Part shown: positions 1 to 64,000 of the stretch, piece by piece
How positions within the stretch are numbered: position 1 is the first letter of the stretch
Layout: every line of letters begins with the position of its first letter
NCBI GenBank assembly: GCA_050253075.1
Contig: JBFWJS010000003.1
Coordinates: 21,358 to 85,357, forward strand
DNA length: 64,000 nucleotides
Source of the DNA: Deferribacterales bacterium
Lineage (GTDB): Bacteria > Chrysiogenota > Deferribacteres > Deferribacterales > Geovibrionaceae
Reading direction: 5' to 3'
Translations under genes and position numbers: made by a program
Notes under the pieces: generated by a model
What the model was told of the DNA's origin: nothing
Database searches by the model: none
Seen by the model: only the letters and a program-made list of their open reading frames with translations

Positions 1-2880
1 ATCTTCTTTTTTGAAACCTTCCTGCACAGTGCTAAGGTGGTCTGTGACTGATTTATCAATGTTTTCAGTCTTATCCACGGAAACTTTTGAGAGTTCTGCA
101 AGTCCAGTTCCGTTTTTACCTGTTGATATGTCGCCGATACCTTCCAGTGTGACTTTATTACCTTCTTGATCAGTACCTTTAATGATAACGCCGCCGTTAA
201 TTGACTCGCTGGATACGCCGGAAAGGCTTTTATGACTGCCGTCTGGAAGTAATATGTTCATTTCATCAAAGGCCATTCTGGATGTATCAGCTTTTTCAGA
301 ACTTCTGATTGCTACAGTATCAAATACCGCACGCATTCTGCCGTTTTCGTCCTGCTGGATTCCACCAATACCTTTGATATTAATAAGGCTGCCTGATTTG
401 TCAGTTCCGTTTATAGTAAGGTTGTTGTCCTTACCTTCGGCAGTGACTCCGGACAGTGTTGTGATATTTCCATCAGTATCCTGAACTTCTATGTCCTCAA
501 AAGTCATTTTAGAAGTATTAGTCCTTTCTTCAGACTGATTTGAGATGGCAGAGAATTCTGCATATTGTTCACCTTGATCATCACGCCTTATTATGCCGAC
601 ACCGCTGATATTGACCAGACTGCCGTTCTGATCTGTTCCGGAAATACTGAGCTTGTCTCCTTTTGTTTCAGTTGTTGCTGCTACCAGGGTTCTGTCGTTA
701 CCTTCAGAATCCAGAACATCGATACTTTCAAAGGTTTGTTGGGAATACCCGCCACTCCTCATGTCGGTATATGTGAATTTGCCTGAGTCATCCCAGCTGA
801 CAGAATATTGACCGGCTCCTGAGAGGCCAAGCTTATCTGCCTCAGAGTCATTAAGAGAAAGTTTTGCTGATCGGGTTGATTTATCAAAGAACTCGTTCAT
901 ATTCATGCCGCTGTTTTCTGCGAGCTTTTTGATATTCGAGTATGCAGCATGTTTTTCCAGACCGGATTTGGTGTTTATGTCTTTGGATATGGTGTCATAA
1001 CCAATTCCAAGAGTGTCTGCCATTTCTCTGGCAGCTTCAGAGCGTCCTTTTGATTCAAGTGCTCCTGTTTTTGCTATTTCTCTGTAATCGTCTACAGTTA
1101 CTTTGTTCTTACCCAAGAGGTCTGATGTTCCGGCCATCTCACCGTGACGTTTCTGAGTAGCAGCACTATTTGCTTGCTCAATGCTTACACCTGTTTCAGA
1201 TTCAGCAGACAAGGCACCGGCACCATGTCCGATCTTTTCCATTGTTGATGTGTATTCGCCAGCTCCCATTGCAGCTGATGCCGGAGCTGTCTCACCGCCG
1301 AATTTATCCATGATGCGGCCGCCTGATTCAAAATGCTTTCCTATGTCGGTTGATCTATTAAATTGAGCAACTGATAAGTTGTCGGGTGTTTTAAGTCCGG
1401 TCATGGAAGGTATGTCAGCGGCACGGTCAAAATTCTTACTGTGAAAGTCTGCCTGACCGCCTGGTGTGCCGAGTTGACTTCCTACTCCGGAGGCACTTGA
1501 TCTGTATTGCTGTCCGAGAGCCGATGTCATAGACGCAAATGCCGCAGAGCCGCCCATCTTTATAATTCCAAAACTTATAACGCTGGCCAGACTCATACTG
1601 ATCCATCTGGCGTTGCTGTACATAGCGAGCACCTTTAAAGTGTCGCTTCCGGTGTAAAACATCGAATTCAGACCAACACCTGTGCTGCGGATATCTCTGA
1701 ATACTTCGTATGCGTGTGTCTGGACGTTTACATTAATTATGGCATCAACAACAAACCACATGATCACCCATATCCACATGCCGATGTACCATTTGAAAGC
1801 ATCCACCGGAGCCATATAGACAAAGAGAGCAACTATAATAAAAGTGGATATGAGAATAGTGATGATCATCCCCTGAAGCTTCGGGATATACTCATCTGCA
1901 ACGCCGCCAGCAACAGTGTTTGCTGCCACAGCCATGCTTTTTGCTATCTCGATGGCGTTCTGTGTTCCGGCGTTTACTCCGCCCATGAGGTACTGTCTGG
2001 CGATGAAGGCTGATGCTACATAGTTTGAGAGTGTTACTGATAGGCCGGTATCCGTTGCAAAGGAGTCAACAAGCCCTGAAAACTTGTCTTTGCACGCCTG
2101 ATACTCGCTGACGTTGCTTACATTAAAGCCGGAGTTGGAGCAGAACTTATACATTACGTTTTCTGTGAATGTCGGGTTCATAAGTCTTGCGGATATATTT
2201 GTATATGCGTCTGCGCACTCATACAGAACGCCGCCTGGATTCGCATCGTCGTATATCACTGAACTGAAAACCCTGTAGTTCAGTCTGAATGACTCCAGCA
2301 GGTTGTCTGAAGTCCATATGTCCTTGTCTGTGATATCACCGTTTGCATATGCCTGACGAAAGCATTTCTCAATATAGTCATAAACGGATCTTGCCAAAAA
2401 ATGATCATTCATATTGCCGATCTGTCCCATGGCTGATGATGCGGCCAAAAGCTCAAAACCGTCTCCGAAGCCTATATCGTTTGCGGACATTATCGGGCTT
2501 CCGGCTGTTTCGATTATGTCGGTTAGTTCTCTTGATGCGGATGAAGTCACAGATGCTATCATGCCTGCGCCGAGCGGAACGCCGCCGACAGCTTCGTATC
2601 TGTTTTTAACAGGGTCATAAATATGCATTGTGACTGTAGGCACCATAAAGATGCTGTATAAAGCCATTCCCCAGAAGAGCCGCTTTATCCAGACAGAGTC
2701 ATTCAGCTTTGCGCCGAAGGCTCGTTCCATGTTCATATGAAATGCGAAGCCTGCAGATGCGAAAATCATGAGGACAGTAATCCAGCTTTTATAGCTGCTG
2801 CTGGAAAAGATTCCCGCCACCATTTTGAAGGCGTTGACTATAGAAGTGAAGTCGCCGTATACATAGAAATCAAACTCCAT
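1..2880 (-). CDS. traG: Conjugal transfer mating-pair stabilisation protein TraG (3' end runs off the window)
   Basis: Translated by hand: MEFDFYVYGDFTSIVNAFKMVAGIF...TVTMHIYDPVKNRYEAVGGVPLG, a typical TraG N-terminus. ATG overlaps the traH stop (TGATG). Absent from the ORF track, consistent with a frame that has no stop before base 1. Confidence 0.88.
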   Translation of the reverse strand, partial: MEFDFYVYGDFTSIVNAFKMVAGIFSSSSYKSWITVLMIFASAGFAFHMNMERAFGAKLNDSVWIKRLFWGMALYSIFMVPTVTMHIYDPVKNRYEAVGGVPLGAGMIASVTSSASRELTDIIETAGSPIMSANDIGFGDGFELLAASSAMGQIGNMNDHFLARSVYDYIEKCFRQAYANGDITDKDIWTSDNLLESFRLNYRVFSSVIYDDANPGGVLYECADAYTNISARLMNPTFTENVMYKFCSNSGFNVSNVSEYQACKDKFSGLVDSFATDTGLSVTLSNYVASAFIARQYLMGGVNAGTQNAIEIAKSMAVAANTVAGGVADEYIPKLQGMIITILISTFIIVALFVYMAPVDAFKWYIGMWIWVIMWFVVDAIINVNVQTHAYEVFRDIRSTGVGLNSMFYTGSDTLKVLAMYSNARWISMSLASVISFGIIKMGGSAAFASMTSALGQQYRSSASGVGSQLGTPGGQADFHSKNFDRAADIPSMTGLKTPDNLSVAQFNRSTDIGKHFESGGRIMDKFGGETAPASAAMGAGEYTSTMEKIGHGAGALSAESETGVSIEQANSAATQKRHGEMAGTSDLLGKNKVTVDDYREIAKTGALESKGRSEAAREMADTLGIGYDTISKDINTKSGLEKHAAYSNIKKLAENSGMNMNEFFDKSTRSAKLSLNDSEADKLGLSGAGQYSVSWDDSGKFTYTDMRSGGYSQQTFESIDVLDSEGNDRTLVAATTETKGDKLSISGTDQNGSLVNISGVGIIRRDDQGEQYAEFSAISNQSEERTNTSKMTFEDIEVQDTDGNITTLSGVTAEGKDNNLTINGTDKSGSLINIKGIGGIQQDENGRMRAVFDTVAIRSSEKADTSRMAFDEMNILLPDGSHKSLSGVSSESINGGVIIKGTDQEGNKVTLEGIGDISTGKNGTGLAELSKVSVDKTENIDKSVTDHLSTVQEGFKKED

Positions 2881-4241
2881 CAGTCATTACTCCTGTTGGC
2901 TGTGAAGCTGTTTTGCTGAAGAGTTTCGTCTATTACTTTTTTCATGTTGCTGTAGCGTTCAAGGATCGCCAGCAGGTTTTCAGTATCACTGATAGTTGCG
3001 AGATAGCTCTCCCTTGCTTCGCTCCCTTTCTCTGCAGTTTTCTTGAGAAGTTCATCTAGCGCAGCAGAGAGCTGTTTGGTGAGCTTGCCGTCGCCGGAGT
3101 CCACCAGAGCTTTATATTCCTCTATAGATGCTTTTGAATTAACCAGAATGTTGCTGAAGATAGCGAAAGCGTATCCGTGGAGAGTTGGCTGGAGCATTGT
3201 ATCCCTAACCACGCCCACCTGATTTGTCCCGTATAAGGAAGCGATGTTCAAAGTGTTTTTGACGGGATACGGGGTGATGGCTACAAAGTTTTTTTCAGCC
3301 GCAGAGAGAGCACTGGTTTTGTTTGCTGTGATCTTATCTGATATGCTCAGAAGGAAGTTCTGGACTTCGTTTGTCAGGTTGCTGCCGGAAGATTCCACGC
3401 AGCCAGCCGAGTATGATGCTTTTGACAGCGGCTTTCCTTCGATGAGCTTTTTGTATGTTGCCTCGTCACATCCTGGGTAGTAAAAAGCGTTGATGGCATT
3501 GTCTGTGAGGTTCACCTGCACATCTCCGATCAGAGCCCTTATCTGTCTTATCTGAGTTGTGTTCATTCCGACTTTTGAGCCGATGCGGTCAAGTATTGAG
3601 CCGGACTTTTTCAGTTCTTCTTTAAGTTCTGCCGACATGCCGGAGTTATCCACGGCTTTTTTGAAATTTGCCCCTGGCTTATCCTCCACATCTTTCTTTG
3701 CATCGGTGAATAGGGTGTCCAGCCCCTGAACCATATTCTTTTGAAGAACGTCCACAGCCTGATCCTCTCGGCCATGGATAAGGTGATTGGCAGAGACCAC
3801 TAGCCCTTTGGCCGCTTTACACTCATCTATCTGCAGGCCGTTGAGAGCATTTATAATGTTTTCCGCTCTGTCTTTGATAGCGGAGCATGAAGTGCAGAAT
3901 TCATTAAGGGCAAGGTCAAAGGCCACATATGGAGCCGCACGAAGAATTCGCTCAGCCTTGTCCACCAGATAGTCAGGATTAAGGAAGCTGAAACCGCCCA
4001 TGAATATATCTATTCCGCCGCAGCCGACGGAAAGTTTCGGCGGCGCAACAGTCATAAGGTAGTCGCTTTTTGTTTTCAATCTGCCCTGAAATGAGCCTAG
4101 AGTCGCAAATCCACGCTCCTGAGACATATATACTGATGCATTGGCGGAGCTGTTTGCGTCAAACCAGTCATCCACCCAGTTCGCATGCGCCATAGGTGTC
4201 ATCATCAAAACTATAAGGAGCATATTTATCGTTCTGAACAT
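2880..4241 (-). CDS. traH: Conjugal transfer pilus assembly protein TraH
   Basis: Signal peptide; PPKLSVGCGGIDIFMGGFSFLN and AFDLAL...C motifs; directly upstream of traG. Confidence 0.93.
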   Translation of the reverse strand: MFRTINMLLIVLMMTPMAHANWVDDWFDANSSANASVYMSQERGFATLGSFQGRLKTKSDYLMTVAPPKLSVGCGGIDIFMGGFSFLNPDYLVDKAERILRAAPYVAFDLALNEFCTSCSAIKDRAENIINALNGLQIDECKAAKGLVVSANHLIHGREDQAVDVLQKNMVQGLDTLFTDAKKDVEDKPGANFKKAVDNSGMSAELKEELKKSGSILDRIGSKVGMNTTQIRQIRALIGDVQVNLTDNAINAFYYPGCDEATYKKLIEGKPLSKASYSAGCVESSGSNLTNEVQNFLLSISDKITANKTSALSAAEKNFVAITPYPVKNTLNIASLYGTNQVGVVRDTMLQPTLHGYAFAIFSNILVNSKASIEEYKALVDSGDGKLTKQLSAALDELLKKTAEKGSEARESYLATISDTENLLAILERYSNMKKVIDETLQQNSFTANRSND

Positions 4242-4362
4242 CTTTCATCCTGTATCGTGGTCTCACATGGAAAATGTTGAAGGGGGTAAATGAAAGAACA
4301 GATAATCATTTAAATGCATATCGCATTCTGTTAAGATTTTTCATCTATCAGGGGAACTGTTT

Positions 4363-4953
4363 ATGCTGCATTTTAATCTGACAAAGCAAATGTATGAGAA
4401 GCTTATCTGGGCAGGCACTGATATGTCTGCAGAGAAGCTGGAAAAATGCTGGAACTGGCATGTAAAAATTATCACTTTTGGCCGGACTAATTGTGTACTG
4501 GCTGTTGAAGAAGATAGTCGGTATGTAATCGTGATGCTTGGATTGAAAAAGGCTGATCTTAAAGACTTCAAGAAGTATTTTATGATTGAGCTGGATAATC
4601 ATTTAGGCTTCATGTTTATGAACTCTGATAAAAGTGTGCAGGAAAAACTGAGGGCTTTCATGGCTGATCTTTGGGGTGATATATCCTATTCAAAGCCGAT
4701 AAGCCGCAGTGTAATATCTCACATGACACAGATGGAGAACGAGATAAATATTTTCTGTCATAAAGACCTTGGCGGTTATCTGCCGTCATCTAATGTAGAG
4801 ATGCAGGCCATGTGCCATTATCTCAATGAACGTCTTCGTTCTATGGGGACGAAGAACGATTATCACAGACCTATGGATATATTCAGGAATAGGGTTCTGG
4901 AGCTTGTTGGCGTTGACTTAGACAATGTAATTCGTATGGAAGATTTCAGATAA
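4363..4953 (+). CDS. Hypothetical protein, DUF6933-like
   Basis: N-terminal TKQMYEKL...WNWHVK...RTNCVLAVEEDSRYVIVM pattern; GGGGA RBS upstream. Confidence 0.6.
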   Translation: MLHFNLTKQMYEKLIWAGTDMSAEKLEKCWNWHVKIITFGRTNCVLAVEEDSRYVIVMLGLKKADLKDFKKYFMIELDNHLGFMFMNSDKSVQEKLRAFMADLWGDISYSKPISRSVISHMTQMENEINIFCHKDLGGYLPSSNVEMQAMCHYLNERLRSMGTKNDYHRPMDIFRNRVLELVGVDLDNVIRMEDFR

Positions 4954-4966
4954 AATGATCTGAATC

Positions 4967-4986
4967 GGGCAGCCATATAGCTGCCC
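4967..4986. terminator. Hairpin between convergent genes
   Basis: GGGCAGC-catata-GCTGCCC perfect 7-bp stem. Confidence 0.55.
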
Positions 4987-4990
4987 ATGA

Positions 4991-5485
4991 TTATAGTGTT
5001 TTCGAGTGGATTCTTGCAATAACTTCACACGCCTTAATTGTGCTGTCAGAGCCGTGGTGCGGTACTTTCAGATAGTTTGATATTGCATCAAGGCTTTTGC
5101 CGGTGGGTATAGTTTCTTTTGTGCCTGTGCGTACAGCGTTAATTACCTTGTGGTTAAATATCAGACCGCACTTAGCATAAGCATCCTGCAGAAAGGTAAG
5201 GTCATATTCTGGAACGAACGACACTACCTCACACCCAGTTACGAACATGTCAAACCTTGCTATAGCGTCCTCTATAGAAACACCATGCTCATCCAGCATA
5301 TCTTTGCTGATGCCTTCGATTTCAGTGAAAATCTCAGAGATATCTGAGTTGATTTTGATATAAGCGTGGAACATCTCGTATGTCATAAGGTCAATGTCTG
5401 GTTTTAAAGCGCAAAGCTCAATTATTTCACCTCTGCTTGGTGATATGCCGCTGGTCTTCATGTCTATATATACTTTTTGTGCCAT
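4991..5485 (-). CDS. DnaQ/DEDDh 3'-5' exonuclease-fold protein with degenerate catalytic residues
   Basis: YIDMKTSG..IIEL (ExoI D-x-E is D-M-K), EYDLTFL (ExoII), SLDAISNYLKV. AAGGAGG RBS favours the ATG at 5485 over 5515. Confidence 0.75.
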   Translation of the reverse strand: MAQKVYIDMKTSGISPSRGEIIELCALKPDIDLMTYEMFHAYIKINSDISEIFTEIEGISKDMLDEHGVSIEDAIARFDMFVTGCEVVSFVPEYDLTFLQDAYAKCGLIFNHKVINAVRTGTKETIPTGKSLDAISNYLKVPHHGSDSTIKACEVIARIHSKTL

Positions 5486-5521
5486 TGCAGCCTCCTTGTA
5501 TGTGAATAGTGGCATGCCTAA

Positions 5522-5538
5522 GCGTCAGTTGCTGTCGC
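5522..5538. promoter_or_regulatory. Putative WYL-regulator operator, copy 1
   Basis: GCGTCA-N5-TGTCGC; on the minus strand TGACGC-N10-CACTAT lies upstream of the DEDDh gene. Confidence 0.6.
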
Positions 5539-6458
5539 TATTTCTCCTGTAGATCGAGAGAATTTTTCAGAGTCTCGGTAAAGTAGTCTTTAACCGCTCC
5601 TGGCGAGATAATTTTTATATACGGCAGCCATGGGAGGCAAAGTTTCACACATTCGATATGAGAGCCCGCCTGGAATTCTATGATGATGTCTCCGTTTTTG
5701 TGTTCGTCCACAATACTCTGTTCCGGAAAGAATTCCTTCCTGCGGATGTATCCGGCCATTTGCTCCTTGAGCAGGCATTTCACTTTTATCTTTTTGTGAG
5801 GATCAAAGAAGATGTTATTTGCCTTTGATATTTCTTCGTTAAGGATATCCGGAGCCATTTCAAAAGTTTCGCCGCTGGCCTTGATATCGTCCATCAGGTC
5901 TAGGCCAAACTTACGGAGCGAATCCTGCTCATTCAGCGCAGCCAGATACCAGAACCCGTCGTTGTATATCAGGCGGTAAGGTTTAACTTTGTATGTCTTG
6001 TCATTCTTCTGATAGTTGAATGTGATTACTTCTCTTGCAAGGATGTATTTCTCAAGCATAGTGAAGTTCTCAGCGATTTTATCAAAGCCAACAGAGTCTG
6101 CTTTCATGAACTGGATAACATTCTGTCTGTTGGATGCAGAGATGATCTTTTTGCGAAGCTTAGACAGCATGCCGGAATATTCATCCTGAAGGATGTTTTC
6201 AGCATAATCAAAAAGACCAGACAGTACTGCCAACTCATCCTGTTTTAAATAGCTCTCCTGAAGCCCGTAATGCTCAGTCAGATACCATTGATGTTTTTCA
6301 TCGCTGTAGCATACTCCAGGGAGGTAACTCATGTCTGAGAGATATCTCTGGGCAGTACGCAGGCTGACACCCAGTTCATCGGCGACCATGGTGGAAGTAA
6401 CATATCTGTTTTCGTTCAGCAGCTTTATCAGTTTCAGGGCTATGTATAGTTTATTCAT
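5538..6458 (-). CDS. HTH-WYL-WCX transcriptional regulator (YafY/DriD-like)
   Basis: N-terminal HTH ADELGVSLRTAQRYL; WYL motif VKPYRLIYNDGFWYLAA...RKFGLDLM; WCX-like end LPWLPYIKIISP. Confidence 0.93.
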   Translation of the reverse strand: MNKLYIALKLIKLLNENRYVTSTMVADELGVSLRTAQRYLSDMSYLPGVCYSDEKHQWYLTEHYGLQESYLKQDELAVLSGLFDYAENILQDEYSGMLSKLRKKIISASNRQNVIQFMKADSVGFDKIAENFTMLEKYILAREVITFNYQKNDKTYKVKPYRLIYNDGFWYLAALNEQDSLRKFGLDLMDDIKASGETFEMAPDILNEEISKANNIFFDPHKKIKVKCLLKEQMAGYIRRKEFFPEQSIVDEHKNGDIIIEFQAGSHIECVKLCLPWLPYIKIISPGAVKDYFTETLKNSLDLQEK

Positions 6459-6482
6459 CTTTCACCTCACAGACACAGTATG

Positions 6483-6525
6483 ATTCTAACATGCGACAGT
6501 AGTTGTCGCTTGGTAGAATTATTGT
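6483..6525. promoter_or_regulatory. Putative WYL operator / divergent promoter, copy 2
   Basis: Imperfect 16-bp inverted repeat ATTCTAACATGCGACA-gtagt-TGTCGCTTGGTAGAAT. Each TGTCGC half-site is followed after 10 nt by a -10-like hexamer (TATTGT on plus, CATACT on minus). Confidence 0.7.
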
Positions 6526-6772
6526 GATATTTACACACAGTATTAATATTAATTAGTCTAAAATATACTGATCGTATAAATCCGTGTTGGTTATTTAAAA
6601 ATAAAAAAATTATGTTAGAATGACTGTGAGTTATAATATTTTAATCTCAAAGATAAAATGCTAACTTAATTTGATATTGGCATTATGTTTATTTCGAGTT
6701 GAAATTGAATATATGTTTGCAGCTATTTGATTTTGTATACTTTAATGTTTTTTGATAAGGAGAGATAGTCTC

Positions 6773-9448
6773 ATGTTAAATCTAAGACTTAGAGAAGAAT
6801 TCCGCAGCAAGAAGCTCAAAGGTACCATGGTTGATTTTACAAATAGACAAGGTACTGGGGCATTAGATATAAGTGCATCTGAATTTTTAAACATAACATA
6901 TCCATCTGTGGATCTATTAAAGACAATTGAAGCTTTGCAGCCAAATAAAGCTCGTCCAGTTGTAATTATTGGTTCAAGAGGACAAGGTAAGTCTCATTTG
7001 ATGGCTGCGATAGCTCATATGTTTAAAGATCATAGTGCTACTGAAAAATGGTTAAAGTCATGGGCGAACCTGCTCCATAGAGATGACTTTTCAGAGTTAA
7101 CTTTAAATCGCAATGTTGAGGTCATAACAGAAAGCTTACATCAGCATAATTATACTTTTCTATGGGATCTTCTCTTTGACAAACACCCAGAAGGTAACTT
7201 CATTAGAGGTAAATGGGAGGGACAAGGAGAAAATAAATCCGAAGTACCAGGAACCGCTCTCTTATTAGAAATGTTTCAGAAGAAGCCTACGGTACTTATT
7301 CTTGACGAATTTCAAACATGGTATGAGGGACTAACTAACAATAAGCAATACCCTCGTAGAAATTGGGCTTTTAATTTTATACAGATTCTCTCAGAAATAG
7401 CAGAACAATATCCAGAGCTTCTTACTATTGTGTTGTCCGTTAGAGAAGGGGACTCTGATGCCGCACAGCAAGTTTATAGGATTAACCATGTTAGGATAGA
7501 TTTTAAAGGGCCAGAAGCAAAACGTGACCGGCAAAAGCTATTGCTCTATAGAATATTCGAAAACCGTATGCAAATTCCAGAGCCTGATATAGAAAATTTA
7601 ATCTCCATACACCTTAGTGAATACTACCGTCTATACCATATACATGGATCAGAGAAGGATCGCTTAAAGAATGAATTCATCCAAAGCTGGCCTTTTTCTC
7701 CTATATTGATGAAATTACTTGATGATCAGGTTCTTATTGCTACACAAACACAAGAAACCAGAGACTTACTCCGTATTCTCGTGAATATTTTTAAAGATGC
7801 TGGAGAAAACAACCCTATTTTAACTGCTGCAGATTTCTCAATCACAGAAGAGAAAAGTGGTGTTACTGCACTATTAGACTCTGTAGCGAATAAACTCCAT
7901 CGAGACCTCCGTTCTAAAGCTCTTAGAAATTATGAAGCTGTTAAAGAAGTTGTAGATGGTTCTCTCCAGAAACAACCTCATCTTAGTATGATTTTAAGCT
8001 CTTTATGGCTTAGATCACTTTCGCTGGAAAATATTGCTGGTGCTCGGCCTGCTGAGATTCAACTAGATATTACAAAGGATAAAACTATAGATGATAACCT
8101 TTTTTCTGTAGAGCTGGAAACAATCAAAGAAAATAGCTTTAATATCCACCAAAAAGGGGATCGTCTTGTATTTCTAAACGAAGAAAACCCACAAGCAAAA
8201 CTTATAGCTCACGCTAAAAATGATAAACTCTTTGATGAAGGACAAGATATTGACTATTTGGCACAAGAAATCCGTTATGTATTGGGCGGTAGTGAGTCAA
8301 ACAGCTCTCAGGGTCGTGTTATTATTTTACGGAAAAATTGGCATGGTTCACCTTGGTCGGAAGTTGATGAAAAGGATCATCCAGCAAACTGGGATACAAG
8401 AATACCGTATGTTATAATCCCTAGAGGTGATGTTACGCAAAAAGATTTGGGTAATTGGCTTAAAAATCATATTTCAAAGTATAGGAATACAATACGTTTT
8501 ATTCTTGCAAAAAGTAGCTTAGACCCTGTTTTTTATGACAAAGCTCTGTTGGTTCTTGCAAGAGCAGTTTATCTGGCTAAAGAGTGGAAAGATGCTGATT
8601 CGAACTATTCATCCCTTTATAGTAAGTATCAAAGTGATCTCAGAGCGCAATTAAAAGTACGTTTTGATCGTTATGCTGTTCTTGATACTTGGAATTTTGG
8701 TCAACCTGATTTGTGTGAATTTGAAATAAATGCACACAAAGCTGAGGGGGATAAAATTATTCCAGCTATTCAGGAAAGAATCGAAAAAGACCTCTTTATT
8801 ATTGAAGATTTCGAGAAATTGGTGCTTGATTCTGCTAAAAGAAATGACTCTTTTGCTGTCTTGATAAATCAATTGAAGGAGCCCGCAGGTGGAGGACAAC
8901 CGTGCATCCCTTGGCTAGGTGAGATTAAAACAAAAGAGCACATAGTTAGACTATGCGCAAAAGGTAAGATTGAAATAAATCTTCGTGGCAGAGAATTATT
9001 AACTACTCTCCCTGGTGAATCTGAAGATACTGCATGGAATCGTATGAAAGGAAAAATTGGTGCCGGTAGAGAGCTGGAAGAAACTTCAATTCATGAGCCT
9101 GACAGCACTGTTACCTCTGGTGGTGGACAAGCAACAGCAGGGACTGCTAGCAATGGAGGTAATGATTCAGATTATATATCTAAAATACCAGAAGGCAGTA
9201 CTCCTATTCCTGGCGTACTTTTTGGAGGAACCTCGACTACATATGGGAAGAAGACTCCCTTTAGTGCGTATAGCTCATCATCTCTATCCATACTGGGTAA
9301 AATAGAAAGTTTCGGCATTACTCCAGGAGCTAAAGTATCTAATATCAGCCTATCGATAGACAACCTTACTGGAGCTCAGCTAAATGATTTAATAAAGAAA
9401 TTACCCGATGGGATATTATATAGCCTTAATCTTGAGAAGGAGGACTAA
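6773..9448 (+). CDS. DUF499-family AAA+ ATPase (defence-associated)
   Basis: Walker A GSRGQGKS, Walker B VLILDE, FIQSWPFSP and QETRDLLR motifs; AAGGAG upstream of the ATG at 6773. Confidence 0.8.
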   Translation: MLNLRLREEFRSKKLKGTMVDFTNRQGTGALDISASEFLNITYPSVDLLKTIEALQPNKARPVVIIGSRGQGKSHLMAAIAHMFKDHSATEKWLKSWANLLHRDDFSELTLNRNVEVITESLHQHNYTFLWDLLFDKHPEGNFIRGKWEGQGENKSEVPGTALLLEMFQKKPTVLILDEFQTWYEGLTNNKQYPRRNWAFNFIQILSEIAEQYPELLTIVLSVREGDSDAAQQVYRINHVRIDFKGPEAKRDRQKLLLYRIFENRMQIPEPDIENLISIHLSEYYRLYHIHGSEKDRLKNEFIQSWPFSPILMKLLDDQVLIATQTQETRDLLRILVNIFKDAGENNPILTAADFSITEEKSGVTALLDSVANKLHRDLRSKALRNYEAVKEVVDGSLQKQPHLSMILSSLWLRSLSLENIAGARPAEIQLDITKDKTIDDNLFSVELETIKENSFNIHQKGDRLVFLNEENPQAKLIAHAKNDKLFDEGQDIDYLAQEIRYVLGGSESNSSQGRVIILRKNWHGSPWSEVDEKDHPANWDTRIPYVIIPRGDVTQKDLGNWLKNHISKYRNTIRFILAKSSLDPVFYDKALLVLARAVYLAKEWKDADSNYSSLYSKYQSDLRAQLKVRFDRYAVLDTWNFGQPDLCEFEINAHKAEGDKIIPAIQERIEKDLFIIEDFEKLVLDSAKRNDSFAVLINQLKEPAGGGQPCIPWLGEIKTKEHIVRLCAKGKIEINLRGRELLTTLPGESEDTAWNRMKGKIGAGRELEETSIHEPDSTVTSGGGQATAGTASNGGNDSDYISKIPEGSTPIPGVLFGGTSTTYGKKTPFSAYSSSSLSILGKIESFGITPGAKVSNISLSIDNLTGAQLNDLIKKLPDGILYSLNLEKED

Positions 9449-10431
9449 TGGACCAGTCAATTCTCAATACAATAATGACGGCAGAGCCAGAAGAATGTTT
9501 ACAGTTGCTTTTGAAAGAAGTCTGGAAGATTTTTTCAACTCCAATAAACTCTGCGACAGCGGATGCTCTTACTGTTGAAAGGGATAAGAAAGCAGCCGTT
9601 TTAGATACATTAATTTGCGGTGCAGCTTGGGAATTATGGAATATAATACCTCACTCACAATTGAGAACATCATATCAATTATCAAAGTTCTGGCAGCATG
9701 AATCACAAGGGAAATCAGTATTGATTCTCGACGCTTTATCATTGAGAGAAGCATGTTGGATATTAGAACAGGCTGAAAATAGAGGATACTCTATTAATAG
9801 GAGCTTTGCATCTTTCTCTGAAATTCCAGGCGATACCACGCCTTTTGCTAAAGCACTCGGATATAGCCAACGTTCATCATTGGCTAACAATGGAGGGAAA
9901 AGCGACTTATTTCCTGGTGCATACACCGAGTCAGCTGATATTCCATTTGCAGACTGCTGTAGGTTGATCAAGCCTGAGACCGGTATTATTTTTTGGCACC
10001 ATTGGCCTGACAGTCTTATTCATGACCTTTCCGATGATGGCAGCGGTGCCCAAAAAATTACGAAAGCAGCAATTGAAACATTTTACTCTGATGATTTTTG
10101 GAAATTTATTGACATTCTTGCAACGGGAAGAAAACTCGTCATTACCGGAGATCATGGCTACGCTAATGCAGGATTGTTTAAAGATATCATAAACAAAGAA
10201 CAGATTGAGTACATGAAAAACCTCTTTAAAAGCGGTCGTTCAACGCAGACAAATTCTGATTATAACAATAACTGGGTACCACCTTTAGCAATGGATATTG
10301 GTGATAGTAAACTTGCTCTGGGTAGAAAAAAATGGAAAAGCCAGGGCGGCTATCCCACGCTAACGCATGGTGGGCTTTCTTTGTTAGAGATGGCAGTTCC
10401 TTTTATAGAAATAGAAAAGAAACAAGGATAA
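9448..10431 (+). CDS. PglZ-type alkaline-phosphatase-superfamily domain protein
   Basis: VLILDALSLRE, VITGDHGY and THGGLSLLEMAVP motifs typical of PglZ; TAATG coupling to the ATPase gene. Confidence 0.8.
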   Translation: MDQSILNTIMTAEPEECLQLLLKEVWKIFSTPINSATADALTVERDKKAAVLDTLICGAAWELWNIIPHSQLRTSYQLSKFWQHESQGKSVLILDALSLREACWILEQAENRGYSINRSFASFSEIPGDTTPFAKALGYSQRSSLANNGGKSDLFPGAYTESADIPFADCCRLIKPETGIIFWHHWPDSLIHDLSDDGSGAQKITKAAIETFYSDDFWKFIDILATGRKLVITGDHGYANAGLFKDIINKEQIEYMKNLFKSGRSTQTNSDYNNNWVPPLAMDIGDSKLALGRKKWKSQGGYPTLTHGGLSLLEMAVPFIEIEKKQG

Positions 10432-10436
10432 TAAAT

Positions 10437-13400
10437 ATGGCTGGCGCAAAACTTACAAAAGCAGAAGAAATAGAACAAATGGTGGCAGCGGCAGTGGATG
10501 CCGGAGAAGAACGCCATCTGGAAACCGTAGACTTTAATGACCCCAACAGACCAAAGACCTGTCTGGAGGTCGATTTTCCGATCCTGCCGATAAACTCTTT
10601 ATCAGCGATTGAAGCTGCTTCAGGTAGTACAAAGAAACCAATCTACAAAATGTCCAAATGGTGGGCTCGAAGACAATCATCTGTGTTTCGCTCTACCTTG
10701 ATTGCTGCCGCTGCGAAAGCACCGGACGATCAGGCCGAAGCGGCAAAGCTGGTTTGGGAAAACTACTACTGCAACCACCAGAAAAATGCTTCTTTTAATA
10801 ACCTGAAAGTAGCTGACATCTTTATGGGCGGCGGAACCACACTTGTTGAAGGTGCCCGCCTTGGCATGCAGATGTATGGCAATGACCTGAATCCGGTGGC
10901 GTGGCTGGTGGTCAAGAATGAACTGGCCAATGTGGATATCGAGGAGGTCAAACGGCTCTTTGCCTATATAGAATCCGAAGTGAAGCCCCAAATTATGCCC
11001 TTTTATGCCTGCGAAGGTCCCAACGGTGAAAAAGGCATCTGGTACAGTGTGGAAACTGGTAAGCCCATGCCGGAAGATTTTGATCCGCTGGCAGTGGCTC
11101 CTGAAGATCGCAAGAAATACCGCTATGAGGGCCCGGAAATTATCTACACCTTCTGGGCGAAACATGGACCGTGTAGTGCCCCTAGATGTAATCATCGGAC
11201 ACCACTTTTCAGCTCACCTGTCATTGCTGTGAAGGATCTGTCTGTAAAAACATGGCCAAATCAAAAATGTGATGATTGCCATAATTCTTTTGATATAGAA
11301 GCGGGCGAAGTACGCATGGCACCTGATGAGCTGTTAATAATTGCAGATGATAATGATATCTTTACAACTCTTGATTCTAAGGGCATATATTTTTGCCCCC
11401 ATTGTGGTAAAAAGCAAATGAAGAATCTTGAACATGTAAAAAGTAAGAATAAGAAAGTTTCTCTTTCCCTGTTGATTCATCCTGACTGGATGAAAGGTGC
11501 CCCCGGAAGCGATGACCAAGGCGAACTGGGCGGAACCGTAACCAGCACGGTTGAAGAAACCAAACGCTGGAATGAATTGCGCCAGAGCACCCTCAAGCTG
11601 ATTGAAGTGCGTGGAAAACTGCCGGACGAAATCACCTTGCCGGTTAGTGGCGAAGTGATGTCTACCAAAAATGGGACGATTCCAAAGAGGTCCACCTTTA
11701 CCTGTCAGGAAGAAACATGTGGTTTACAGCAGAATAGTATGGAAGCAATCAGAAAATCGTTAGGTTCTGCAGCCATCAGCCCTTACGCATTACATTGTTA
11801 CTCTCAGAAAAGAAAAGATTCCTCTGCAGCTTATAATGGTAGGTTTTCCAAAGGCATTTCAAAAAAAGATTTAAAAAGAGCAAACGCGGCATTAGTTGAG
11901 TGGAATAAGAGATCAATAGGGGACTTAAAAGATTACTTCCCAAAGAGTGAGTTACCATTTGGCGTAATGACACATTTAGCAAATGGCGATTTACCGAAGA
12001 ATTATGGCTATACACATTTTCATACAATGTTTAATTCGCGCCAATTACTAATGAATTCATTGCTTTTAAAAACCATTCATAAAGCTGATGGCTTTTCTGA
12101 AACAGTAAAAGAGATTGCATTTGGCGCGTTTCAATCATTTTTGAGAAATCAAAATATGTTCTGTATTTGGGATATTGGAGCTGACCAATTGACCCCCATG
12201 TTTAGTAACAATAATTATCACCCAAAAGCAACATGGATAGAAAATAACTTTGTGTCGCCAGTAGGAAGAGGTAATTGGAGCACTGCCGTAGACATTGCAA
12301 TCGAAGGTTCAAACTGGAAAAACAATACAACTGAATTAGTTCCAAAGACAATACTGGCATCCGATAATTATGAATTCGAAAAACTAGTTACAGGTAAAAG
12401 TGCCAAGGTATATATGCCTGACAGTGTATTACCAGGTACAAATGTCACCTGCGGATCGTCTACAGAATTGACCAGTCTCGAGTCTGGCTCCTACGACCTC
12501 GTCATAACCGATCCTCCATTCGGAGGGCTTTTGCACTACTCCGAGCTTGCCGACTTTTTCTATGTCTGGCTGCGTTTGGTACTGAAGGATAAGTATCCAG
12601 AGTATTTCTCAGGAGAATACACACCAAAAACTCTTGAGGCTGTAGCCAATAAAGCTAGAAACCCAAAAGATGCTGATGAATTTTATAAGCGTGTTCTCAC
12701 CGATTGCTGGCGGGAGGCTCATCGTATTCTTAAAGCTGGTGGCATTCTCGCATTTACATTTCATCATAGTGAGGATGAGCCATGGGTAGATGTTCTTGAA
12801 AGCCTCTTTAATTCTGGTTTCTTTCTTGAGGCAACATATCCTATCAGATCAGATGAGACAAAAGGTGATGGCGAATTCGGCTCAAAAACTATTGAATACG
12901 ATATAATACATGTTTGCCGTAAAAGGACTGCTGAGCCCTCTGAAATAAGCTGGGCGAAGCTGCGCAGACAGATATTACGAGATGTCCGTCAGCTGCAGGA
13001 TTTACTTGAGCACCATCAAAAGGCTGGTCTGCCTGATGCTGATATTGAAGTTATCAAAAGAGGCAAGGCTCTCGAATATTTTTCACGCCATTATGGCAAG
13101 GTTTATGTTGAAGAGGGTCGTGAGTTTACAATCAAAGAGGCATTAGCTGGGATCAATGAAATTATTCAAGATCAATCAAGTGAAAGCACTACGAAAGCTC
13201 CTGATAAGGCAGAACCTTTAACTCGTCAATTTCTACGGATTTTTGCAGATAGAAGTCAAATTGAACGTGATCAAATTCAAAAATACCTGAGAGGGTCAGG
13301 TGTTGGTCCGAGTGATTTTGTTTCCAAAGCTTGGTGTAGTGAAATAAACCGGCCTAAAGCATTTGTCTGGGCAGACCCACTTGAGTTTGCAAAAGATAAG

Positions 13401-13685
13401 AAATCACTCCGAAGTATTCACAGAGACTTTGATCAGGCGTTGTTCTTTGTTGGTGCCTGCTACTTAGACAGTGGTATTAACCTCAAAAAAGAGATGGAGA
13501 CTTCTGATTTTAGACCTCACCCCGCATTAGGTGACTTATTAGATTGGCTTGGAATACATGGTCCGTCTAATGATTTTAAAAATGCTACCTACACGGCAAA
13601 AAAACTTTTTAATAGCTGGTCAGAGAAGAATCAGATAATAGTTCAAAAACAACTATCAGTATACGATCTCTTAGAGGAGGAGTAA
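10437..13685 (+). CDS. DUF1156-family amino-DNA methyltransferase with Zn-ribbon inserts
   Basis: KWWARR, DIFMGGGTT (SAM-binding), ITDPPF (catalytic), several CxxC pairs. The ATG at 10437 follows the PglZ stop. Confidence 0.88.
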   Translation: MAGAKLTKAEEIEQMVAAAVDAGEERHLETVDFNDPNRPKTCLEVDFPILPINSLSAIEAASGSTKKPIYKMSKWWARRQSSVFRSTLIAAAAKAPDDQAEAAKLVWENYYCNHQKNASFNNLKVADIFMGGGTTLVEGARLGMQMYGNDLNPVAWLVVKNELANVDIEEVKRLFAYIESEVKPQIMPFYACEGPNGEKGIWYSVETGKPMPEDFDPLAVAPEDRKKYRYEGPEIIYTFWAKHGPCSAPRCNHRTPLFSSPVIAVKDLSVKTWPNQKCDDCHNSFDIEAGEVRMAPDELLIIADDNDIFTTLDSKGIYFCPHCGKKQMKNLEHVKSKNKKVSLSLLIHPDWMKGAPGSDDQGELGGTVTSTVEETKRWNELRQSTLKLIEVRGKLPDEITLPVSGEVMSTKNGTIPKRSTFTCQEETCGLQQNSMEAIRKSLGSAAISPYALHCYSQKRKDSSAAYNGRFSKGISKKDLKRANAALVEWNKRSIGDLKDYFPKSELPFGVMTHLANGDLPKNYGYTHFHTMFNSRQLLMNSLLLKTIHKADGFSETVKEIAFGAFQSFLRNQNMFCIWDIGADQLTPMFSNNNYHPKATWIENNFVSPVGRGNWSTAVDIAIEGSNWKNNTTELVPKTILASDNYEFEKLVTGKSAKVYMPDSVLPGTNVTCGSSTELTSLESGSYDLVITDPPFGGLLHYSELADFFYVWLRLVLKDKYPEYFSGEYTPKTLEAVANKARNPKDADEFYKRVLTDCWREAHRILKAGGILAFTFHHSEDEPWVDVLESLFNSGFFLEATYPIRSDETKGDGEFGSKTIEYDIIHVCRKRTAEPSEISWAKLRRQILRDVRQLQDLLEHHQKAGLPDADIEVIKRGKALEYFSRHYGKVYVEEGREFTIKEALAGINEIIQDQSSESTTKAPDKAEPLTRQFLRIFADRSQIERDQIQKYLRGSGVGPSDFVSKAWCSEINRPKAFVWADPLEFAKDKKSLRSIHRDFDQALFFVGACYLDSGINLKKEMETSDFRPHPALGDLLDWLGIHGPSNDFKNATYTAKKLFNSWSEKNQIIVQKQLSVYDLLEEE

Positions 13686-13686
13686 T

Positions 13687-14187
13687 ATGGACCCGATCCT
13701 GCGTGATAATATTTGGCAGCGGAAAGGGATTTCGATACTGTGGGATGATAGCACATTAGCTGATCTGATTAATGATAATCGTGTAATCTCACTGAGAGAG
13801 TTCTTTTCTTTCTATGCACAAAACTGGCCGGAAAATTCGATGCCTTTTATAAATGACGACTTGCTTTTGGTTGCAGGGCTCGATGCAGCTCTTGATACTC
13901 TTGAAGCCTCTGATGCAGAACATTGGGTGACACAAGAGGTATACAAGCGTATTTATGAGTTTCAAAACTGGGCAGAAGGACAGTATGCCCTCGTTTTCTG
14001 GATGAGCAGTAAGAATCGATGGAAAGAACACATAGATGAAGACAGATATACCTGGCTTTGCGACGGGAAAGACCGTGGCAAAGAAATTGAACTAGGTAGT
14101 GGAATATGGAATGGTGCACAACGCAGTGTCCAGCGAATTGAATCAGATAATCGCTGGATAGGCCTTTTCTTAGACAGGATTAGTTAA
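13687..14187 (+). CDS. Small hypothetical protein in the defence operon
   Basis: GAGGAG RBS; 1-2 nt gaps to both neighbours; LLLVAGLD resembles a degenerate Walker B strand. Confidence 0.75.
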   Translation: MDPILRDNIWQRKGISILWDDSTLADLINDNRVISLREFFSFYAQNWPENSMPFINDDLLLVAGLDAALDTLEASDAEHWVTQEVYKRIYEFQNWAEGQYALVFWMSSKNRWKEHIDEDRYTWLCDGKDRGKEIELGSGIWNGAQRSVQRIESDNRWIGLFLDRIS

Positions 14188-14189
14188 TA

Positions 14190-16925
14190 ATGCCTTACGA
14201 GATAATTCCTGGAATTAGGGTTAAACATAAAGATTTTGGTCAGGGAGCTGTTCTTTCAGTATCTGCAGGATTCGCAACGGTTTTCTTTTCTGTTGGAGAA
14301 AAACGAGTACCTTTTTCTGAATTAACACCTGCATTAAGTCGAAATGAAGAAATTGTTCTTAATATCAGCTCTGGCGCAGACCGGCAAAAAAAAGCCTGGT
14401 TGTGTTATAAGGCACATGAGCTGCCGCTCCTTGAAAATGCAACATCTATGACGGCTGCTAGAATTGACCTGTTGCCTCATCAGGTAGTTATTACGCATAA
14501 AATAGCTGTTGCTGGTCCGAGAAGGTTTCTGATTGCTGATGAAGTTGGATTGGGTAAAACTATAGAAACTGCCCTAATCTTAAGAGAACTGGCAAGCAGA
14601 GGAGAGCTTAACAGAGCATTGATGATTGTTCCTGCTGGCCTTGTAAACAATTGGCATAGAGAGCTCAACGAGGTATTTAATCTCAATTTTGAAGTCTTTG
14701 GAAGTGAGGGTGACGTCAGTGATAGAAAGACTAATGCTTTTGCAAAACACAATTTATTAATTGCAAGTATAGACACCCTAAAAAGACCGGAACGGATAAA
14801 AAAACTTTTAGACGCACCTAAATGGGATCTTGTTGTTTTTGACGAAGCACATCATTGCACCGCTTATAAGCAAGGCGGTAAAACCAAGAAAACTCAAAAC
14901 TATAAACTTGCCGAAACAATAAGAGATCATACTAGAGATTTAATTCTCCTTTCAGCAACACCACACCAAGGCGATCATTACAGGTTCTGGAAATTAATTC
15001 AGTTGTTAGACCCTGCATTATTTAAGAATGAATCAGAAATGGTCGAGGAACGTCATCGATTGAATCCCTATGTCTTCAGACGTACAAAAGCTGATGCTTG
15101 CCGACCAGATGGTTCTACTCTTTTTGCTAGACGTTGGGTTCATACTGAGGCGTTTACAATGTCACATGAAGAAAGATCATTCTACCTGGCACTGAATGAA
15201 TATCTCAGAGACGGATTTGCATTGGCCAAAAAACAAGGTAGCAAAGGGAGAGCTCTTGGCTTTGTTATGACCATCTTTCAAAAAATTGCAGCATCAAGCT
15301 TTGCCGCAGTGCACAGAACGCTTCGTCGGCGTTTAATTGCGCTTACTGTTCATGAAGGATTAATTCATGACGAAAACCTTGATATTGATCTTAGAGATGA
15401 TGCTTTTAGGATCGCAAAGGAATATATTAGACTTGAATTTCAGCTTAGCAATGACCAAATGAGCAATCTAGAAGCTGAACGTATTCTCAATGAATTAAAA
15501 CGCAAACAATTAAAAAAGATTAATGAAGAAGAATTACAGATGGCATCAGATACATTTGCTGATGAGCTGACGACACAATCGGCAGAAGATGCTGTCATGA
15601 ACGCAGTAGCCTTTGCATTGCCTGAAGAGCGAGAGCGTATTACAGAATTACTCGCACAGTTTCCTAATATTCAGGAGACAAAAGTCGAAAAACTTATTTC
15701 TGCTCTTGGAATTTTATGGGCTCAAAATCCAGAGGAACGTGTAGTCATATTTGCAACATACCTTGGTACAGTAGAGATGTTAGGGAAAGAAATCAATCAT
15801 TCTTACCCAGGTCAAGGCGTAGTTGTCCTAAAAGGTGGAGATCACGGCAGTAAAGCCGCCGCCGAAAAAAGGTTTAAACAACCAAATGGCCCACGTGTAA
15901 TGATTTGTACAGCAGCTGGACGAGAAGGTATTAACCTTCAGCATGCCAGAGTACTTTTTAACTTTGATCTCCCTTGGAATCCTATGGATATGGAACAGCG
16001 CATTGGTCGTATACATAGATATGGTCAAAAGGACACAGCTCAGGTTTATAATTTAGTTCTAGGTGACACTATAGAAGGGAAAATATATTTACTGCTTGAT
16101 GACAAACTCAAAGAAATAGCTTCAGCCCTTGGAAAAGTTGATAGTAACGGCAATATTGCTGAAGATTTACGATCTCAGATATTAGGACAGCTTCAAGAAA
16201 CCATTAACTATCAAAAATTATATTCTGAAGCTCTCAATGATCCCTCTTTGAAAAGGACACAGCTTGAATTAAGTGCAGCAATGACAAACGCCTCTGAAGC
16301 TAGAAATGCGGTATCTGAACTATTCCAAGACCTTGATCAGTTTAGCTTGGATGAGTACCAACCTCTATCTGATATCGATACGAGTATGCAACAATTAATA
16401 TCCTTTGCCGAAATGTCAGCTTATTTAGAAAAATGTAAATTTGAAAAGAATGACAACATTCACATTTTTACTGATATTAACGGAGACAAAATTCGTTTTA
16501 CGACTAATAGAGATGTAGCCTTAGAAGACGACAGCTTAGAAATTCTTGGGTTAGATCACCCCATTATAGAAAAATGGTTACTAAAATATCGTAATATATC
16601 CACAGAGCAAATTGCTTGTGTAGTGGTTGGAAATAACCTACATAAAGGAATTCTTTCGATTTGGGAAATTGAGACACATAATTCGAAAGGACATATTGTA
16701 AGATCAATTATTAAAATTGGTATGGACCATTCCGGAGACAGGAATGTTTCTATCGAAAAGAATATAGATGATGTATTTTTTTATTCAAGCAATGAAGCTA
16801 TTAAGCCTAATAATTTTCTGCCATTAGCTGAAACTCTTCTTGAAAGAGAAATGAAGCATAGATTTAGAACTAACAGCGATTATGCATATAGTGCAAAACT
16901 AATTGGCTGGATAGAAATTGTTTGA
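14190..16925 (+). CDS. SNF2/RapA-family helicase-like ATPase
   Basis: LIADEVGLGKT, DEAH, SATPHQG, GREGINLQ, PWNPMDMEQRIGRIHRYGQ. Confidence 0.93.
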   Translation: MPYEIIPGIRVKHKDFGQGAVLSVSAGFATVFFSVGEKRVPFSELTPALSRNEEIVLNISSGADRQKKAWLCYKAHELPLLENATSMTAARIDLLPHQVVITHKIAVAGPRRFLIADEVGLGKTIETALILRELASRGELNRALMIVPAGLVNNWHRELNEVFNLNFEVFGSEGDVSDRKTNAFAKHNLLIASIDTLKRPERIKKLLDAPKWDLVVFDEAHHCTAYKQGGKTKKTQNYKLAETIRDHTRDLILLSATPHQGDHYRFWKLIQLLDPALFKNESEMVEERHRLNPYVFRRTKADACRPDGSTLFARRWVHTEAFTMSHEERSFYLALNEYLRDGFALAKKQGSKGRALGFVMTIFQKIAASSFAAVHRTLRRRLIALTVHEGLIHDENLDIDLRDDAFRIAKEYIRLEFQLSNDQMSNLEAERILNELKRKQLKKINEEELQMASDTFADELTTQSAEDAVMNAVAFALPEERERITELLAQFPNIQETKVEKLISALGILWAQNPEERVVIFATYLGTVEMLGKEINHSYPGQGVVVLKGGDHGSKAAAEKRFKQPNGPRVMICTAAGREGINLQHARVLFNFDLPWNPMDMEQRIGRIHRYGQKDTAQVYNLVLGDTIEGKIYLLLDDKLKEIASALGKVDSNGNIAEDLRSQILGQLQETINYQKLYSEALNDPSLKRTQLELSAAMTNASEARNAVSELFQDLDQFSLDEYQPLSDIDTSMQQLISFAEMSAYLEKCKFEKNDNIHIFTDINGDKIRFTTNRDVALEDDSLEILGLDHPIIEKWLLKYRNISTEQIACVVVGNNLHKGILSIWEIETHNSKGHIVRSIIKIGMDHSGDRNVSIEKNIDDVFFYSSNEAIKPNNFLPLAETLLEREMKHRFRTNSDYAYSAKLIGWIEIV

Positions 16926-16963
16926 ATTTGATGTTTCGTATGTTTTCGTGTTCTATTACAAAC

Positions 16964-16992
16964 AAAAAGCCCCGTCAGAATGACAGGGCTTT
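16964..16992 (-). terminator. Intrinsic terminator between convergent operons
   Basis: AAAGCCC.GTCA-gaa-TGAC.GGGCTTT stem with A/T tracts on both sides. Confidence 0.7.
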
Positions 16993-17023
16993 GATGTAAC
17001 AATGAAACGATAAGCAATTGAAC

Positions 17024-17443
17024 CTAGTCTTCATTTGGGAACATTATGGTGATGACGGGGCTATCGTCGTCGCCAGGGCCGATTACAGAAACCAGCTCGT
17101 GCAGACGCTGGGTGCCGCTGTCGTGTTTTCCGTCAATATCCCGAACGCTCACTTTGAAGCGGACACCGGCGGCCTGCTTGTTCCTTTCGGCTGCCATCCG
17201 CATGCAGAATAAAATATCCCACAAGCGGCCGGTAATATCATCCAACCCTTCATACTCTTCCGGCAGTGCAACACAGCTGTCGTAAACAGCCCTCGTCAGC
17301 GCAACCGGAATCTTGAACCCTGCCTGTCTGACAAGCGTCACATGCTCGCCTTCTGGTGTATAGTCTGTTACGTCCACAAGAACGCCATCAGCGATAGCAT
17401 CCGAGCGGGTATATGAGAAGACAATGTCATCTTTACCAAACAT
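17024..17443 (-). CDS. DUF6573-like mobile-element protein
   Basis: SYTRSDAIADGVLVDVT...AGFKIPVALTRAV...GRLWDIL...ITIMFPNED; GGAGG RBS before the ATG at 17443. Confidence 0.7.
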   Translation of the reverse strand: MFGKDDIVFSYTRSDAIADGVLVDVTDYTPEGEHVTLVRQAGFKIPVALTRAVYDSCVALPEEYEGLDDITGRLWDILFCMRMAAERNKQAAGVRFKVSVRDIDGKHDSGTQRLHELVSVIGPGDDDSPVITIMFPNED

Positions 17444-17804
17444 ATCTGCTCCTCCCGCAAAGCGTTGTGTGAGAGATTTGCTCAGTCTCGTAACAGCTTT
17501 TAATGTCATCCAGATAAGAGCTGAAAGTTACGCCGTATTTGTCTACAAATATCTGCTCATATTCAGAGCGATACCTGCGGCCTGAATTATCAAGGTAAGT
17601 AATGTCAGGAATGAACCATGAAAGATTAAGCTCACCAAAAAGCTGACCTGATTCTGTGATAGTCCTTAATGCCTGCTTAATCTGCCGAATGTTATTTTCA
17701 GTCAGGTTCACAAACGCTTTGACAGTTACGCCTTTGAATAATTCCGGATCGGTCAGAACAGTAAGGATTAGAGTTTTGATGATCGGTTGTTTGTCTGAGC
17801 TCAT
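17433..17804 (-). CDS. Hypothetical protein, paralogue of 17801-18178
   Basis: Overlaps both neighbours; aligns by eye with the next ORF. Confidence 0.7.
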   Translation of the reverse strand: MSSDKQPIIKTLILTVLTDPELFKGVTVKAFVNLTENNIRQIKQALRTITESGQLFGELNLSWFIPDITYLDNSGRRYRSEYEQIFVDKYGVTFSSYLDDIKSCYETEQISHTTLCGRSRYVW

Positions 17805-18178
17805 GACAGCCCCCTTACGAGATTGTCAGCGGACTCGTCATCCGTAAAGAGCTCTTTGTGCGTTATGTCCATAGTCTCAAAGCTGACGTTGCAGCCAGAT
17901 AAGTATGAGTAGAATGACACCCCATGCTTATCAACACAGACATGATCACCTTCAGAACTGCATTCCTCGCCTTCGTTATCGAAATAAGTGAGATTGGCTC
18001 CAAACCATACTAGCGTGAGGCCGATAAATTCGGAACCGGAATTTTCGATAATGTCACGAGCTTTGCGGATAAGTTCCAGATGTCCATTTGTTAGGCTGAC
18101 GATAGCTTTGACAGGAGCTTCCATCCATAAATCATGCTCGGTCTCTACTGAGAGCTCGAAAGTTTTAGCATTATCCAT
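17801..18178 (-). CDS. Hypothetical acidic protein, paralogue of 17433-17804
   Basis: AAGGAGG RBS; ATGA overlap with the downstream paralogue. Confidence 0.72.
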   Translation of the reverse strand: MDNAKTFELSVETEHDLWMEAPVKAIVSLTNGHLELIRKARDIIENSGSEFIGLTLVWFGANLTYFDNEGEECSSEGDHVCVDKHGVSFYSYLSGCNVSFETMDITHKELFTDDESADNLVRGLS

Positions 18179-18188
18179 GACAGCCTCC

Positions 18189-19013
18189 TTATGACGCTAT
18201 CAGGTCTTTGCTGGCTTCCAGCTCAACCGATTCTATGATCTCTTTGGAAACCTTGTACGCCACGTCCACAGACTCCATGATCTGGTCGATGTCGCCTTTG
18301 CCCCATCCGAAGAGGTAGCCAAAGGAATATTCGCCGGAATCGATGCCAAAGTGTTCCGCCACGATAAAGGCCGTCATTTCAGCCTCGATCTCTTTAACGC
18401 TTTTCAGCTTTTCTTCGTTGCCGACATGGTTAAGGACGCAGTGAGCAACCTCATGGATGAGGGTTTTCAGTTTCTGCTCTTCGCTTTTGACCTCGTTGAG
18501 AACAATAGCGCAGCCGTCGGTATAGCCTCCCAGCGGTGCAGTGAGCTTCTGCTGGGATATGCTGTAGGTTCTGCCGAACACACTCATAAAGCGTTCAAAG
18601 AGCTCTGTGTGCCCTCCGAAGTCATTTACGAGCGACGGCACCTTATCCCCATCAGTCTGGCTGATGTCGAATACAGGGACAGATACAAAGCCTGACAGGC
18701 GTTCCTGCTGAACGTCAACCTCCAGACCGGTTTCCTCGTCAATTTCTTTGGATTTGTTTTTCCTGAAGCGTGGCGCAAATATCATAATCGCTTTTTCGCC
18801 TTTGCGGACAAACCTTCCGAGCTCATTCCACTTCCGCATTCCGGCAACGTGCGTTGCGTATGGGTTATGCTGATAGATGAGCAGTGTATTGACGAAAGAA
18901 TAGTTTCGGAGCTTGGCCAGAAAGGAGAGATAGTCCTGCAGCATGCCGCTGTTGACGATGTTTTCTATCCCGTCCCTGATCATTTCCCTGAGTTCCATTT
19001 TGTTCTTAAACAT
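18189..19013 (-). CDS. ArdC-like ssDNA-binding domain plus HExxH metallopeptidase domain (anti-restriction/establishment protein)
   Basis: NYSFVNTLLI...VAGMRKWNELGRFVRKGEKA...VFDISQT; TLIHEVAH; EIEAE; GGAGG RBS before 19013. Confidence 0.8.
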   Translation of the reverse strand: MFKNKMELREMIRDGIENIVNSGMLQDYLSFLAKLRNYSFVNTLLIYQHNPYATHVAGMRKWNELGRFVRKGEKAIMIFAPRFRKNKSKEIDEETGLEVDVQQERLSGFVSVPVFDISQTDGDKVPSLVNDFGGHTELFERFMSVFGRTYSISQQKLTAPLGGYTDGCAIVLNEVKSEEQKLKTLIHEVAHCVLNHVGNEEKLKSVKEIEAEMTAFIVAEHFGIDSGEYSFGYLFGWGKGDIDQIMESVDVAYKVSKEIIESVELEASKDLIAS

Positions 19014-19090
19014 TGTGTGCCTCCACATGGTTTTGTGACGGGGCACACTGATATCCCTTGACGGGGTAGAGTGTCCCCGTCTGGGTGTTT
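19011..19090 (-). promoter_or_regulatory. Structured 5' leader with alternative pairings covering the RBS (copy 1)
   Basis: GACGGGG can pair with either of two CCCCGUC copies; GUGUGCC can pair with GGCACAC overlapping the RBS. Confidence 0.6.
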
Positions 19091-19182
19091 TTCATCGTAA
19101 ACTCGTTAACGTTTATAGCGTCGTTATGTTTTCTACGCCGATACAGTTAACAAAGTCACTAACTTTGAAACAATTTGATGTC

Positions 19183-19752
19183 TTAAGCGGTCTTTTGCAT
19201 TTCGCTGGCAGGCAGTATCTCGTTGAGATATCTTTTGCCGTTTTCGCTGGTGTAAACAACAGCGTTTACAGTCTGCTGCACGTCGAGAAGTACAGTGTTT
19301 TTTGTCCTCTGTGTGATGACAAAAGGTTCCTGAAACCCTGCAAACATAATTCCGTTGCCGTCTTTTTTGATAATGACAAGGTTTTCCATAGTGGAAATAT
19401 TTCTGTCCGGTTTCGGCGGCGATGAAGATGTCTGGGCGGATTCGGTCTGCTGAGAGTTTTCAGCATTTGCGGAAACTGGCTGTACCTGATGATCGTGCAC
19501 GATTATTCTGAGATATCCTCTGGAGTCTGATTCAACAAGGCTGTTGTCTTTAACATCAAACCTTCTTGTGGTCAGTCTGCCTGAAATGGATATGAAGTCT
19601 CCGGACTGCGCACTGATTTCAGTGAAAGAGATCAGATAGGCTGCGCTGGAGTCTCCGAATATTTCGATACACAGAGCTGAAGCCGTTTTGCCTTGATAAG
19701 ACACGCTTTGACATGATTTTACGATACCTGTGAGATTAACCTGATTAAACAT
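19183..19752 (-). CDS. Divergent SSB-like OB-fold protein with an extra C-terminal domain
   Basis: MFNQVNLTG...GDFISISGRLTTRRFD resembles SSB; AAGGAGG RBS before the ATG at 19752. Confidence 0.6.
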   Translation of the reverse strand: MFNQVNLTGIVKSCQSVSYQGKTASALCIEIFGDSSAAYLISFTEISAQSGDFISISGRLTTRRFDVKDNSLVESDSRGYLRIIVHDHQVQPVSANAENSQQTESAQTSSSPPKPDRNISTMENLVIIKKDGNGIMFAGFQEPFVITQRTKNTVLLDVQQTVNAVVYTSENGKRYLNEILPASEMQKTA

Positions 19753-19843
19753 AATAGCCTCCTTAGTGTTATGATTTTGAAACCATACAAAGGCATATTT
19801 ATGTCCCTGTGCAGGGTTTAAATATGCCCCTGCATTGGGTAGG
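19750..19843 (-). promoter_or_regulatory. Structured 5' leader with alternative pairings covering the RBS (copy 2)
   Basis: 17-bp helix (19819-19835 with 19785-19801, three G-U pairs) competes with a 7-bp local hairpin and with an anti-RBS pairing. Confidence 0.6.
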
Positions 19844-20322
19844 TTAATTCGATACAAGAGAAACAAATGATCGGTGGTGTTCCGACTTGTCCGCTATTAG
19901 CGGATCATCCAAAAGGATGTAGAAATGTATATATGCTAGTTAGATTATACTTTTATATCAAGATAGATTGTTTCAATCAAAGTCAAATTAATAGTAAAAA
20001 AGAGTGTTTTATTATAAAATTATATTGTTAATAATTATTTTATAGCTAATTATTAATCGTGAATGTTGCCCTTATTGATAACAGTGTTGTTAGAAGACAC
20101 AGAATGCAATAAAGCAGTTAATCGCATATATTGTCTTGGTAATGGCCTGATTTGAAAACACTTTGTAATATTTTTGAGCTTAGAATGTATTTGCGAGTAA
20201 GTTTTCGAAAATTATAATGTTTTCAAGTGGCAAGCTAGTGACAACCGACTCACATTATGGCATTATTTTTAGTATTATATGTCTCAGTATGTAATAATAT
20301 ATAAAAACAATGAGAAAAAATC

Positions 20323-23300
20323 ATGCAAAACGATAATGTTAATCAAATAGACCAGCTTCTTAACTCTAGAATTCCAATAATGCTATTTATTGGCAAAGAA
20401 CCTAAAGATATTGACCCCTCCATATTAGCCCTACCTTGGAGTTGTGTTGTAACAACCTCTGTGGACGTTAGTTTGCAGTATTGTTTTGAGATAAAAGATA
20501 AGAGACGACCTATCGTAATAACAAACAGCCACGATATGCTTGGCTCTGCTAAACTAAATCAACGAGAATTAAACATTGTATACTTATACGGCGAAGAAGA
20601 TCAAAGTAACTTGTCTGCAATAAACAAACAACGCAAAAAAAATAATGCACTTGATATGTTAAAAATTATTCCAGATATGCTGAATAGTGCTTTTGGGGCT
20701 CTTTTTGTAATAAACTATAACCCAGACTACAAAGATGAAATTCAGTTTGAAAACTTAATAGACACTGTAGATAGTATCAAAAATAAACCAGTTTACTTTT
20801 TTGGTATAAGTCAGCAATTAGCGAACAATCAATTATTTAATGAAATGCAGGCAGAAAATTGTATAGTAGGGGACACAGGAGAACTGCAAGATTTAGTAGA
20901 ATTAACAGATGAACAAGATGATTTATTAGAAGAAGGTGAACTGTTAGATGATGATAAAGTTTATTATTATTCAAATGGGAAAAGGCACAGTATTACTACA
21001 GGGGAACTTTTTGAGACCAAGAGTTTTGCCAAATTACTTAATGAAACTGAAATAGGGATAATAAATTTTCCAAACCACTTAAGAAACGATTATTTCTATC
21101 ACTTTCTTAAAGAAAGTGCAAAAAGGCCTATTTGGTTTGGATATGAAAATCACTTTAACCTCGTCAGGGATTATGAAAGAAAACTAAATGATTTGGTCTA
21201 TGCCTCACTTAACTCTAAAGAAATTAAGCAAAAACCTATTCTTGTCTTAGGGCAAACTAGTAGTAGTAAAAGTATCGTATTATCTAACCTAGCATATACT
21301 TTATTCAAAGCGCATGATCATCCTGTAGTATTTATTAACAATAAAGACATTAGTTTTGATATTAACAGCTCAAATTTTAATGCTCTTGATAGCTTGCTAT
21401 ATAAAATTGAAGAACACGGTGCAACTAGAGTTGTTTTAATTTGGGACAATTCTTCTTCGTCAGTGAACGAAATCACAGCTACAGAAAAACTATATACAGG
21501 CCTCATAAACAGAGGCCGGAAGGTTGTCTTGATTAGCTCCGCTTATCAACAAATAAACATTTATCGTAACAAAATTGATAAGTTTTTCAAGGTTATTAAT
21601 GCTGAAATAAAATTATCGAAAGAAGAAAAAGAGAGATTAAGTGAACTTGTATTAAGTAACAGCCGGGTACCACAAGACGTGTTCCAGAGATGGATACAAT
21701 CTGAACATGAAGACAACTTGCTTACTTTACTTTATTCACTATTAATGGAATATACGGGTAGTGGGATTATTCAAGGGGTCAAAAATGAGATTGACAAAGG
21801 CATGTCGAGTTTGCTTAATGCTCTTAGTAAGCTACCAAAGCAGGCTGAACGTAATAAAACGTCTATACTCGCTCAGGCTTTTGCAGATGCTGGTTATAAA
21901 CTAAAAGGACATTCTGGAGGAGCACCAAGTACTATTGATATCGAAACAATAGAACATTCTCTGAGAGAGTTTTGCAAAATTGTTGCTATAAGTTATCAAC
22001 ATAATATCATGTTACCTGTCTATCTCGTTGTCAAGTGTTCAGGCTTGGACATTGACAGTAATTTCTATCTAATTCAAGAGACACTTTTTAGCATCCCATT
22101 CTTAAAAGTTATAACGAGAGAAGAAGATAGTTCTGATTTTGACTACGCTATTGGGTTCAGGACGCCTTTAGAGGCAAATCTATACTTAAAAAGCATTGAA
22201 ACTACTCCTGAACAAGAAATAGCTTGTATTACAAATCTAATCCTCAATATTTCTCATTCTAATCAATACAGTAAATTCTCTGAGGTTTCATCTATAGATA
22301 AATTAATTCGCACTATTGGCCCTAATACAATTAAGCCTGAAGTAAGAACAAGGTATCGTAGCTACTATTATAAAGTAATTGATGCTCTTCAAGAATTAAG
22401 AGCTCAATCAAAAATATTTGACCCAAAATTAATATGTCAAGAAGTCACTTGGGTTAGAGAAGTTTATGGTAATCAGATTGAACAAGAATTTGAATACGAA
22501 CTCCGAGTAAACAAATTACAAGAAGCATCAGTTTTGGCTAATAAAACATTATCAAATCTTGAGTCGCCGAATATTACTTACCACGAACTGATAACAAGAC
22601 ATAACCTGATAGTAGAAACAGCCTTTATAGAGTGGAAACTATATGAGCTTGTTAAACAAAACACTTCATCAAGCAGTGACAGTAGTTCGCAAATAACTTT
22701 CAACTATGATGAACTACTTAATTCATTAAAAGAAGTTATATATAATGACCCTACCAACAGCTATCCAGCAAATGCACTACTTAAATTATTTAAAGCATTG
22801 TATTTGAATAATAACATTAATACGCAAAATAAACTTAAATACCTAGACGAAATTTTAACTATAATTAACAATATCGACAATGCTACAGATGAGGCATTTA
22901 TAGATAACGAAGAGTATCTTGAGCACAAAAGCCACGTTATTGAATATTTAAGCTCTAAAAAGTATGAAAAATACCTAGATGAGCTTATTGCTGCCGCCCC
23001 GTCTGTAGGATTACATCTTAAAGCAAGGAAATTAATAGTAAATGCTAACATTGATGTTAAAAAGCCGCTAGACAATAATCAAATTCTTGTTGCACATGAA
23101 ATTATTACAATGCTTAACAAGAATGAAGAATCTGTATCAAAGCATGAAGGCTGTCTTCTTTTAAAATTAAATTTACTTTGGCTAATATATAATGATTCTC
23201 CAATTTTTACTGGTAAAGAAAAGCAGTTTACACAAATGAATCTGGAACATTGGAAAGATATTAATAAAATATGCAGACAGTATGAAGAGCACATCTTAAA

Positions 23301-23694
23301 AAGTGGAAAAAACCAGGTTAACTCTCCATTTATGTACTATCTGCTTGGCTTATCTTATGCCCAGATTGAAGACTACCCAAGCAGCAATGAAGCTTTCAAA
23401 AAGATTAAGGAGTCATTATTTTTTCGGCAAGTTAGAAATAAGGTCTGGCACATCATTTGTGACGAAAATGGTGTGCCTAAAAAATTTCGTGGTTCGTTAA
23501 GCGAAAATTACTACGATAGCTCTACCAGAAAAGGCTTTGCAAAGCTTGAAGCAATTCATACGAGTAAAGGTGGCGTCTTTTTTTATGGCCCGAATATGAA
23601 AACTGCAAAATATAGTGGCAGTTTTTCTGATATTGAAGTTGGTACAAGCTACATAGGTTTTGAGGCATTCAGAAAGTTGGAAGAGAACAAGTAG
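20323..23694 (+). CDS. Large multidomain protein: Sir2-like N-terminus, STAND-like P-loop NTPase, helical repeats, C-terminal OB-like domain (Avs-like)
   Basis: LPWSCVVTTSVD (cf. Sir2 TTNYD); ILVLGQTSSSKS (variant Walker A); VVLIWD (Walker B); long helical C-terminal half; AT-rich cargo gene. Confidence 0.62.
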   Translation: MQNDNVNQIDQLLNSRIPIMLFIGKEPKDIDPSILALPWSCVVTTSVDVSLQYCFEIKDKRRPIVITNSHDMLGSAKLNQRELNIVYLYGEEDQSNLSAINKQRKKNNALDMLKIIPDMLNSAFGALFVINYNPDYKDEIQFENLIDTVDSIKNKPVYFFGISQQLANNQLFNEMQAENCIVGDTGELQDLVELTDEQDDLLEEGELLDDDKVYYYSNGKRHSITTGELFETKSFAKLLNETEIGIINFPNHLRNDYFYHFLKESAKRPIWFGYENHFNLVRDYERKLNDLVYASLNSKEIKQKPILVLGQTSSSKSIVLSNLAYTLFKAHDHPVVFINNKDISFDINSSNFNALDSLLYKIEEHGATRVVLIWDNSSSSVNEITATEKLYTGLINRGRKVVLISSAYQQINIYRNKIDKFFKVINAEIKLSKEEKERLSELVLSNSRVPQDVFQRWIQSEHEDNLLTLLYSLLMEYTGSGIIQGVKNEIDKGMSSLLNALSKLPKQAERNKTSILAQAFADAGYKLKGHSGGAPSTIDIETIEHSLREFCKIVAISYQHNIMLPVYLVVKCSGLDIDSNFYLIQETLFSIPFLKVITREEDSSDFDYAIGFRTPLEANLYLKSIETTPEQEIACITNLILNISHSNQYSKFSEVSSIDKLIRTIGPNTIKPEVRTRYRSYYYKVIDALQELRAQSKIFDPKLICQEVTWVREVYGNQIEQEFEYELRVNKLQEASVLANKTLSNLESPNITYHELITRHNLIVETAFIEWKLYELVKQNTSSSSDSSSQITFNYDELLNSLKEVIYNDPTNSYPANALLKLFKALYLNNNINTQNKLKYLDEILTIINNIDNATDEAFIDNEEYLEHKSHVIEYLSSKKYEKYLDELIAAAPSVGLHLKARKLIVNANIDVKKPLDNNQILVAHEIITMLNKNEESVSKHEGCLLLKLNLLWLIYNDSPIFTGKEKQFTQMNLEHWKDINKICRQYEEHILKSGKNQVNSPFMYYLLGLSYAQIEDYPSSNEAFKKIKESLFFRQVRNKVWHIICDENGVPKKFRGSLSENYYDSSTRKGFAKLEAIHTSKGGVFFYGPNMKTAKYSGSFSDIEVGTSYIGFEAFRKLEENK

Positions 23695-23695
23695 G

Positions 23696-24586
23696 ATGGA
23701 TAAAGCAATAATTAGCAGAGCTAAAAACTCAATAGCTTTTAACTTAAACAAAATTGATTCATTGAATAAGTCCGTTGCTAAACTTGATGCAAGATTGTAT
23801 GCATTCGCATACTATGAGCCTATAGCTATTTCTGAATGCGGTAACTATAGGTTTAATTTTAATATCGCAATACTTAATCTTCATGCTTTATTATGGGACT
23901 GTGGCACTATGGTTAGAGATAAAATATTAAATAAATATTATAAACTGCGTCCCACATCTTTAATAAAAATAACTTCTCCATTTATTGATGACATTGATAG
24001 ATATTATAGTGTAATCCATAATATTCGAACACATTTATGTCACAATAACAGTCAAGAATATTATTATAATAAGCAGTGTTACAGCATGGTAAAAAACTAT
24101 TACTTATCAAAGTGTAACAATGCGACCCCCGATATTGCTAACTCATCTGATGACTGGAAGTTGTTGTTTAATGATATTATTGACATTGCTGAATACATTG
24201 AAACTAAAATGAGTGAAACCATAAGAAAGTTTACGTTACTACCTCCTGTAGACAAATCTGAAGTGATTAATTTTTGGCTTAATAGCATTAAAGAGTATTA
24301 TGCAAATGACAGTGAAATGATATTAGATACGCTTACTTACAAGTATCTAATATCTCCTTCTTTCATACAAACGGCACCGGTAACTAAAAATTCAGTAAAA
24401 AAATGGGTAGGCCTCAAATGGAACAGCTTAACTAATCGTCGTATACCTTATAGAGACTCTTACAATGATTATATTCAAGTGTGTAAAACTAGAATCGGCA
24501 CGGCATTGAATAATACTAACTGCCCAAGACCAGCCTTGCCTTTAGATATTTATCATGCAGTTACTTCAGAAGCGGATCATTTCTAA
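23696..24586 (+). CDS. Hypothetical protein with HEPN-like Rx4H motif
   Basis: IHNIRTHLCHN in a predicted helical context; ATG 1 nt after the upstream stop. Confidence 0.55.
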   Translation: MDKAIISRAKNSIAFNLNKIDSLNKSVAKLDARLYAFAYYEPIAISECGNYRFNFNIAILNLHALLWDCGTMVRDKILNKYYKLRPTSLIKITSPFIDDIDRYYSVIHNIRTHLCHNNSQEYYYNKQCYSMVKNYYLSKCNNATPDIANSSDDWKLLFNDIIDIAEYIETKMSETIRKFTLLPPVDKSEVINFWLNSIKEYYANDSEMILDTLTYKYLISPSFIQTAPVTKNSVKKWVGLKWNSLTNRRIPYRDSYNDYIQVCKTRIGTALNNTNCPRPALPLDIYHAVTSEADHF

Positions 24587-24685
24587 ATTATTATAAAGAG
24601 GTAGCTCCAGAAATCTGTGCAGTAGCCAAAATGAAAATCCATATTGAAAGCTTATGCATAAAGCAAAGCGCAGAATTCTAACTTT

Positions 24686-24982
24686 TCATTGTAACTCCTT
24701 AACCGTCTTATATTTATACCCGCACTTGGAGTTGATTTTCTCCACTGTGGATTCGAGGGCACGGCAGTTGGCGTAGAATTCGTTCAGGAGAGTCTGTACC
24801 TCTTCTACAGAGAAACCGTCCTGGAGCAGGTTGCGTTTAAGAGTACTGATGCCGATGTCAGCCTGAGAGAGGATAAGGACGAGCATATGGCTTTCCGGCG
24901 TTCTGGTGAAGACAACTTTTGTGTCCGGGCGTTTCGCGAGCTCTATCTTCTTTTCTACGATACTTTTCTTACCTGCGGCCAT
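24686..24982 (-). CDS. Hypothetical ICE protein (weak resemblance to DUF1845/AcaB)
   Basis: GGAG RBS; last gene of the minus-strand tra operon; VVFTRTPESHMLVLILSQAD. The resemblance is tentative. Confidence 0.55.
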   Translation of the reverse strand: MAAGKKSIVEKKIELAKRPDTKVVFTRTPESHMLVLILSQADIGISTLKRNLLQDGFSVEEVQTLLNEFYANCRALESTVEKINSKCGYKYKTVKELQ

Positions 24983-25673
24983 ATGGTCTTCTCCTGTCAT
25001 TTTTTCTGTTTTCAGAGGCGATGTAACTGCCCCAGCAGAGCACTATAAAAATCAGGGCCGTGAGCAGCATCATCCACGAACTGCTCAGCAGCACTGGGCG
25101 GATATCCCGCACCCAGTAATAAATTTCCTTCCGGAAAACTGAGCTGACTCTGGTCATTTTATTCAGCACGCTGTACAGATTCGCATCTGTTATAACCACA
25201 TAATAGACAAAGTGGTAAAAGGCGGCACTGGAGACAGCCTTTATAAAGCTCCCCGTCGTCGCTCCCCAGAATAAATTATTCAGCATCAGTTTTGTGACTC
25301 TGCCTGCGTTAAACTTTGCGGCATAAGTGAAAAACAGTGCATAAACCAGACTGAACGATATCGTCATAACAAACACATATCCCCTGTCGAAGAGCGTCGG
25401 AACCCTATGCCCGAAAACCGGAATCTTTGCCTGTATAACCCCCACAAAAAGAGGCATCAGAAGCATCATCAATAAACCGCCGTGTATGACGGTCTTCATA
25501 CCGAGCCAGAAATACTCCATCCGCATGTCGATTGTGTAGTAATCTTCCGGAATGACAGAGCCGCCGGACTCTGCGACGGAATATCTCTGAATCTCTCCGA
25601 TAACCTCAAGCAGCCCCGCAGGCTTATGCCTCTCCTGCGCAGTTTCTATTGGGATAACTTCTGTTTCAGCCAT
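24969..25673 (-). CDS. Hypothetical multi-pass membrane protein
   Basis: About four hydrophobic segments; overlaps both neighbours. Confidence 0.75.
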   Translation of the reverse strand: MAETEVIPIETAQERHKPAGLLEVIGEIQRYSVAESGGSVIPEDYYTIDMRMEYFWLGMKTVIHGGLLMMLLMPLFVGVIQAKIPVFGHRVPTLFDRGYVFVMTISFSLVYALFFTYAAKFNAGRVTKLMLNNLFWGATTGSFIKAVSSAAFYHFVYYVVITDANLYSVLNKMTRVSSVFRKEIYYWVRDIRPVLLSSSWMMLLTALIFIVLCWGSYIASENRKNDRRRPYGRR

Positions 25674-25914
25674 AAATGAGCCTCATAATAATTATTCTGA
25701 TACCCGTGCCGTATGCCATGCATGCCGCAATGATTATGCATACTGTTCCGGCGATTACGTTCCGCCTTTTAAAGGAGAACCAGAGCGCAAAAAAGATGAA
25801 CACAACCCCGATAATTTGCGCCCAGTGTCCTTTGATAATGCCGTTGTAAATCAGCCCGACAAATGAATTATACTGTTCCATACATTCTCCTGATAAATTT
25901 GAAAATTCTGCCAT
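25666..25914 (-). CDS. Small membrane protein, possibly pilin-like
   Basis: Two hydrophobic helices separated by KRR; lies in the tra operon. True start may be the internal MEQ. Confidence 0.55.
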   Translation of the reverse strand: MAEFSNLSGECMEQYNSFVGLIYNGIIKGHWAQIIGVVFIFFALWFSFKRRNVIAGTVCIIIAACMAYGTGIRIIIMRLIYG

Positions 25915-25995
25915 TCATGGAGAATTTTCTAACCGCTCGCGCCGAACAAGTCCGGCTTCGCTCCGCACGGCGACGCTCCATCCATGGAGCTTATT

Positions 25996-28164
25996 TTAAT
26001 CCTGACTGCAGATCATGTCTTTTGCCGCTTCGTACAGCGCACCGAAAGTAGTCACAACTTCACTGAAATGGTCTGTGCAGGAGCAGTTTTCTATCATAGT
26101 TTCATTAGAAGCATCGTAAGGACAGCTTCGCTCCATGGTGTTCCTGTCCACACCGCACGGACGCTCTTCAATTACTGGCGTATTCACGTCAGGCCTTGTC
26201 TGCTGATCCGGAAAAACCTCAGTATCAGTATTGCCTGTTTGGACAACGCAGCTGTATGTGCAGTTGTCAAAACTGTCAGTTTCGATGTCTATATTGCCTG
26301 CTGCCGTTTCGCCGTCGTTAAGATAATTGAAGTCGCCGGTGTCCCTGTCCAGAGTGGAGCCGATCATATCTGCCTGCGCCTTTGCATCAGAAAAGTCATA
26401 TCCGGCATCGGTCGTGCAGATATATGTCCGGCTTATTTTGTAACGCTCAAGGCCGTCATTTCTGGTTGATATAGTCCGTACAGTGTTGTCAGGGATAATC
26501 TGTGTTCCGGTGACAGAGGGGACATAAAGCAGTGAGGATGTGATATCGAACCTGTCACCGTAGTCGCAAATAATATATTTTCCGGCGGAGCCTGAATATT
26601 CATCACACACGGTGGCTGGCAATATGCCTGTGGCGTTGTAGTTCAGGTAGGTGTCATATTCGTCATTTACGGTTTCTTCGTATAGCTGGCATGATTCGTC
26701 GCCGGAATACAGAGCGCAGCTGTCTGTTCTCTGAACGCTGATTTCATCTTTGCCGCCGATTACTCCGGTCAGATAGGCATATCCTTCGCCCTCGCCGCCG
26801 ACAATGACATCAACGATAGCAGTGTTTACTCCGTTTATAAGGTAAGGCTTAACATCCACATCAACGCCGTAATTCCAGCTTTTACCAAGCTCGCACGAAC
26901 CTGAGTTTGTCTCTGTGTAATAAACTCTGTTATCTATTACATCAAGCCTGTCACCGCCTTTCGGGCCGACATATGCTACATGGCCGTTGATAGTGATTTT
27001 TATCCAGTCGTCAAACACAAGCCTTGTGAGCTTGAATTCCGATACCTCGTCCAGGTCTTCTATATAGAATTCCGTGGTTTTGGAATAATGAGCGCAGTAG
27101 CCGCTCCAGTAGTCGTTTCCTTTTTTGCCTATTACTACTTCAACGAGTTCCGCCGGTGTGGACGCTATCGCAGGAGTATTTGTTATGGTGCAGTCGTTTG
27201 ATTCTGTCTGAGTGTTGTTTTGCGCCATGACAGTGTTGTACATGCTGTCGGAGTCGGACATCTGGCTCAGAAGTTCGCTGTCATAGCTGATACTGCCTGT
27301 CTGGTATGTTGCTTTAAGGCTGTCCACGCTATCATTGCTGTCTGTGCAGGACGCTGGGTCAACAGCCATGTACTTTACAGACATGGTGGCTGTATCAAAT
27401 TTTGTATCGCTTACCGCTATGTCCAGCTCGTTCATAAGGTGGCCGGAAATGCCTCCGCCGAAATATCCCAGTGCTTCGTTAAAGGCTGCATTGAATGAGG
27501 AGCCGCAGGAAGCGTTTGAGCAGAAACATCCGCCGACATGACGCATCTGCAGGTAGCTCCGCTCAACTGCTCTTACACGGTCTTCTGCTGGCTGACAGAC
27601 ACCGCCGCAGGCGTTCTTGCACTGTCTGTATGTGTCGTAAGTGGTGCTGCCGCATTTATGCCTTATCCCGAATTCAAAATATCTACATCCGTTCCATGAA
27701 CCGGAAGGGGAGCAGCTTACATATCCGTTTGTACAAAATCCTGAGACCGGCAGTGTTGTGAAATTGGAATCCGGTGTTCCGTCAAGGTCAGCGTCATAAC
27801 TGACCCGAAGCTGAACTTCTCCGCCGGATACGAAGTTGACCGGATTGACAGTTAAAACTTCTGTCTGAGAATTGCACTGCAACTCTATGTCGAAGTTATT
27901 TTCCACGCAGGCTTCAGAACAGTTATCAGCGCATTCGTCGGCGGATGTGTAGACAGTATCTGTTGCAGGGCACTTCCATGAGTCTGAAAGTGTGGACATC
28001 TTTTCACTGGTCATCATCGGGTTAAAGAGCGTCTGCTTTGCGCTGTCTGCGTTTCCGTGCAGGTCAACCATCTCCTTACCCAGATTATTACCGTCTGTCT
28101 TTCCTTGCTCAGCAATTGACAATAGCGGAATCAAAAGTATTACCACGATAAGCCTACTTATCAT
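25996..28164 (-). CDS. Cys-rich secreted TraN-like protein (N-terminal-type domains)
   Basis: Signal peptide; FDDWIKITINGHVAYVGP motif as in large TraN proteins; many Cys pairs; follows trbC. Confidence 0.7.
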   Translation of the reverse strand: MISRLIVVILLIPLLSIAEQGKTDGNNLGKEMVDLHGNADSAKQTLFNPMMTSEKMSTLSDSWKCPATDTVYTSADECADNCSEACVENNFDIELQCNSQTEVLTVNPVNFVSGGEVQLRVSYDADLDGTPDSNFTTLPVSGFCTNGYVSCSPSGSWNGCRYFEFGIRHKCGSTTYDTYRQCKNACGGVCQPAEDRVRAVERSYLQMRHVGGCFCSNASCGSSFNAAFNEALGYFGGGISGHLMNELDIAVSDTKFDTATMSVKYMAVDPASCTDSNDSVDSLKATYQTGSISYDSELLSQMSDSDSMYNTVMAQNNTQTESNDCTITNTPAIASTPAELVEVVIGKKGNDYWSGYCAHYSKTTEFYIEDLDEVSEFKLTRLVFDDWIKITINGHVAYVGPKGGDRLDVIDNRVYYTETNSGSCELGKSWNYGVDVDVKPYLINGVNTAIVDVIVGGEGEGYAYLTGVIGGKDEISVQRTDSCALYSGDESCQLYEETVNDEYDTYLNYNATGILPATVCDEYSGSAGKYIICDYGDRFDITSSLLYVPSVTGTQIIPDNTVRTISTRNDGLERYKISRTYICTTDAGYDFSDAKAQADMIGSTLDRDTGDFNYLNDGETAAGNIDIETDSFDNCTYSCVVQTGNTDTEVFPDQQTRPDVNTPVIEERPCGVDRNTMERSCPYDASNETMIENCSCTDHFSEVVTTFGALYEAAKDMICSQD

Positions 28165-28888
28165 AAAAGCCCTGTTTAAGCTTTTTCAGCATGTCGCCAG
28201 CTATGACAATGCCGCTGTCTCTGAGCTTTTCCAGCGCATACTGAATTGAAACATCGCCTGACAGTTTGTAGTAGCTGTCCTCTGCGATAGGCTCTCCCAG
28301 AGTTACCTTTTTCATGACTTCGGAGTATGGCAGCGAAGAATGAACAAATGCAGGGACGGATTTGATATTAAAGGCTCTGAAGAGATACGGATTGATATCA
28401 ACCTTTGCCATGTCGCATTTGGTGCCTTCGGTGAAATCAGCAAGACCTTTCCCGCAGGATATACGAGCCACAAAGTCCACTGTGGGCATTATCTTATCTA
28501 TGCCGCCGATAACACCGTTGATAACCAGAAGTGCGCCGTCTAAATTTCTTACCGTATCAGTATAGTTCATCAGAGTCTTTTCAGGTATTGAAGAACTGAT
28601 GAAAATATAGAGGCTTTTATCCGGTATTTCAGAGTGGCATGTTTCTTCCTCTTCAGGCTTAAAGCCTTTGTTTTCTGCCATCTGCTTTTTATAATCAGAG
28701 ACCTTGTTCATAAGAGATTCATAGCCGGAATCTATAAATGCCTTTGCCTTGTCAAGCATCTCCTGATTGTCTGGCAGACTGATCTCCGGTTTTGTACTCT
28801 TTTTAATGCTGTCTATAGTCTCTTTCAGCGTTTCTGCGCTGGCAAAGCTAAAACAGAGGGTAAACAGTGCCAATAATATTACTTTCAT
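28154..28888 (-). CDS. trbC: F-type pilus assembly protein TrbC
   Basis: YIFISSSIP, INPYLFRAFNIKSVPAFV, GDVSIQYALE. Confidence 0.88.
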   Translation of the reverse strand: MKVILLALFTLCFSFASAETLKETIDSIKKSTKPEISLPDNQEMLDKAKAFIDSGYESLMNKVSDYKKQMAENKGFKPEEEETCHSEIPDKSLYIFISSSIPEKTLMNYTDTVRNLDGALLVINGVIGGIDKIMPTVDFVARISCGKGLADFTEGTKCDMAKVDINPYLFRAFNIKSVPAFVHSSLPYSEVMKKVTLGEPIAEDSYYKLSGDVSIQYALEKLRDSGIVIAGDMLKKLKQGFYDK

Positions 28889-29285
28889 CTAAGAATCCCC
28901 ATATGCGGCTGTCGTATGAACGTTCATGAGAGCCGACTGCAAATATTTTTCCTTCAGGTATTATGCCGGAGAAGTTGAATTTCATTTTGTCCGGGTCTTT
29001 TCTGATTGCGATGTATTCACCGTCACAGATAAAGGCAAGGTCGGTAGTAAGAAGCTCCATGCCGGAGAGGCAGGCGGCTTTTTTCACCAGTTTGGAATTT
29101 TCCGGCAGTATGCCGAGCGGGTCATTTTCAGCACTAAAGATGATATAGTCGCCTTTATGCACGTCATGACCTCTTGTGAAGGCATACCATGTGAACCATA
29201 CAGACTCTGAAGTGTTCCTGCCCAGATGCATACTGATTGTGATGATCACAGCTATGATCAAAAGCAGCGGTAATATTCTTTTCAT
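28848..29285 (-). CDS. S26-family signal peptidase (pilin-processing, TrhF-like)
   Basis: NTSESV (catalytic Ser), LVKK (Lys), SYDSRIWG. Confidence 0.85.
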   Translation of the reverse strand: MKRILPLLLIIAVIITISMHLGRNTSESVWFTWYAFTRGHDVHKGDYIIFSAENDPLGILPENSKLVKKAACLSGMELLTTDLAFICDGEYIAIRKDPDKMKFNFSGIIPEGKIFAVGSHERSYDSRIWGFLDESNIIGTVYPLF

Positions 29286-32200
29286 TGCACGGCCTCCGGC
29301 AACTGGATGTTTTCAAAGGTATTGATTATCGTGCCTTCGACATTTGGCATCATCTCAGGATTAACGAACGTATCCAGCCATTCGCTGAAATTTATCTTGC
29401 TGAAATCCAGCTTTTGAAATTCATCAGGCGTAAAACCTCTACAGTTCGGGCTTTTTGCCGTGCCGAAGTTAAAGCCTAGCTGATCACGGCCCTGTTCCGC
29501 TATAATCCTGCCGAGCGGGCTTCCGAAGCAACAGTATGTCTTTTTCTTCTGAACGCAGACACAGGCAGGGCATATGCCCCATTTTTCGGCACAATATTCG
29601 CCGACATAGTGACACTGTCCGTCCAGTTCGCCCCAGTCTCGCAGAGCGGAGAGAGCCTGTTCTCCTGAGGAGCATTTACCCAGTCCGAACCATGTTTCAT
29701 CCTTTTTACAGCAGTCTGAAAAACCTGACTGAGTTCCAGGCGGACGGCATCGTCTGTCGCCGCCGTTAAAGATATATATCTGATCAAGGCACTGGCCGCT
29801 GTCGTCTTTGTTGCCGTCATTAAGCTTGTCGTTTGCGCCTTCCTGAGTATCTTCGCTGGTGTCCAGATATGAAGGATCGTTAGGGTCAAGGCACTGATGT
29901 GGGGAACACTTGTAGTCCGGCGAACCTGTAATGGTCGATAGATTGACACATTCATTTCCGCTGTATGGACAGCTTCCGGAGTGACATTTGTCTATAGCAG
30001 GATTGTAGATGCTGTCAGTGCATATGGGCACTGCTTCACATTGACGGCTTATAGGGGAGTATGCGTAACTTCCGCCGCAGTCATGTTCAGGTTCATAGAC
30101 ACACCAGTTGAGCTGTGTTGAATATATAGAGCCTGAGGCACAGGATAGACTTTTCTCGCACCTGTCTTTGTCGGCATTAAACGTATAGCCTATGGGGCAA
30201 AGAGTGCTTGCTGAGAGCGTACACTCATTCAGGGTGGAGTTGTATATGCCCGAAGAGCACACCGGAGCAGAGTAGCAGATATTTCCATCCTGAGTGTAGC
30301 CGGATGGGCATGATGTGCTTACGGTCAGAGTACATTTGTCAGTAGCAGTATTGAGTATGCCTGATCTGCTGCAAGATGGGGCAGCGACACACTTTCCCAG
30401 TGCCGCATCATACGTTGAACCTGCTGGACAGCTGTTCTCAAGTGAGATGACACATTTATCAGTTGTACTGTTAAACGTACCTCCGCCAGGGCACGTTGGA
30501 TTTGCAATGCAGAGTGATCCGCTTTGGGTTGTCCCTGTGGGGCAGGTGGTGTCACACGATTCGTGATAAGTGCATATTGAACCGTATAATGTATACTCTG
30601 GAGGGCAGCTGTATGATGTGTTTAAATCATTGTGCCATAGTATAATTATAATGTTATTTGATTCCCAATATAAGACACCGTCTGTTGAAAGACATACTGC
30701 TGTTGTATCTGTTAAATTACATACAGGTGAAAACATTGATGGGTAAGTATATGTAAAAGATGTACAGCTTCCTCTGTATACTCTAAATACAGAAGTTTGG
30801 GAGCATCCGGAATCATAATAAAAGTCACCATAACTGCAGTCGCTTTCTATATATACATTTCTTAACCCCGCAGGGTAGTTAGATACATCATATGAGCAAG
30901 ATAATGTGCTGTTTAATGTTGCTGGAGTAGAGCCGCTGCAGCTTTCAGAGCACTGTGATGATGAAGTGTAGGTGGTATTGTCAACGGGACATGTATAACT
31001 GCCCGAACCTTCGCACTTATTTGTCACAGAATTGAATGATGTTCCTGAAGGGCATGTCGGTGATGCAATGCATTGCCCGTTTGAAAGTGTGTATCCTGTG
31101 GGGCAACTTGTTGTTGCTGTCTTTAAGCATTTGTCGGAAGTTGTGCTGTATGTAAAACCTGTAGGGCAATCCGGAGCATCCTCACATTTTCCGGTTGAGC
31201 TGTTATAAGAATATCCTGTAGGGCATGAATATGTCACAGAGAATTCACATCTATCGTTTGCCTGGATGTATGTTCCTGCGGAGCAGTCAGGTGTTTTTAC
31301 ACAGCTGTTGTTGAGAGAGTCATAAGTGTACCCTGTAGGACAGGAACCATCGGTAATGACAACTTCACACTGATCTGTCTGAGGATTTAACACTCCGCCG
31401 TTGGGGCACTCAGGCGGATCGTAACATCTGTCGGATGTATAGTCATATGTGAAACCGTTCTCGCAGGTAACAATTGGCTCTTTCTGACACATGTCAGTCA
31501 GACCGTTTAATATACCGCCGTCAGGACAGAGAGGGTTTTCATATATTGAGTTGCATGAGACCATATCGCTGGGGCATACATACCCTCCGCTGCTCGCCGA
31601 CAGACATTGAGAGACATTGTCTCCGGCGATACAGAGCATACAGCTGCTGGTGCTGTCAGAGCAGTATGTATTGATGATTTCGTTTGTATCGGTCTGTTCC
31701 TGCGGTGGTAATCCCGCAACACAGTCCAGCATGCCGCTGAATGCTCCTATGCCATAATGTCTCGGCTGATAATCACCTCCGTATGAGGCATGCTGCCCAT
31801 CATCGTACCATTTGCCGTCTGTGTCTGCATATACCCAGTGTTCGCCGTATATGGTTACAGTTCCAATATCTGCGCCGTCAATTCTATTATCCGGCTGACC
31901 GGCGGCAAAATTGTCATATGTAACGGCTAAGCCGTCAGTCCATGCGTAGTTTGATTTGTTGACTGTGCCGTAGGCTGTGCTCATAGCTGTGTCATAAAGC
32001 CCAAGCCATAGTGACTTTCCGGATAGGTTTGCAAGTATGCTGACAATTTCTGCTTTATGTTCACTGCCCGCTATGAAATGCTGATTTGCGCTCCATGTCT
32101 GCTGATTCAAAGAAACGCCGTATGTCGTTCCACTCTGCCTGTCATAGATAAAGCTGGAATATCCTGAAGGACATTCATTTGCGCCTGTGGAATATGACAG

Positions 32201-32335
32201 TTCCGTACAGGCATCCTCACAATTTGCATTACACGCTGTCAGTGATTCAAAATGAATGTCATTTGTACCGCAGTAGTATGCGGCATCTGCTGCACCTGAA
32301 ATGAGCAGGAATATAAGGCACGCCAGATATTTCAT
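29282..32335 (-). CDS. traN: Mating-pair stabilisation protein TraN with C-type lectin-like domain and Cys-rich repeats
   Basis: C-terminal IFNG..RC...DCC, CHYVGEYC, YCCFGSPLGRIIAEQGRDQL, PNCRGFTPDEFQKLDFSKI. Confidence 0.9.
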   Translation of the reverse strand: MKYLACLIFLLISGAADAAYYCGTNDIHFESLTACNANCEDACTELSYSTGANECPSGYSSFIYDRQSGTTYGVSLNQQTWSANQHFIAGSEHKAEIVSILANLSGKSLWLGLYDTAMSTAYGTVNKSNYAWTDGLAVTYDNFAAGQPDNRIDGADIGTVTIYGEHWVYADTDGKWYDDGQHASYGGDYQPRHYGIGAFSGMLDCVAGLPPQEQTDTNEIINTYCSDSTSSCMLCIAGDNVSQCLSASSGGYVCPSDMVSCNSIYENPLCPDGGILNGLTDMCQKEPIVTCENGFTYDYTSDRCYDPPECPNGGVLNPQTDQCEVVITDGSCPTGYTYDSLNNSCVKTPDCSAGTYIQANDRCEFSVTYSCPTGYSYNSSTGKCEDAPDCPTGFTYSTTSDKCLKTATTSCPTGYTLSNGQCIASPTCPSGTSFNSVTNKCEGSGSYTCPVDNTTYTSSSQCSESCSGSTPATLNSTLSCSYDVSNYPAGLRNVYIESDCSYGDFYYDSGCSQTSVFRVYRGSCTSFTYTYPSMFSPVCNLTDTTAVCLSTDGVLYWESNNIIIILWHNDLNTSYSCPPEYTLYGSICTYHESCDTTCPTGTTQSGSLCIANPTCPGGGTFNSTTDKCVISLENSCPAGSTYDAALGKCVAAPSCSRSGILNTATDKCTLTVSTSCPSGYTQDGNICYSAPVCSSGIYNSTLNECTLSASTLCPIGYTFNADKDRCEKSLSCASGSIYSTQLNWCVYEPEHDCGGSYAYSPISRQCEAVPICTDSIYNPAIDKCHSGSCPYSGNECVNLSTITGSPDYKCSPHQCLDPNDPSYLDTSEDTQEGANDKLNDGNKDDSGQCLDQIYIFNGGDRRCRPPGTQSGFSDCCKKDETWFGLGKCSSGEQALSALRDWGELDGQCHYVGEYCAEKWGICPACVCVQKKKTYCCFGSPLGRIIAEQGRDQLGFNFGTAKSPNCRGFTPDEFQKLDFSKINFSEWLDTFVNPEMMPNVEGTIINTFENIQLPEAVQ

Positions 32336-33987
32336 GACTCATCACCATATTTTGGTTTTACAGATTCGATATCCTGCAATATCCCGCTTTTGCGGCTCTC
32401 AAGCTCTGACACATCTCCAAAAGCCTCCGACACCATAGGCGTGTAGTAGGCCTTGTTTATGCTTTTGCCGTCTTTGTATGTAACTGTGAAAGGTGCGGTG
32501 AAATACCCATGCCTGATTATGCCGTCCGCTATCAGTCGTTTTTCTCTGAGCATTTCAGTAATGGTGTATATGTAGTTTCGTCTCTGCTGCTGATCGGAGT
32601 CGGCGAGCAGTATTTCGTCATGGCCGTAGCGTCTCGCCAGCATTTTGATCACTTTCCAGAAGACATCTGTCTGGAAATAAACATGGTCGTCTTTCATGCT
32701 GAAAGCTTCGAAGCGGTTGCCGTTCAGGACGTTGATGCGGTTATTAAGCTCCGCAAGGTATTCAGAGATATTCAGCCAATTCAGATCAGAAGAGTCGGCA
32801 GGTTTTTTCTCCGTTTCTGTTTCCGCCTGAGTCTGGAAGATATCGTTTTTTGTAACAAGATTATCGGCAAGCTCTTTTCGTCTGGCATTTCTGTCCGCCT
32901 CACGAAGTTTGTCAGCGAGATCACCGCCACCGGTTCGATGGTGAGATAGTATTGCCGTCTCTACATCGCTCCTGTAGCTCAGGTCAGCGAAGCCTGCAAG
33001 GCTGTTAAGCACAACAACACTTATTCTCGGATGATCACCCATGCTGTACATCGCCTTGTCAAAGCTCTCAATCTTGCCCAGATCGTGCCCCAGCGCAGCC
33101 ATGATAAGCTGTGCGGCGTATGCCCCTGGCTTGTCCACCAGCTTCAATATTTCTTCAGCCACATGCAGGCTGTGCAGATACAGCGGAACTTTTGCCAGAG
33201 CAGTAAATGTATTCTGCTCTTCATAGTGGTTTATCTCGCCGCTGCGCTTTACGACTGAGGGCGTATCACCATTATCATCAAGCAAGGTCATTATCTGCCT
33301 GATCACCTCTTCAGCCGACTCAGGCAAGGAGGCAACATGCATTTTGTAAAACTGGGTCAATTCTGCTTTTGAAAAAGTAATCTCATTTTTTTCAGGTTCA
33401 GACTGTTCAAGCATTTCTGACTTTTTTCCTGTCCAGAGCGGTGAAAGCTCAGAAAGATGAATGTTTATCTGTTCTTTTTTTTCCTGTTTAACCAGGCGGC
33501 TGCTTCCTGAAAAAAGTGATACAAAGAGCACCACAGCGACAAAGAGCCAGAGGGGATAAGGGAAAAGATATGCCAGAACAAACAGCATCAGGATTATCAT
33601 AAACAGAGCAATATACTCAAAGGGGGAGCCGTTTGTGAAAAGCCTGAAACCGTGTCCGGCCCTGAAAGGATTATAGAAAGGTACACCTGAGCGTGTGAGG
33701 GAATCACAGAAGACGTGGAGCAAAGCTCCTATCAGGAAATAATAAAGCACATAGCCGCCTATAGCAGTTAATAGAATATAAATAAGCGGAGAAGTATAAA
33801 GCACCCACCAGTGGCTTATTTTGCGATGCACTTTATGGAAGGCTCCTTTACTGCCGAAACTGAATATAGTATCGACAACATCAGGGAAGACAGACCCTGC
33901 GCTAATAGCTGCCGCAGCGACCGGCTCAAACGAACCAACGGCGGCGATATAACCCATTCCGGCTAGCAAATGGCTCCTGATTTTCAT
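32332..33987 (-). CDS. Fusion: YdjM-like membrane metal-dependent hydrolase domain plus HD domain (MOBH-like putative relaxase)
   Basis: N-terminus H...PDVVD...HRKISH...HVFCDSLT..GVP; C-terminus HSLHVA, LGHDLGK, SHH, EAD; adjacent to the coupling protein. Confidence 0.65.
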   Translation of the reverse strand: MKIRSHLLAGMGYIAAVGSFEPVAAAAISAGSVFPDVVDTIFSFGSKGAFHKVHRKISHWWVLYTSPLIYILLTAIGGYVLYYFLIGALLHVFCDSLTRSGVPFYNPFRAGHGFRLFTNGSPFEYIALFMIILMLFVLAYLFPYPLWLFVAVVLFVSLFSGSSRLVKQEKKEQINIHLSELSPLWTGKKSEMLEQSEPEKNEITFSKAELTQFYKMHVASLPESAEEVIRQIMTLLDDNGDTPSVVKRSGEINHYEEQNTFTALAKVPLYLHSLHVAEEILKLVDKPGAYAAQLIMAALGHDLGKIESFDKAMYSMGDHPRISVVVLNSLAGFADLSYRSDVETAILSHHRTGGGDLADKLREADRNARRKELADNLVTKNDIFQTQAETETEKKPADSSDLNWLNISEYLAELNNRINVLNGNRFEAFSMKDDHVYFQTDVFWKVIKMLARRYGHDEILLADSDQQQRRNYIYTITEMLREKRLIADGIIRHGYFTAPFTVTYKDGKSINKAYYTPMVSEAFGDVSELESRKSGILQDIESVKPKYGDES

Positions 33988-35288
33988 ACAGTAGCTCTCG
34001 GATATTCAATATTGATGTAGGCATCGCTGGTATCCATTGTTTTGCCGAAGAATGCACCGTCATAGTTCATCATGAAGAACTCACGTTTCTGCAGGCCAAG
34101 CACATCTTCAGGCTTGAGGATGTCCTCCTCGTTCTCACGGACATTTATAATTCCAGCGGAGCTCATCATGGAGAGCATCTGCTTATGTGTTCCGAAATGC
34201 CTGCATACATAGCTTGCAGTTTCTTCATCCGGCACTTTCATAAATAGTTTGTTATTAATGTTATCCAGAGTGCTGTTGCCGTAATCTCTGCCTATCATGG
34301 CATATATCTGGTTTACCGACTGGCTGAGGCCATGCAGGTGGACGTTTGCGCCGCCTGCTTTTGCGAAAAAATCATCTATCCCGTAGTAAAGCACGTTCTG
34401 AGCCTCATCCATGAATATCTCTAACGGCGGGTCAACTCTTTGCCCGCTGCTGAAGATACGTCCGACATAAGACTGGAACATAGAGAGCAAAACCTTGCCA
34501 ACGGTGAACGCCGCCTTGCGTGTCATCAACGAGCCGACCTGCGCAACGAGTATCACAGATTTGCCGTTTTCCAGCTTTTCTATTATAGGGTTTCCACGGG
34601 CTTTGCCGAGGATTTCTCCGATGTTGCCGGATGTAAGCTCCATCAGGGCAACTCGAAGTGAGCTTGAGACTTTGTTGTAGTAATCCTGTCCGGAATCCAC
34701 GATCTTTTGTAGGTCGTTTGCCAGCTGGATAACATCGTGACTGTCACTGCTGAGGCTTGCGACATTTCTTTGCAGGGTTGTCAGGTCAGTGTGGGAGACA
34801 ACGTCTTTAACATCGTTAAAGTTAAACCGTTTGCCGTATGCCTTCTCTGTGAGCAGCATAAACGCCTGAACGATCATAAGGCTGGTTTCATATGCCACAT
34901 TATAAAAAAATGGCTCAGAGCCCACCTCAATACCTGAGATGAGGTGTCCGACAAGCTCCTCCGGCATGTAATAGTATTCCAGCGGATTGAGCTTTATGGA
35001 GTATTGGGGGAATATCGGAGAGATCAGCATCAGATCATCTTCACGACCGGCCTCTTTTGCCGCCTGATATATCTTGCTGAAAAGAGGGATATCCCCCTTC
35101 GGGTCTATCACAACAACGCTGTTGCCTTTTTGTATGTCCTGCTCCAGCATATTTTCCAGCAGGCGTGTTTTGCCGACTCTGGTAGTGCCGAAGCACCAGA
35201 AATGCCCCGACCGGTCAGCATCATTCATGTACAGTTCCTGCTGCTTCCCGCCACGGATATCTATACCAGTTCCAAGTATGGTTTTCAT
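33984..35288 (-). CDS. traD: Type IV coupling protein (TraD-like)
   Basis: HFWCFGTTRVGKT (Walker A), VIDPKGD, IFMDEA (Walker B), QSVNQI. Confidence 0.85.
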   Translation of the reverse strand: MKTILGTGIDIRGGKQQELYMNDADRSGHFWCFGTTRVGKTRLLENMLEQDIQKGNSVVVIDPKGDIPLFSKIYQAAKEAGREDDLMLISPIFPQYSIKLNPLEYYYMPEELVGHLISGIEVGSEPFFYNVAYETSLMIVQAFMLLTEKAYGKRFNFNDVKDVVSHTDLTTLQRNVASLSSDSHDVIQLANDLQKIVDSGQDYYNKVSSSLRVALMELTSGNIGEILGKARGNPIIEKLENGKSVILVAQVGSLMTRKAAFTVGKVLLSMFQSYVGRIFSSGQRVDPPLEIFMDEAQNVLYYGIDDFFAKAGGANVHLHGLSQSVNQIYAMIGRDYGNSTLDNINNKLFMKVPDEETASYVCRHFGTHKQMLSMMSSAGIINVRENEEDILKPEDVLGLQKREFFMMNYDGAFFGKTMDTSDAYINIEYPRATV

Positions 35289-35362
35289 GCCGTCACCAAT
35301 CTTGAGAAAAGATGAAATAAAGGATAAGATGACATGTGAATAAAATTATGCAGAGGTGAAAG

Positions 35363-35653
35363 ATGACTCCAGAACAAGCTGAAAAACTTGAAATATTTCT
35401 TAGATGGGCAATTCATTCCTTGCCTTACATTTTGGAACAAAACAAAATTGAACAATTTGAAGAGTCTATGAAGACTGAGGGGGCAATATCTCAAGAACTT
35501 AAAGAGCTTATTGATGACAAATGTGGACTTGGGTTGTCCTATTGCATTGCTCAATTTATAAAAGATATAGAAACCGCTATTCAAAATGGTGAGGATATAA
35601 ACCAATTCACCTACACGGCTCAACTGCTTCATACTGCTTTGAAATGTTGTTAA
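35363..35653 (+). CDS. Hypothetical protein (inverted AT-rich cassette)
   Basis: GAGGTG RBS; protein-like E/K/I composition. Confidence 0.62.
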   Translation: MTPEQAEKLEIFLRWAIHSLPYILEQNKIEQFEESMKTEGAISQELKELIDDKCGLGLSYCIAQFIKDIETAIQNGEDINQFTYTAQLLHTALKCC

Positions 35654-35668
35654 GCATGGAGATGATAT

Positions 35669-36148
35669 ATGGCTTGCCCTTTTATTGAGAATCATCCCCA
35701 TATATATTTTTTTATGAAATCTATAAATGGCCCATTGGCTGGAGTTGTTATTGGAGCTGGTATTGGCTTTTTTAGTCAATGGTTCATGTCTAAGCAGAAT
35801 CATAAAAGAGAACTTGAGAAGCTTGGATATGAAAAAAAATATGGTGCTTATATGGAGCTTTTGAATGTTATAAATTCTGCAAGTATATTTATAGATAGCG
35901 AAACCCTTACTCATGACGAAATCAATGACACTGTAGTAAAATGTGTTTCGGCGAGTAAAGATAAAGCTGTTATAAGCATAGCTGTTCGCAGAATTCAGAA
36001 ACTCATTGGTAATAACCCATTGATTATTTCTGATAAAATTAAACATAAAACAAAGAGGATTATGAAAAAACTTGAAGATGATACTTATGACCACAAAGAT
36101 TACGAATCCTTTAATAAACTTCTGCAATCTGAATTGGGTATTAAATAA
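35669..36148 (+). CDS. Hypothetical protein with N-terminal TM helix (inverted AT-rich cassette)
   Basis: GGAGA RBS; LAGVVIGAGIGFF TM segment followed by a charged helical domain. Confidence 0.68.
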   Translation: MACPFIENHPHIYFFMKSINGPLAGVVIGAGIGFFSQWFMSKQNHKRELEKLGYEKKYGAYMELLNVINSASIFIDSETLTHDEINDTVVKCVSASKDKAVISIAVRRIQKLIGNNPLIISDKIKHKTKRIMKKLEDDTYDHKDYESFNKLLQSELGIK

Positions 36149-36153
36149 TTTCA

Positions 36154-36834
36154 CTAATGAACCTCTATTATTATGTGCTCAAAGAGTTTTTTAGAGATGT
36201 TCTTTAGGACACTTTTCGGAATGATTTTTATAGATTTAATTAATGATTTTGCGCCAGCGATACGTTGAGTGCATTTGACTGAATACCCCTGTTCCTCGAA
36301 GAGCTTTTCTACCAGTTTTCGGCTGGTGAGGCTCAGTGTGAAAAGAACATCATTTCCAGACCTTTCAGTGCCGATAATGAGGCTCCTGACCTCCTGCCCT
36401 TGCTGAAATGTGCCTCTCAGTTTCGGCGTGATGTGCATCTTATGAAGCACACCAGTTACCCTGAAATTCGCTCCCAGATAGATATTCAGCAAAACGTCTT
36501 CTGCGGATACATCCCGAACCTCCCCCTTTACAAGAGTATTCATAAAAGATTTCAGGTAAGTTTCTTTTAGCCGATATGAGTATCTGCCGTACTCCGTGTT
36601 CAGCATAGAAGCGAGAGCCGTTGCATCATACTTTTTAAGAGTGATCTCACGCTCGATACCGTCTGCTCTGTACTGCCTCATTGTTAGTCCTTCGGCGGAG
36701 ATGGAGCAGACTGTGGGCGAACCGTATTTCTCGCTGTAGTAGCCCTCCAGAACAGAGGCTATTATCTGCCTTACTTCCTCTTCGGTGATCCCATATATGC
36801 CTGAGATGTCTGAAATATAGCTCTCTAACCACAT
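36154..36834 (-). CDS. Divergent NusA paralogue (NTD-S1-KH1 only)
   Basis: Colinear similarity to NusA: ITEEEVRQIIASVL..YYSEKY (NTD); TLVKGEVRDV..DVLL...FQQGQEVRSLI...LSLTSRKLVEKLF (S1); RIAGAKSLI...KNISKKLFEHIII (KH1). Confidence 0.72.
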   Translation of the reverse strand: MWLESYISDISGIYGITEEEVRQIIASVLEGYYSEKYGSPTVCSISAEGLTMRQYRADGIEREITLKKYDATALASMLNTEYGRYSYRLKETYLKSFMNTLVKGEVRDVSAEDVLLNIYLGANFRVTGVLHKMHITPKLRGTFQQGQEVRSLIIGTERSGNDVLFTLSLTSRKLVEKLFEEQGYSVKCTQRIAGAKSLIKSIKIIPKSVLKNISKKLFEHIIIEVH

Positions 36835-37019
36835 CTTTCAGACCCTCGGTGTATCCTGAGACTCGACACAACAATGGCGGTGATCTCCTCATACGCTGGT
36901 AGAACATTACCTTTATTGATCTGCTGAGAGATCACCACGGCGCAAACAGAGTCAAAAGCCTCTTTCAGCTCGTCATATTTTTCCTGAAGGTTCAGAAAAG
37001 CATCCTGAAAATCAGACAT
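36825..37019 (-). CDS. Small hypothetical protein
   Basis: In operon, overlaps the NusA-like start; coiled-coil-like N-terminus; weak RBS. Confidence 0.45.
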   Translation of the reverse strand: MSDFQDAFLNLQEKYDELKEAFDSVCAVVISQQINKGNVLPAYEEITAIVVSSLRIHRGSERCG

Positions 37020-37085
37020 CAGCAGTTCTCTTGTTTTTTCGTTTTTTAATCACGTCAGTTTTTTCGCCTTTGTTTTTTATGTTTT

Positions 37086-37427
37086 TTATTCTGGCGAATC
37101 GCCGTCTGTGTCACCTTTCGGTGTCAGGAACTGGACGTTATGTCCGACAACAGTTACTTTTGAGTGAAAGCCTTTGTCGTCTTCCCACGAGCTGTAATCA
37201 AGCTCACCTGTGACAAGCACAAGCTTCCCTTTGGCAAGGTATTCATTGCAGCTTTCCGCTGTTTTACCAAAGACTGTAACGTCATAAAAGTCTGCTTTCT
37301 CTTTGGCAGGTTTGTTGACTGCTACTGTGAATTTGCTGGTGATAGTACCGTTCTTTGTCTCTCCGGCTTCAGGTGCTTTTGTAAGGTTGCCGAGAACGGC
37401 AGCGTATGAATAGTATGGACTGGACAT
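37086..37427 (-). CDS. ssb: Single-stranded DNA-binding protein (short, no DDDIPF tail)
   Basis: LGNLTKAPE, FTVAVN, DFYDVTVFGKTAE..YLAKGKLVLVTGEL; AAGGAGG RBS before the ATG at 37427. Confidence 0.9.
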   Translation of the reverse strand: MSSPYYSYAAVLGNLTKAPEAGETKNGTITSKFTVAVNKPAKEKADFYDVTVFGKTAESCNEYLAKGKLVLVTGELDYSSWEDDKGFHSKVTVVGHNVQFLTPKGDTDGDSPE

Positions 37428-37496
37428 ATCCACCTCCTTGCCCTGTTAATAGGGTAGGGGGTAAATCCTAAAATATTTTTCATATTCGTTTTTGAA

Positions 37497-37529
37497 GCGT
37501 CAAGAGTTGTCGTTTGGTTAATTTATGAT
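37497..37529. promoter_or_regulatory. Putative WYL operator/promoter, copy 3
   Basis: GCGTCA-N5-TGTCGT-N10-TATGAT in the divergent ssb / lipoprotein intergenic region. Confidence 0.55.
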
Positions 37530-37560
37530 CTTCACATAATAAAGTGTGGAGGTAGTGTTT

Positions 37561-39609
37561 ATGCACAACAAAATCATTCTTGCTTTTACAATGTTGATAA
37601 TGCTCTTGGTCTTGGTCGCATGTGGCGGCGGAGGCGGTGGCAGCAGCAGTACAGCTCCTGTTGTTGATGATGACCAGGCAGATACTGCTCAGGTAACATA
37701 TGACGGTACTTCTGTCGCAGAAGCCTCAACTGGAACTGACGGCAGAACAGTCATCACTTCCGGTACATCCGGTAACTCTTACGATATTGCCATAGAGGAT
37801 AATTCAGGAAATCCTGTTGGTGATATCGATGTTTCTTTTTATGAGGATGGCGATAACGCTGTCATCTATGTTTCCGATCCTATGGGAGTGTATTCAGACT
37901 CTCTCCTGATAGGGACACCAGCCGAACTGGCAACTGTATCAGGCAGATTTGCCCGTGCGGCCAGCAATGTTCAGCTTGGGGTAACTTTAACTCAGCGTAC
38001 AGCCTCAACAGTGGGCTTTACTGGTAATGCTTATGATCTGTCTAACGTTTACATGGGCACTCTGTCTGAAGCTTCCGGTGTCGAATCAGGATGCTATACA
38101 CCATCAGAGATAGCTGCAACTATCGAAGGTTTATTTACATCTTCAATGATCAGCAGTAGCTCTATTCTGATTTTTTCAGACAGCACCACGAGTTCTGTAG
38201 CCGGAGCTGTCAAAATCAGTTCCAGCACATTGAGCAGCAGCATATCTGATGCTTTAACTGCAAAAATGGAGCATGAGTATTCTGTCGGAAGCGGAGCTCT
38301 TGATTCAGAGATATTTCGACTGACATGTTATGTCCCCGACAATCATAATCTGTTTGGAGTAGTATGTGAGATCAAACGAGCTTCTTCTGTTTGCGAGGGG
38401 ACTAACAGCGCACCAGTAATAACCGGTACTCCATCGACAGCAGTCACTGCAGGCTCGGCGTATAGTTTTATCCCTGCGGCGTCTGATGAAGATGGAGATA
38501 CGTTGACCTTCAGTATAGTGAATAAGCCTTCATGGGCATCATTTAGCACTTCCACAGGGGAACTTTCAGGAACACCCGCAGTGAGCGATGCCGGAGTATA
38601 TTCAGGGATAGTGATCAGTGCTACAGATGGTACAGATAATACTTCGCTTTCACAGTTCAGTATTACAGTTGCAGCCGGAAACTCTGCTCCTGTTATCATC
38701 GGCACTCCTGCTACGGAAGTTACGGCGGGTAATGCATACAGTTTCACTCCTACAGCCTCAGATGTGGATGATGACACACTGACATTCAGCATAGAAAATA
38801 AGCCATCATGGGCTTCTTTCAACGCTGCTACTGGTGCATTAACAGGAACTCCAGCCACTTCGGACGAAGGGGCATATACAGGCATCGTAATATCTGTATC
38901 TGATGGTTCAGAGACAGCATCTCTTAGCAGTTTTACTATAACTGTCAGCGTTCTGAATTCTGTTCCGACAATTTCTGGAACTCCAGAAACTACTTTGGCA
39001 GAAGGTGCAGCTTACAGTTTCACACCTACTGCAAATGATGCAGACGGCGATACCCTTACTTTCAGTATAGAGAACAAACCTACATGGGCATCTTTTGATA
39101 CAGCTACAGGCGCACTTACTGGCACGCCGAGCTCTTCTGATGCGGGCACATACAGCTCTATTCTAATAAGTGTAGACGATGGCAATGGCGGAGAAGCATC
39201 TCTGGCGGCATTTACAATAACAGTCACAGAACCAGCCATAACACTTTATAGAGCTGGAACAACCTTTCTTGATCCAGACTTCATAGCTGTTAGCTGGCCA
39301 TATAATGTTAATGCTACTGTATCTGCGACTATATTGGGAGTCAGCTATTATACAATAGGCACTTTTAAACTGTCAGCAGCCGGAGACAGCTTTACAATCA
39401 GTTCTCTGTCTGCGGTAGATTTGAATTCTCATGTGGTTCCGTACTTTCAGGGGCTGACAGATGGTCAGGTAATAGAGCCTGGGACAGACGTGACATTCAA
39501 GCTGCTTTCACCGTTAACAGGCGGCAGCCAGTCAAACCTTAGATTCAATTTCACAATTCAGGAGACCGGAGAGACATTCACTTACAATGTCACTCTTCAG
39601 ACCAACTAA
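37561..39609 (+). CDS. Surface lipoprotein with three putative Ig (He_PIG/cadherin-like) repeats
   Basis: Lipobox LVAC-GGGGG; three 92-aa repeats NSAPVITGTP...YSF.P.A.D.DGDTLTFSI.NKP.WASF (276-nt period from 38404). Confidence 0.85.
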   Translation: MHNKIILAFTMLIMLLVLVACGGGGGGSSSTAPVVDDDQADTAQVTYDGTSVAEASTGTDGRTVITSGTSGNSYDIAIEDNSGNPVGDIDVSFYEDGDNAVIYVSDPMGVYSDSLLIGTPAELATVSGRFARAASNVQLGVTLTQRTASTVGFTGNAYDLSNVYMGTLSEASGVESGCYTPSEIAATIEGLFTSSMISSSSILIFSDSTTSSVAGAVKISSSTLSSSISDALTAKMEHEYSVGSGALDSEIFRLTCYVPDNHNLFGVVCEIKRASSVCEGTNSAPVITGTPSTAVTAGSAYSFIPAASDEDGDTLTFSIVNKPSWASFSTSTGELSGTPAVSDAGVYSGIVISATDGTDNTSLSQFSITVAAGNSAPVIIGTPATEVTAGNAYSFTPTASDVDDDTLTFSIENKPSWASFNAATGALTGTPATSDEGAYTGIVISVSDGSETASLSSFTITVSVLNSVPTISGTPETTLAEGAAYSFTPTANDADGDTLTFSIENKPTWASFDTATGALTGTPSSSDAGTYSSILISVDDGNGGEASLAAFTITVTEPAITLYRAGTTFLDPDFIAVSWPYNVNATVSATILGVSYYTIGTFKLSAAGDSFTISSLSAVDLNSHVVPYFQGLTDGQVIEPGTDVTFKLLSPLTGGSQSNLRFNFTIQETGETFTYNVTLQTN

Positions 39610-39617
39610 ATAAAATC

Positions 39618-39652
39618 TGCCCCTGATACTCAAAATGTCAGGGGCAATTTTT
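39618..39652 (+). terminator. Intrinsic terminator
   Basis: TGCCCCTGA...TCAGGGGCA followed by a T tract. Confidence 0.75.
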
Positions 39653-39741
39653 ATCTTATTTTTCTTAAAATTAATGACTTTAAATGCGTCAAATGAGTGT
39701 GGCTAAATTTGCCAGTAGCTACATGTTTTTACGTGGAAATC

Positions 39742-39781
39742 TGGGTGCATTTTGGGTGCAGACTGGGTGCAACTGCACCCA
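39742..39781. repeat. TGGGTGCA x3 direct (11-bp period) plus one inverted copy; probable tyrosine-integrase arm-type sites
   Basis: Copies at 39742, 39753, 39764 and TGCACCCA at 39774, about 100 bp from the tRNA 3' end. Confidence 0.7.
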
Positions 39782-39822
39782 ATTTCGTCAAATTCTAAAC
39801 AATTCTGAGCAATAAAAATGAA

Positions 39823-39857
39823 ACAGGGCAACCGTCGTAAATGACTGATTGCCCTGT
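39823..39857 (-). terminator. Hairpin downstream of tRNA-Arg
   Basis: ACAGGGCAA...TTGCCCTGT inverted repeat. Confidence 0.6.
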
Positions 39858-39877
39858 AAAATACTGATAAACTTTAA

Positions 39878-39951
39878 CGCGCCCGTAGGGATTCGAACCC
39901 CAAACCTTTTGATCCGTAGTCAAATGCTCTATCCAGTTGAGCTACGGGCGC
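39878..39951 (-). tRNA. tRNA-Arg(ACG), probable ICE attachment site
   Basis: GCGCCCGTAGCTCAACTGGATAGAGC...CT-ACG-GA...GGTTCGAATCC...CGGGCGCG; CCA not encoded. Confidence 0.96.
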
Positions 39952-40015
39952 TGCTCGGATGATTTTTATATAGTATTAAAACACCTTTGTCAACTTCTAA
40001 ACAAATAAATGTTGC

Positions 40016-41230
40016 TTAAAGGATGTCTTTAAGTTTTATGAAGTGGTCAATGGCGGATTTTCTCATTTTCAGAAGGTGGTCTTCGCCGAGCGCTATCTGT
40101 GATTTGATAAGCACTTCCTGCACTTTATGGGTGATGACGCCTTCGTCGAAATAGTCGAGCATGTTTGTCGCCATGTAGAGGAGCCTTGTCTCGTTCATGT
40201 GTGTGTTCTGCTCGAGGTTGCTGGCGTAAAGGATAGGCTGGTAATATTCTTCGGAGAATTTCCACTTTTTCAGAAGCATACCGCTGACCTTTATACCGTT
40301 GTTCTTCGCAAGTTTTATATATTCCAGCGGTTTACTGTTTTTCAGGTCGTCACCGGAGAAATAGTCTGATATGGCTGCATAGATGAATATCTCGCCTATT
40401 TTGCTAAGCAGACCGATGGAAAACATCGAAACAGGTGACGCCACTTTAAAGCATTCCGCCATGACATAGCATAGACAAGCAGTCTTTATGGAGTCGTCTA
40501 TCGCTTCGTTTATCTCGTCTGTGAGGGCGAGGTCTGCGTTTGCAGCGAGGGATTTGTTGATAAAGTTGATGAGGAATACTTTTACGTTTGAAAGTCCGAC
40601 CCTGATGAGGGCTTTTTCCACATCTTTGATACTGCTGAAAGCACCGCTGAAGAAGACGGAGTTCGCCATCTTAAGTATGCCTGAGTGGAGCACGGGGTCT
40701 GTCTTTGTCATCTTGTCTATCTGTTTGAAGGAGACTTCGTCCTCGTCCAGAGCTGCAAGAACAGAAACGGCGCACTCGTTCTTAACAGGGAGTGTGATGC
40801 TCCCCTTGAGCAGCATGAATTTTATATATTCAAGGAGCTTTTCAGGGCTTCGTCCTTTGCTGTCTTCGGCAAGGTAAGGCTTACAAACGTGCATCTTTGT
40901 CAGAGTGGAGACAAAGTCCATCGTAACTGCCTTGTGGTTAAACGTGATAGTTCTCGGAGACGTGGCGAGCTTGCGTATATCCTCATTCATGCAAATGAGG
41001 AAAACATTCTTGCTGTGTTCGTCCACTGTGTTTTTCAGCTTTGAATAAGCGAGATAATCCTCTCTGGTCTCGAGCACTATAAATATATTTTCAACATCAG
41101 GCAGAGCCATAGCGCGCTTCATAGCTATGGATATGGAATTGTAATAAGTGTTATCCATATCAAGCATTTCCAGATATGCACTATAGAAAGCAACTACGAG
41201 ATGGTTCGATCCTGCTACAACACTACTCAT
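40016..41230 (-). CDS. HDOD-domain signalling protein
   Basis: DPVLHSGILKMANSVFF...ALIRVG; GLLSKIG; LLKKWKF. Confidence 0.85.
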   Translation of the reverse strand: MSSVVAGSNHLVVAFYSAYLEMLDMDNTYYNSISIAMKRAMALPDVENIFIVLETREDYLAYSKLKNTVDEHSKNVFLICMNEDIRKLATSPRTITFNHKAVTMDFVSTLTKMHVCKPYLAEDSKGRSPEKLLEYIKFMLLKGSITLPVKNECAVSVLAALDEDEVSFKQIDKMTKTDPVLHSGILKMANSVFFSGAFSSIKDVEKALIRVGLSNVKVFLINFINKSLAANADLALTDEINEAIDDSIKTACLCYVMAECFKVASPVSMFSIGLLSKIGEIFIYAAISDYFSGDDLKNSKPLEYIKLAKNNGIKVSGMLLKKWKFSEEYYQPILYASNLEQNTHMNETRLLYMATNMLDYFDEGVITHKVQEVLIKSQIALGEDHLLKMRKSAIDHFIKLKDIL

Positions 41231-41409
41231 CTGTTATCCTCTTTTTTTACTATAGTAAGTTATCATGAGCTTTTCCCGCAATCAAATATTTTATGTGAAA
41301 ATTATATCTTATTATGTTAATATCCATATGAATATCTTCTTGACGACTTGATTTATATAGTGGATAAATGGTTCAATCGTTATGAAAATCTAAAAACAAA
41401 AGTGATATT

Positions 41410-41775
41410 ATGAGCAAACTTGAGAACATAAATCTTCTCTACGTAGAAGACGAAAAGTTTACACGCATGCTTGTCAAAAAGCTGCTTGAAAAAGAGAACA
41501 TCAATGTACATGAAGCTGCGAACGGTGTTCATGGGCTGAAGAAGTTCTATGAGATAGGTCCTGATCTCATCGTGACAGACCTCGCCATGCCTGAGATGGA
41601 CGGCTTCGAAATGATCAGCAAAATACGTGAGAAAAACAGCGACATACCTATCATCATCACCACAGCCTACAGAGAAGAGGCTGAGAGGGTCTGCGATATG
41701 GTCAATGACTGTATTTTCAAACCTATTATCAAGGATGACCTTGTCAAAGCCATCGAGAAAATAGTCGCAGGCTGA
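41410..41775 (+). CDS. Single-domain response regulator
   Basis: YVEDE, DLAMPEMDG, TTA, KP. Confidence 0.93.
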   Translation: MSKLENINLLYVEDEKFTRMLVKKLLEKENINVHEAANGVHGLKKFYEIGPDLIVTDLAMPEMDGFEMISKIREKNSDIPIIITTAYREEAERVCDMVNDCIFKPIIKDDLVKAIEKIVAG

Positions 41776-41869
41776 TATCTCCGGCTGACACGCACTGTGC
41801 AGAAGAGCTTGTGTTTTTTTATATTTGTATTAATTTCATAGTATAAACATAATTAAAACACAGGTTGCT

Positions 41870-42319
41870 ATGCATAAAGCTAAGTTGTCCTTTATTCTAT
41901 TTTTCCTATTGCCCGTGATAGCCTATGCAGGTGCTTATGACCTGTCTGAGCTGAAGTTCCGCTATTTCCGAAATTTGTTCCCCCCTGCAAACCACATGCT
42001 CCCCTCCACTGCGGATTATAAATTTAACGGTGAATGGGTCCGCCGCAAAGGTAATACAAGAGAAGATTATAATATCAAAGTAAAAACCTATGTCTATCAG
42101 TCTAATACGCATCATCTCGTATTTGTGAAGTTTAAACGCCACGGCATGCCTTTCTGCTGGTGGTTTTCAAAAGATACAGAGGGACGCCCGCCGAAAGGCT
42201 GGATAGAAGGTGCCTGCGACGTGGATAACGACGGTATATACGAAAGCGTATGGGACATGAACGGGTGCGACACGATTAAATACAAATTCTGTGATTATTG
42301 GAACTGTGATAGTTATTAA
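41870..42319 (+). CDS. Hypothetical secreted protein
   Basis: Signal peptide ending AYA; no recognised family. Confidence 0.6.
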   Translation: MHKAKLSFILFFLLPVIAYAGAYDLSELKFRYFRNLFPPANHMLPSTADYKFNGEWVRRKGNTREDYNIKVKTYVYQSNTHHLVFVKFKRHGMPFCWWFSKDTEGRPPKGWIEGACDVDNDGIYESVWDMNGCDTIKYKFCDYWNCDSY

Positions 42320-42383
42320 CTTGAATACTGGTTTTTGCTAGTTTAATATTAATAAACAAACAGCCAATTATTTACAGGATGCC

Positions 42384-44369
42384 ATGCAAATTTGGGAAAG
42401 AAAATTCAGCCGATACTACTTTCTGACAACTTTTACCATCATCTTCCTGATAATCCTCGGGACAGGGTCTTATCTGGTTCTCGGGAAATATAAGCAGTTC
42501 AAAGACTACGCCCTAAACGACAAAATCAACGACATCGAAAACAAAAAGCTCCTGATGCAGGATATCGTAGAAAGCTATATCAATCAGGCAAACCAGATAA
42601 TAGCCAGCTCTGAACAGACTCTGGACAGGAAAATTGTCAACAGGGTAAAGACCGCCTATCAGATATGCACCATTATGCATGACAAGATGAAATCCGAATA
42701 CGGAGACGATCGTATAAAAGAATCTCTGATATCTGCGATGTCGGGGATGGTGTACGGCAATGAGTATATCTATGTGATAGATATGGACGGCGTGGTCGTG
42801 CTGTCGCCGCTTTTGAAAAGTATCGAGGGTAAAAACCTTATAGACAAACAGGATGCGAAAGGGCGCTACACCGTGCGGGAGTCCATAGACCTGCTTAAAA
42901 AGAAAGGCGAAGGCTTCATCGATGTCTATTGGGAGAATCCATCCGATGTGAATACGGGGCCTAAGAGAAAGCGTGTCTTCATGAAGAGGTTCGAACCCTA
43001 TGACTGGATAATCGGCTACGGCGTATATGTGGAAGACCACGACGAAGTTATAAAGAATGAAGTGATAAAGCACCTTGAGTCTGTCTCATACGACAAAGAG
43101 GGATACCTCTTCGCAGCGACATACGACGGCATATCCCTCACAAAACCCGCAAAGGGGAGGAATATGTATGACATACAGGACTCCAACGGCAAATACCTCG
43201 TGCGTGAGCTGATAAAAGCTTCCAAAAACGGAGGCGGATTTGTCGAATACAACATGCCGCCGTTCAAAGGAGCCAGACCGGAGACAAAGCTGAGCTATGC
43301 CGCACCGATAGAAAGGTGGGACTGGTACATCGGCACGGGGATATACATCACAGATATCGAAACGGCGTATAACAAACGCATGGGCGACATTTTTAAATCT
43401 GAAAAACGTGAAATAGCGATAATTATAGCGGGACTTTTTGTCCTGCTGATACTGGGAAGCGGGCTGATATACTTCTTTTCCCGCAGGCTGCAGGAGCTGA
43501 TAGATAAATACAGCGCAGAGATAAAAGATAAAAACTTTGAGCTGAGCCACATGAACCACAAGCTGGAGATCATGGTGGGTGATAAGACATCTGAGCTGAA
43601 TAAACTGAATCAGTCTCTGGAGCAGAAGGTAGAGGAAGAGGTCGAAAAGAACAGGGAGAAGGACAGGATAATGTTTCAGCAGGGCAGGCTGGCCGCAATG
43701 GGGGAGATGATAGGAAACATAGCGCACCAGTGGAGACAGCCTCTGAGCAGTATATCTCTGCTGATACAGGACATACAGGAGGCGCACGATGTCGGCGAGC
43801 TGAACAGCGACTATCTGGCGGACTCTGTTGCCAAATGTACTGAGACCATCACCCATATGTCTGACACAATAGATAATTTCAGATATTTCTTTAACCCGCA
43901 GAAGGAGAAGAGCGCATTCGACGTGGATGTCGAGATAAGGCGATGCCTCAGCCTGCTGGATGCGGGGCTGGAGAATAATAATATAAAAGTGAATACAAAG
44001 ATGAATGCCGAAGGGAATGCATACGGTGTCCCCGGTGAGTATTCTCAGGTGCTGGTGAATGTGCTGAACAACGCCAAGGACGTGCTCCTTTTCAGAAATG
44101 TCATCGACCCCCGCATAGACATCGAGAGCTATACGGAAGGCAATAATATCGTGGTAGAGATACTGGATAACGGCGGAGGCATAGAGGAAGGGATAATAGA
44201 CCGTGTCTTCGAGCCTTATTTCACCACTAAGAGCAATAAAAACGGCACAGGCATAGGTTTATACTTTTCTAAGATGATCATAGACGGAAACATGAAAGGG
44301 GCGCTTACGGTGGAAAATAGAGCCGAGGGAGCCTGTTTTAAGATATCTGTCCCCTCTGTAAAAGAGTAA
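42384..44369 (+). CDS. Cache-domain sensor histidine kinase
   Basis: Two Cache domains between TM helices; IAHQWRQPL H-box; N, G1 and G2 boxes. Confidence 0.93.
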   Translation: MQIWERKFSRYYFLTTFTIIFLIILGTGSYLVLGKYKQFKDYALNDKINDIENKKLLMQDIVESYINQANQIIASSEQTLDRKIVNRVKTAYQICTIMHDKMKSEYGDDRIKESLISAMSGMVYGNEYIYVIDMDGVVVLSPLLKSIEGKNLIDKQDAKGRYTVRESIDLLKKKGEGFIDVYWENPSDVNTGPKRKRVFMKRFEPYDWIIGYGVYVEDHDEVIKNEVIKHLESVSYDKEGYLFAATYDGISLTKPAKGRNMYDIQDSNGKYLVRELIKASKNGGGFVEYNMPPFKGARPETKLSYAAPIERWDWYIGTGIYITDIETAYNKRMGDIFKSEKREIAIIIAGLFVLLILGSGLIYFFSRRLQELIDKYSAEIKDKNFELSHMNHKLEIMVGDKTSELNKLNQSLEQKVEEEVEKNREKDRIMFQQGRLAAMGEMIGNIAHQWRQPLSSISLLIQDIQEAHDVGELNSDYLADSVAKCTETITHMSDTIDNFRYFFNPQKEKSAFDVDVEIRRCLSLLDAGLENNNIKVNTKMNAEGNAYGVPGEYSQVLVNVLNNAKDVLLFRNVIDPRIDIESYTEGNNIVVEILDNGGGIEEGIIDRVFEPYFTTKSNKNGTGIGLYFSKMIIDGNMKGALTVENRAEGACFKISVPSVKE

Positions 44370-44561
44370 AGCCGAACAGCTTTCACTATTCGGCGTCCAA
44401 ATCGGAACTCCTCCCCCCGAGGGCTTACTCTATATAATTCTTTTAAATATCGTTTAGGATGAGTAAGGCTAGCAGTAAATATTCTTATTTACAATAACCA
44501 GAGAGGGTGATGAATGGGGTATTTTTCTTTATAAGTAACTATTGATGCTGGTGAAAAAAAA

Positions 44562-45218
44562 TTATAAAATAGATCTGTACTTTGCTTTGCGCAGGGCGTC
44601 GGCCTTGCCTGATGCCTGCAGTTTTTCATAGATATGCTTTATGTGGGTGTGTACCGTATTTCTGCTGATGGAGAGGTCCTCTGCGACTTCGATATATGTA
44701 AATCCCTGATCCAGAAGTTTTAATATCTCAATCTCTCTTTTCGTAAGGTCGTCTGTGTCGTTGTTGAATGGTTTATCCTGAAAGAATGATATCACCTTTC
44801 TGGCGATGCTCGGCGTCATGGGTGACCCGCCGTCGTGGAGCAGCCTGATATAGCTGATGATCTGCACGGCTGATGCGCCTTTCAGAACATATCCCGATGC
44901 GCCCGCTTTCAGTGCTTTGAAGAGGTATTCGTTCCCCTCGTGGATGGTGAACACCATGAACTGCGTAGAAACTCCTTTATCCACAAGGTGTTCTATCAGC
45001 TCTATGCCGTCTGCGCCGGGCAGGTTTATATCCACCAGAAGGATATCGCACGGCTTATCAGCAACGCCTTTCATAGCGCTTTCTGCCGAGTGGTACGTCG
45101 CAATAAGTTTTATCCCAGGCTCAGTTTCAAGGATAGAGCAGAGATTTTTCGTCAGTTCAATATTGTCGTCGACAATAGAGACCGTAATGTTTTTTTCCAA
45201 TGTAAGCCCAATTATCAA
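44562..45218 (-). CDS. NarL/LuxR-family response regulator
   Basis: Receiver DINLP; LTKREIEIL...TVHTHIKHIYEKL HTH. Confidence 0.93.
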   Translation of the reverse strand: MIIGLTLEKNITVSIVDDNIELTKNLCSILETEPGIKLIATYHSAESAMKGVADKPCDILLVDINLPGADGIELIEHLVDKGVSTQFMVFTIHEGNEYLFKALKAGASGYVLKGASAVQIISYIRLLHDGGSPMTPSIARKVISFFQDKPFNNDTDDLTKREIEILKLLDQGFTYIEVAEDLSISRNTVHTHIKHIYEKLQASGKADALRKAKYRSIL

Positions 45219-46861
45219 ATACCAATGATTATGTCTACTGTTGTACCATTTTTCGAAGTAATTTCAACAGTACCTTTCAGCTTTTCCGCTCTGCTCTTCA
45301 TGTTTTTAAGACCAAAGCCGATGGGTTTGCCCCCGGTGAAGCCCACTCCGTCGTCATGTATTACTATGCGGAATGCATCCCCGCTGAAATTCAATTCTAT
45401 ATTAACATTCTCAGCTTGGGAATGTTTTATTATGTTTGTTATGACTTCTTTAAACAGTCTGAATATGGAAAGGTATCTATCGAAGTCGATATCCGTTTCG
45501 AAAGAAGCGCCGTTTATGCGGAATTTTCTGTTTATCCCCTTGGAGTCTAAGACGGTGGAGCTGTAGTTGCGCATGTCGTATGTCAGCGTTTCCCAGCTGA
45601 GACTGTCTTTGTCCAGAATGTTCAGCATGGAGCGAAGCTCGAAGCTGCCGTTTTCCAGCAGGCTGGCTATCTGGGCTATCTTTCTGTCCTTTTCCGATAC
45701 GTCATCATCAGCCAGAGCGGACTGGGCTATTATCGTGCCCGTTGCGACAACACCGCCTATGCCGTCATGCATGTCTCCCAGTATGGATTCTTTATATGTG
45801 ATGATCTCTCTTTCGTGGAGGGTTTTCATCGCTTCCAGCTGGGCTGTTATATCGTTGAAGACTATGATGCATCCCTTCATCTCATCTTTCGTTATCTCTT
45901 TCTTTATGGTGCTGAATTTAAAGTTGTGCCCTGTGCCCCATCTTGTTTCAATGATGACTGGCTGTTCCTCGTTCAGCTTTTCCCATTCGATGTTCAGTAT
46001 GGAAAATATATTTCTTATATCGGTGCCGACCATATCGCTGCTGATTCTCAGCATATCCCTCGCCTGCGGGTTATAGTCTATGAGCCGTTCATGTTCGTCT
46101 ATGATCAGTACGGGGCTGGTGATGATGTCGAAAACACTCTCTTTCGCATAGGGTGCTATGGTCAGCAGTCTATACCTGAAAATAGCCACGGCAAAGAGTG
46201 AAGCACTGATGAGGAAAGACGCGGGGATAGGGTTATAAGGCCCGTAGGATATAATGCCGTAAGTGAATGTAACAGCAACGCCAAAGCTGATTATTATGGA
46301 GGTAATGAGCAGTGCGTACTGTTTTTTAAAAGGTGCTTTTGCCCCTCTCATAGCCTTGAACAGCATAAAGAGCGCAATAAGGTTTGTGGAGTAATGATAA
46401 AAAACATTTGAAAACTTAAACCACATCCCTGGTATCATGACGCTTATGACAAAGCCGTCTTTAGTGGTTATCACATAGTTCTTTTCCCATATGGGGAAGA
46501 GGAAGCTGGATGTGGATATGATAAATATCTGGAATATAGCAAAAATCACGAGTGTGACAGTAAGCCATCTGGGGGGTGCATTATAGCCGACTATAGTATA
46601 CACCATATACATGAACAGTATGGGGAAGAGCTGTATGGGGACAGCCCTGTATCTGGCGATGCTCATTGATATCCTCGGGTCTGCTATCATCAGCTCTATG
46701 GCGTAAAGCAGAGGCCACAGACCTATGACCATGAATGCCATACCGAAGTACAGGTATGTCTTATCATTTTTCATTGATAAAGCGAATATGCTGAGACCGA
46801 TACTTACGCCAGCCGAGCATATAAGCACCAGCGCATACGGCGGAAATTGTAATGGTATCAT
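45215..46861 (-). CDS. 7TM-PAS sensor histidine kinase (HisKA_3 type)
   Basis: N-terminal TM helices; DMHDGIG; EVITNIIKHS; DDGVGF; GFGLKNM. Confidence 0.9.
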   Translation of the reverse strand: MIPLQFPPYALVLICSAGVSIGLSIFALSMKNDKTYLYFGMAFMVIGLWPLLYAIELMIADPRISMSIARYRAVPIQLFPILFMYMVYTIVGYNAPPRWLTVTLVIFAIFQIFIISTSSFLFPIWEKNYVITTKDGFVISVMIPGMWFKFSNVFYHYSTNLIALFMLFKAMRGAKAPFKKQYALLITSIIISFGVAVTFTYGIISYGPYNPIPASFLISASLFAVAIFRYRLLTIAPYAKESVFDIITSPVLIIDEHERLIDYNPQARDMLRISSDMVGTDIRNIFSILNIEWEKLNEEQPVIIETRWGTGHNFKFSTIKKEITKDEMKGCIIVFNDITAQLEAMKTLHEREIITYKESILGDMHDGIGGVVATGTIIAQSALADDDVSEKDRKIAQIASLLENGSFELRSMLNILDKDSLSWETLTYDMRNYSSTVLDSKGINRKFRINGASFETDIDFDRYLSIFRLFKEVITNIIKHSQAENVNIELNFSGDAFRIVIHDDGVGFTGGKPIGFGLKNMKSRAEKLKGTVEITSKNGTTVDIIIGI

Positions 46862-46878
46862 CTTCGGTCAGGCTCCTT

Positions 46879-47691
46879 TTAGTCCTGAAGCAGGCATCTT
46901 GCGAAATAGCCGTTTTTCAGGTCGTTTCCGCTTTCAGCCTTTATTGTCAGGTCGCCGCTTTCAATCTTTGCAGATTTCGGGCACATCTTTTTTATCATTT
47001 TTGCCAGCTTTACATGGGCGAGAGCAGGGTCATGGGCAGAGAGCAGTATAAAGGCGGGGTTGCCGCCTGAAAGCTCGTATACCATCTCCAGAAGCTCGGG
47101 CAGGTCTTTGCCCAGTTTCCATTTCTTCCCTTTACCCCCTGTGCCGAAGGCTGGCGGGTCAAATATGAATCCGTCGTAATGCTTGCCCCTTTTTATCTCT
47201 TTTTTCAGGAACGTCATCACGTCTTCCTGAACATATCTTATATCATTATCCTTACGGAAAGAGAGCTCTGCGTTTTCCTTTGCTCTTTTGATGGCGGGTT
47301 TTGATGCGTCGAGGTGGGTCACCTTGTTTATATGGTTGCTGGCAAACATAGTGGATCCGCCTGTGTATGCGAATCCGTTGATGATGTTGTGCCTTTCGCC
47401 TTCGGTGACCTCCGCCAGCCACATCCAGTTTTCGAGCTGTTCGGGGAATATGCCAACCTGTCCGCTCTCCAGCATGCCGAGGCTGAAGCATACGTCGTCG
47501 AAATGGGTAGAGAAGTCTGCTGTCTCACCCTTCCATTCATCGTCGAAAAATGCGTCGGCTTTTTTCCATTCGGATTTAGGCAGGGCGGGCTTCCAGAGAG
47601 CCTGCTTGGCTGCTCTGACAATACGGAGAGAACCAAACTGCTCGAGGCGTTTGCCGTCTCCCGTGTCTAATAATTTATAATCAGTATTCAT
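46879..47691 (-). CDS. Class I SAM-dependent methyltransferase (RlmI/RlmK-like)
   Basis: YKLLDTGDGKRLEQFG, FAYTGG, FDPPAFG. Confidence 0.88.
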   Translation of the reverse strand: MNTDYKLLDTGDGKRLEQFGSLRIVRAAKQALWKPALPKSEWKKADAFFDDEWKGETADFSTHFDDVCFSLGMLESGQVGIFPEQLENWMWLAEVTEGERHNIINGFAYTGGSTMFASNHINKVTHLDASKPAIKRAKENAELSFRKDNDIRYVQEDVMTFLKKEIKRGKHYDGFIFDPPAFGTGGKGKKWKLGKDLPELLEMVYELSGGNPAFILLSAHDPALAHVKLAKMIKKMCPKSAKIESGDLTIKAESGNDLKNGYFARCLLQD

Positions 47692-47842
47692 ACTGACCTC
47701 GTAATTTATTAAATCCCCGACGGCCGATAAAGCTGCGGAGAAAAGCTCAAAACTGTCAGATACGCTTTTGATGCGGGTTTGATTTAAATTAACACTGCTG
47801 AATCAAGCTGTCCAATAAAACCGTATGCACGGCTCAAAGATA

Positions 47843-47865
47843 AGGCGGGGTTTTGTGCCCCGCCT
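47843..47865 (-). terminator. Hairpin after the lipoprotein gene
   Basis: AGGCGGGG-ttttgtg-CCCCGCCT. Confidence 0.6.
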
Positions 47866-47872
47866 ATGATGT

Positions 47873-49201
47873 TTAAAACAGTGAGTTTATCAGTTTGTTT
47901 ACCATTACTTTTCCTGCCTGGTCTGCGGCAGAGTTCGCCAGAGATTTGCCGACTGCCTGTCCGACAGTTTCGTTCTGCTGGATTATGGTTGTCGTGCCGC
48001 CTGCTTTTATGTTTCGCATAGCGTTCAGCATCGCTTCCTGTTTCGCCAGCATGACGTTCTGCTCGGTACGTCTCTGGTTCTCTTTTTCTATGGATGTGGT
48101 GACGTCCATCATCGCTGCTATAAGAGTGTCGGAGAAGTTCCAGTTTTTCAGTATGGCTATTTCGTCCATGTCAAAGTCTTTATAGCCTGTGTCGGAGCGC
48201 TTCACCTTTGATATGATGATAGGCTGGCCGATGTGTGAGTCTATCAGTTTTTTTATGTTTCCTATCTTCATCTTTTCCGGACCGAAGAAGAGCAGCCTGA
48301 TCTCAGGCGAAGGGATGTAGAATTTCGCCTCCGGTGTGGTTTCCACATATTTGCCGAGCCCTGCGTAGTCTTCGGCAGCGAGGAATTTGTTTATGTTGTC
48401 TATGTAAGTCTGTTCCTGCTCTGCCTGCTTTTTCATTGCTCCCAGAGTTACCTGTGCCGGTGTGTATTCAGGGTATTTCGCCACGAATTCTTCGAGGGCG
48501 GGGATACCGTTTTTAACGGCGAGCTCATATTCAGGGACGACCTTTTCCAGCATTGTGATCTGTGTGTTTGCCTCTTCAAGGTAATATGCGTGTCTTGTGC
48601 TGTTCAGATATCCTTTGTAAGAGTCAGCGGAGTTGCCTGCCACAGCCTGATCCCAAAGTTTTTTATCAGCGTCGAATCCTTCCATGTGCAGCAGAGATAC
48701 TTTGTATCGTGAGTAGAAGTGGTTATAAAAGTCGGCTATGTTTTTCGGTCTGATGCCTCTTTTCAGTAGATAAATGCGCACTGCTTCGTTCTGCTGTGCA
48801 TAGTATGGCTCAGGTCTGTAGTCGCCGATGTAGTTCCAGTTTGAGCTGGTGAGAAACCGCCCGATGTATCCTGTGGTGTCCATGATGTAGTCGTTGCTTC
48901 TGTACTGCATGATGTATTTCGTACAGTCCAGACATGTCGCCAGAGCATATGACTCCAGCATAAGCGCATCGTTTGGCTTGGAAACTCTCACGTCGTCGTA
49001 GAGTTTCTTGAAATATTCGAATTTCCCCTTTGAGGTTACGGCTTTTGCATCGTAAAGGGTGAGGCTGTGCGGTGTCTTCATCTCAGATGTAAAAGCAGCC
49101 ATGTTGTTCTGATATGCTGCTGCTCCGATACGGTTCGCACCGCATCCGACAGTAAATATCAGAGTAGAAAGTAAGACTAAAGGTAATAAAATCTTTCTCA
49201 T
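47873..49201 (-). CDS. Hypothetical lipoprotein
   Basis: MRKILLPLVLLSTLIFTVGC lipoprotein signal; GGAGA RBS before 49201. Confidence 0.75.
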   Translation of the reverse strand: MRKILLPLVLLSTLIFTVGCGANRIGAAAYQNNMAAFTSEMKTPHSLTLYDAKAVTSKGKFEYFKKLYDDVRVSKPNDALMLESYALATCLDCTKYIMQYRSNDYIMDTTGYIGRFLTSSNWNYIGDYRPEPYYAQQNEAVRIYLLKRGIRPKNIADFYNHFYSRYKVSLLHMEGFDADKKLWDQAVAGNSADSYKGYLNSTRHAYYLEEANTQITMLEKVVPEYELAVKNGIPALEEFVAKYPEYTPAQVTLGAMKKQAEQEQTYIDNINKFLAAEDYAGLGKYVETTPEAKFYIPSPEIRLLFFGPEKMKIGNIKKLIDSHIGQPIIISKVKRSDTGYKDFDMDEIAILKNWNFSDTLIAAMMDVTTSIEKENQRRTEQNVMLAKQEAMLNAMRNIKAGGTTTIIQQNETVGQAVGKSLANSAADQAGKVMVNKLINSLF

Positions 49202-49459
49202 ATCTGTCTCCAAATTTTCAGTATGATATACACAATTATAATCCATAAAATATAGAAAGCTATGTAAATAGACTGTTTTCATCTTTTGATTTGAGTAAAA
49301 CAGAATATGCAATTAACAGGTATATTCACAGGTCTATTTGTATAAAAGCGTTGGAAACTATTATGTAAACCATTATAATAGGTTATACATAGAAATACTG
49401 TTGGTGCACCGACCCAATTTAGTTAAAAACACAAAAGTACGCAACAGTAAGGTAAATAA

Positions 49460-52045
49460 ATGATTAAATCTATGGGCAGGCAAACCAGAAATCTCTATCT
49501 TGCCTTCATACTGTTCTCTCTAGTGCTGTCGTTTGTTAACATGCTTATAGTAGAGAGATTTTACTCTCATAATATCCAGTACGTCGTGATGAAAAACGCC
49601 GAGTCTAAATCGAAAGAGAGAGCGGCGATGGTTCATGATTATCTTAAACTGTCGGAACAGAATATCTCATATCTGCGTAAAACAGATGAATTCAATAATT
49701 ACATAAAAGGTGCCGCAGATAAGTCTGATGTCGTAAAACTCTTCTATGCTTATGCAGAGTATAACAATGAAATAATGCAGATCAGGTACATTGATAAAAA
49801 CGGCATGGAAAAAGTGCGTGTCGATAGAGATGCGCCTGATTCAAGTGTTTATATAGTTGACGACAATGAACTTCAGGACAAATCAGACAGGTATTATTTC
49901 TCCGGCTCTCTTTCAAAGGAACTTGAAAAGGTCTGGTATACACAGATAGACTTTAACGTGGAGAACGGAGTCATAGTAGAGCCACATATATACACTCTTC
50001 GAACTATTCTGCCTGTTTCTGTTAACGGCAGTTTTGACGGAATACTTGTTGTAAACCAGTTTGCGAACGGATTTATAGAAAGGCTGGCTCGAACCCCGCT
50101 CTATGACAGCATCGTCTTTAACGATGCAGGCGATATTATCTATCACTACGACAAAGATGTACATCTTGGGGAATACTCCGGCAAGTTTGCGAACCTTAAG
50201 GATTATTACCCTGAGGTATACAGGGACATACTGAACAGTGATATGTATAAAACAAAGTCTGTTGTTTCCAGAAAATTGGACGTGCCTGTCAGCGGAGGGC
50301 TGAACATAATGCTCCAGTTGAAGAAGCAGTATATGGCTGTGCAGAAAACTCAGGCAAGAAATCAATATATCTTGATTTCAGCAGCAATATTTCTGTTTTC
50401 TGCTCTTTTTGCTTATTTCATAGTGAATAAATTCTCATATGTACTTTTGAATTTTAGAGAATTAAAACGGCTGCACGCCAGACTGAAGAACTCCTCCATA
50501 ATAGCGAAGATTGGCTTTTGGGAGATCGGGGCAAACGGTAAAATAATCTGGAGCGACGGTGCTTACGATATCTTTGAGATTGAAGATAAAAATACAGGTA
50601 TCACGCTAGAAAAGTTTATGACTTATCTGAATGAAGAGGATGCAGGCAGGCTTATGGAGAGATATCAATCCTCCATAGACGGTAAATACGATTACTTCTG
50701 TGACCACGCCATACTGACAGATAAGGGAAATATTAAGTATGTCGAAGAGCGTGCAAAGCATGAGTATGACTCTTCTGGTAACTATCTGGGCTCATCGGGC
50801 AGTGTTTACGACATTACCGAAAGATACCTCGCAGGGCGAAGGTACAAAATTATGCTGGAGCTCGCATCCGACGGTATATTCATTATGGACTGCGAAGGAA
50901 GGCTTGTGGAATTCAGCAATGCAGCATCAGATATGCTGGGATATACCCATGAGGAGATGCTTAATCTGACTGTCTTCGACTGGGACAAGGAGATAAGCAG
51001 TGAAGAGTTTAGTTCGCTCATTGACATGCTGGAAGAAGGGCGCATCAATATCGATCGGGTACATACGAGGAAGGACGGCACAGTCTATAACGCACAGATA
51101 ACATCGACTAAGATAAATCTGAACGGCAGTACATTTCTTTATGCCTCCGTAAGGGACGTTACAGAGAAAATCGAGAGCGAAGAGAAAATAATCAAACAAA
51201 GGGACGAGATGGAAGCCATCTTTGACACCGCTCTGGAAGGGATAGCTATTGTTGACCTGAACGGCATCGGGATTAAATTTAATAAAAAATACACTGAAAT
51301 ACTTGGATACAAAGAAGAAGAACTTGTCGGGCGGGATCTCTTCGGTCTCGCAAACGTAACCTATGCAGACAAAGCCAGAGAGATATTCAGAGAAGTCGGA
51401 AAGAAAGGTTTTTATGAAAACTTTGAGCGTAATTATACTGACCTGCAGGGGAATGTGAAAAGGCTTAAATCTTCTCTGGTGCTCCTGCCTAATAAGAAAG
51501 ATGTGCTCGTTACCACTGTCGAATATACCGAGCTTTACAACGCTTATAAGCAGATAGAGGAGCAGTCTATGACAGACGAGCTCACAAAGCTGTATAACAG
51601 AAAAGCGTTCAATATCCGCATTGCCGAGATGCTGGCGGAGTTTAAAAGGTATAAAAGCATATTCTCTGTAATAATGCTTGATATAGACCGCTTTAAGTCC
51701 ATCAACGACACATACGGGCACGATGTGGGCGACGCAGTTCTCAGCAGTCTCGGAAAGATGCTGAAGGCCTCAGTCAGGGAGAATGACTATGCCTTTCGAC
51801 TCGGAGGCGAAGAGTTCCTCGTCATCCTGAGTAATACGGATATTGATGCTGCCGTTGTTGTCGCTGAGCATATCCGTGAAAAGATAGAGCGTGATCTGAA
51901 TGTTATCGACGGCAGGGTTATCACATCCAGCTTCGGTGTGTGTGAGGTGAATGCCGAAGACACTGTCCTGACAATATATAAAAGAGCCGACAGCAACCTT
52001 TATAAAGCCAAAGAGAACGGGCGTAACAGGGTTGAATCCGATTAG
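49460..52045 (+). CDS. Diguanylate cyclase with periplasmic Cache and three PAS domains
   Basis: TDELTKLYNR, DIDRFKSINDTYGH, RLGGEEF. Confidence 0.93.
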   Translation: MIKSMGRQTRNLYLAFILFSLVLSFVNMLIVERFYSHNIQYVVMKNAESKSKERAAMVHDYLKLSEQNISYLRKTDEFNNYIKGAADKSDVVKLFYAYAEYNNEIMQIRYIDKNGMEKVRVDRDAPDSSVYIVDDNELQDKSDRYYFSGSLSKELEKVWYTQIDFNVENGVIVEPHIYTLRTILPVSVNGSFDGILVVNQFANGFIERLARTPLYDSIVFNDAGDIIYHYDKDVHLGEYSGKFANLKDYYPEVYRDILNSDMYKTKSVVSRKLDVPVSGGLNIMLQLKKQYMAVQKTQARNQYILISAAIFLFSALFAYFIVNKFSYVLLNFRELKRLHARLKNSSIIAKIGFWEIGANGKIIWSDGAYDIFEIEDKNTGITLEKFMTYLNEEDAGRLMERYQSSIDGKYDYFCDHAILTDKGNIKYVEERAKHEYDSSGNYLGSSGSVYDITERYLAGRRYKIMLELASDGIFIMDCEGRLVEFSNAASDMLGYTHEEMLNLTVFDWDKEISSEEFSSLIDMLEEGRINIDRVHTRKDGTVYNAQITSTKINLNGSTFLYASVRDVTEKIESEEKIIKQRDEMEAIFDTALEGIAIVDLNGIGIKFNKKYTEILGYKEEELVGRDLFGLANVTYADKAREIFREVGKKGFYENFERNYTDLQGNVKRLKSSLVLLPNKKDVLVTTVEYTELYNAYKQIEEQSMTDELTKLYNRKAFNIRIAEMLAEFKRYKSIFSVIMLDIDRFKSINDTYGHDVGDAVLSSLGKMLKASVRENDYAFRLGGEEFLVILSNTDIDAAVVVAEHIREKIERDLNVIDGRVITSSFGVCEVNAEDTVLTIYKRADSNLYKAKENGRNRVESD

Positions 52046-52152
52046 GCTCTGCTCCTTTCAATAAAATCTTTACAACGAAGTCTTGAATTATATCTAATTA
52101 GTCCTATTTTTAGAATTGTTGAATATCATTATTAAATCAAAGGAGAAGAATA

Positions 52153-52695
52153 GTGAAAAAGATAGGAATAATAGTTGGAAGCCTGAGAGAAAAATCTTTC
52201 AGCAAAGCCGTAGCCGAGTATGTTTCTTCTCTGCTGGCGGGTAAGTATCAGACAGAGTTTATAAAATACGATAAGCTGGAAATATATAATCAGGACTTAG
52301 ACGATAAACCGTATCCATCATGGACGGAGTTCAGGGAAAAGGTAAAGGGCGTGGATGCACTGCTGTTTGTCACCCCCGAGTACAACAGATCATTCCCGGG
52401 CGGGTTGAAAAACGCTCTGGATGTGGGCTCCAGACCATACGGTGCAAGCGTGTGGGGCGGTAAGCCGGGCGGAGTGATCAGCGTCAGCCCCGGTGCTATC
52501 GGAGGCTTCGGTGCGAACCACCATCTGAGGCAGGTTCTCAGCTTTCTGGATGTGTATACGCTTCAACAGCCTGAGGCTTATGTCGGCGGTGTTATGGCTT
52601 CTCTGGACGAGGATAACAAGGTCACGGGCGAGTCTCTGCAAAAGTTTCTGAAAACCTATGCAGATGCTTTCGCAGGCTGGGTGGATAAATTCTAA
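52153..52695 (+). CDS. NADPH-dependent FMN reductase (ChrR-like)
   Basis: GSLREKSFS, TPEYNRS, LKNALDVGSRPYG. Confidence 0.92.
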   Translation: MKKIGIIVGSLREKSFSKAVAEYVSSLLAGKYQTEFIKYDKLEIYNQDLDDKPYPSWTEFREKVKGVDALLFVTPEYNRSFPGGLKNALDVGSRPYGASVWGGKPGGVISVSPGAIGGFGANHHLRQVLSFLDVYTLQQPEAYVGGVMASLDEDNKVTGESLQKFLKTYADAFAGWVDKF

Positions 52696-52711
52696 ACAAC
52701 TTATAAAACCA

Positions 52712-52745
52712 AGAGCCCTTTCGTTTCATACGGAGGGGCTTTTTT
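52712..52745 (+). terminator. Intrinsic terminator
   Basis: AGAGCCCTTTCG...CGGAGGGGCT followed by a T run. Confidence 0.75.
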
Positions 52746-52760
52746 GTGACTTTTGTCACA
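52745..52760. promoter_or_regulatory. Crp/Fnr-type box
   Basis: TGTGAC-tttt-GTCACA (TGTGA-N6-TCACA) upstream of a Crp/Fnr gene. Confidence 0.7.
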
Positions 52761-52835
52761 GAAATTATTGAGCATATTCATATAGACTTTGATACGGCAG
52801 TTTAAGCATTTATAATGATGTCATAAGGGGGCTGT

Positions 52836-53495
52836 ATGAACAAGCTGGAGTCTATACCCGTATTTCAGAGCCTGAGTGAAGAGGGGAAGGCACTTTTTAA
52901 GCGTGAGATGCAGCTTGTTAGGATAGATAAGCCTGCCCAGATACTGCATAAGGATTCACAGGTTTCGGGAGCGTATATTGTCATAGGTGGCAGACTGCGT
53001 GTGTATTCCATATCGCCGTCGGGCTCCGAGGCGACCCTATACTGCATCAACCCCGGCGAGACATGCGTCATAGCCCTTAACTGCCTGTTTCAGAATATAG
53101 CATATCCCGCATGGGTGGAGACTGAGCCCGATACGGTTGTCGCCGTTATCCCGGGGGCGGCTTACCGCAGTCTTTTTAGGACAGAACCGTCCATACAGGA
53201 TCTCACCGTTCAAGCACTTTCCACATCAGTTTTCCGCCTTATGGAGGAGCTTGAACAGCTCCATTTCTGTAAGCTGGAGCACAGACTCGCCAGCCTCATA
53301 CTCACACGTTCCGCCTCCGACGGCAGGCTCCGTATGACACATCAGGAGATGGCGTATAACCTCGGTACGGCTAGGGAGGTTGTCTCCCGCATTATCAACC
53401 TCTTTACACAGAATAATTATATCGAAACCTCCCGAGGGAGCATCATCGTGACCGATCCCGACGCAATGATGAATATGATATCGGAAAATATCTGA
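52836..53495 (+). CDS. Crp/Fnr-family transcriptional regulator
   Basis: cNMP-binding fold; THQEMAYNLGTAREVVSR HTH. Confidence 0.93.
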   Translation: MNKLESIPVFQSLSEEGKALFKREMQLVRIDKPAQILHKDSQVSGAYIVIGGRLRVYSISPSGSEATLYCINPGETCVIALNCLFQNIAYPAWVETEPDTVVAVIPGAAYRSLFRTEPSIQDLTVQALSTSVFRLMEELEQLHFCKLEHRLASLILTRSASDGRLRMTHQEMAYNLGTAREVVSRIINLFTQNNYIETSRGSIIVTDPDAMMNMISENI

Positions 53496-53509
53496 AAAAA
53501 TCCATTCTA

Positions 53510-53525
53510 TGTAACTTTAGTCACT
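53510..53525. promoter_or_regulatory. Second Crp/Fnr-type box
   Basis: TGTAAC-ttta-GTCACT upstream of the DUF4242-like gene. Confidence 0.6.
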
Positions 53526-53595
53526 GTTCTCCTTCTTAATCTCCTCTAAAACTCTGAATATGATACATCTCTGCTATTTCAGAGGTGAAAATATC

Positions 53596-54024
53596 ATGGC
53601 AGGAGGCAATATGGATAAGGATAGAAGAAAATTTCTGATAGGTACCGCTGCCGTGGGGGCTGCTGCTGCTTTCAGACCGGATTTTCTAGTTTCACAGGCA
53701 TATGCAAAAACAAAGGAGGACGATATGAAACCGCTTAAATTTTTCATCGACACACACGACAAAGAGAACCAGACTTTTCCCGCAAAGATTTCACCTGCGG
53801 AATTTGAACAGTTTTATGCGAAATATAAAGAGGCTTGCTATGAGGAAGGGGTCATCCCCGTGCGCCTGCATGTGGGCTATGACGACGGCAGAGCATTCTG
53901 CCTCACTATGGCACCCAGCGAAGAGGCGGTGAAAAACGCACATAAGAGAGTAGGTCTCCCTTATGACACCATCAGCGAGGTCGTTATGGCGACCCCAGGC
54001 GATGCCTTTTTCATGCTGAAATAG
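53596..54024 (+). CDS. DUF4242-like protein with twin-arginine (Tat)-type leader
   Basis: DRRKFLIG leader; FFIDTH...GRAFCL..APSEEAVKNAH..VGLPYD.I.EV. Start may be 53596 or 53611. Confidence 0.7.
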   Translation: MAGGNMDKDRRKFLIGTAAVGAAAAFRPDFLVSQAYAKTKEDDMKPLKFFIDTHDKENQTFPAKISPAEFEQFYAKYKEACYEEGVIPVRLHVGYDDGRAFCLTMAPSEEAVKNAHKRVGLPYDTISEVVMATPGDAFFMLK

Positions 54025-54051
54025 GCACTTTTCAGGATTACAACCTTACGC

Positions 54052-54081
54052 ACCCGCAGGCATACGCTTGCGGGTTTTTTT
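54052..54081 (+). terminator. Intrinsic terminator
   Basis: ACCCGCAGGC-atac-GCTTGCGGGT followed by a T run. Confidence 0.8.
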
Positions 54082-54134
54082 ATGTCTGAAAATAAAAAAA
54101 GCCCAGCCTAAGCTGAGCTTGTAAAATCTTTTAA

Positions 54135-54205
54135 AGGCGACGTCGAGAATCGAACTCGAGTACACGGCTTTGCAGGCCGCTGCCTAACCACTCGGCCACG
54201 TCGCC
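54135..54205 (-). tRNA. tRNA-Cys(GCA)
   Basis: GGCGACGTGGCCGAGTGGTTAGGC...CT-GCA-AA...GTTCGATTC...CGTCGCCT. Confidence 0.96.
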
Positions 54206-54249
54206 AGAAACTAAAAAGACCGACCTGAAAAGATCGGCCTTTTAAAAAA

Positions 54250-54322
54250 AGCGGGTGACCGGACTCGAACCGGCGACCTCAACCTTGGCAAGGTCGCGCT
54301 CTACCAGCTGAGCTACACCCGC
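54250..54322 (-). tRNA. tRNA-Gly(GCC)
   Basis: GCGGGTGTAGCTCAGCTGGTAGAGC...TT-GCC-AA...GGTTCGAGTCC...CACCCGCT. Confidence 0.96.
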
Positions 54323-54382
54323 TTGGGAGATGTTTTATATCTTATTCTAGTAGCAGTGTCAACAAATTATTTTAAAAAAATG

Positions 54383-55066
54383 TCATTCTTTTATGAAGAC
54401 TGTTCCTTCCTGAAAAGCACCGTCGGGTTTCGGTATGCTGACATAGCTGAAGCCTGCGGTCACAAAGTCCGCTCTGATAGCTTTTCCGGATGAATATGTT
54501 GCCACTTTTCCTTTATCTGTGCATAGCTTATGCAGCTTTTCAAATACTTCCACAGTCCACATCTCGGGGTTCTTTCTCTTCCCGAAAGGGTCGAAGTATA
54601 TAATGTCAAACTTCCACTCCAGCCTGTCGAGTATATCCCTTGCGTCGCCTATTGCGATGTCGAGCCTGATGTTCTCATGCCCGCCGTCGGTTATCAGCTT
54701 TCTGAGGATGCTGTAGCCCCTGAGAGGCCATAGAAATATATTGTCTCTGATGGTGTCGAAGAGTGATGCCTGCTTTTCCACTGTGACGATATGGAGCTTG
54801 TACGGTGTGTTAAGGTCTGCGACTTTATCCAGAGTGACGGAAAGGTTGCTCCCTCCGCCGAGGCATATGTCGAGAAGGCGCACGTCCTGCTTCATCAGCA
54901 GTTCGCCTATGCCCGATGCATTATAGAATTTATGCAGGCTCTCCGTATACGCACCGACACTCTTTGCCCTGTAGCCCTCGTGATAATCCATGCTGTATAA
55001 AGATATAGAACCGTCCGCCGTTATCAGCGGCTTGTTCTTACCTTTTAACGGGACTAAATTCGGCAT
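54383..55066 (-). CDS. MnmD/MnmC-type tRNA mnm5s2U methyltransferase domain protein
   Basis: TADGSISLYS..YHEGY....GAYTESLHKF; LDICLGGG; FDPF..KNPEMWT; ATYS. Start at 55066 chosen to minimise overlap with nadB. Confidence 0.8.
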   Translation of the reverse strand: MPNLVPLKGKNKPLITADGSISLYSMDYHEGYRAKSVGAYTESLHKFYNASGIGELLMKQDVRLLDICLGGGSNLSVTLDKVADLNTPYKLHIVTVEKQASLFDTIRDNIFLWPLRGYSILRKLITDGGHENIRLDIAIGDARDILDRLEWKFDIIYFDPFGKRKNPEMWTVEVFEKLHKLCTDKGKVATYSSGKAIRADFVTAGFSYVSIPKPDGAFQEGTVFIKE

Positions 55067-56600
55067 CGTTGAAGTAGATGTGCCAGTTGTCGGATATCCT
55101 GTCGGGGAAATCGTCTCTGTAATGTCCGCCACGGCTCCCTTTGCGGTCTTTTGCGGCTTTTGCCATCAGCAGTCCCACCGTCGCCATGTTGTTAAGCTCG
55201 GCTGTCGCTCTGTTTGAAGGTGTTTTCCCTTCGAACTTAGTGAGGAATCCGCTGAGGAACTCGATAGCCTTATCAAGGCCCGCTTCGTTGCGTGCTACGC
55301 TGACATTCTGCCACATGCAGGTCTGAATAGCCTCGAGGTCTTTATCCGTGTCGGAAATCTCTATCATATCGCCTATGCTGATGTCCTGCTCACGTATCTC
55401 TCGGTTTCCGTTGTCCCTGACGGCTGCTTTTGCGCTTCTACCGCCGTAGACAACACCCTCGAGAAGAGAATTGCTGGCGAGTCTGTTTGCGCCGTGTACG
55501 CCGTTACAGGCTGCCTCGCCGCATGCATAGAGACCTTTAAGTGTGGATCTGCCCCAGTCGTCCGTATATATACCGCCCATGAAATAGTGGGCAGCAGGGC
55601 TGACGGGGATAGGGTCCTTACTGATGTCCAGGCCGTATTCCAGACATGTGGAGTATATTTTAGGGAATCTGTTTTTTACAAAGTTAGCTTCGAGGTGTGA
55701 AAGGTCGATATAGACGTGGTTTTCGCCTGTCTCGTTCATCTCGAAGAATATAGAACGGCTCACGACGTCTCTCGGTGCGAGCTCGCCGTCGGGGTGATAT
55801 TTGGTGCAGAAGCGTTCCATATATTTGTTTTTCAGCACGCCCCCTTCGCCTCGCATAGCTTCGCTCAGGAGGAAAGCAGGTGCGCCTTCGAGGTGCAGTC
55901 CTGTGGGGTGAAACTGAAAGAATTCCATGTCTCTCATGGAGGCTTTCGCCCTGAAAGCCATAGCCATACCGTCGCCCGTGACGACAGCAGGGTTTGTGGT
56001 ACGTGTGTAAAGTCTGCCCGCTCCGCCTGTGGCTACTATCACGGCTTTTGCGTAATAGAGGCTTATCTCGCCCGTTTTTTCATTAAGGGCGATGACTCCC
56101 GCCACGCTGTCGGGGGCGTCTTTGATAAAGTCGAGGGCATATGTGTATTCCAGTCTTTCGATGTTGTCTATGTTTCCGGAATATTCTTTGAGTGTGCGGA
56201 CAATCTCGTGCCCTGTGGCGTCGCCTTTTGCGTGGATGATACGTTTCACGCTGTGGGCTGCCTCACGGGTGAATTCGAGAAGGCTGCCGTGCATGTCGAA
56301 CTTTGCGCCCCAGGAGATAAGCTGTTTGATATACTTAGGTCCTTCTTCAACCAGTGTGGAAACTGCTTTCAGGTCACACAGCCCATCACCTGCACGCAAA
56401 GTATCCTCGATGTGCAGAGATATATCATCGTCGTCGGAGAGAGCGACGGCAACACCGCCCTGCGCATATTCAGACGAACTTTCACCAAGAAAGCACTTGG
56501 TGACAACGGCAACGCGGCCGTGACCGGCGAGCTCTATTGCTGCTCTGAGACCGGCCACTCCGCTGCCTAATACTATATAATCATAAAAGATTGTGTTCAT
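55038..56600 (-). CDS. nadB: L-aspartate oxidase
   Basis: GSGVAGL, YAQGGVA, REAAHS..RIIHA, QFHPT, HGANRLASNSLLE. Confidence 0.94.
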   Translation of the reverse strand: MNTIFYDYIVLGSGVAGLRAAIELAGHGRVAVVTKCFLGESSSEYAQGGVAVALSDDDDISLHIEDTLRAGDGLCDLKAVSTLVEEGPKYIKQLISWGAKFDMHGSLLEFTREAAHSVKRIIHAKGDATGHEIVRTLKEYSGNIDNIERLEYTYALDFIKDAPDSVAGVIALNEKTGEISLYYAKAVIVATGGAGRLYTRTTNPAVVTGDGMAMAFRAKASMRDMEFFQFHPTGLHLEGAPAFLLSEAMRGEGGVLKNKYMERFCTKYHPDGELAPRDVVSRSIFFEMNETGENHVYIDLSHLEANFVKNRFPKIYSTCLEYGLDISKDPIPVSPAAHYFMGGIYTDDWGRSTLKGLYACGEAACNGVHGANRLASNSLLEGVVYGGRSAKAAVRDNGNREIREQDISIGDMIEISDTDKDLEAIQTCMWQNVSVARNEAGLDKAIEFLSGFLTKFEGKTPSNRATAELNNMATVGLLMAKAAKDRKGSRGGHYRDDFPDRISDNWHIYFNDAEFSPVKR

Positions 56601-56612
56601 TTCTTGCCTTCG

Positions 56613-57332
56613 TTAGAATCTGATTCCTGCTTTAAGGCTGTACTGGGCAACTGTTCCCACTGCCACTTCGCCGTTTATAACGACAAGAGGGAATGGAGAG
56701 AACTGAAGACCTGCAAGCGCTCTGTAAGCGGCTACGTTTTCATCGTCGAGGTTGTTGTCAGAGTCGTCGGACGCCATTGTGTAGACAGTCTCAACACCGC
56801 CGTACGGTGTGAACATGAGGATGCCTTTGCTGATGTATGCGCCTGCGGACAGTGTCTGAAGGTCGATGTCTTCAAGTCCGAAAACTTTTGTGTAAGAAGC
56901 CTTTACGCTGAGGGCAGGAGTAGCGACAGTACCTTTAAGGAGAGCATACTTAACTTCGCCTGTGATAGCTGTGAAGTCTATGTTTACGCCTTTTGTAACG
57001 CTTGCGCCGAGGTCAAGACCGAAAGGAAAGCCTTTCTGTGCGTGCACTCTGTATGCGAGGATAGCGCCGTCAGGGTCGTTGTTGTCCCAAGCGTTTTTCC
57101 AGTGGTCGTCACCGTCTTTGATATTTATAACTGTTGTTTCGAGAGCAATGTCGAAACCGATTGTTTTAAGCGGCTCGGCAGGGCTGTTCGGTGTAGGTGT
57201 CACAGCTAGTCCGATCTCTTTAGTGAGGTCTCTGAACTGATCCTGTGTGAGTCCCGCCTGTAAGTTGAAGTCGTCCGCAGCGAAAGCAACGCTGCATACC
57301 ATCATGATAGCGAATACGAGTAACTTTTTCAT
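56613..57332 (-). CDS. Putative outer-membrane beta-barrel protein
   Basis: Signal peptide; alternating beta pattern; C-terminal Phe (LKAGIRF). Confidence 0.7.
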   Translation of the reverse strand: MKKLLVFAIMMVCSVAFAADDFNLQAGLTQDQFRDLTKEIGLAVTPTPNSPAEPLKTIGFDIALETTVINIKDGDDHWKNAWDNNDPDGAILAYRVHAQKGFPFGLDLGASVTKGVNIDFTAITGEVKYALLKGTVATPALSVKASYTKVFGLEDIDLQTLSAGAYISKGILMFTPYGGVETVYTMASDDSDNNLDDENVAAYRALAGLQFSPFPLVVINGEVAVGTVAQYSLKAGIRF

Positions 57333-58624
57333 TTAACTCTCCTTTTAAGGTCCGGCAGACCGAGATCCTTATGAAAATTTTCCTTGGTACGGTTAAAATA
57401 GCCGAACTTTATATTCTTCTTCTTCTTTTTTATCAACTTTAACATGTTTTTGATGCCCAGGATCTCTTCTTTTTTGAATTTCACCTTTCCAAAGAGGAAA
57501 TCAGGGTCGATGTTCAGGTTGCGAAGCTGAATGAGGTCTATGTCGTAAGCGTTGAGGAAGTCGAGCATTGTCTCTGTCTCGCTCTCTCTGTCGTTTACTC
57601 CCGGTATGGTGAGAAGGTTCAGCGCTGTATAAACGCCGTACTGCTTCGCCAGCTCGATACTTTTCAGCACATCGTCGAATGTATATCCGACAGGCTGATA
57701 ATAGCTGTCGTATGTGCCGTGTACCACGGAGTTCATGCTGACCCTTATGCTGTCGAGCCCCGCATCGAAGAGCATCTTCATCTTTTCGGGATTGCTGCAG
57801 TTCGAGTTGAAATTGACCGTAAGGTCCGGAGCTTTCTTTTTGATTATTTTCACAGCCTTTGCTATGACGTCCGCCGTCATGATAGGGTCGCCTTCGCACC
57901 CCTGACCAAAGCTGACGATAGGCTCTTCGGCAACTTCATAATGATTCAGCGCCACTTCGACAATCTCGTCCACCTTCGGGATGAATTTTATCCTGTCCTG
58001 CGGTGCTGTGATCTTTTTATCCTCCTGAAAGGATATACAGCCGAGACATCTGCTGTTGCATGTTGGTGCTGTGGGGAGCGGACACTCCCAGCGTCCGATG
58101 AATGCGTTCTTCGCTGCCGTGCAGTGATATTCCAGAGCGCATTTGGAGAGCTGTTTGTACAGCCTGTTATCGGGATACTGCTCCAGCTTTGCGTTCACCG
58201 TAGGGGCGAAAGCATCGGAGTAGTCAAAATTTTTCGGATTCCATTTAGAGTCGTCGTCCACCTTTATGGCAGGTACGACAAACTTGCCGTTCAGCCAGCC
58301 AACCGCAGTATATGCATACATGGGGAGGATGACATCGGATTGCTTCTGATATGCGGGCAGAAACAGACGGAGATATCCCGGATCGAGGAATGCGCTGACT
58401 GCGTATCCTCCGGTGAAGACCTCCATGCCTGCGGTGTCCGGATTGTAAGCATGGGGATGTGTGTCCGGCACAAAGTAGAGTCTGGAGCATTCAGGCAGCT
58501 CTATCAGCTCTATTTCGTATGGGACAAAGTTGTAATTCTCGCTCCTGACAGTCATTTTCAGGTGCGGATGATCGTATATGTTTCCCTGCCTGTCGGCAAA
58601 GAGCAGGTTCGGTATTTCGTACAT
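57329..58624 (-). CDS. Radical SAM protein
   Basis: CNSRCLGC (CxxxCxxC); SFGQGCEGDP. Confidence 0.9.
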   Translation of the reverse strand: MYEIPNLLFADRQGNIYDHPHLKMTVRSENYNFVPYEIELIELPECSRLYFVPDTHPHAYNPDTAGMEVFTGGYAVSAFLDPGYLRLFLPAYQKQSDVILPMYAYTAVGWLNGKFVVPAIKVDDDSKWNPKNFDYSDAFAPTVNAKLEQYPDNRLYKQLSKCALEYHCTAAKNAFIGRWECPLPTAPTCNSRCLGCISFQEDKKITAPQDRIKFIPKVDEIVEVALNHYEVAEEPIVSFGQGCEGDPIMTADVIAKAVKIIKKKAPDLTVNFNSNCSNPEKMKMLFDAGLDSIRVSMNSVVHGTYDSYYQPVGYTFDDVLKSIELAKQYGVYTALNLLTIPGVNDRESETETMLDFLNAYDIDLIQLRNLNIDPDFLFGKVKFKKEEILGIKNMLKLIKKKKKNIKFGYFNRTKENFHKDLGLPDLKRRVK

Positions 58625-58701
58625 TTTTAACCCTGGCTCGCTTTTGATGAATAATAGTATAGTGCAAATCTACAAGTCAAGGTTATAAAGCGCCAGTACT
58701 A

Positions 58702-60585
58702 TTATTTATTTGTTGATATGCAGACCTTATTTCGGCCTGTCTGTTTGGCTTCATAGAGTGCTTCGTCTGCCCTGTTTATGAATTTTGCAGTAGGCTCGCC
58801 TTTTGTATATTGGGCTATGCCGATACTGACGGTCACTCTTTCCACAGGTGCAAATTCGGTTTTCTCTATGATAGTTCTCAGTTTTTCAGCCATTATCTGT
58901 GCCTGCTCCAGCTCTGTCTCTGTGGCAATGATGAGGAATTCCTCTCCGCCCCATCTGCCGACAAAGTCTGTCTTTCTGCTGTTTTCCTGCATCAGCCTTG
59001 CCAGCTTTTTCAGGACATAGTCGCCAACCTGGTGTCCGTATGTGTCATTCACGTCTTTAAAGTGGTCGGCGTCTATTATCACAGCGCAGAAATTGCTGCC
59101 GTATCTTTTGAATCTCTCCTGCTCCGTGGCGAGGACTATATCCAGCTTGTGCCTGTTGAACAGCCCTGTCAGGCGGTCTCTCATGGAGAGCTCTTCTATA
59201 CGTTTTTTATCTGTGATGTCGGATGCTATGGACGTATATCCGATAACTTCGTTCAGCCTGTTCAGCTCGGGGGTTATCGTCTGGTAAAACCAGATCGTGT
59301 CGCCGTTTTTGGTGCGTAGGCGTATCTCACCCTCCCATATCTTTCCGCTGCGGATAGTGTGCCAGATGTTCTTAGCAAAATCCTGCGGTGTTTCGGGGTG
59401 GCGAAGGAAGCTCTGTTTCTGTCCGATCACTTCAGACCTTTCGTATCCTGTCAGCTCCAGCAGTTTTGTGCTCACGTCTGTTATGTTTCCGTTTATGTCG
59501 GATGCAGTCGTGGCGACATTGCCGTCTATGATAAAGTTGAATTTGCGTATCTTATCAAATGCGTTCACAAGGTTCAGCTGCAGCCTGCTCGGAGCTATGG
59601 AGACTATCCACGAGAGGGGCAGTGATATCAGCAGGACGATACCTGCGATGATAGCCGCGGTCAGCAGGTTCGCATTCTTGATGTGTTGAAGCATGGCTGC
59701 CTTCGGGAGCATGAGCAGACGAACGTTACTGCCGTTTTTAAATATATCTTCCAGATTAAATATCATATGATCTGTTGTTATGTGGTCGCCGTCGTTCAGA
59801 AGCTGTTCTTTGAAATCAGGGAAAAGATTATATATGTTCAGGTCGGTATCTTTGTACCTTGTCCATGAGTGATCGGGATTTGGTGCGATGAGTATCTCGC
59901 CTTCGTTGTCGTAAAGGTATATCTCGAAATCTGCGGAGTTTATTATGTCCTCCAGCATCCCCTGTATATTAATGTTTGAGATTATGATGCCTCTGAAGAC
60001 ATTATTATAATATATCGGCGATGCTATCCTGAAAGTGGGTACATATGGCTCTTCCAGCTTACCTAATTCGACATTCAGATCCAGCTTCGAATGCCAGAAT
60101 CCGCCGTCGTAAAGCCTCTTTGTTTCAGTGAAATAGTATCTGTCGCTCTTATTCTGCAGCATCTCTTTGGAAAAGGTTACGATGTTGTTTATGCCGTCCT
60201 GCCTCTGCAGTCTGACCCTTTCATGCCCTGTCTCGTCCAGCATGCGGAACTGTGTCACTTCTTTATTAGAATATATGGCGGGATAAAAGAAATCGTTAAG
60301 ACGCTCTCTGTCGGTCTCTGAGCCTGTACGGATATATTCAGTGGTGATAGGGTTCTGAGCGATCGTCTGTATCATCCGCTCCATGTGGAGGGTGTAGTCG
60401 TGGAGCACGCTTTTCTTTGTGCCGTATTCGTCCAGGGCGGACTCTCTGATCTTTTCCTCGGTCTGCTTCTGGTCGATGTAGTAGTTTATCACAGACGTAG
60501 AGATACCTATCACTATGCCGAAGAATAAGAACAGCAGAGTGAAGAATAAGTATAGCCTCCCGGGTGTGTGATAAACTTTCTTCAT
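58702..60585 (-). CDS. Cache-PAS-GGDEF diguanylate cyclase
   Basis: DRLTGLFNR, DHFKDVNDTYGH, RWGGEEF. Confidence 0.93.
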   Translation of the reverse strand: MKKVYHTPGRLYLFFTLLFLFFGIVIGISTSVINYYIDQKQTEEKIRESALDEYGTKKSVLHDYTLHMERMIQTIAQNPITTEYIRTGSETDRERLNDFFYPAIYSNKEVTQFRMLDETGHERVRLQRQDGINNIVTFSKEMLQNKSDRYYFTETKRLYDGGFWHSKLDLNVELGKLEEPYVPTFRIASPIYYNNVFRGIIISNINIQGMLEDIINSADFEIYLYDNEGEILIAPNPDHSWTRYKDTDLNIYNLFPDFKEQLLNDGDHITTDHMIFNLEDIFKNGSNVRLLMLPKAAMLQHIKNANLLTAAIIAGIVLLISLPLSWIVSIAPSRLQLNLVNAFDKIRKFNFIIDGNVATTASDINGNITDVSTKLLELTGYERSEVIGQKQSFLRHPETPQDFAKNIWHTIRSGKIWEGEIRLRTKNGDTIWFYQTITPELNRLNEVIGYTSIASDITDKKRIEELSMRDRLTGLFNRHKLDIVLATEQERFKRYGSNFCAVIIDADHFKDVNDTYGHQVGDYVLKKLARLMQENSRKTDFVGRWGGEEFLIIATETELEQAQIMAEKLRTIIEKTEFAPVERVTVSIGIAQYTKGEPTAKFINRADEALYEAKQTGRNKVCISTNK

Positions 60586-60844
60586 AATAATGCCTTTGTT
60601 AAAACTGACTTGTATATAATATATAGTAATAGCATGCTTTTAGACAGGTGTAATCTATTTATTTTTAAATTTTATTAATATTAGTGAAAGTCATACTTAT
60701 AAATATTTAGAACTATTCCCGACCTATGTTAATTATTTTTTCACTTAAATATGGTTGTCATTTCAGTTTGTATCACTATATACTATCCACGAAAGGCGAC
60801 GCCTTTCAGCAATAAATAATATGTAAGATTATTATATATATTAG

Positions 60845-62146
<1,302 letters not shown>

Positions 62147-62153
62147 TTTCAGA

Positions 62154-62320
62154 TGTCATCCTGAACCCGGTGAAGGATCTGTCAGGCAGATTCTTCGTTG
62201 ACACTCAGAATGACAAGAATATCTTTACTATTAGCAAATGTAGGGGGTCTTTCGGGGCCCCTTATTTAATTACAGCAAAAGTCATTCTGAGGAGGAGCTC
62301 ACTCATACGTGAGAATCTCA
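62154..62320. repeat. REP-like palindromic elements and terminator hairpin after eno
   Basis: TGTCATCCTGA...AGATTCTTCG...TCAGAATGACA palindrome; partial GTCATTCTGAG...GAATCT copy at 62281; GC-rich hairpin at ~62241-62263. Confidence 0.7.
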
Positions 62321-62406
62321 GTAGTCGGCAGATAAGTTAACCATAGCCGAGATGCCTATACCTGCTATACAGGCTCAGTGTGACAGTACATCAAACGGAG
62401 ATTAAA

Positions 62407-63504
62407 ATGAGTTTAGAAAAAAAGATGGCGAACCTCATATGCGACTATTCTCTTGGGCTGAAAGAGGGGGATATCTTCCTCATCAGAGCAGAGACAGCAT
62501 CTGAGCCGCTGGTAAAAGAATTTGTCAGACAGTCCCTTGAAATGGGCGCAAACCCTATCCTGCGTATGACAGTGTCAGAGCAGCAGGCTGTCTTTTATAA
62601 ATACGCTACCGAAAAGCAGCTTGAATTTATCCCCGCTTCTGTCATGGCAGACGCCGAGAGCATCACTGCTCAGGTATACATCGACAGCACGGACAACACA
62701 AAGCAGCTCACAAACGCCGATAAGTCTAAAGTCGCTCTCTATGCGAAGACAATGCGCAAGGTGCGTGATGTGCTTATGGAGAGGGAAGGGCGAGGCGAGT
62801 TTCGCTGGTCGCTCTGTCCATATCCTACACAGGCTATGGCGCAGGATGCGGAGATGTCTCTGGATGAATACACAGAGTTCGTCTTTAACGCTTGTAAGCT
62901 GAACGAAGCCGACCCTGTAAAGGCGTGGAACGAAGTAGACATGTTTCAGCGTAAGGTCGTGGATATCCTCACAGGCACAAAAGAAATACGCATCGAAGGG
63001 AAGAACACGGACATCACATTCAATGTGGAAGGACGTAAGTGGATAAACTGTAACGGACACCACAATATGCCTGACGGCGAGGTTTTCACAAGCCCTGTGG
63101 AAGACGGCGTGAACGGTCAGATATACTTCGACCTGCCTACATCATACATGGGTGTAGAGGCGGGCGGAATCACCCTGAAGATCGAGAACGGACGCATCAT
63201 GGAAGCATCCGCAGAGAAGGGGGATGATTTCCTTCAGTCAGTGCTGGAGACAGACGAAGGCTCCAGACTTATAGGCGAGATAGCTTTCGGACTTAACGAT
63301 AATATCAATAAGCCTACGAAGAATATCCTCTTCGACGAGAAGATCGGACGCACGATCCACATGGCTGTGGGTGCAAGCTACCCCGAAGCCGGCGGAAAGA
63401 ATAAATCGGGCATCCACTGGGATATGATAAAGGCTATGTCAGACGGTAAGACCTATGCCGACGGCAAACTCATATACTCAGAAGGACGTTTCCACGGTAT
63501 CTAA
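62407..63504 (+). CDS. M29-family aminopeptidase (aminopeptidase T/PepS-like)
   Basis: NMPDGEVFTSP, IGEIAFG, LFDEKIG.TIHMAVG, SGIHWDMI. Confidence 0.92.
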   Translation: MSLEKKMANLICDYSLGLKEGDIFLIRAETASEPLVKEFVRQSLEMGANPILRMTVSEQQAVFYKYATEKQLEFIPASVMADAESITAQVYIDSTDNTKQLTNADKSKVALYAKTMRKVRDVLMEREGRGEFRWSLCPYPTQAMAQDAEMSLDEYTEFVFNACKLNEADPVKAWNEVDMFQRKVVDILTGTKEIRIEGKNTDITFNVEGRKWINCNGHHNMPDGEVFTSPVEDGVNGQIYFDLPTSYMGVEAGGITLKIENGRIMEASAEKGDDFLQSVLETDEGSRLIGEIAFGLNDNINKPTKNILFDEKIGRTIHMAVGASYPEAGGKNKSGIHWDMIKAMSDGKTYADGKLIYSEGRFHGI

Positions 63505-63589
63505 CAGGCTTGCAGCCTGAGGCATATAAGAGAGTATCTTTTGTGCTGCCACTCGTGTTGCCTTCTGTTAGTCGGCAGATACTGCTTTT

Positions 63590-64000
63590 GGTCATTCTGA
63601 GCCATCAGGTGAAGAATCTGAAACCTTCAGATACTTCGTGTCACTCAGTATGGCAAGAGGGTTAGTGTTGGTTCTTTTTGGTAATGGTCTTTTGTCATTG
63701 CGAGGCTAGCCGAAGCAATCTTAGCCCTTGCGGTCATTTTGAGCCATAAGGCGAAGAATCTGAAACCCTCAGATACTTCGTGTCACTCAGTATGACAATA
63801 GGGTAGATGTTGGTTTGTGTTTCGTAATGGTATTTAGTCATTGCGAGGCTTGCCGAAGCAATCTTAGCCCTTGTGGTCATTCTGAGCCATCAGGTGAAGA
63901 ATCTGAAACCTTCAGATACTTCGTTTCACTCAGTATGACAAGAGGGTAGATGTTGGTTCATGTTTCGTAATGGTCTTTTGTCATTGCGAGGCTTGCAGAA
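63590..64000. repeat. Tandem ~142-143-bp composite REP/BIME-like repeat (about three units, continues past the window)
   Basis: GTCATT at 63591, 63733 and 63876; each unit has a GTCATTCTGAG..GAAGAATCT..AGATACTTCG..CTCAGTATGAC palindrome and a GTCATTGCGAG..GAAGCAATC half-element. Confidence 0.9.

Follow-up and report, generated by a model that had tools for sequence, protein, structure and literature searches.

In SXT/R391 ICEs and IncA/C plasmids the bet gene is highly transcribed, while its expression is hindered by a translational attenuator (Garriss, 2013, as summarised in PMC4542580), and an RBS-sequestering structure has been reported at vcrx089 in the portion of the IncC study drawn on here (PMC7498323). 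The same portion states that the genes of this IncC operon must undergo de novo expression in the recipient (PMC7498323). The leaders considered in the present study are 65–100 nt long, are repeated in the mRNA before host-entry genes and are predicted to keep translation off by default. Six segments can be distinguished, namely CCC, A (a look-alike of the SD region), B, GGG, C (an anti-SD) and the SD itself; in the predicted OFF state CCC pairs with GGG, A with B and C with the SD, and in the predicted ON state A pairs with C and B with GGG, so that the SD is free. A model derived from Deferribacterales and Geobacter-type leaders, of which the two copies treated below are training members, hits directly before the bet and exo starts of pRA1. 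Furthermore, six of the seven leaders in an IncC block pass the three-helix test (see below). The bet leader of IncC is made up of these segments too; its A:C fold and hairpin 1 differ by no more than 1 kcal/mol, and the SD is hidden in the ground state. The leader family very probably includes the SXT bet attenuator, and Garriss and colleagues are said to have noted, in 2013, further similar stem-loops in the bet operon. By contrast, the summaries in print describe the SXT/IncC attenuators as single OFF structures, without an ON helix, a latch, 2–28 copies or an occurrence in four phyla.

The ribosome-driven translational attenuators of ermC and cat consist of two exclusive hairpin sets, are OFF by default and turn ON when a 5′ segment is covered, a logic that the present leaders are predicted to share. 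Unlike ermC and cat, the leaders are not preceded by a conserved leader peptide (a short ORF before one copy, copy 2, is not conserved between the genome analysed here, G000, and the related G020), have six segments instead of four and are found in many copies per operon. In pLS20-family plasmids, too, establishment genes (ardC among them) are preceded by structured leaders that recur in several copies, named EGeRS1; in the sections of that study used here they measure 420–750 bp, share 62–95% identity among copies, occur once per operon and block read-through (PMC8708921). By contrast, no such long repeats of that identity before operons are formed by the present leaders, which are 65–100 nt, divergent (mean column identity 55%), each assigned to a single gene and directed against its SD. 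The Frpo/ssi ssDNA promoters are likewise repeated before ssb and anti-defence genes, but are presented in the text consulted as DNA hairpins that rebuild −35/−10 boxes and not as anti-SD/anti-anti-SD RNA (PMC11541004). The Rfam motifs radC, STAXI and c4-a1b1 are structured and lie near DNA-handling or anti-restriction genes of mobile elements, while the printed examples differ from the present leaders in length and layout (PMC2864571). An Rfam search of the window and nine other leader-rich loci, a check already proposed in the first-pass annotation of this DNA, gave no match at the gathering threshold, with hits at chance level only. The relevant parts of three further reports concern devices other than this leader (PMC6294495; PMC4344509; PMC5737381), and a literature search that covered Garriss (2013) through its summary in PMC4542580, and PMC7498323 through passages of its main text, returned no account of a multi-copy family or of the ON fold.

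Two leader copies in the window

The window, that is, the whole stretch of 64,000 nt analysed here (positions 21,358 to 85,357 of contig JBFWJS010000003.1, Deferribacterales bacterium), carries two leader copies on the minus strand. Copy 1 (19011–19089) lies before an ardC-like gene and reads CCC, A, B, GGG, C, a spacer hairpin, the SD and the ATG, with ACCCA at 19082–19086, A at 19070–19081, B at 19060–19066, AGGGA at 19054–19058, C at 19037–19049, GGAGG at 19020–19024 and the start codon at 19011–19013. Copy 2 (19750–19843) lies before the first gene of the operon and has ACCCA at 19836–19840, A at 19819–19835, B at 19810–19816, AGGGA at 19804–19808, C at 19785–19801, GGAGG at 19758–19762 and the ATG at 19750–19752. 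All segments that the first-pass annotation had named for two leaders with this order at the RBS are thus present at these minus-strand sites. To copy 1, itself a training member with model scores of 67.7 bits and 61.6 bits, the roles of latch (CCC), SD mimic (A) and anti-SD (C) were assigned. A descriptor combining sequence and fold of the leader layout matches twice in the 3.04-Mb genome, at the two window leaders only.

Computed folding bears out the off state of the annotation, since the minimum-energy RNA fold of each copy combines A:B with C on the RBS, with stabilities of z = −4.2 (copy 1) and −3.6 (copy 2) relative to 200 shuffles. When the RBS is held open, the best fold of both copies becomes A:C with an inner B:GGG helix. 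The three helices named in the annotation therefore stand, but the set was incomplete, as it lacked the B:GGG helix of the ON fold and the pairing of ACCCA with AGGGA (CCC:GGG), which in the OFF fold extends the A:B hairpin (hairpin 1). The A:C fold of copy 1 is calculated at −25.2 kcal/mol against −34.6 kcal/mol for the ground state, a gap of 9.4, and that of copy 2 at −28.0 against −31.4 kcal/mol, a gap of 3.4; in copy 2 the two arms of A:C, 17 nt each, show 82% complementarity, consistent with three G-U pairs. From 20 to 45 °C OFF is computed to lie below ON throughout, and switching by temperature was set aside. The window leaders are accordingly modelled with an OFF ground state (CCC:GGG, A:B and C:RBS) and with A:C as a less stable ON fold.

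The operon and its carrier element

Both leaders belong to a five-gene operon on the minus strand, which spans the distance from a promoter-like site (19933–19961) to a terminator-like hairpin (16966–16992, minus strand, z −4.9) that would act as an intrinsic terminator. The promoter candidate (TTGATA-17-TAGCAT) is sigma-70-like by its consensus match alone (9/12). Just 3′ of it, at the 5′ end of the operon, lies a conserved three-hairpin element (19870–19919, minus strand), a candidate RNA signal, operator or oriT, whose third hairpin is followed by a U-rich run. The three-hairpin pattern was found in four of the 65 genomes of the class, which are the four that carry the window-type element (further copies at L010, L014:15121-15175 and L019:1525-1580), and it is one of just two well-conserved non-coding stretches that the transfer region has in common with G032. 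Its pairs are formed in 57 of 60 cells, two pairs with compensatory change, in an alignment of four sequences only. The element may serve as an attenuator, as an operator or as oriT; by eye it was not visible 5′ of the first leader in ten other elements, and is thus no general part of the switch.

The first gene (19183–19752, minus strand) encodes 189 aa with a possible OB fold. Its previous label, ssb-like, is a lead only, as the protein has no Pfam match, matches the NCBIfam SSB family at E 0.03 and has an SSB-like predicted fold with a TM of 0.45 by query and 0.62 by target. The label of the second gene (18189–19013, minus strand, 274 aa) as ardC-like was upheld by matches to ArdcN (E 8e-10) and Peptidase_M78. 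Between the first gene and copy 1, positions 19095–19175 hold a 73-nt insertion relative to G020 with small palindromes. The two overlapping ORFs that follow (17433–18178, minus strand; 125 and 123 aa) have no assigned family and no switch leaders, and a DUF6573 gene (17024–17509, minus strand) comes last in the operon, in G000 as in G020, G032 and G033. Where an operon gene lacks a switch leader, it overlaps the upstream stop or lies directly against it. At one of these junctions the SD is clearly covered by a hairpin, a simple structure spanning the stop of ardC and the SD that follows (18175–18204, minus strand, z −3.0), which is predicted to be of the ordinary translational-coupling type. 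Relative to G000 and G020, the operon with its 5′ element (17024–20031) is inverted with respect to the transfer genes in G032 and G033 (L014, L018/L019).

The operon sits within an integrated element between defence-type cargo genes (6752–16925 and 20323–24586, both plus strand), which include DUF499, PglZ-like, DUF1156 methylase and SNF2 helicase genes and a low-GC pair of STAND-NTPase-like genes. The element has F-type transfer genes (TraN, TraH, TraC and TraE) as well as genes for a coupling protein and for an HD-domain protein, together with an actin-like partition gene and one for a NusA-like protein. Its probable relaxase is the HD-domain protein, which is fused to a YdjM membrane domain (32332–33987, minus strand). 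No MOBH profile match was obtained for the element, and tblastn with the HD protein reaches seven plasmids, all untyped; PLSDB lists related plasmids as “non-mobilizable”. A search for an integrase in the vicinity of the element gave none, the nearest integrase match on the contig lying at 357 kb, and an ORF at C3:1920 considered as a candidate was rejected in the absence of an integrase match. At L219:4959-6394 an actin-like partition gene with a small partner lies on an integrated element that has no integrase nearby. The NusA-like gene (36154–36834) is kept in four elements, and an A-rich conserved stretch (37031–37087) lies upstream of its operon segment.

The leader family and its predicted ON helix

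Related elements in G020, G032 and G033 carry two, three and five leaders, respectively, with differing stems and the same layout, so that the four closest elements, including that of the window, provide a set of 12. ArdC was considered as the anchor gene of the leader and rejected, since several ardC genes have no leader match. ArdC matches were found in six of the 65 genomes of the class; a single-protein ArdC scan of genome contigs gave none, and an alignment search gave four genome loci and three metagenome loci, one of the latter with a G033-type leader. No model match was seen at the ardC genes of G021 and G049 or in any of the nine ArdC-bearing phage contigs searched, and other phage contigs, preselected by a leader-like pattern, have one or two hits each and are left out of the evidence.

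A first model (R1) was built from the 12 leaders with the OFF pairs only, without A:C pairs. At E 0.1 or better it matches 17 of the 65 class genomes, 11 with two to eight hits that are nearly all clustered on one strand and six with single weak hits, and also four of the five plasmids found through the HD protein, where the matches stand immediately ahead of ssb, radC, DUF932, DUF3150, primase and other genes of this sort. A second model (R2), built from 72 hits, matches pRA1 (IncA) 20 times, R27 seven times, a Campylobacter plasmid eight times, pVb677 28 times, pCAR1 11 times and four Geobacter-, Pelobacter- and Desulfosarcina-type plasmids 4–13 times each, counts that include a few opposite-strand shadows and rest, as do those of R1, on rough E-values. 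F, R64, R751, pMU3262 and pHRV44 have no R2 match, and neither do a MOBP plasmid from Xanthomonas and a bet plasmid from Acinetobacter. The leader is present on four of four MOBH-typed plasmids, none of four MOBF/MOBP-typed plasmids and five of six untyped plasmids with an HD homologue. On MOBH-like conjugative elements from four phyla the leaders thus form clusters of 2–28 copies, placed ahead of ssb, ardC, radC, bet and exo-type genes; the related plasmids with the leader include drug-resistance plasmids. Individual copies vary: on R27 (L209) A and C track non-standard SD regions gene by gene, on the Campylobacter plasmid (L210) several leaders retain the 3′ half only, and at L109:9139-9260 and L110:8086-8204 a large structured insert lies between C and the SD while the outer pairings are the same. 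As judged by comparative sequence analysis, the leader is a real, covarying RNA leader family.

For the four closest elements, with their 12 leaders, pairing of A with C is nearly complete over 11 columns and involves several types of pair; A resembles the SD region of its own gene and C is the complement of that region. OFF (A:B and C:SD) is the best fold in 11 of the 12, the exception being the G033 ardC leader, whose best fold has A:C instead of A:B, and the ON fold reaches −22.9 to −28.0 kcal/mol in spite of the differing stems. Orthologous copies show compensatory changes at the ends of A:C. Among the R1 hits on the operon strand 97 were tested, of which 93 have a usable start codon and 88 are distinct; in an unforced three-helix test 62 of these 88 pass and 26 fail, whereas shuffling of the leaders gives 24 passes in 880 and genes of the own genomes, with four window lengths allowed for each, give 91 in 1779. 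The covariation that the first-pass annotation had seen within one element thus extends across dozens of copies, and the pairings are kept in homologues. For the 68 leaders that pass a forced three-helix test the own A:C duplex has a mean of −18.3 kcal/mol, against −13.6 for swaps within the element and −11.0 across elements, and in 62 leaders four loop bases of hairpin 1 pair with C in a fixed register in 186 of 248 cells, where within-element permutations give 122 ± 10 and none of 2000 reaches 186; since these subsets were chosen for having A:C and their kin are not independent, both figures overstate the effect.

These data bear on whether only hairpin 1 and C:SD matter, for stability and low translation, with A:C as a by-product of the resemblance of A to the SD. 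SXT/IncC copies are summarised in print in this way, as far as the summaries go (PMC4542580; PMC7498323). In addition, the A-loop columns covary by identity with columns 3′ of the SD in 125 aligned leaders, and for those C bases that OFF leaves unpaired, pairing with the A loop is seen in no more than 29 of 48 cells, so that part of A:C could follow from this resemblance. Mutual information in the same alignment ranks pairs of C:SD, A:B and CCC:GGG at the top, with weaker signals between the A loop and C. However, such a static dampener gives A no reason to match the SD-spacer of each individual gene unless it pairs with C, and it fits poorly with loop:C pairing above every within-element permutation and with the compensatory changes in orthologues, so that we consider it improbable. 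The ON fold is probably functional, and confidence is high that the leader is an RNA attenuator with OFF as its default.

The annotation had left open whether the element acts as a cis-regulatory RNA switch or as ssDNA. The downstream genes are of the leading-region type and either DNA strand folds (−19.4 and −19.2; −12.6 and −13.9 kcal/mol), as would suit an ssDNA structure or an Frpo/ssi-type promoter on the transferred strand, but the match of C to the SD is relevant in mRNA only. A U in C forms a wobble with a G of segment A and a regular pair with an A of the SD (G-U in 6 of 12 leaders at one column), which favours RNA on the coding strand, and with such G-U pairs the fold is stronger on that strand in 52 of 68 leaders. 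Furthermore, the consensus of 125 leaders has no conserved −35/−10 boxes, the best −10 hexamer of copy 1 matches at four of six positions, and the model matches nothing on F or R64, which carry promoters of the Frpo/ssi type. The ssDNA reading is therefore very improbable, while a two-state RNA leader over the RBS is supported.

A proposed latch and its possible trigger

A distinction between the two states would be made during transcription. Hairpin 1 probably folds first, and its outer CCC:GGG helix would act as a latch, raising the barrier and holding the loop toehold beyond the reach of C, so that the SD captures C. For the 68 leaders that pass the forced test the median barriers are 19 kcal/mol from hairpin 1 to ON, 18 from ON to OFF and 3.9 from hairpin 1 to OFF, all of them upper bounds computed without pseudoknots. 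While the latch is closed, a linker of 2 nt (median) is all that leads to the partner of the toehold, against a 12-bp stem to cross; this linker is as long as the stem in none of 61 leaders, compared with 20 of 61 when the outer stem is open. If 3 or 9 nt are masked, counted from the first C, the barrier into ON falls to 12 or 3 kcal/mol, and 63 or 62 of the 68 leaders, respectively, retain A:C as their best fold; at equilibrium, however, a mask of 3 nt exposes the SD in no more than 22 of the 68. Since the leaders used were admitted by the forced test and kin among them are not independent, the barrier, linker and masking figures lean towards the model. From the high barrier into ON, the short linker and the effect of masking we infer a bistable switch, OFF by default and ON if the latch is covered, and the asymmetry of the barriers suggests that formation of ON requires the 5′ CCC to be masked while the leader is being transcribed. 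In this scheme a cover on the A-rich linker and the CCC at that moment would let GGG take B and A take C, and ON would then last. We lean slightly towards this explanation as a whole, whereas masking of the latch as the trigger is, taken by itself, evenly balanced between right and wrong.

The same kinetics weigh on a self-acting timer, in which A:C would form by itself during transcription, allow one burst of translation and relax to OFF without any trigger. Prefix folding of both window copies does follow the order hairpin 1, A:C, OFF, and a loop toehold of at least 3 nt is available in 61 of 68 leaders, but the barrier into ON of about 19 kcal/mol compares with 3.9 for the direct route to OFF, and the toehold appears to be out of reach while CCC:GGG is closed, which makes a trigger-free course quite unlikely.

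For latch masking, the cover itself has to be considered. It could be the ribosome that ends the upstream gene, so that the translation of each gene would license the next in the manner of dominoes. The stop of an ORF of at least 50 codons lies at most 12 nt before CCC in 45 of 124 leaders and at most 20 nt in 69, in several leaders TAA directly abuts CCC, and a universal host machine would account for conservation across four phyla. On the other hand, for 55 of the 124 leaders such a stop is absent or over 20 nt away, a short SD-led ORF ends nearby in few, and short distances may reflect compact packing only. Since the upstream stop is 97 nt away from copy 1 (in the G020 orthologue, 24 nt) and no gene lies upstream of copy 2, which precedes the first gene, an upstream ribosome is not the masker in the window, though it may be in the 45 leaders with a close stop; as a general account, this relay seems unlikely.

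The masker of the window copies would most likely be a trans-acting single-strand binder, a protein or an RNA, present in a new recipient or after induction, which is the most tentative step of the scheme; for the window element such a binder is the best remaining guess. A non-systematic look for a candidate trans factor common to all elements found none. The NusA paralogue, to which the first-pass annotation had pointed, has no homologue at E 0.01 in 72,556 plasmids, although many plasmids carry the leader, and is thus not a general trigger. Binding of CsrA to AGGGA was considered and dropped, as GGG pairs in both folds and varies across the family.

The novelty assumed in the annotation is reduced by these comparisons, because single copies are already in print as the SXT/IncC bet attenuator and the copies before IncA/C bet and exo match its position. 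New are the reach of the family into Deferribacterales, Geobacter-type and Campylobacter elements, the covariation evidence for the ON helix and the latch model. The family bears on how IncA/C, IncHI and SXT-like elements silence ssb, bet, exo and anti-restriction genes in the donor and yet use them on entry, a tension visible in the portions of the two IncC and SXT sources cited, where genes required de novo in the recipient (PMC7498323) are held down in translation (PMC4542580). The defined ON fold and the latch make this question accessible to reporters and probing, for which the window copies, stemming from an environmental lineage that is harmless, are well suited; they also point to a possible target for blocking plasmid establishment and provide a marker for anti-defence genes in elements without ssDNA promoters. 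Tentatively, MOBH-type elements of at least four phyla may time their anti-defence genes with RNA toehold-like switches, such that one signal masking a three-base latch flips tens of divergent leaders into a long-lived ON state. If true, zygotic induction would have a route at the level of RNA, separate from both ssDNA promoters and repressor dilution.

Follow-up and report, generated by a model that had tools for sequence, protein, structure and literature searches.

The gene designated nusA' here, which lies in an ICE of a Deferribacterales bacterium, encodes a real and hitherto undescribed variant of NusA that is carried by conjugative elements and is accompanied by a candidate cis site. 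The analysis centred on a window of 64,000 nt (the whole stretch of DNA that was analysed), and relatives of NusA' were found in F-type ICEs and plasmids of five phyla. Together with a motif common to operon heads of the ICE, nusA' points to a form of conjugation-gene activation that has not been described before; the mechanism proposed below is inferred. Specialised paralogues are well known for NusG; no description of a NusA paralogue of mobile elements was found in the literature searched (mostly outside the subscription journals).

As the preliminary description had stated, nusA' is the third of a series of co-oriented genes, behind ssb and a 64-aa ORF (Table 1). The uninterrupted minus-strand operon of about 12.7 kb (37427 to 24686) in which that description placed it is, however, broken by an 864-bp plus-strand insert between nusA' and traD. 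A minus-strand ORF of 289 aa that runs across this insert, and whose only Pfam match is weak (E=0.2), is taken to be a shadow of the plus-strand genes; the 96-aa insert ORF gave no match in PADLOC. At the same junction D. acetiphilus has a different opposite-strand cassette, of 623 bp, and in locus L082 6.5 kb is found there; the junction appears to be an insertion hotspot. The D. acetiphilus cassette (L038:9206-9829) consists of two small opposite-strand genes that, from their sequences, look like a HigBA-type toxin–antitoxin pair.

Table 1. Location of nusA' and associated features (positions in the window, except where contig C3 is named)
Feature	Position	Strand	Remarks
ssb, first gene of operon	37086..37433	-	ATG at 37427; Pfam SSB, E=9e-24
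64-aa ORF	36825..37019	-	Overlaps nusA' start; conserved in D. acetiphilus
nusA' (NusA paralogue)	36154..36834	-	226-aa ORF; homology, model, codon bias
NusA' NTD	residues 1-95		Lacks head
NusA' S1	residues 96-171
NusA' KH1	residues 172-226		Lacks GxxG helix-loop
Low-GC insert	35289..36153	+	864 bp, 33% GC; two ORFs opposite to operon
Insert ORF, 96 aa	35363-35653	+
Insert ORF, 159 aa	35669-36148	+
traD	33984..35288	-	Short TraD-type coupling protein, 434 aa
Protein with YdjM-like membrane domain and HD domain	32332..33987	-
traN, S26 peptidase (trhF-like), trbC, second traN-like gene	25996..32335	-
82-aa and 234-aa hydrophobic ORFs; 104-aa conserved helical protein (o104)	24686..25914	-	Travel with module
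tRNA-Arg(ACG)	39878..39951	-
Motif TTTACCCCC-N6-ATT	37448..37465	-	38 nt before ssb ATG
Motif, second copy	4273..4290	-	49 nt before traH, head of traH-traG
Motif copy	C3:11022 (left of window)		Before pilin-like ORF heading traE-K-B-C-W-U-F operon
Motif copy	C3:5068 (left of window)		Before parM/stbA

The alignment of the short TraD with SXT TraD does not begin until profile position 163, its N-terminal region being missing, and the HD protein encoded next to it is probably a relaxase, to judge from its position and HD domain. Plasmids carrying such a pair (short TraD plus membrane-domain HD protein) are mostly typed 'non-mobilizable'; this typing, the missing N-terminal region of TraD and the membrane domain of its HD neighbour suggest an unrecognised relaxase class.

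The tRNA-Arg(ACG) gene is the probable attachment site. A 45-bp stretch of it is repeated identically on contig C5, next to an integrase-like ORF, so that the element is very likely an ICE that was split by assembly. Two tRNA-Arg repeats are present on C5 (G000 C5:9071-9115 and 24355-24398), each close to an integrase-like ORF, and possibly one site there holds tandem islands. The window has traH-traG at its left end. Beyond that end are a parM-like gene and an operon, traE-K-B-C-W-U-F, that is headed by a pilin-like ORF; these were named from a reading of the sequences and from matches. Between the operon head and the tRNA gene, and thus inside the ICE end, an ORF for a 687-aa lipoprotein-like product with Ig repeats (window 37546-39609) is 95% identical in D. 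acetiphilus. We also draw attention to two further regions of the window. At 5538-16925 a WYL-domain regulator gene is divergent from a five-gene cassette (AAA+ ATPase, 327-aa ORF, DUF1156-type methylase, 166-aa ORF and SNF2 helicase) for which Hma and BREX components gave partial matches; it is likely to be defence cargo of the ICE. At 20323-24586 on the plus strand (32-35% GC) are two genes, one for a protein of 1123 aa that weakly matches STAND NTPases and the other a 308-aa ORF; the pair is convergent with the end of the traD operon and had no match in a PADLOC scan.

The first question is whether NusA' is a NusA at all. The preliminary description had aligned the 226-aa ORF colinearly with the NTD, S1 and first KH domains of NusA, and this has held up: a profile built from 25 relatives finds M. 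tuberculosis NusA with E=2.8e-14 (a colinear match that extends from profile position 6 to 212) and E. coli NusA with E=1e-3, and the three motif registers quoted at that time agree with alignments to the M. tuberculosis and host proteins. Used singly, NusA' matches TIGR01953 over residues 91-182 (E=1e-7; 31 bits, far below the curated cut-off of 253 bits), and a search of PDB sequences gave two matches in all, both to NusA and both non-significant (E=0.24 and 0.36). In the AlphaFold2 model (pLDDT 93.5) the fold proposed earlier was indeed found: NusA was the top match in both structure searches (Foldseek E=1.6e-14, TMq 0.76; in the second search Z 16.9, with 214 of the 226 residues aligned at rmsd 4.2), with 12-25% identity in the structural alignments. 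NusA' thus belongs to the NusA superfamily, with the NTD-S1-KH order and with significant similarity in both sequence and structure. That it might be an unrelated S1-domain protein was considered and rejected, since the match to NusA takes in the entire chain.

NusA' is nevertheless outside the housekeeping NusA group: it scores below the TIGR01953 cut-off, lacks two GxxG KH domains and is not in a rimP context. Aligned with host NusA, it has no NTD 'head' insertion, it lacks the KH1 helix and GxxG loop (about 12 residues), and it ends after KH1, so that KH2 and everything beyond are missing, the losses of GxxG and KH2 being as previously described. The KH1 helix–GxxG deletion and the absence of KH2 are found in all 24 of the family rows displayed (one of them without an NTD region). 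A canonical rimP-nusA pair is present on a separate contig (C6), in keeping with the earlier placing of nusA' outside the usual rimP-nusA-infB context. The idea of a recent copy of host nusA was rejected by a tree (made by a quick method and with long branches flagged).

It is highly improbable that nusA' is a decaying, functionless passenger copy of nusA, although a broken copy does occur in one relative (G031). The frame is intact, as it is in members from five phyla with invariant residues, and, in comparison with two D. acetiphilus proteins that are its closest named relatives (76% identity), changes at the three codon positions number 20/19/79 and 25/16/65 over 180 codons. Such a concentration at third positions is typical under purifying selection, and argues against decay.

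The copies of nusA' are one element-borne family, members of which were seen on both chromosomes and plasmids in Deferribacterota, Desulfobacterota, Nitrospirota, Nitrospinota and Campylobacterota; among viral contigs, none of 77 pattern matches was confirmed. In a quick tree, 31 element proteins formed one group apart from 20 housekeeping NusAs (SH-aLRT 100), which bears out the paralogue status proposed at the outset; the element members nearest to NusA are four, three of them visibly with an NTD head, but the branches are long and these details unsure. The 64 loci collected represent 34 clusters at 70% identity, and after eight were left out as fragments or contig ends, 56 could be counted for the linkage to transfer genes that the preliminary description had expected. 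In 45 of these, traD starts within 120 nt of the nusA' stop codon, often overlapping it; traD is farther away in six and was unseen in five. The usual gene order is slt (or ssb), nusA', traD, HD, and even where nusA' is parted from traD (L080, L092 and two Campylobacterota plasmids) it is near an operon head.

In R388, TrwA precedes TrwB-TrwC, an arrangement to which nusA'-traD-HD may be likened. It is conceivable, if on balance unlikely, that NusA' is a partner in DNA processing (a relaxosome accessory, or an adaptor for the short coupling protein) whose OB-fold S1 domain would bind single-stranded DNA. The tight traD linkage would suit such a role, as would the distribution in a survey of 68 Deferribacterota genomes, where nusA' adjoins traD in all 12 genomes with a short TraD (one copy being the broken one) and is in none of the three with a long TraD. 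So would the fact that the altered KH is the best-kept domain of the family (conservation 0.58, against 0.30-0.43 for the NTD, which is lowest), a figure that is biased, as the searches used C-terminal KH motifs. On the other hand, nusA' is detached from traD in the remaining 11 loci, and several elements with a short traD have no detectable nusA': it was present in eight of 12 TraD carriers in a 401-genome Desulfobacterota sample, and in six of eight plasmids examined among nine with short traD, from which it follows that it is not obligate in these elements. The short-traD elements without it include pTHEAM01 and pACIB. No fusions of NusA' were found among proteins of 446-2000 aa (this is weak evidence), and the RNAP-facing NTD is always retained.

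Some further loci deserve mention. In D. acetiphilus a second ssb-orf64-nusA' head, with the motif but without traD, lies next to a tRNA-Arg repeat (L039:9541-11832) and is a remnant or satellite element. Second, more diverged copies of nusA' of about 300 aa, also without traD, were seen in two genomes of family f7 (L052:160-1083 and L053:4641-5528). Genes related to c-di-GMP (HD-GYP-like, PilZ, GGDEF and EAL) recur beside nusA' or traD in a number of lineages (L092, L082/L083/L087/L089 and L203-L205), a hint of second-messenger control of transfer.

What might the retained domains do? The flap-tip helix of RNAP (FTH) enters a cavity formed by helices 1, 2 and 4 of NusA, and the E. coli NusA-NTD by itself enhances pausing (PMC5842316). 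Throughout the family, the three helices of this flap-tip pocket have preserved their hydrophobic pattern, with bulkier residues in helices 2 and 4, so that the RNAP-facing domain has never been lost. R104 and K111 of NusA are needed for pause enhancement (PMC4357713); their equivalents are basic in 28 and 25, respectively, of 41 family rows, which speaks against a general 'pause-dead mimic', and an additional K or R at position 72 (36 of 41 rows) makes helix 4 more basic than that of NusA. Given an NTD that suffices for pausing and basic residues that are mostly kept, a pause or termination enhancer could equally be built from the anatomy of NusA'. NusA' might then bind RNAP, promote pausing and termination, and serve at the transfer leaders as a brake of the fertility-inhibition kind. 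We consider this improbable: the copy in the window retains K68 (the R104 equivalent) but has lost two of the three basic residues (T72, and A75 at the K111 equivalent), the NTD head, which in E. coli contacts the alpha-CTD, is missing, nusA' is located within the operon that it would have to repress, and no leader terminator is evident. The window copy also has L169 where 39 of 41 rows keep an S1 arginine. When residues 1-100 were modelled in complex with the flap tip of host beta, the score was 0.07 (mark, 0.32), which is uninformative either way.

The candidate cis site is a C-rich motif, TTTACCCCC-N6-ATT. It occurs in exact form five times in the 3.04-Mb genome, and four of these copies are in the 70-kb ICE (0.12 expected, for a pattern that was tuned after these sites had been seen), all on the sense strand and 38-51 nt before the first gene of an operon. 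The same four sites are present in the D. acetiphilus ICE. An EM search of the DNA before slt in other elements also recovered the motif de novo (log-likelihood 126, against 62-72 in six shuffles); a motif search over 800 nt found nothing but slt coding sequence. With a matrix made from 13 other loci, which had 161 hits in the genome, three of the ICE heads (those of ssb, traH and parM) ranked within the top 20, and the head of the pilin operon was missed. Variants precede nusA' operons in distant elements, and five elements (G035, G068, G381, G453 and pSD) have second copies of their own; in Geobacter pSD a motif variant is within a 33-nt identical repeat (L035:14391 on the plus strand and 23444 on the minus strand). 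Of 29 cluster representatives, 14 have a loose form of the motif in the 750 nt before nusA', compared with three for the antisense strand and 2.2 in shuffles, a count that is partly circular since the pattern was derived from the same loci. Most Mucispirillum-like (family f7) loci lack the motif in the vicinity of nusA', and two Campylobacterota plasmids lack it at their operon heads.

The ATT resembles a -10 box, and no conserved promoter was seen upstream of the motif, so that the motif could itself be a promoter element. It would then be a promoter or activator site read at initiation, whether by NusA' at the flap tip (where NusA and sigma region 4 exclude each other; PMC4357713) or by a different protein of the ICE, for instance o104, and we rate the chance of this as small. 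The spacing from the C-run to the -10-like nATT is fixed, conservation begins at the motif, and three leaders go straight to a start codon with no Shine–Dalgarno (SD) sequence, all of which would be in order for such a site; o104 (24686-25000 in the window) is also widespread, being in 17 loci, with nusA' as its divergent neighbour in L037 and L079. Against this, only about half of the sites have a T at the end of the putative -10 box, hairpins pair across the ATT, and the model of o104 is a helical hairpin with no clear match (best fold match Z 6.7, to generic helices; none in Pfam). For o104 as an AcaB/DUF1845 homologue there was neither a family nor a clear fold match.

Alternatively, NusA' could be a translational activator or RNA chaperone that opens a hairpin hiding the ribosome-binding site at the C-rich leader and leaves termination unchanged. 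One Desulfuromonadales-like clade has the relevant hairpin, over the SD and start codon after the motif (z between -1.2 and -5.1, in most cases lower than -2), the whole leader of the ICE pilin operon has a fold z of -4.1, and 10 of 24 sites are below z -1.5, compared with 13-18% of control leaders. Yet most of these 10 are related to one another; in the ICE itself, the leaders of ssb, traH and parM show no unusual stability (that of ssb can fold its C-run onto the SD, at a non-significant z of -0.7); RNAalifold found no consensus pairs in 14 leaders, so that the leader hairpin rests on single-sequence folds; and the GxxG clamp for RNA has been deleted from NusA'. A purely translational role is accordingly rather improbable.

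Our best explanation, which we hold tentatively and at somewhat under even chances, is that NusA' serves the element as an elongation factor of its own, which turns on the transfer operons of the ICE: loaded at the motif, it would carry RNAP through them. Its helical NTD would occupy the site of host NusA on the RNAP beta flap tip; it would be recruited at the C-rich leader motif, read by S1 and the altered KH surface; and the modified complex would pause less and escape Rho-type polarity, also across the opposite-strand cargo after nusA'. In some lineages, a ribosome-binding hairpin beside the motif might also be held open. The mode would be comparable to RfaH with ops, or LoaP with its leader hairpin, but built from NusA. 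The NusA fold, the single element-borne family, the position at operon heads and the motif common to four heads in the ICE all lead towards this elongation-factor reading, to which may be added the different opposite-strand inserts at two ICE junctions and the lack of a NusG paralogue: housekeeping nusG alone was found in the genome (by Pfam) and the fetched loci (by phmmer), searches that a very diverged copy could escape. Precedent is given by conAn and RfaH, which act on conjugation operons (PMC8955417, PMC7819879), and by LoaP, which antiterminates by antagonising NusA at a leader hairpin (PMC12691694).

Against the elongation-factor reading must be set the pausing caused by the NusA-NTD, the presence of the motif in just 14 of 29 representatives, the promoter-like ATT, the elements with short traD and no detectable nusA', and the chance level of terminators. 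On the minus strand between 24.0 and 40.5 kb, a simple scan saw three terminator-like sites, all weak, and the total of 15 is not in excess of that in shuffles (13.0); with no strong intrinsic terminator evident within the operon, any read-through would more probably be directed against Rho-type polarity. Antitermination by NusA' is plausible on this analysis. The stronger proposition that the ICE protein replaces host NusA on RNAP at a C-rich leader element of every transfer operon, and would so be the first operon-specific NusA paralogue and a NusA counterpart of RfaH/ops, is doubtful. If it is true, a pause and termination factor would have become the master switch of a conjugation regulon in five anaerobe-rich phyla. 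A mobile variant of NusA that has a cis site of its own would offer a new handle on transcription elongation, and it would explain how a poorly annotated class of conjugative elements, with plasmids mostly typed 'non-mobilizable', is switched on. The motif and the cultured carriers (D. acetiphilus, Geobacter with pSD and Pelobacter with pPRO1) make the idea directly testable.

How does NusA' compare with known systems? With housekeeping NusA (TIGR01953) it shares the NTD-S1-KH1 order and fold, the hydrophobic core of the NTD and a motif at the S1-KH junction, but it is only 226 aa long, has no GxxG, KH2 or C-terminal repeats, in most members has no NTD head, and is mobile and away from rimP. 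The F-like regions of SXT/R391 and IncC resemble the ICE in having TraD, TraN, TrbC, TraH, an S26 peptidase and HD-domain neighbours; the ICE differs in its N-terminally shortened TraD and in the order traD then HD, and no FlhDC-like activator was noticed among its ORFs. A parallel may be drawn with NusG paralogues of the specialised kind (RfaH/ops on the F tra operon, ActX, LoaP and UpxY), likewise diverged copies of a general elongation factor beside long acquired operons, with short cis signals at the operon heads (PMC7819879, PMC8955417, PMC12691694) for which the motif is a candidate counterpart. NusA', which has no match to NusG, belongs to another protein family with another site on RNAP, and its motif is C-rich, unlike ops as quoted in PMC8955417. 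The conAn system of pLS20-type plasmids likewise has an element-encoded factor at the start of a conjugation operon, and it has a cis-acting RNA part (PMC8955417); its operons are of more than 30 kb with more than 20 intrinsic terminators, whereas the nusA' operon is less than 13 kb and has no excess of terminator-like sites.
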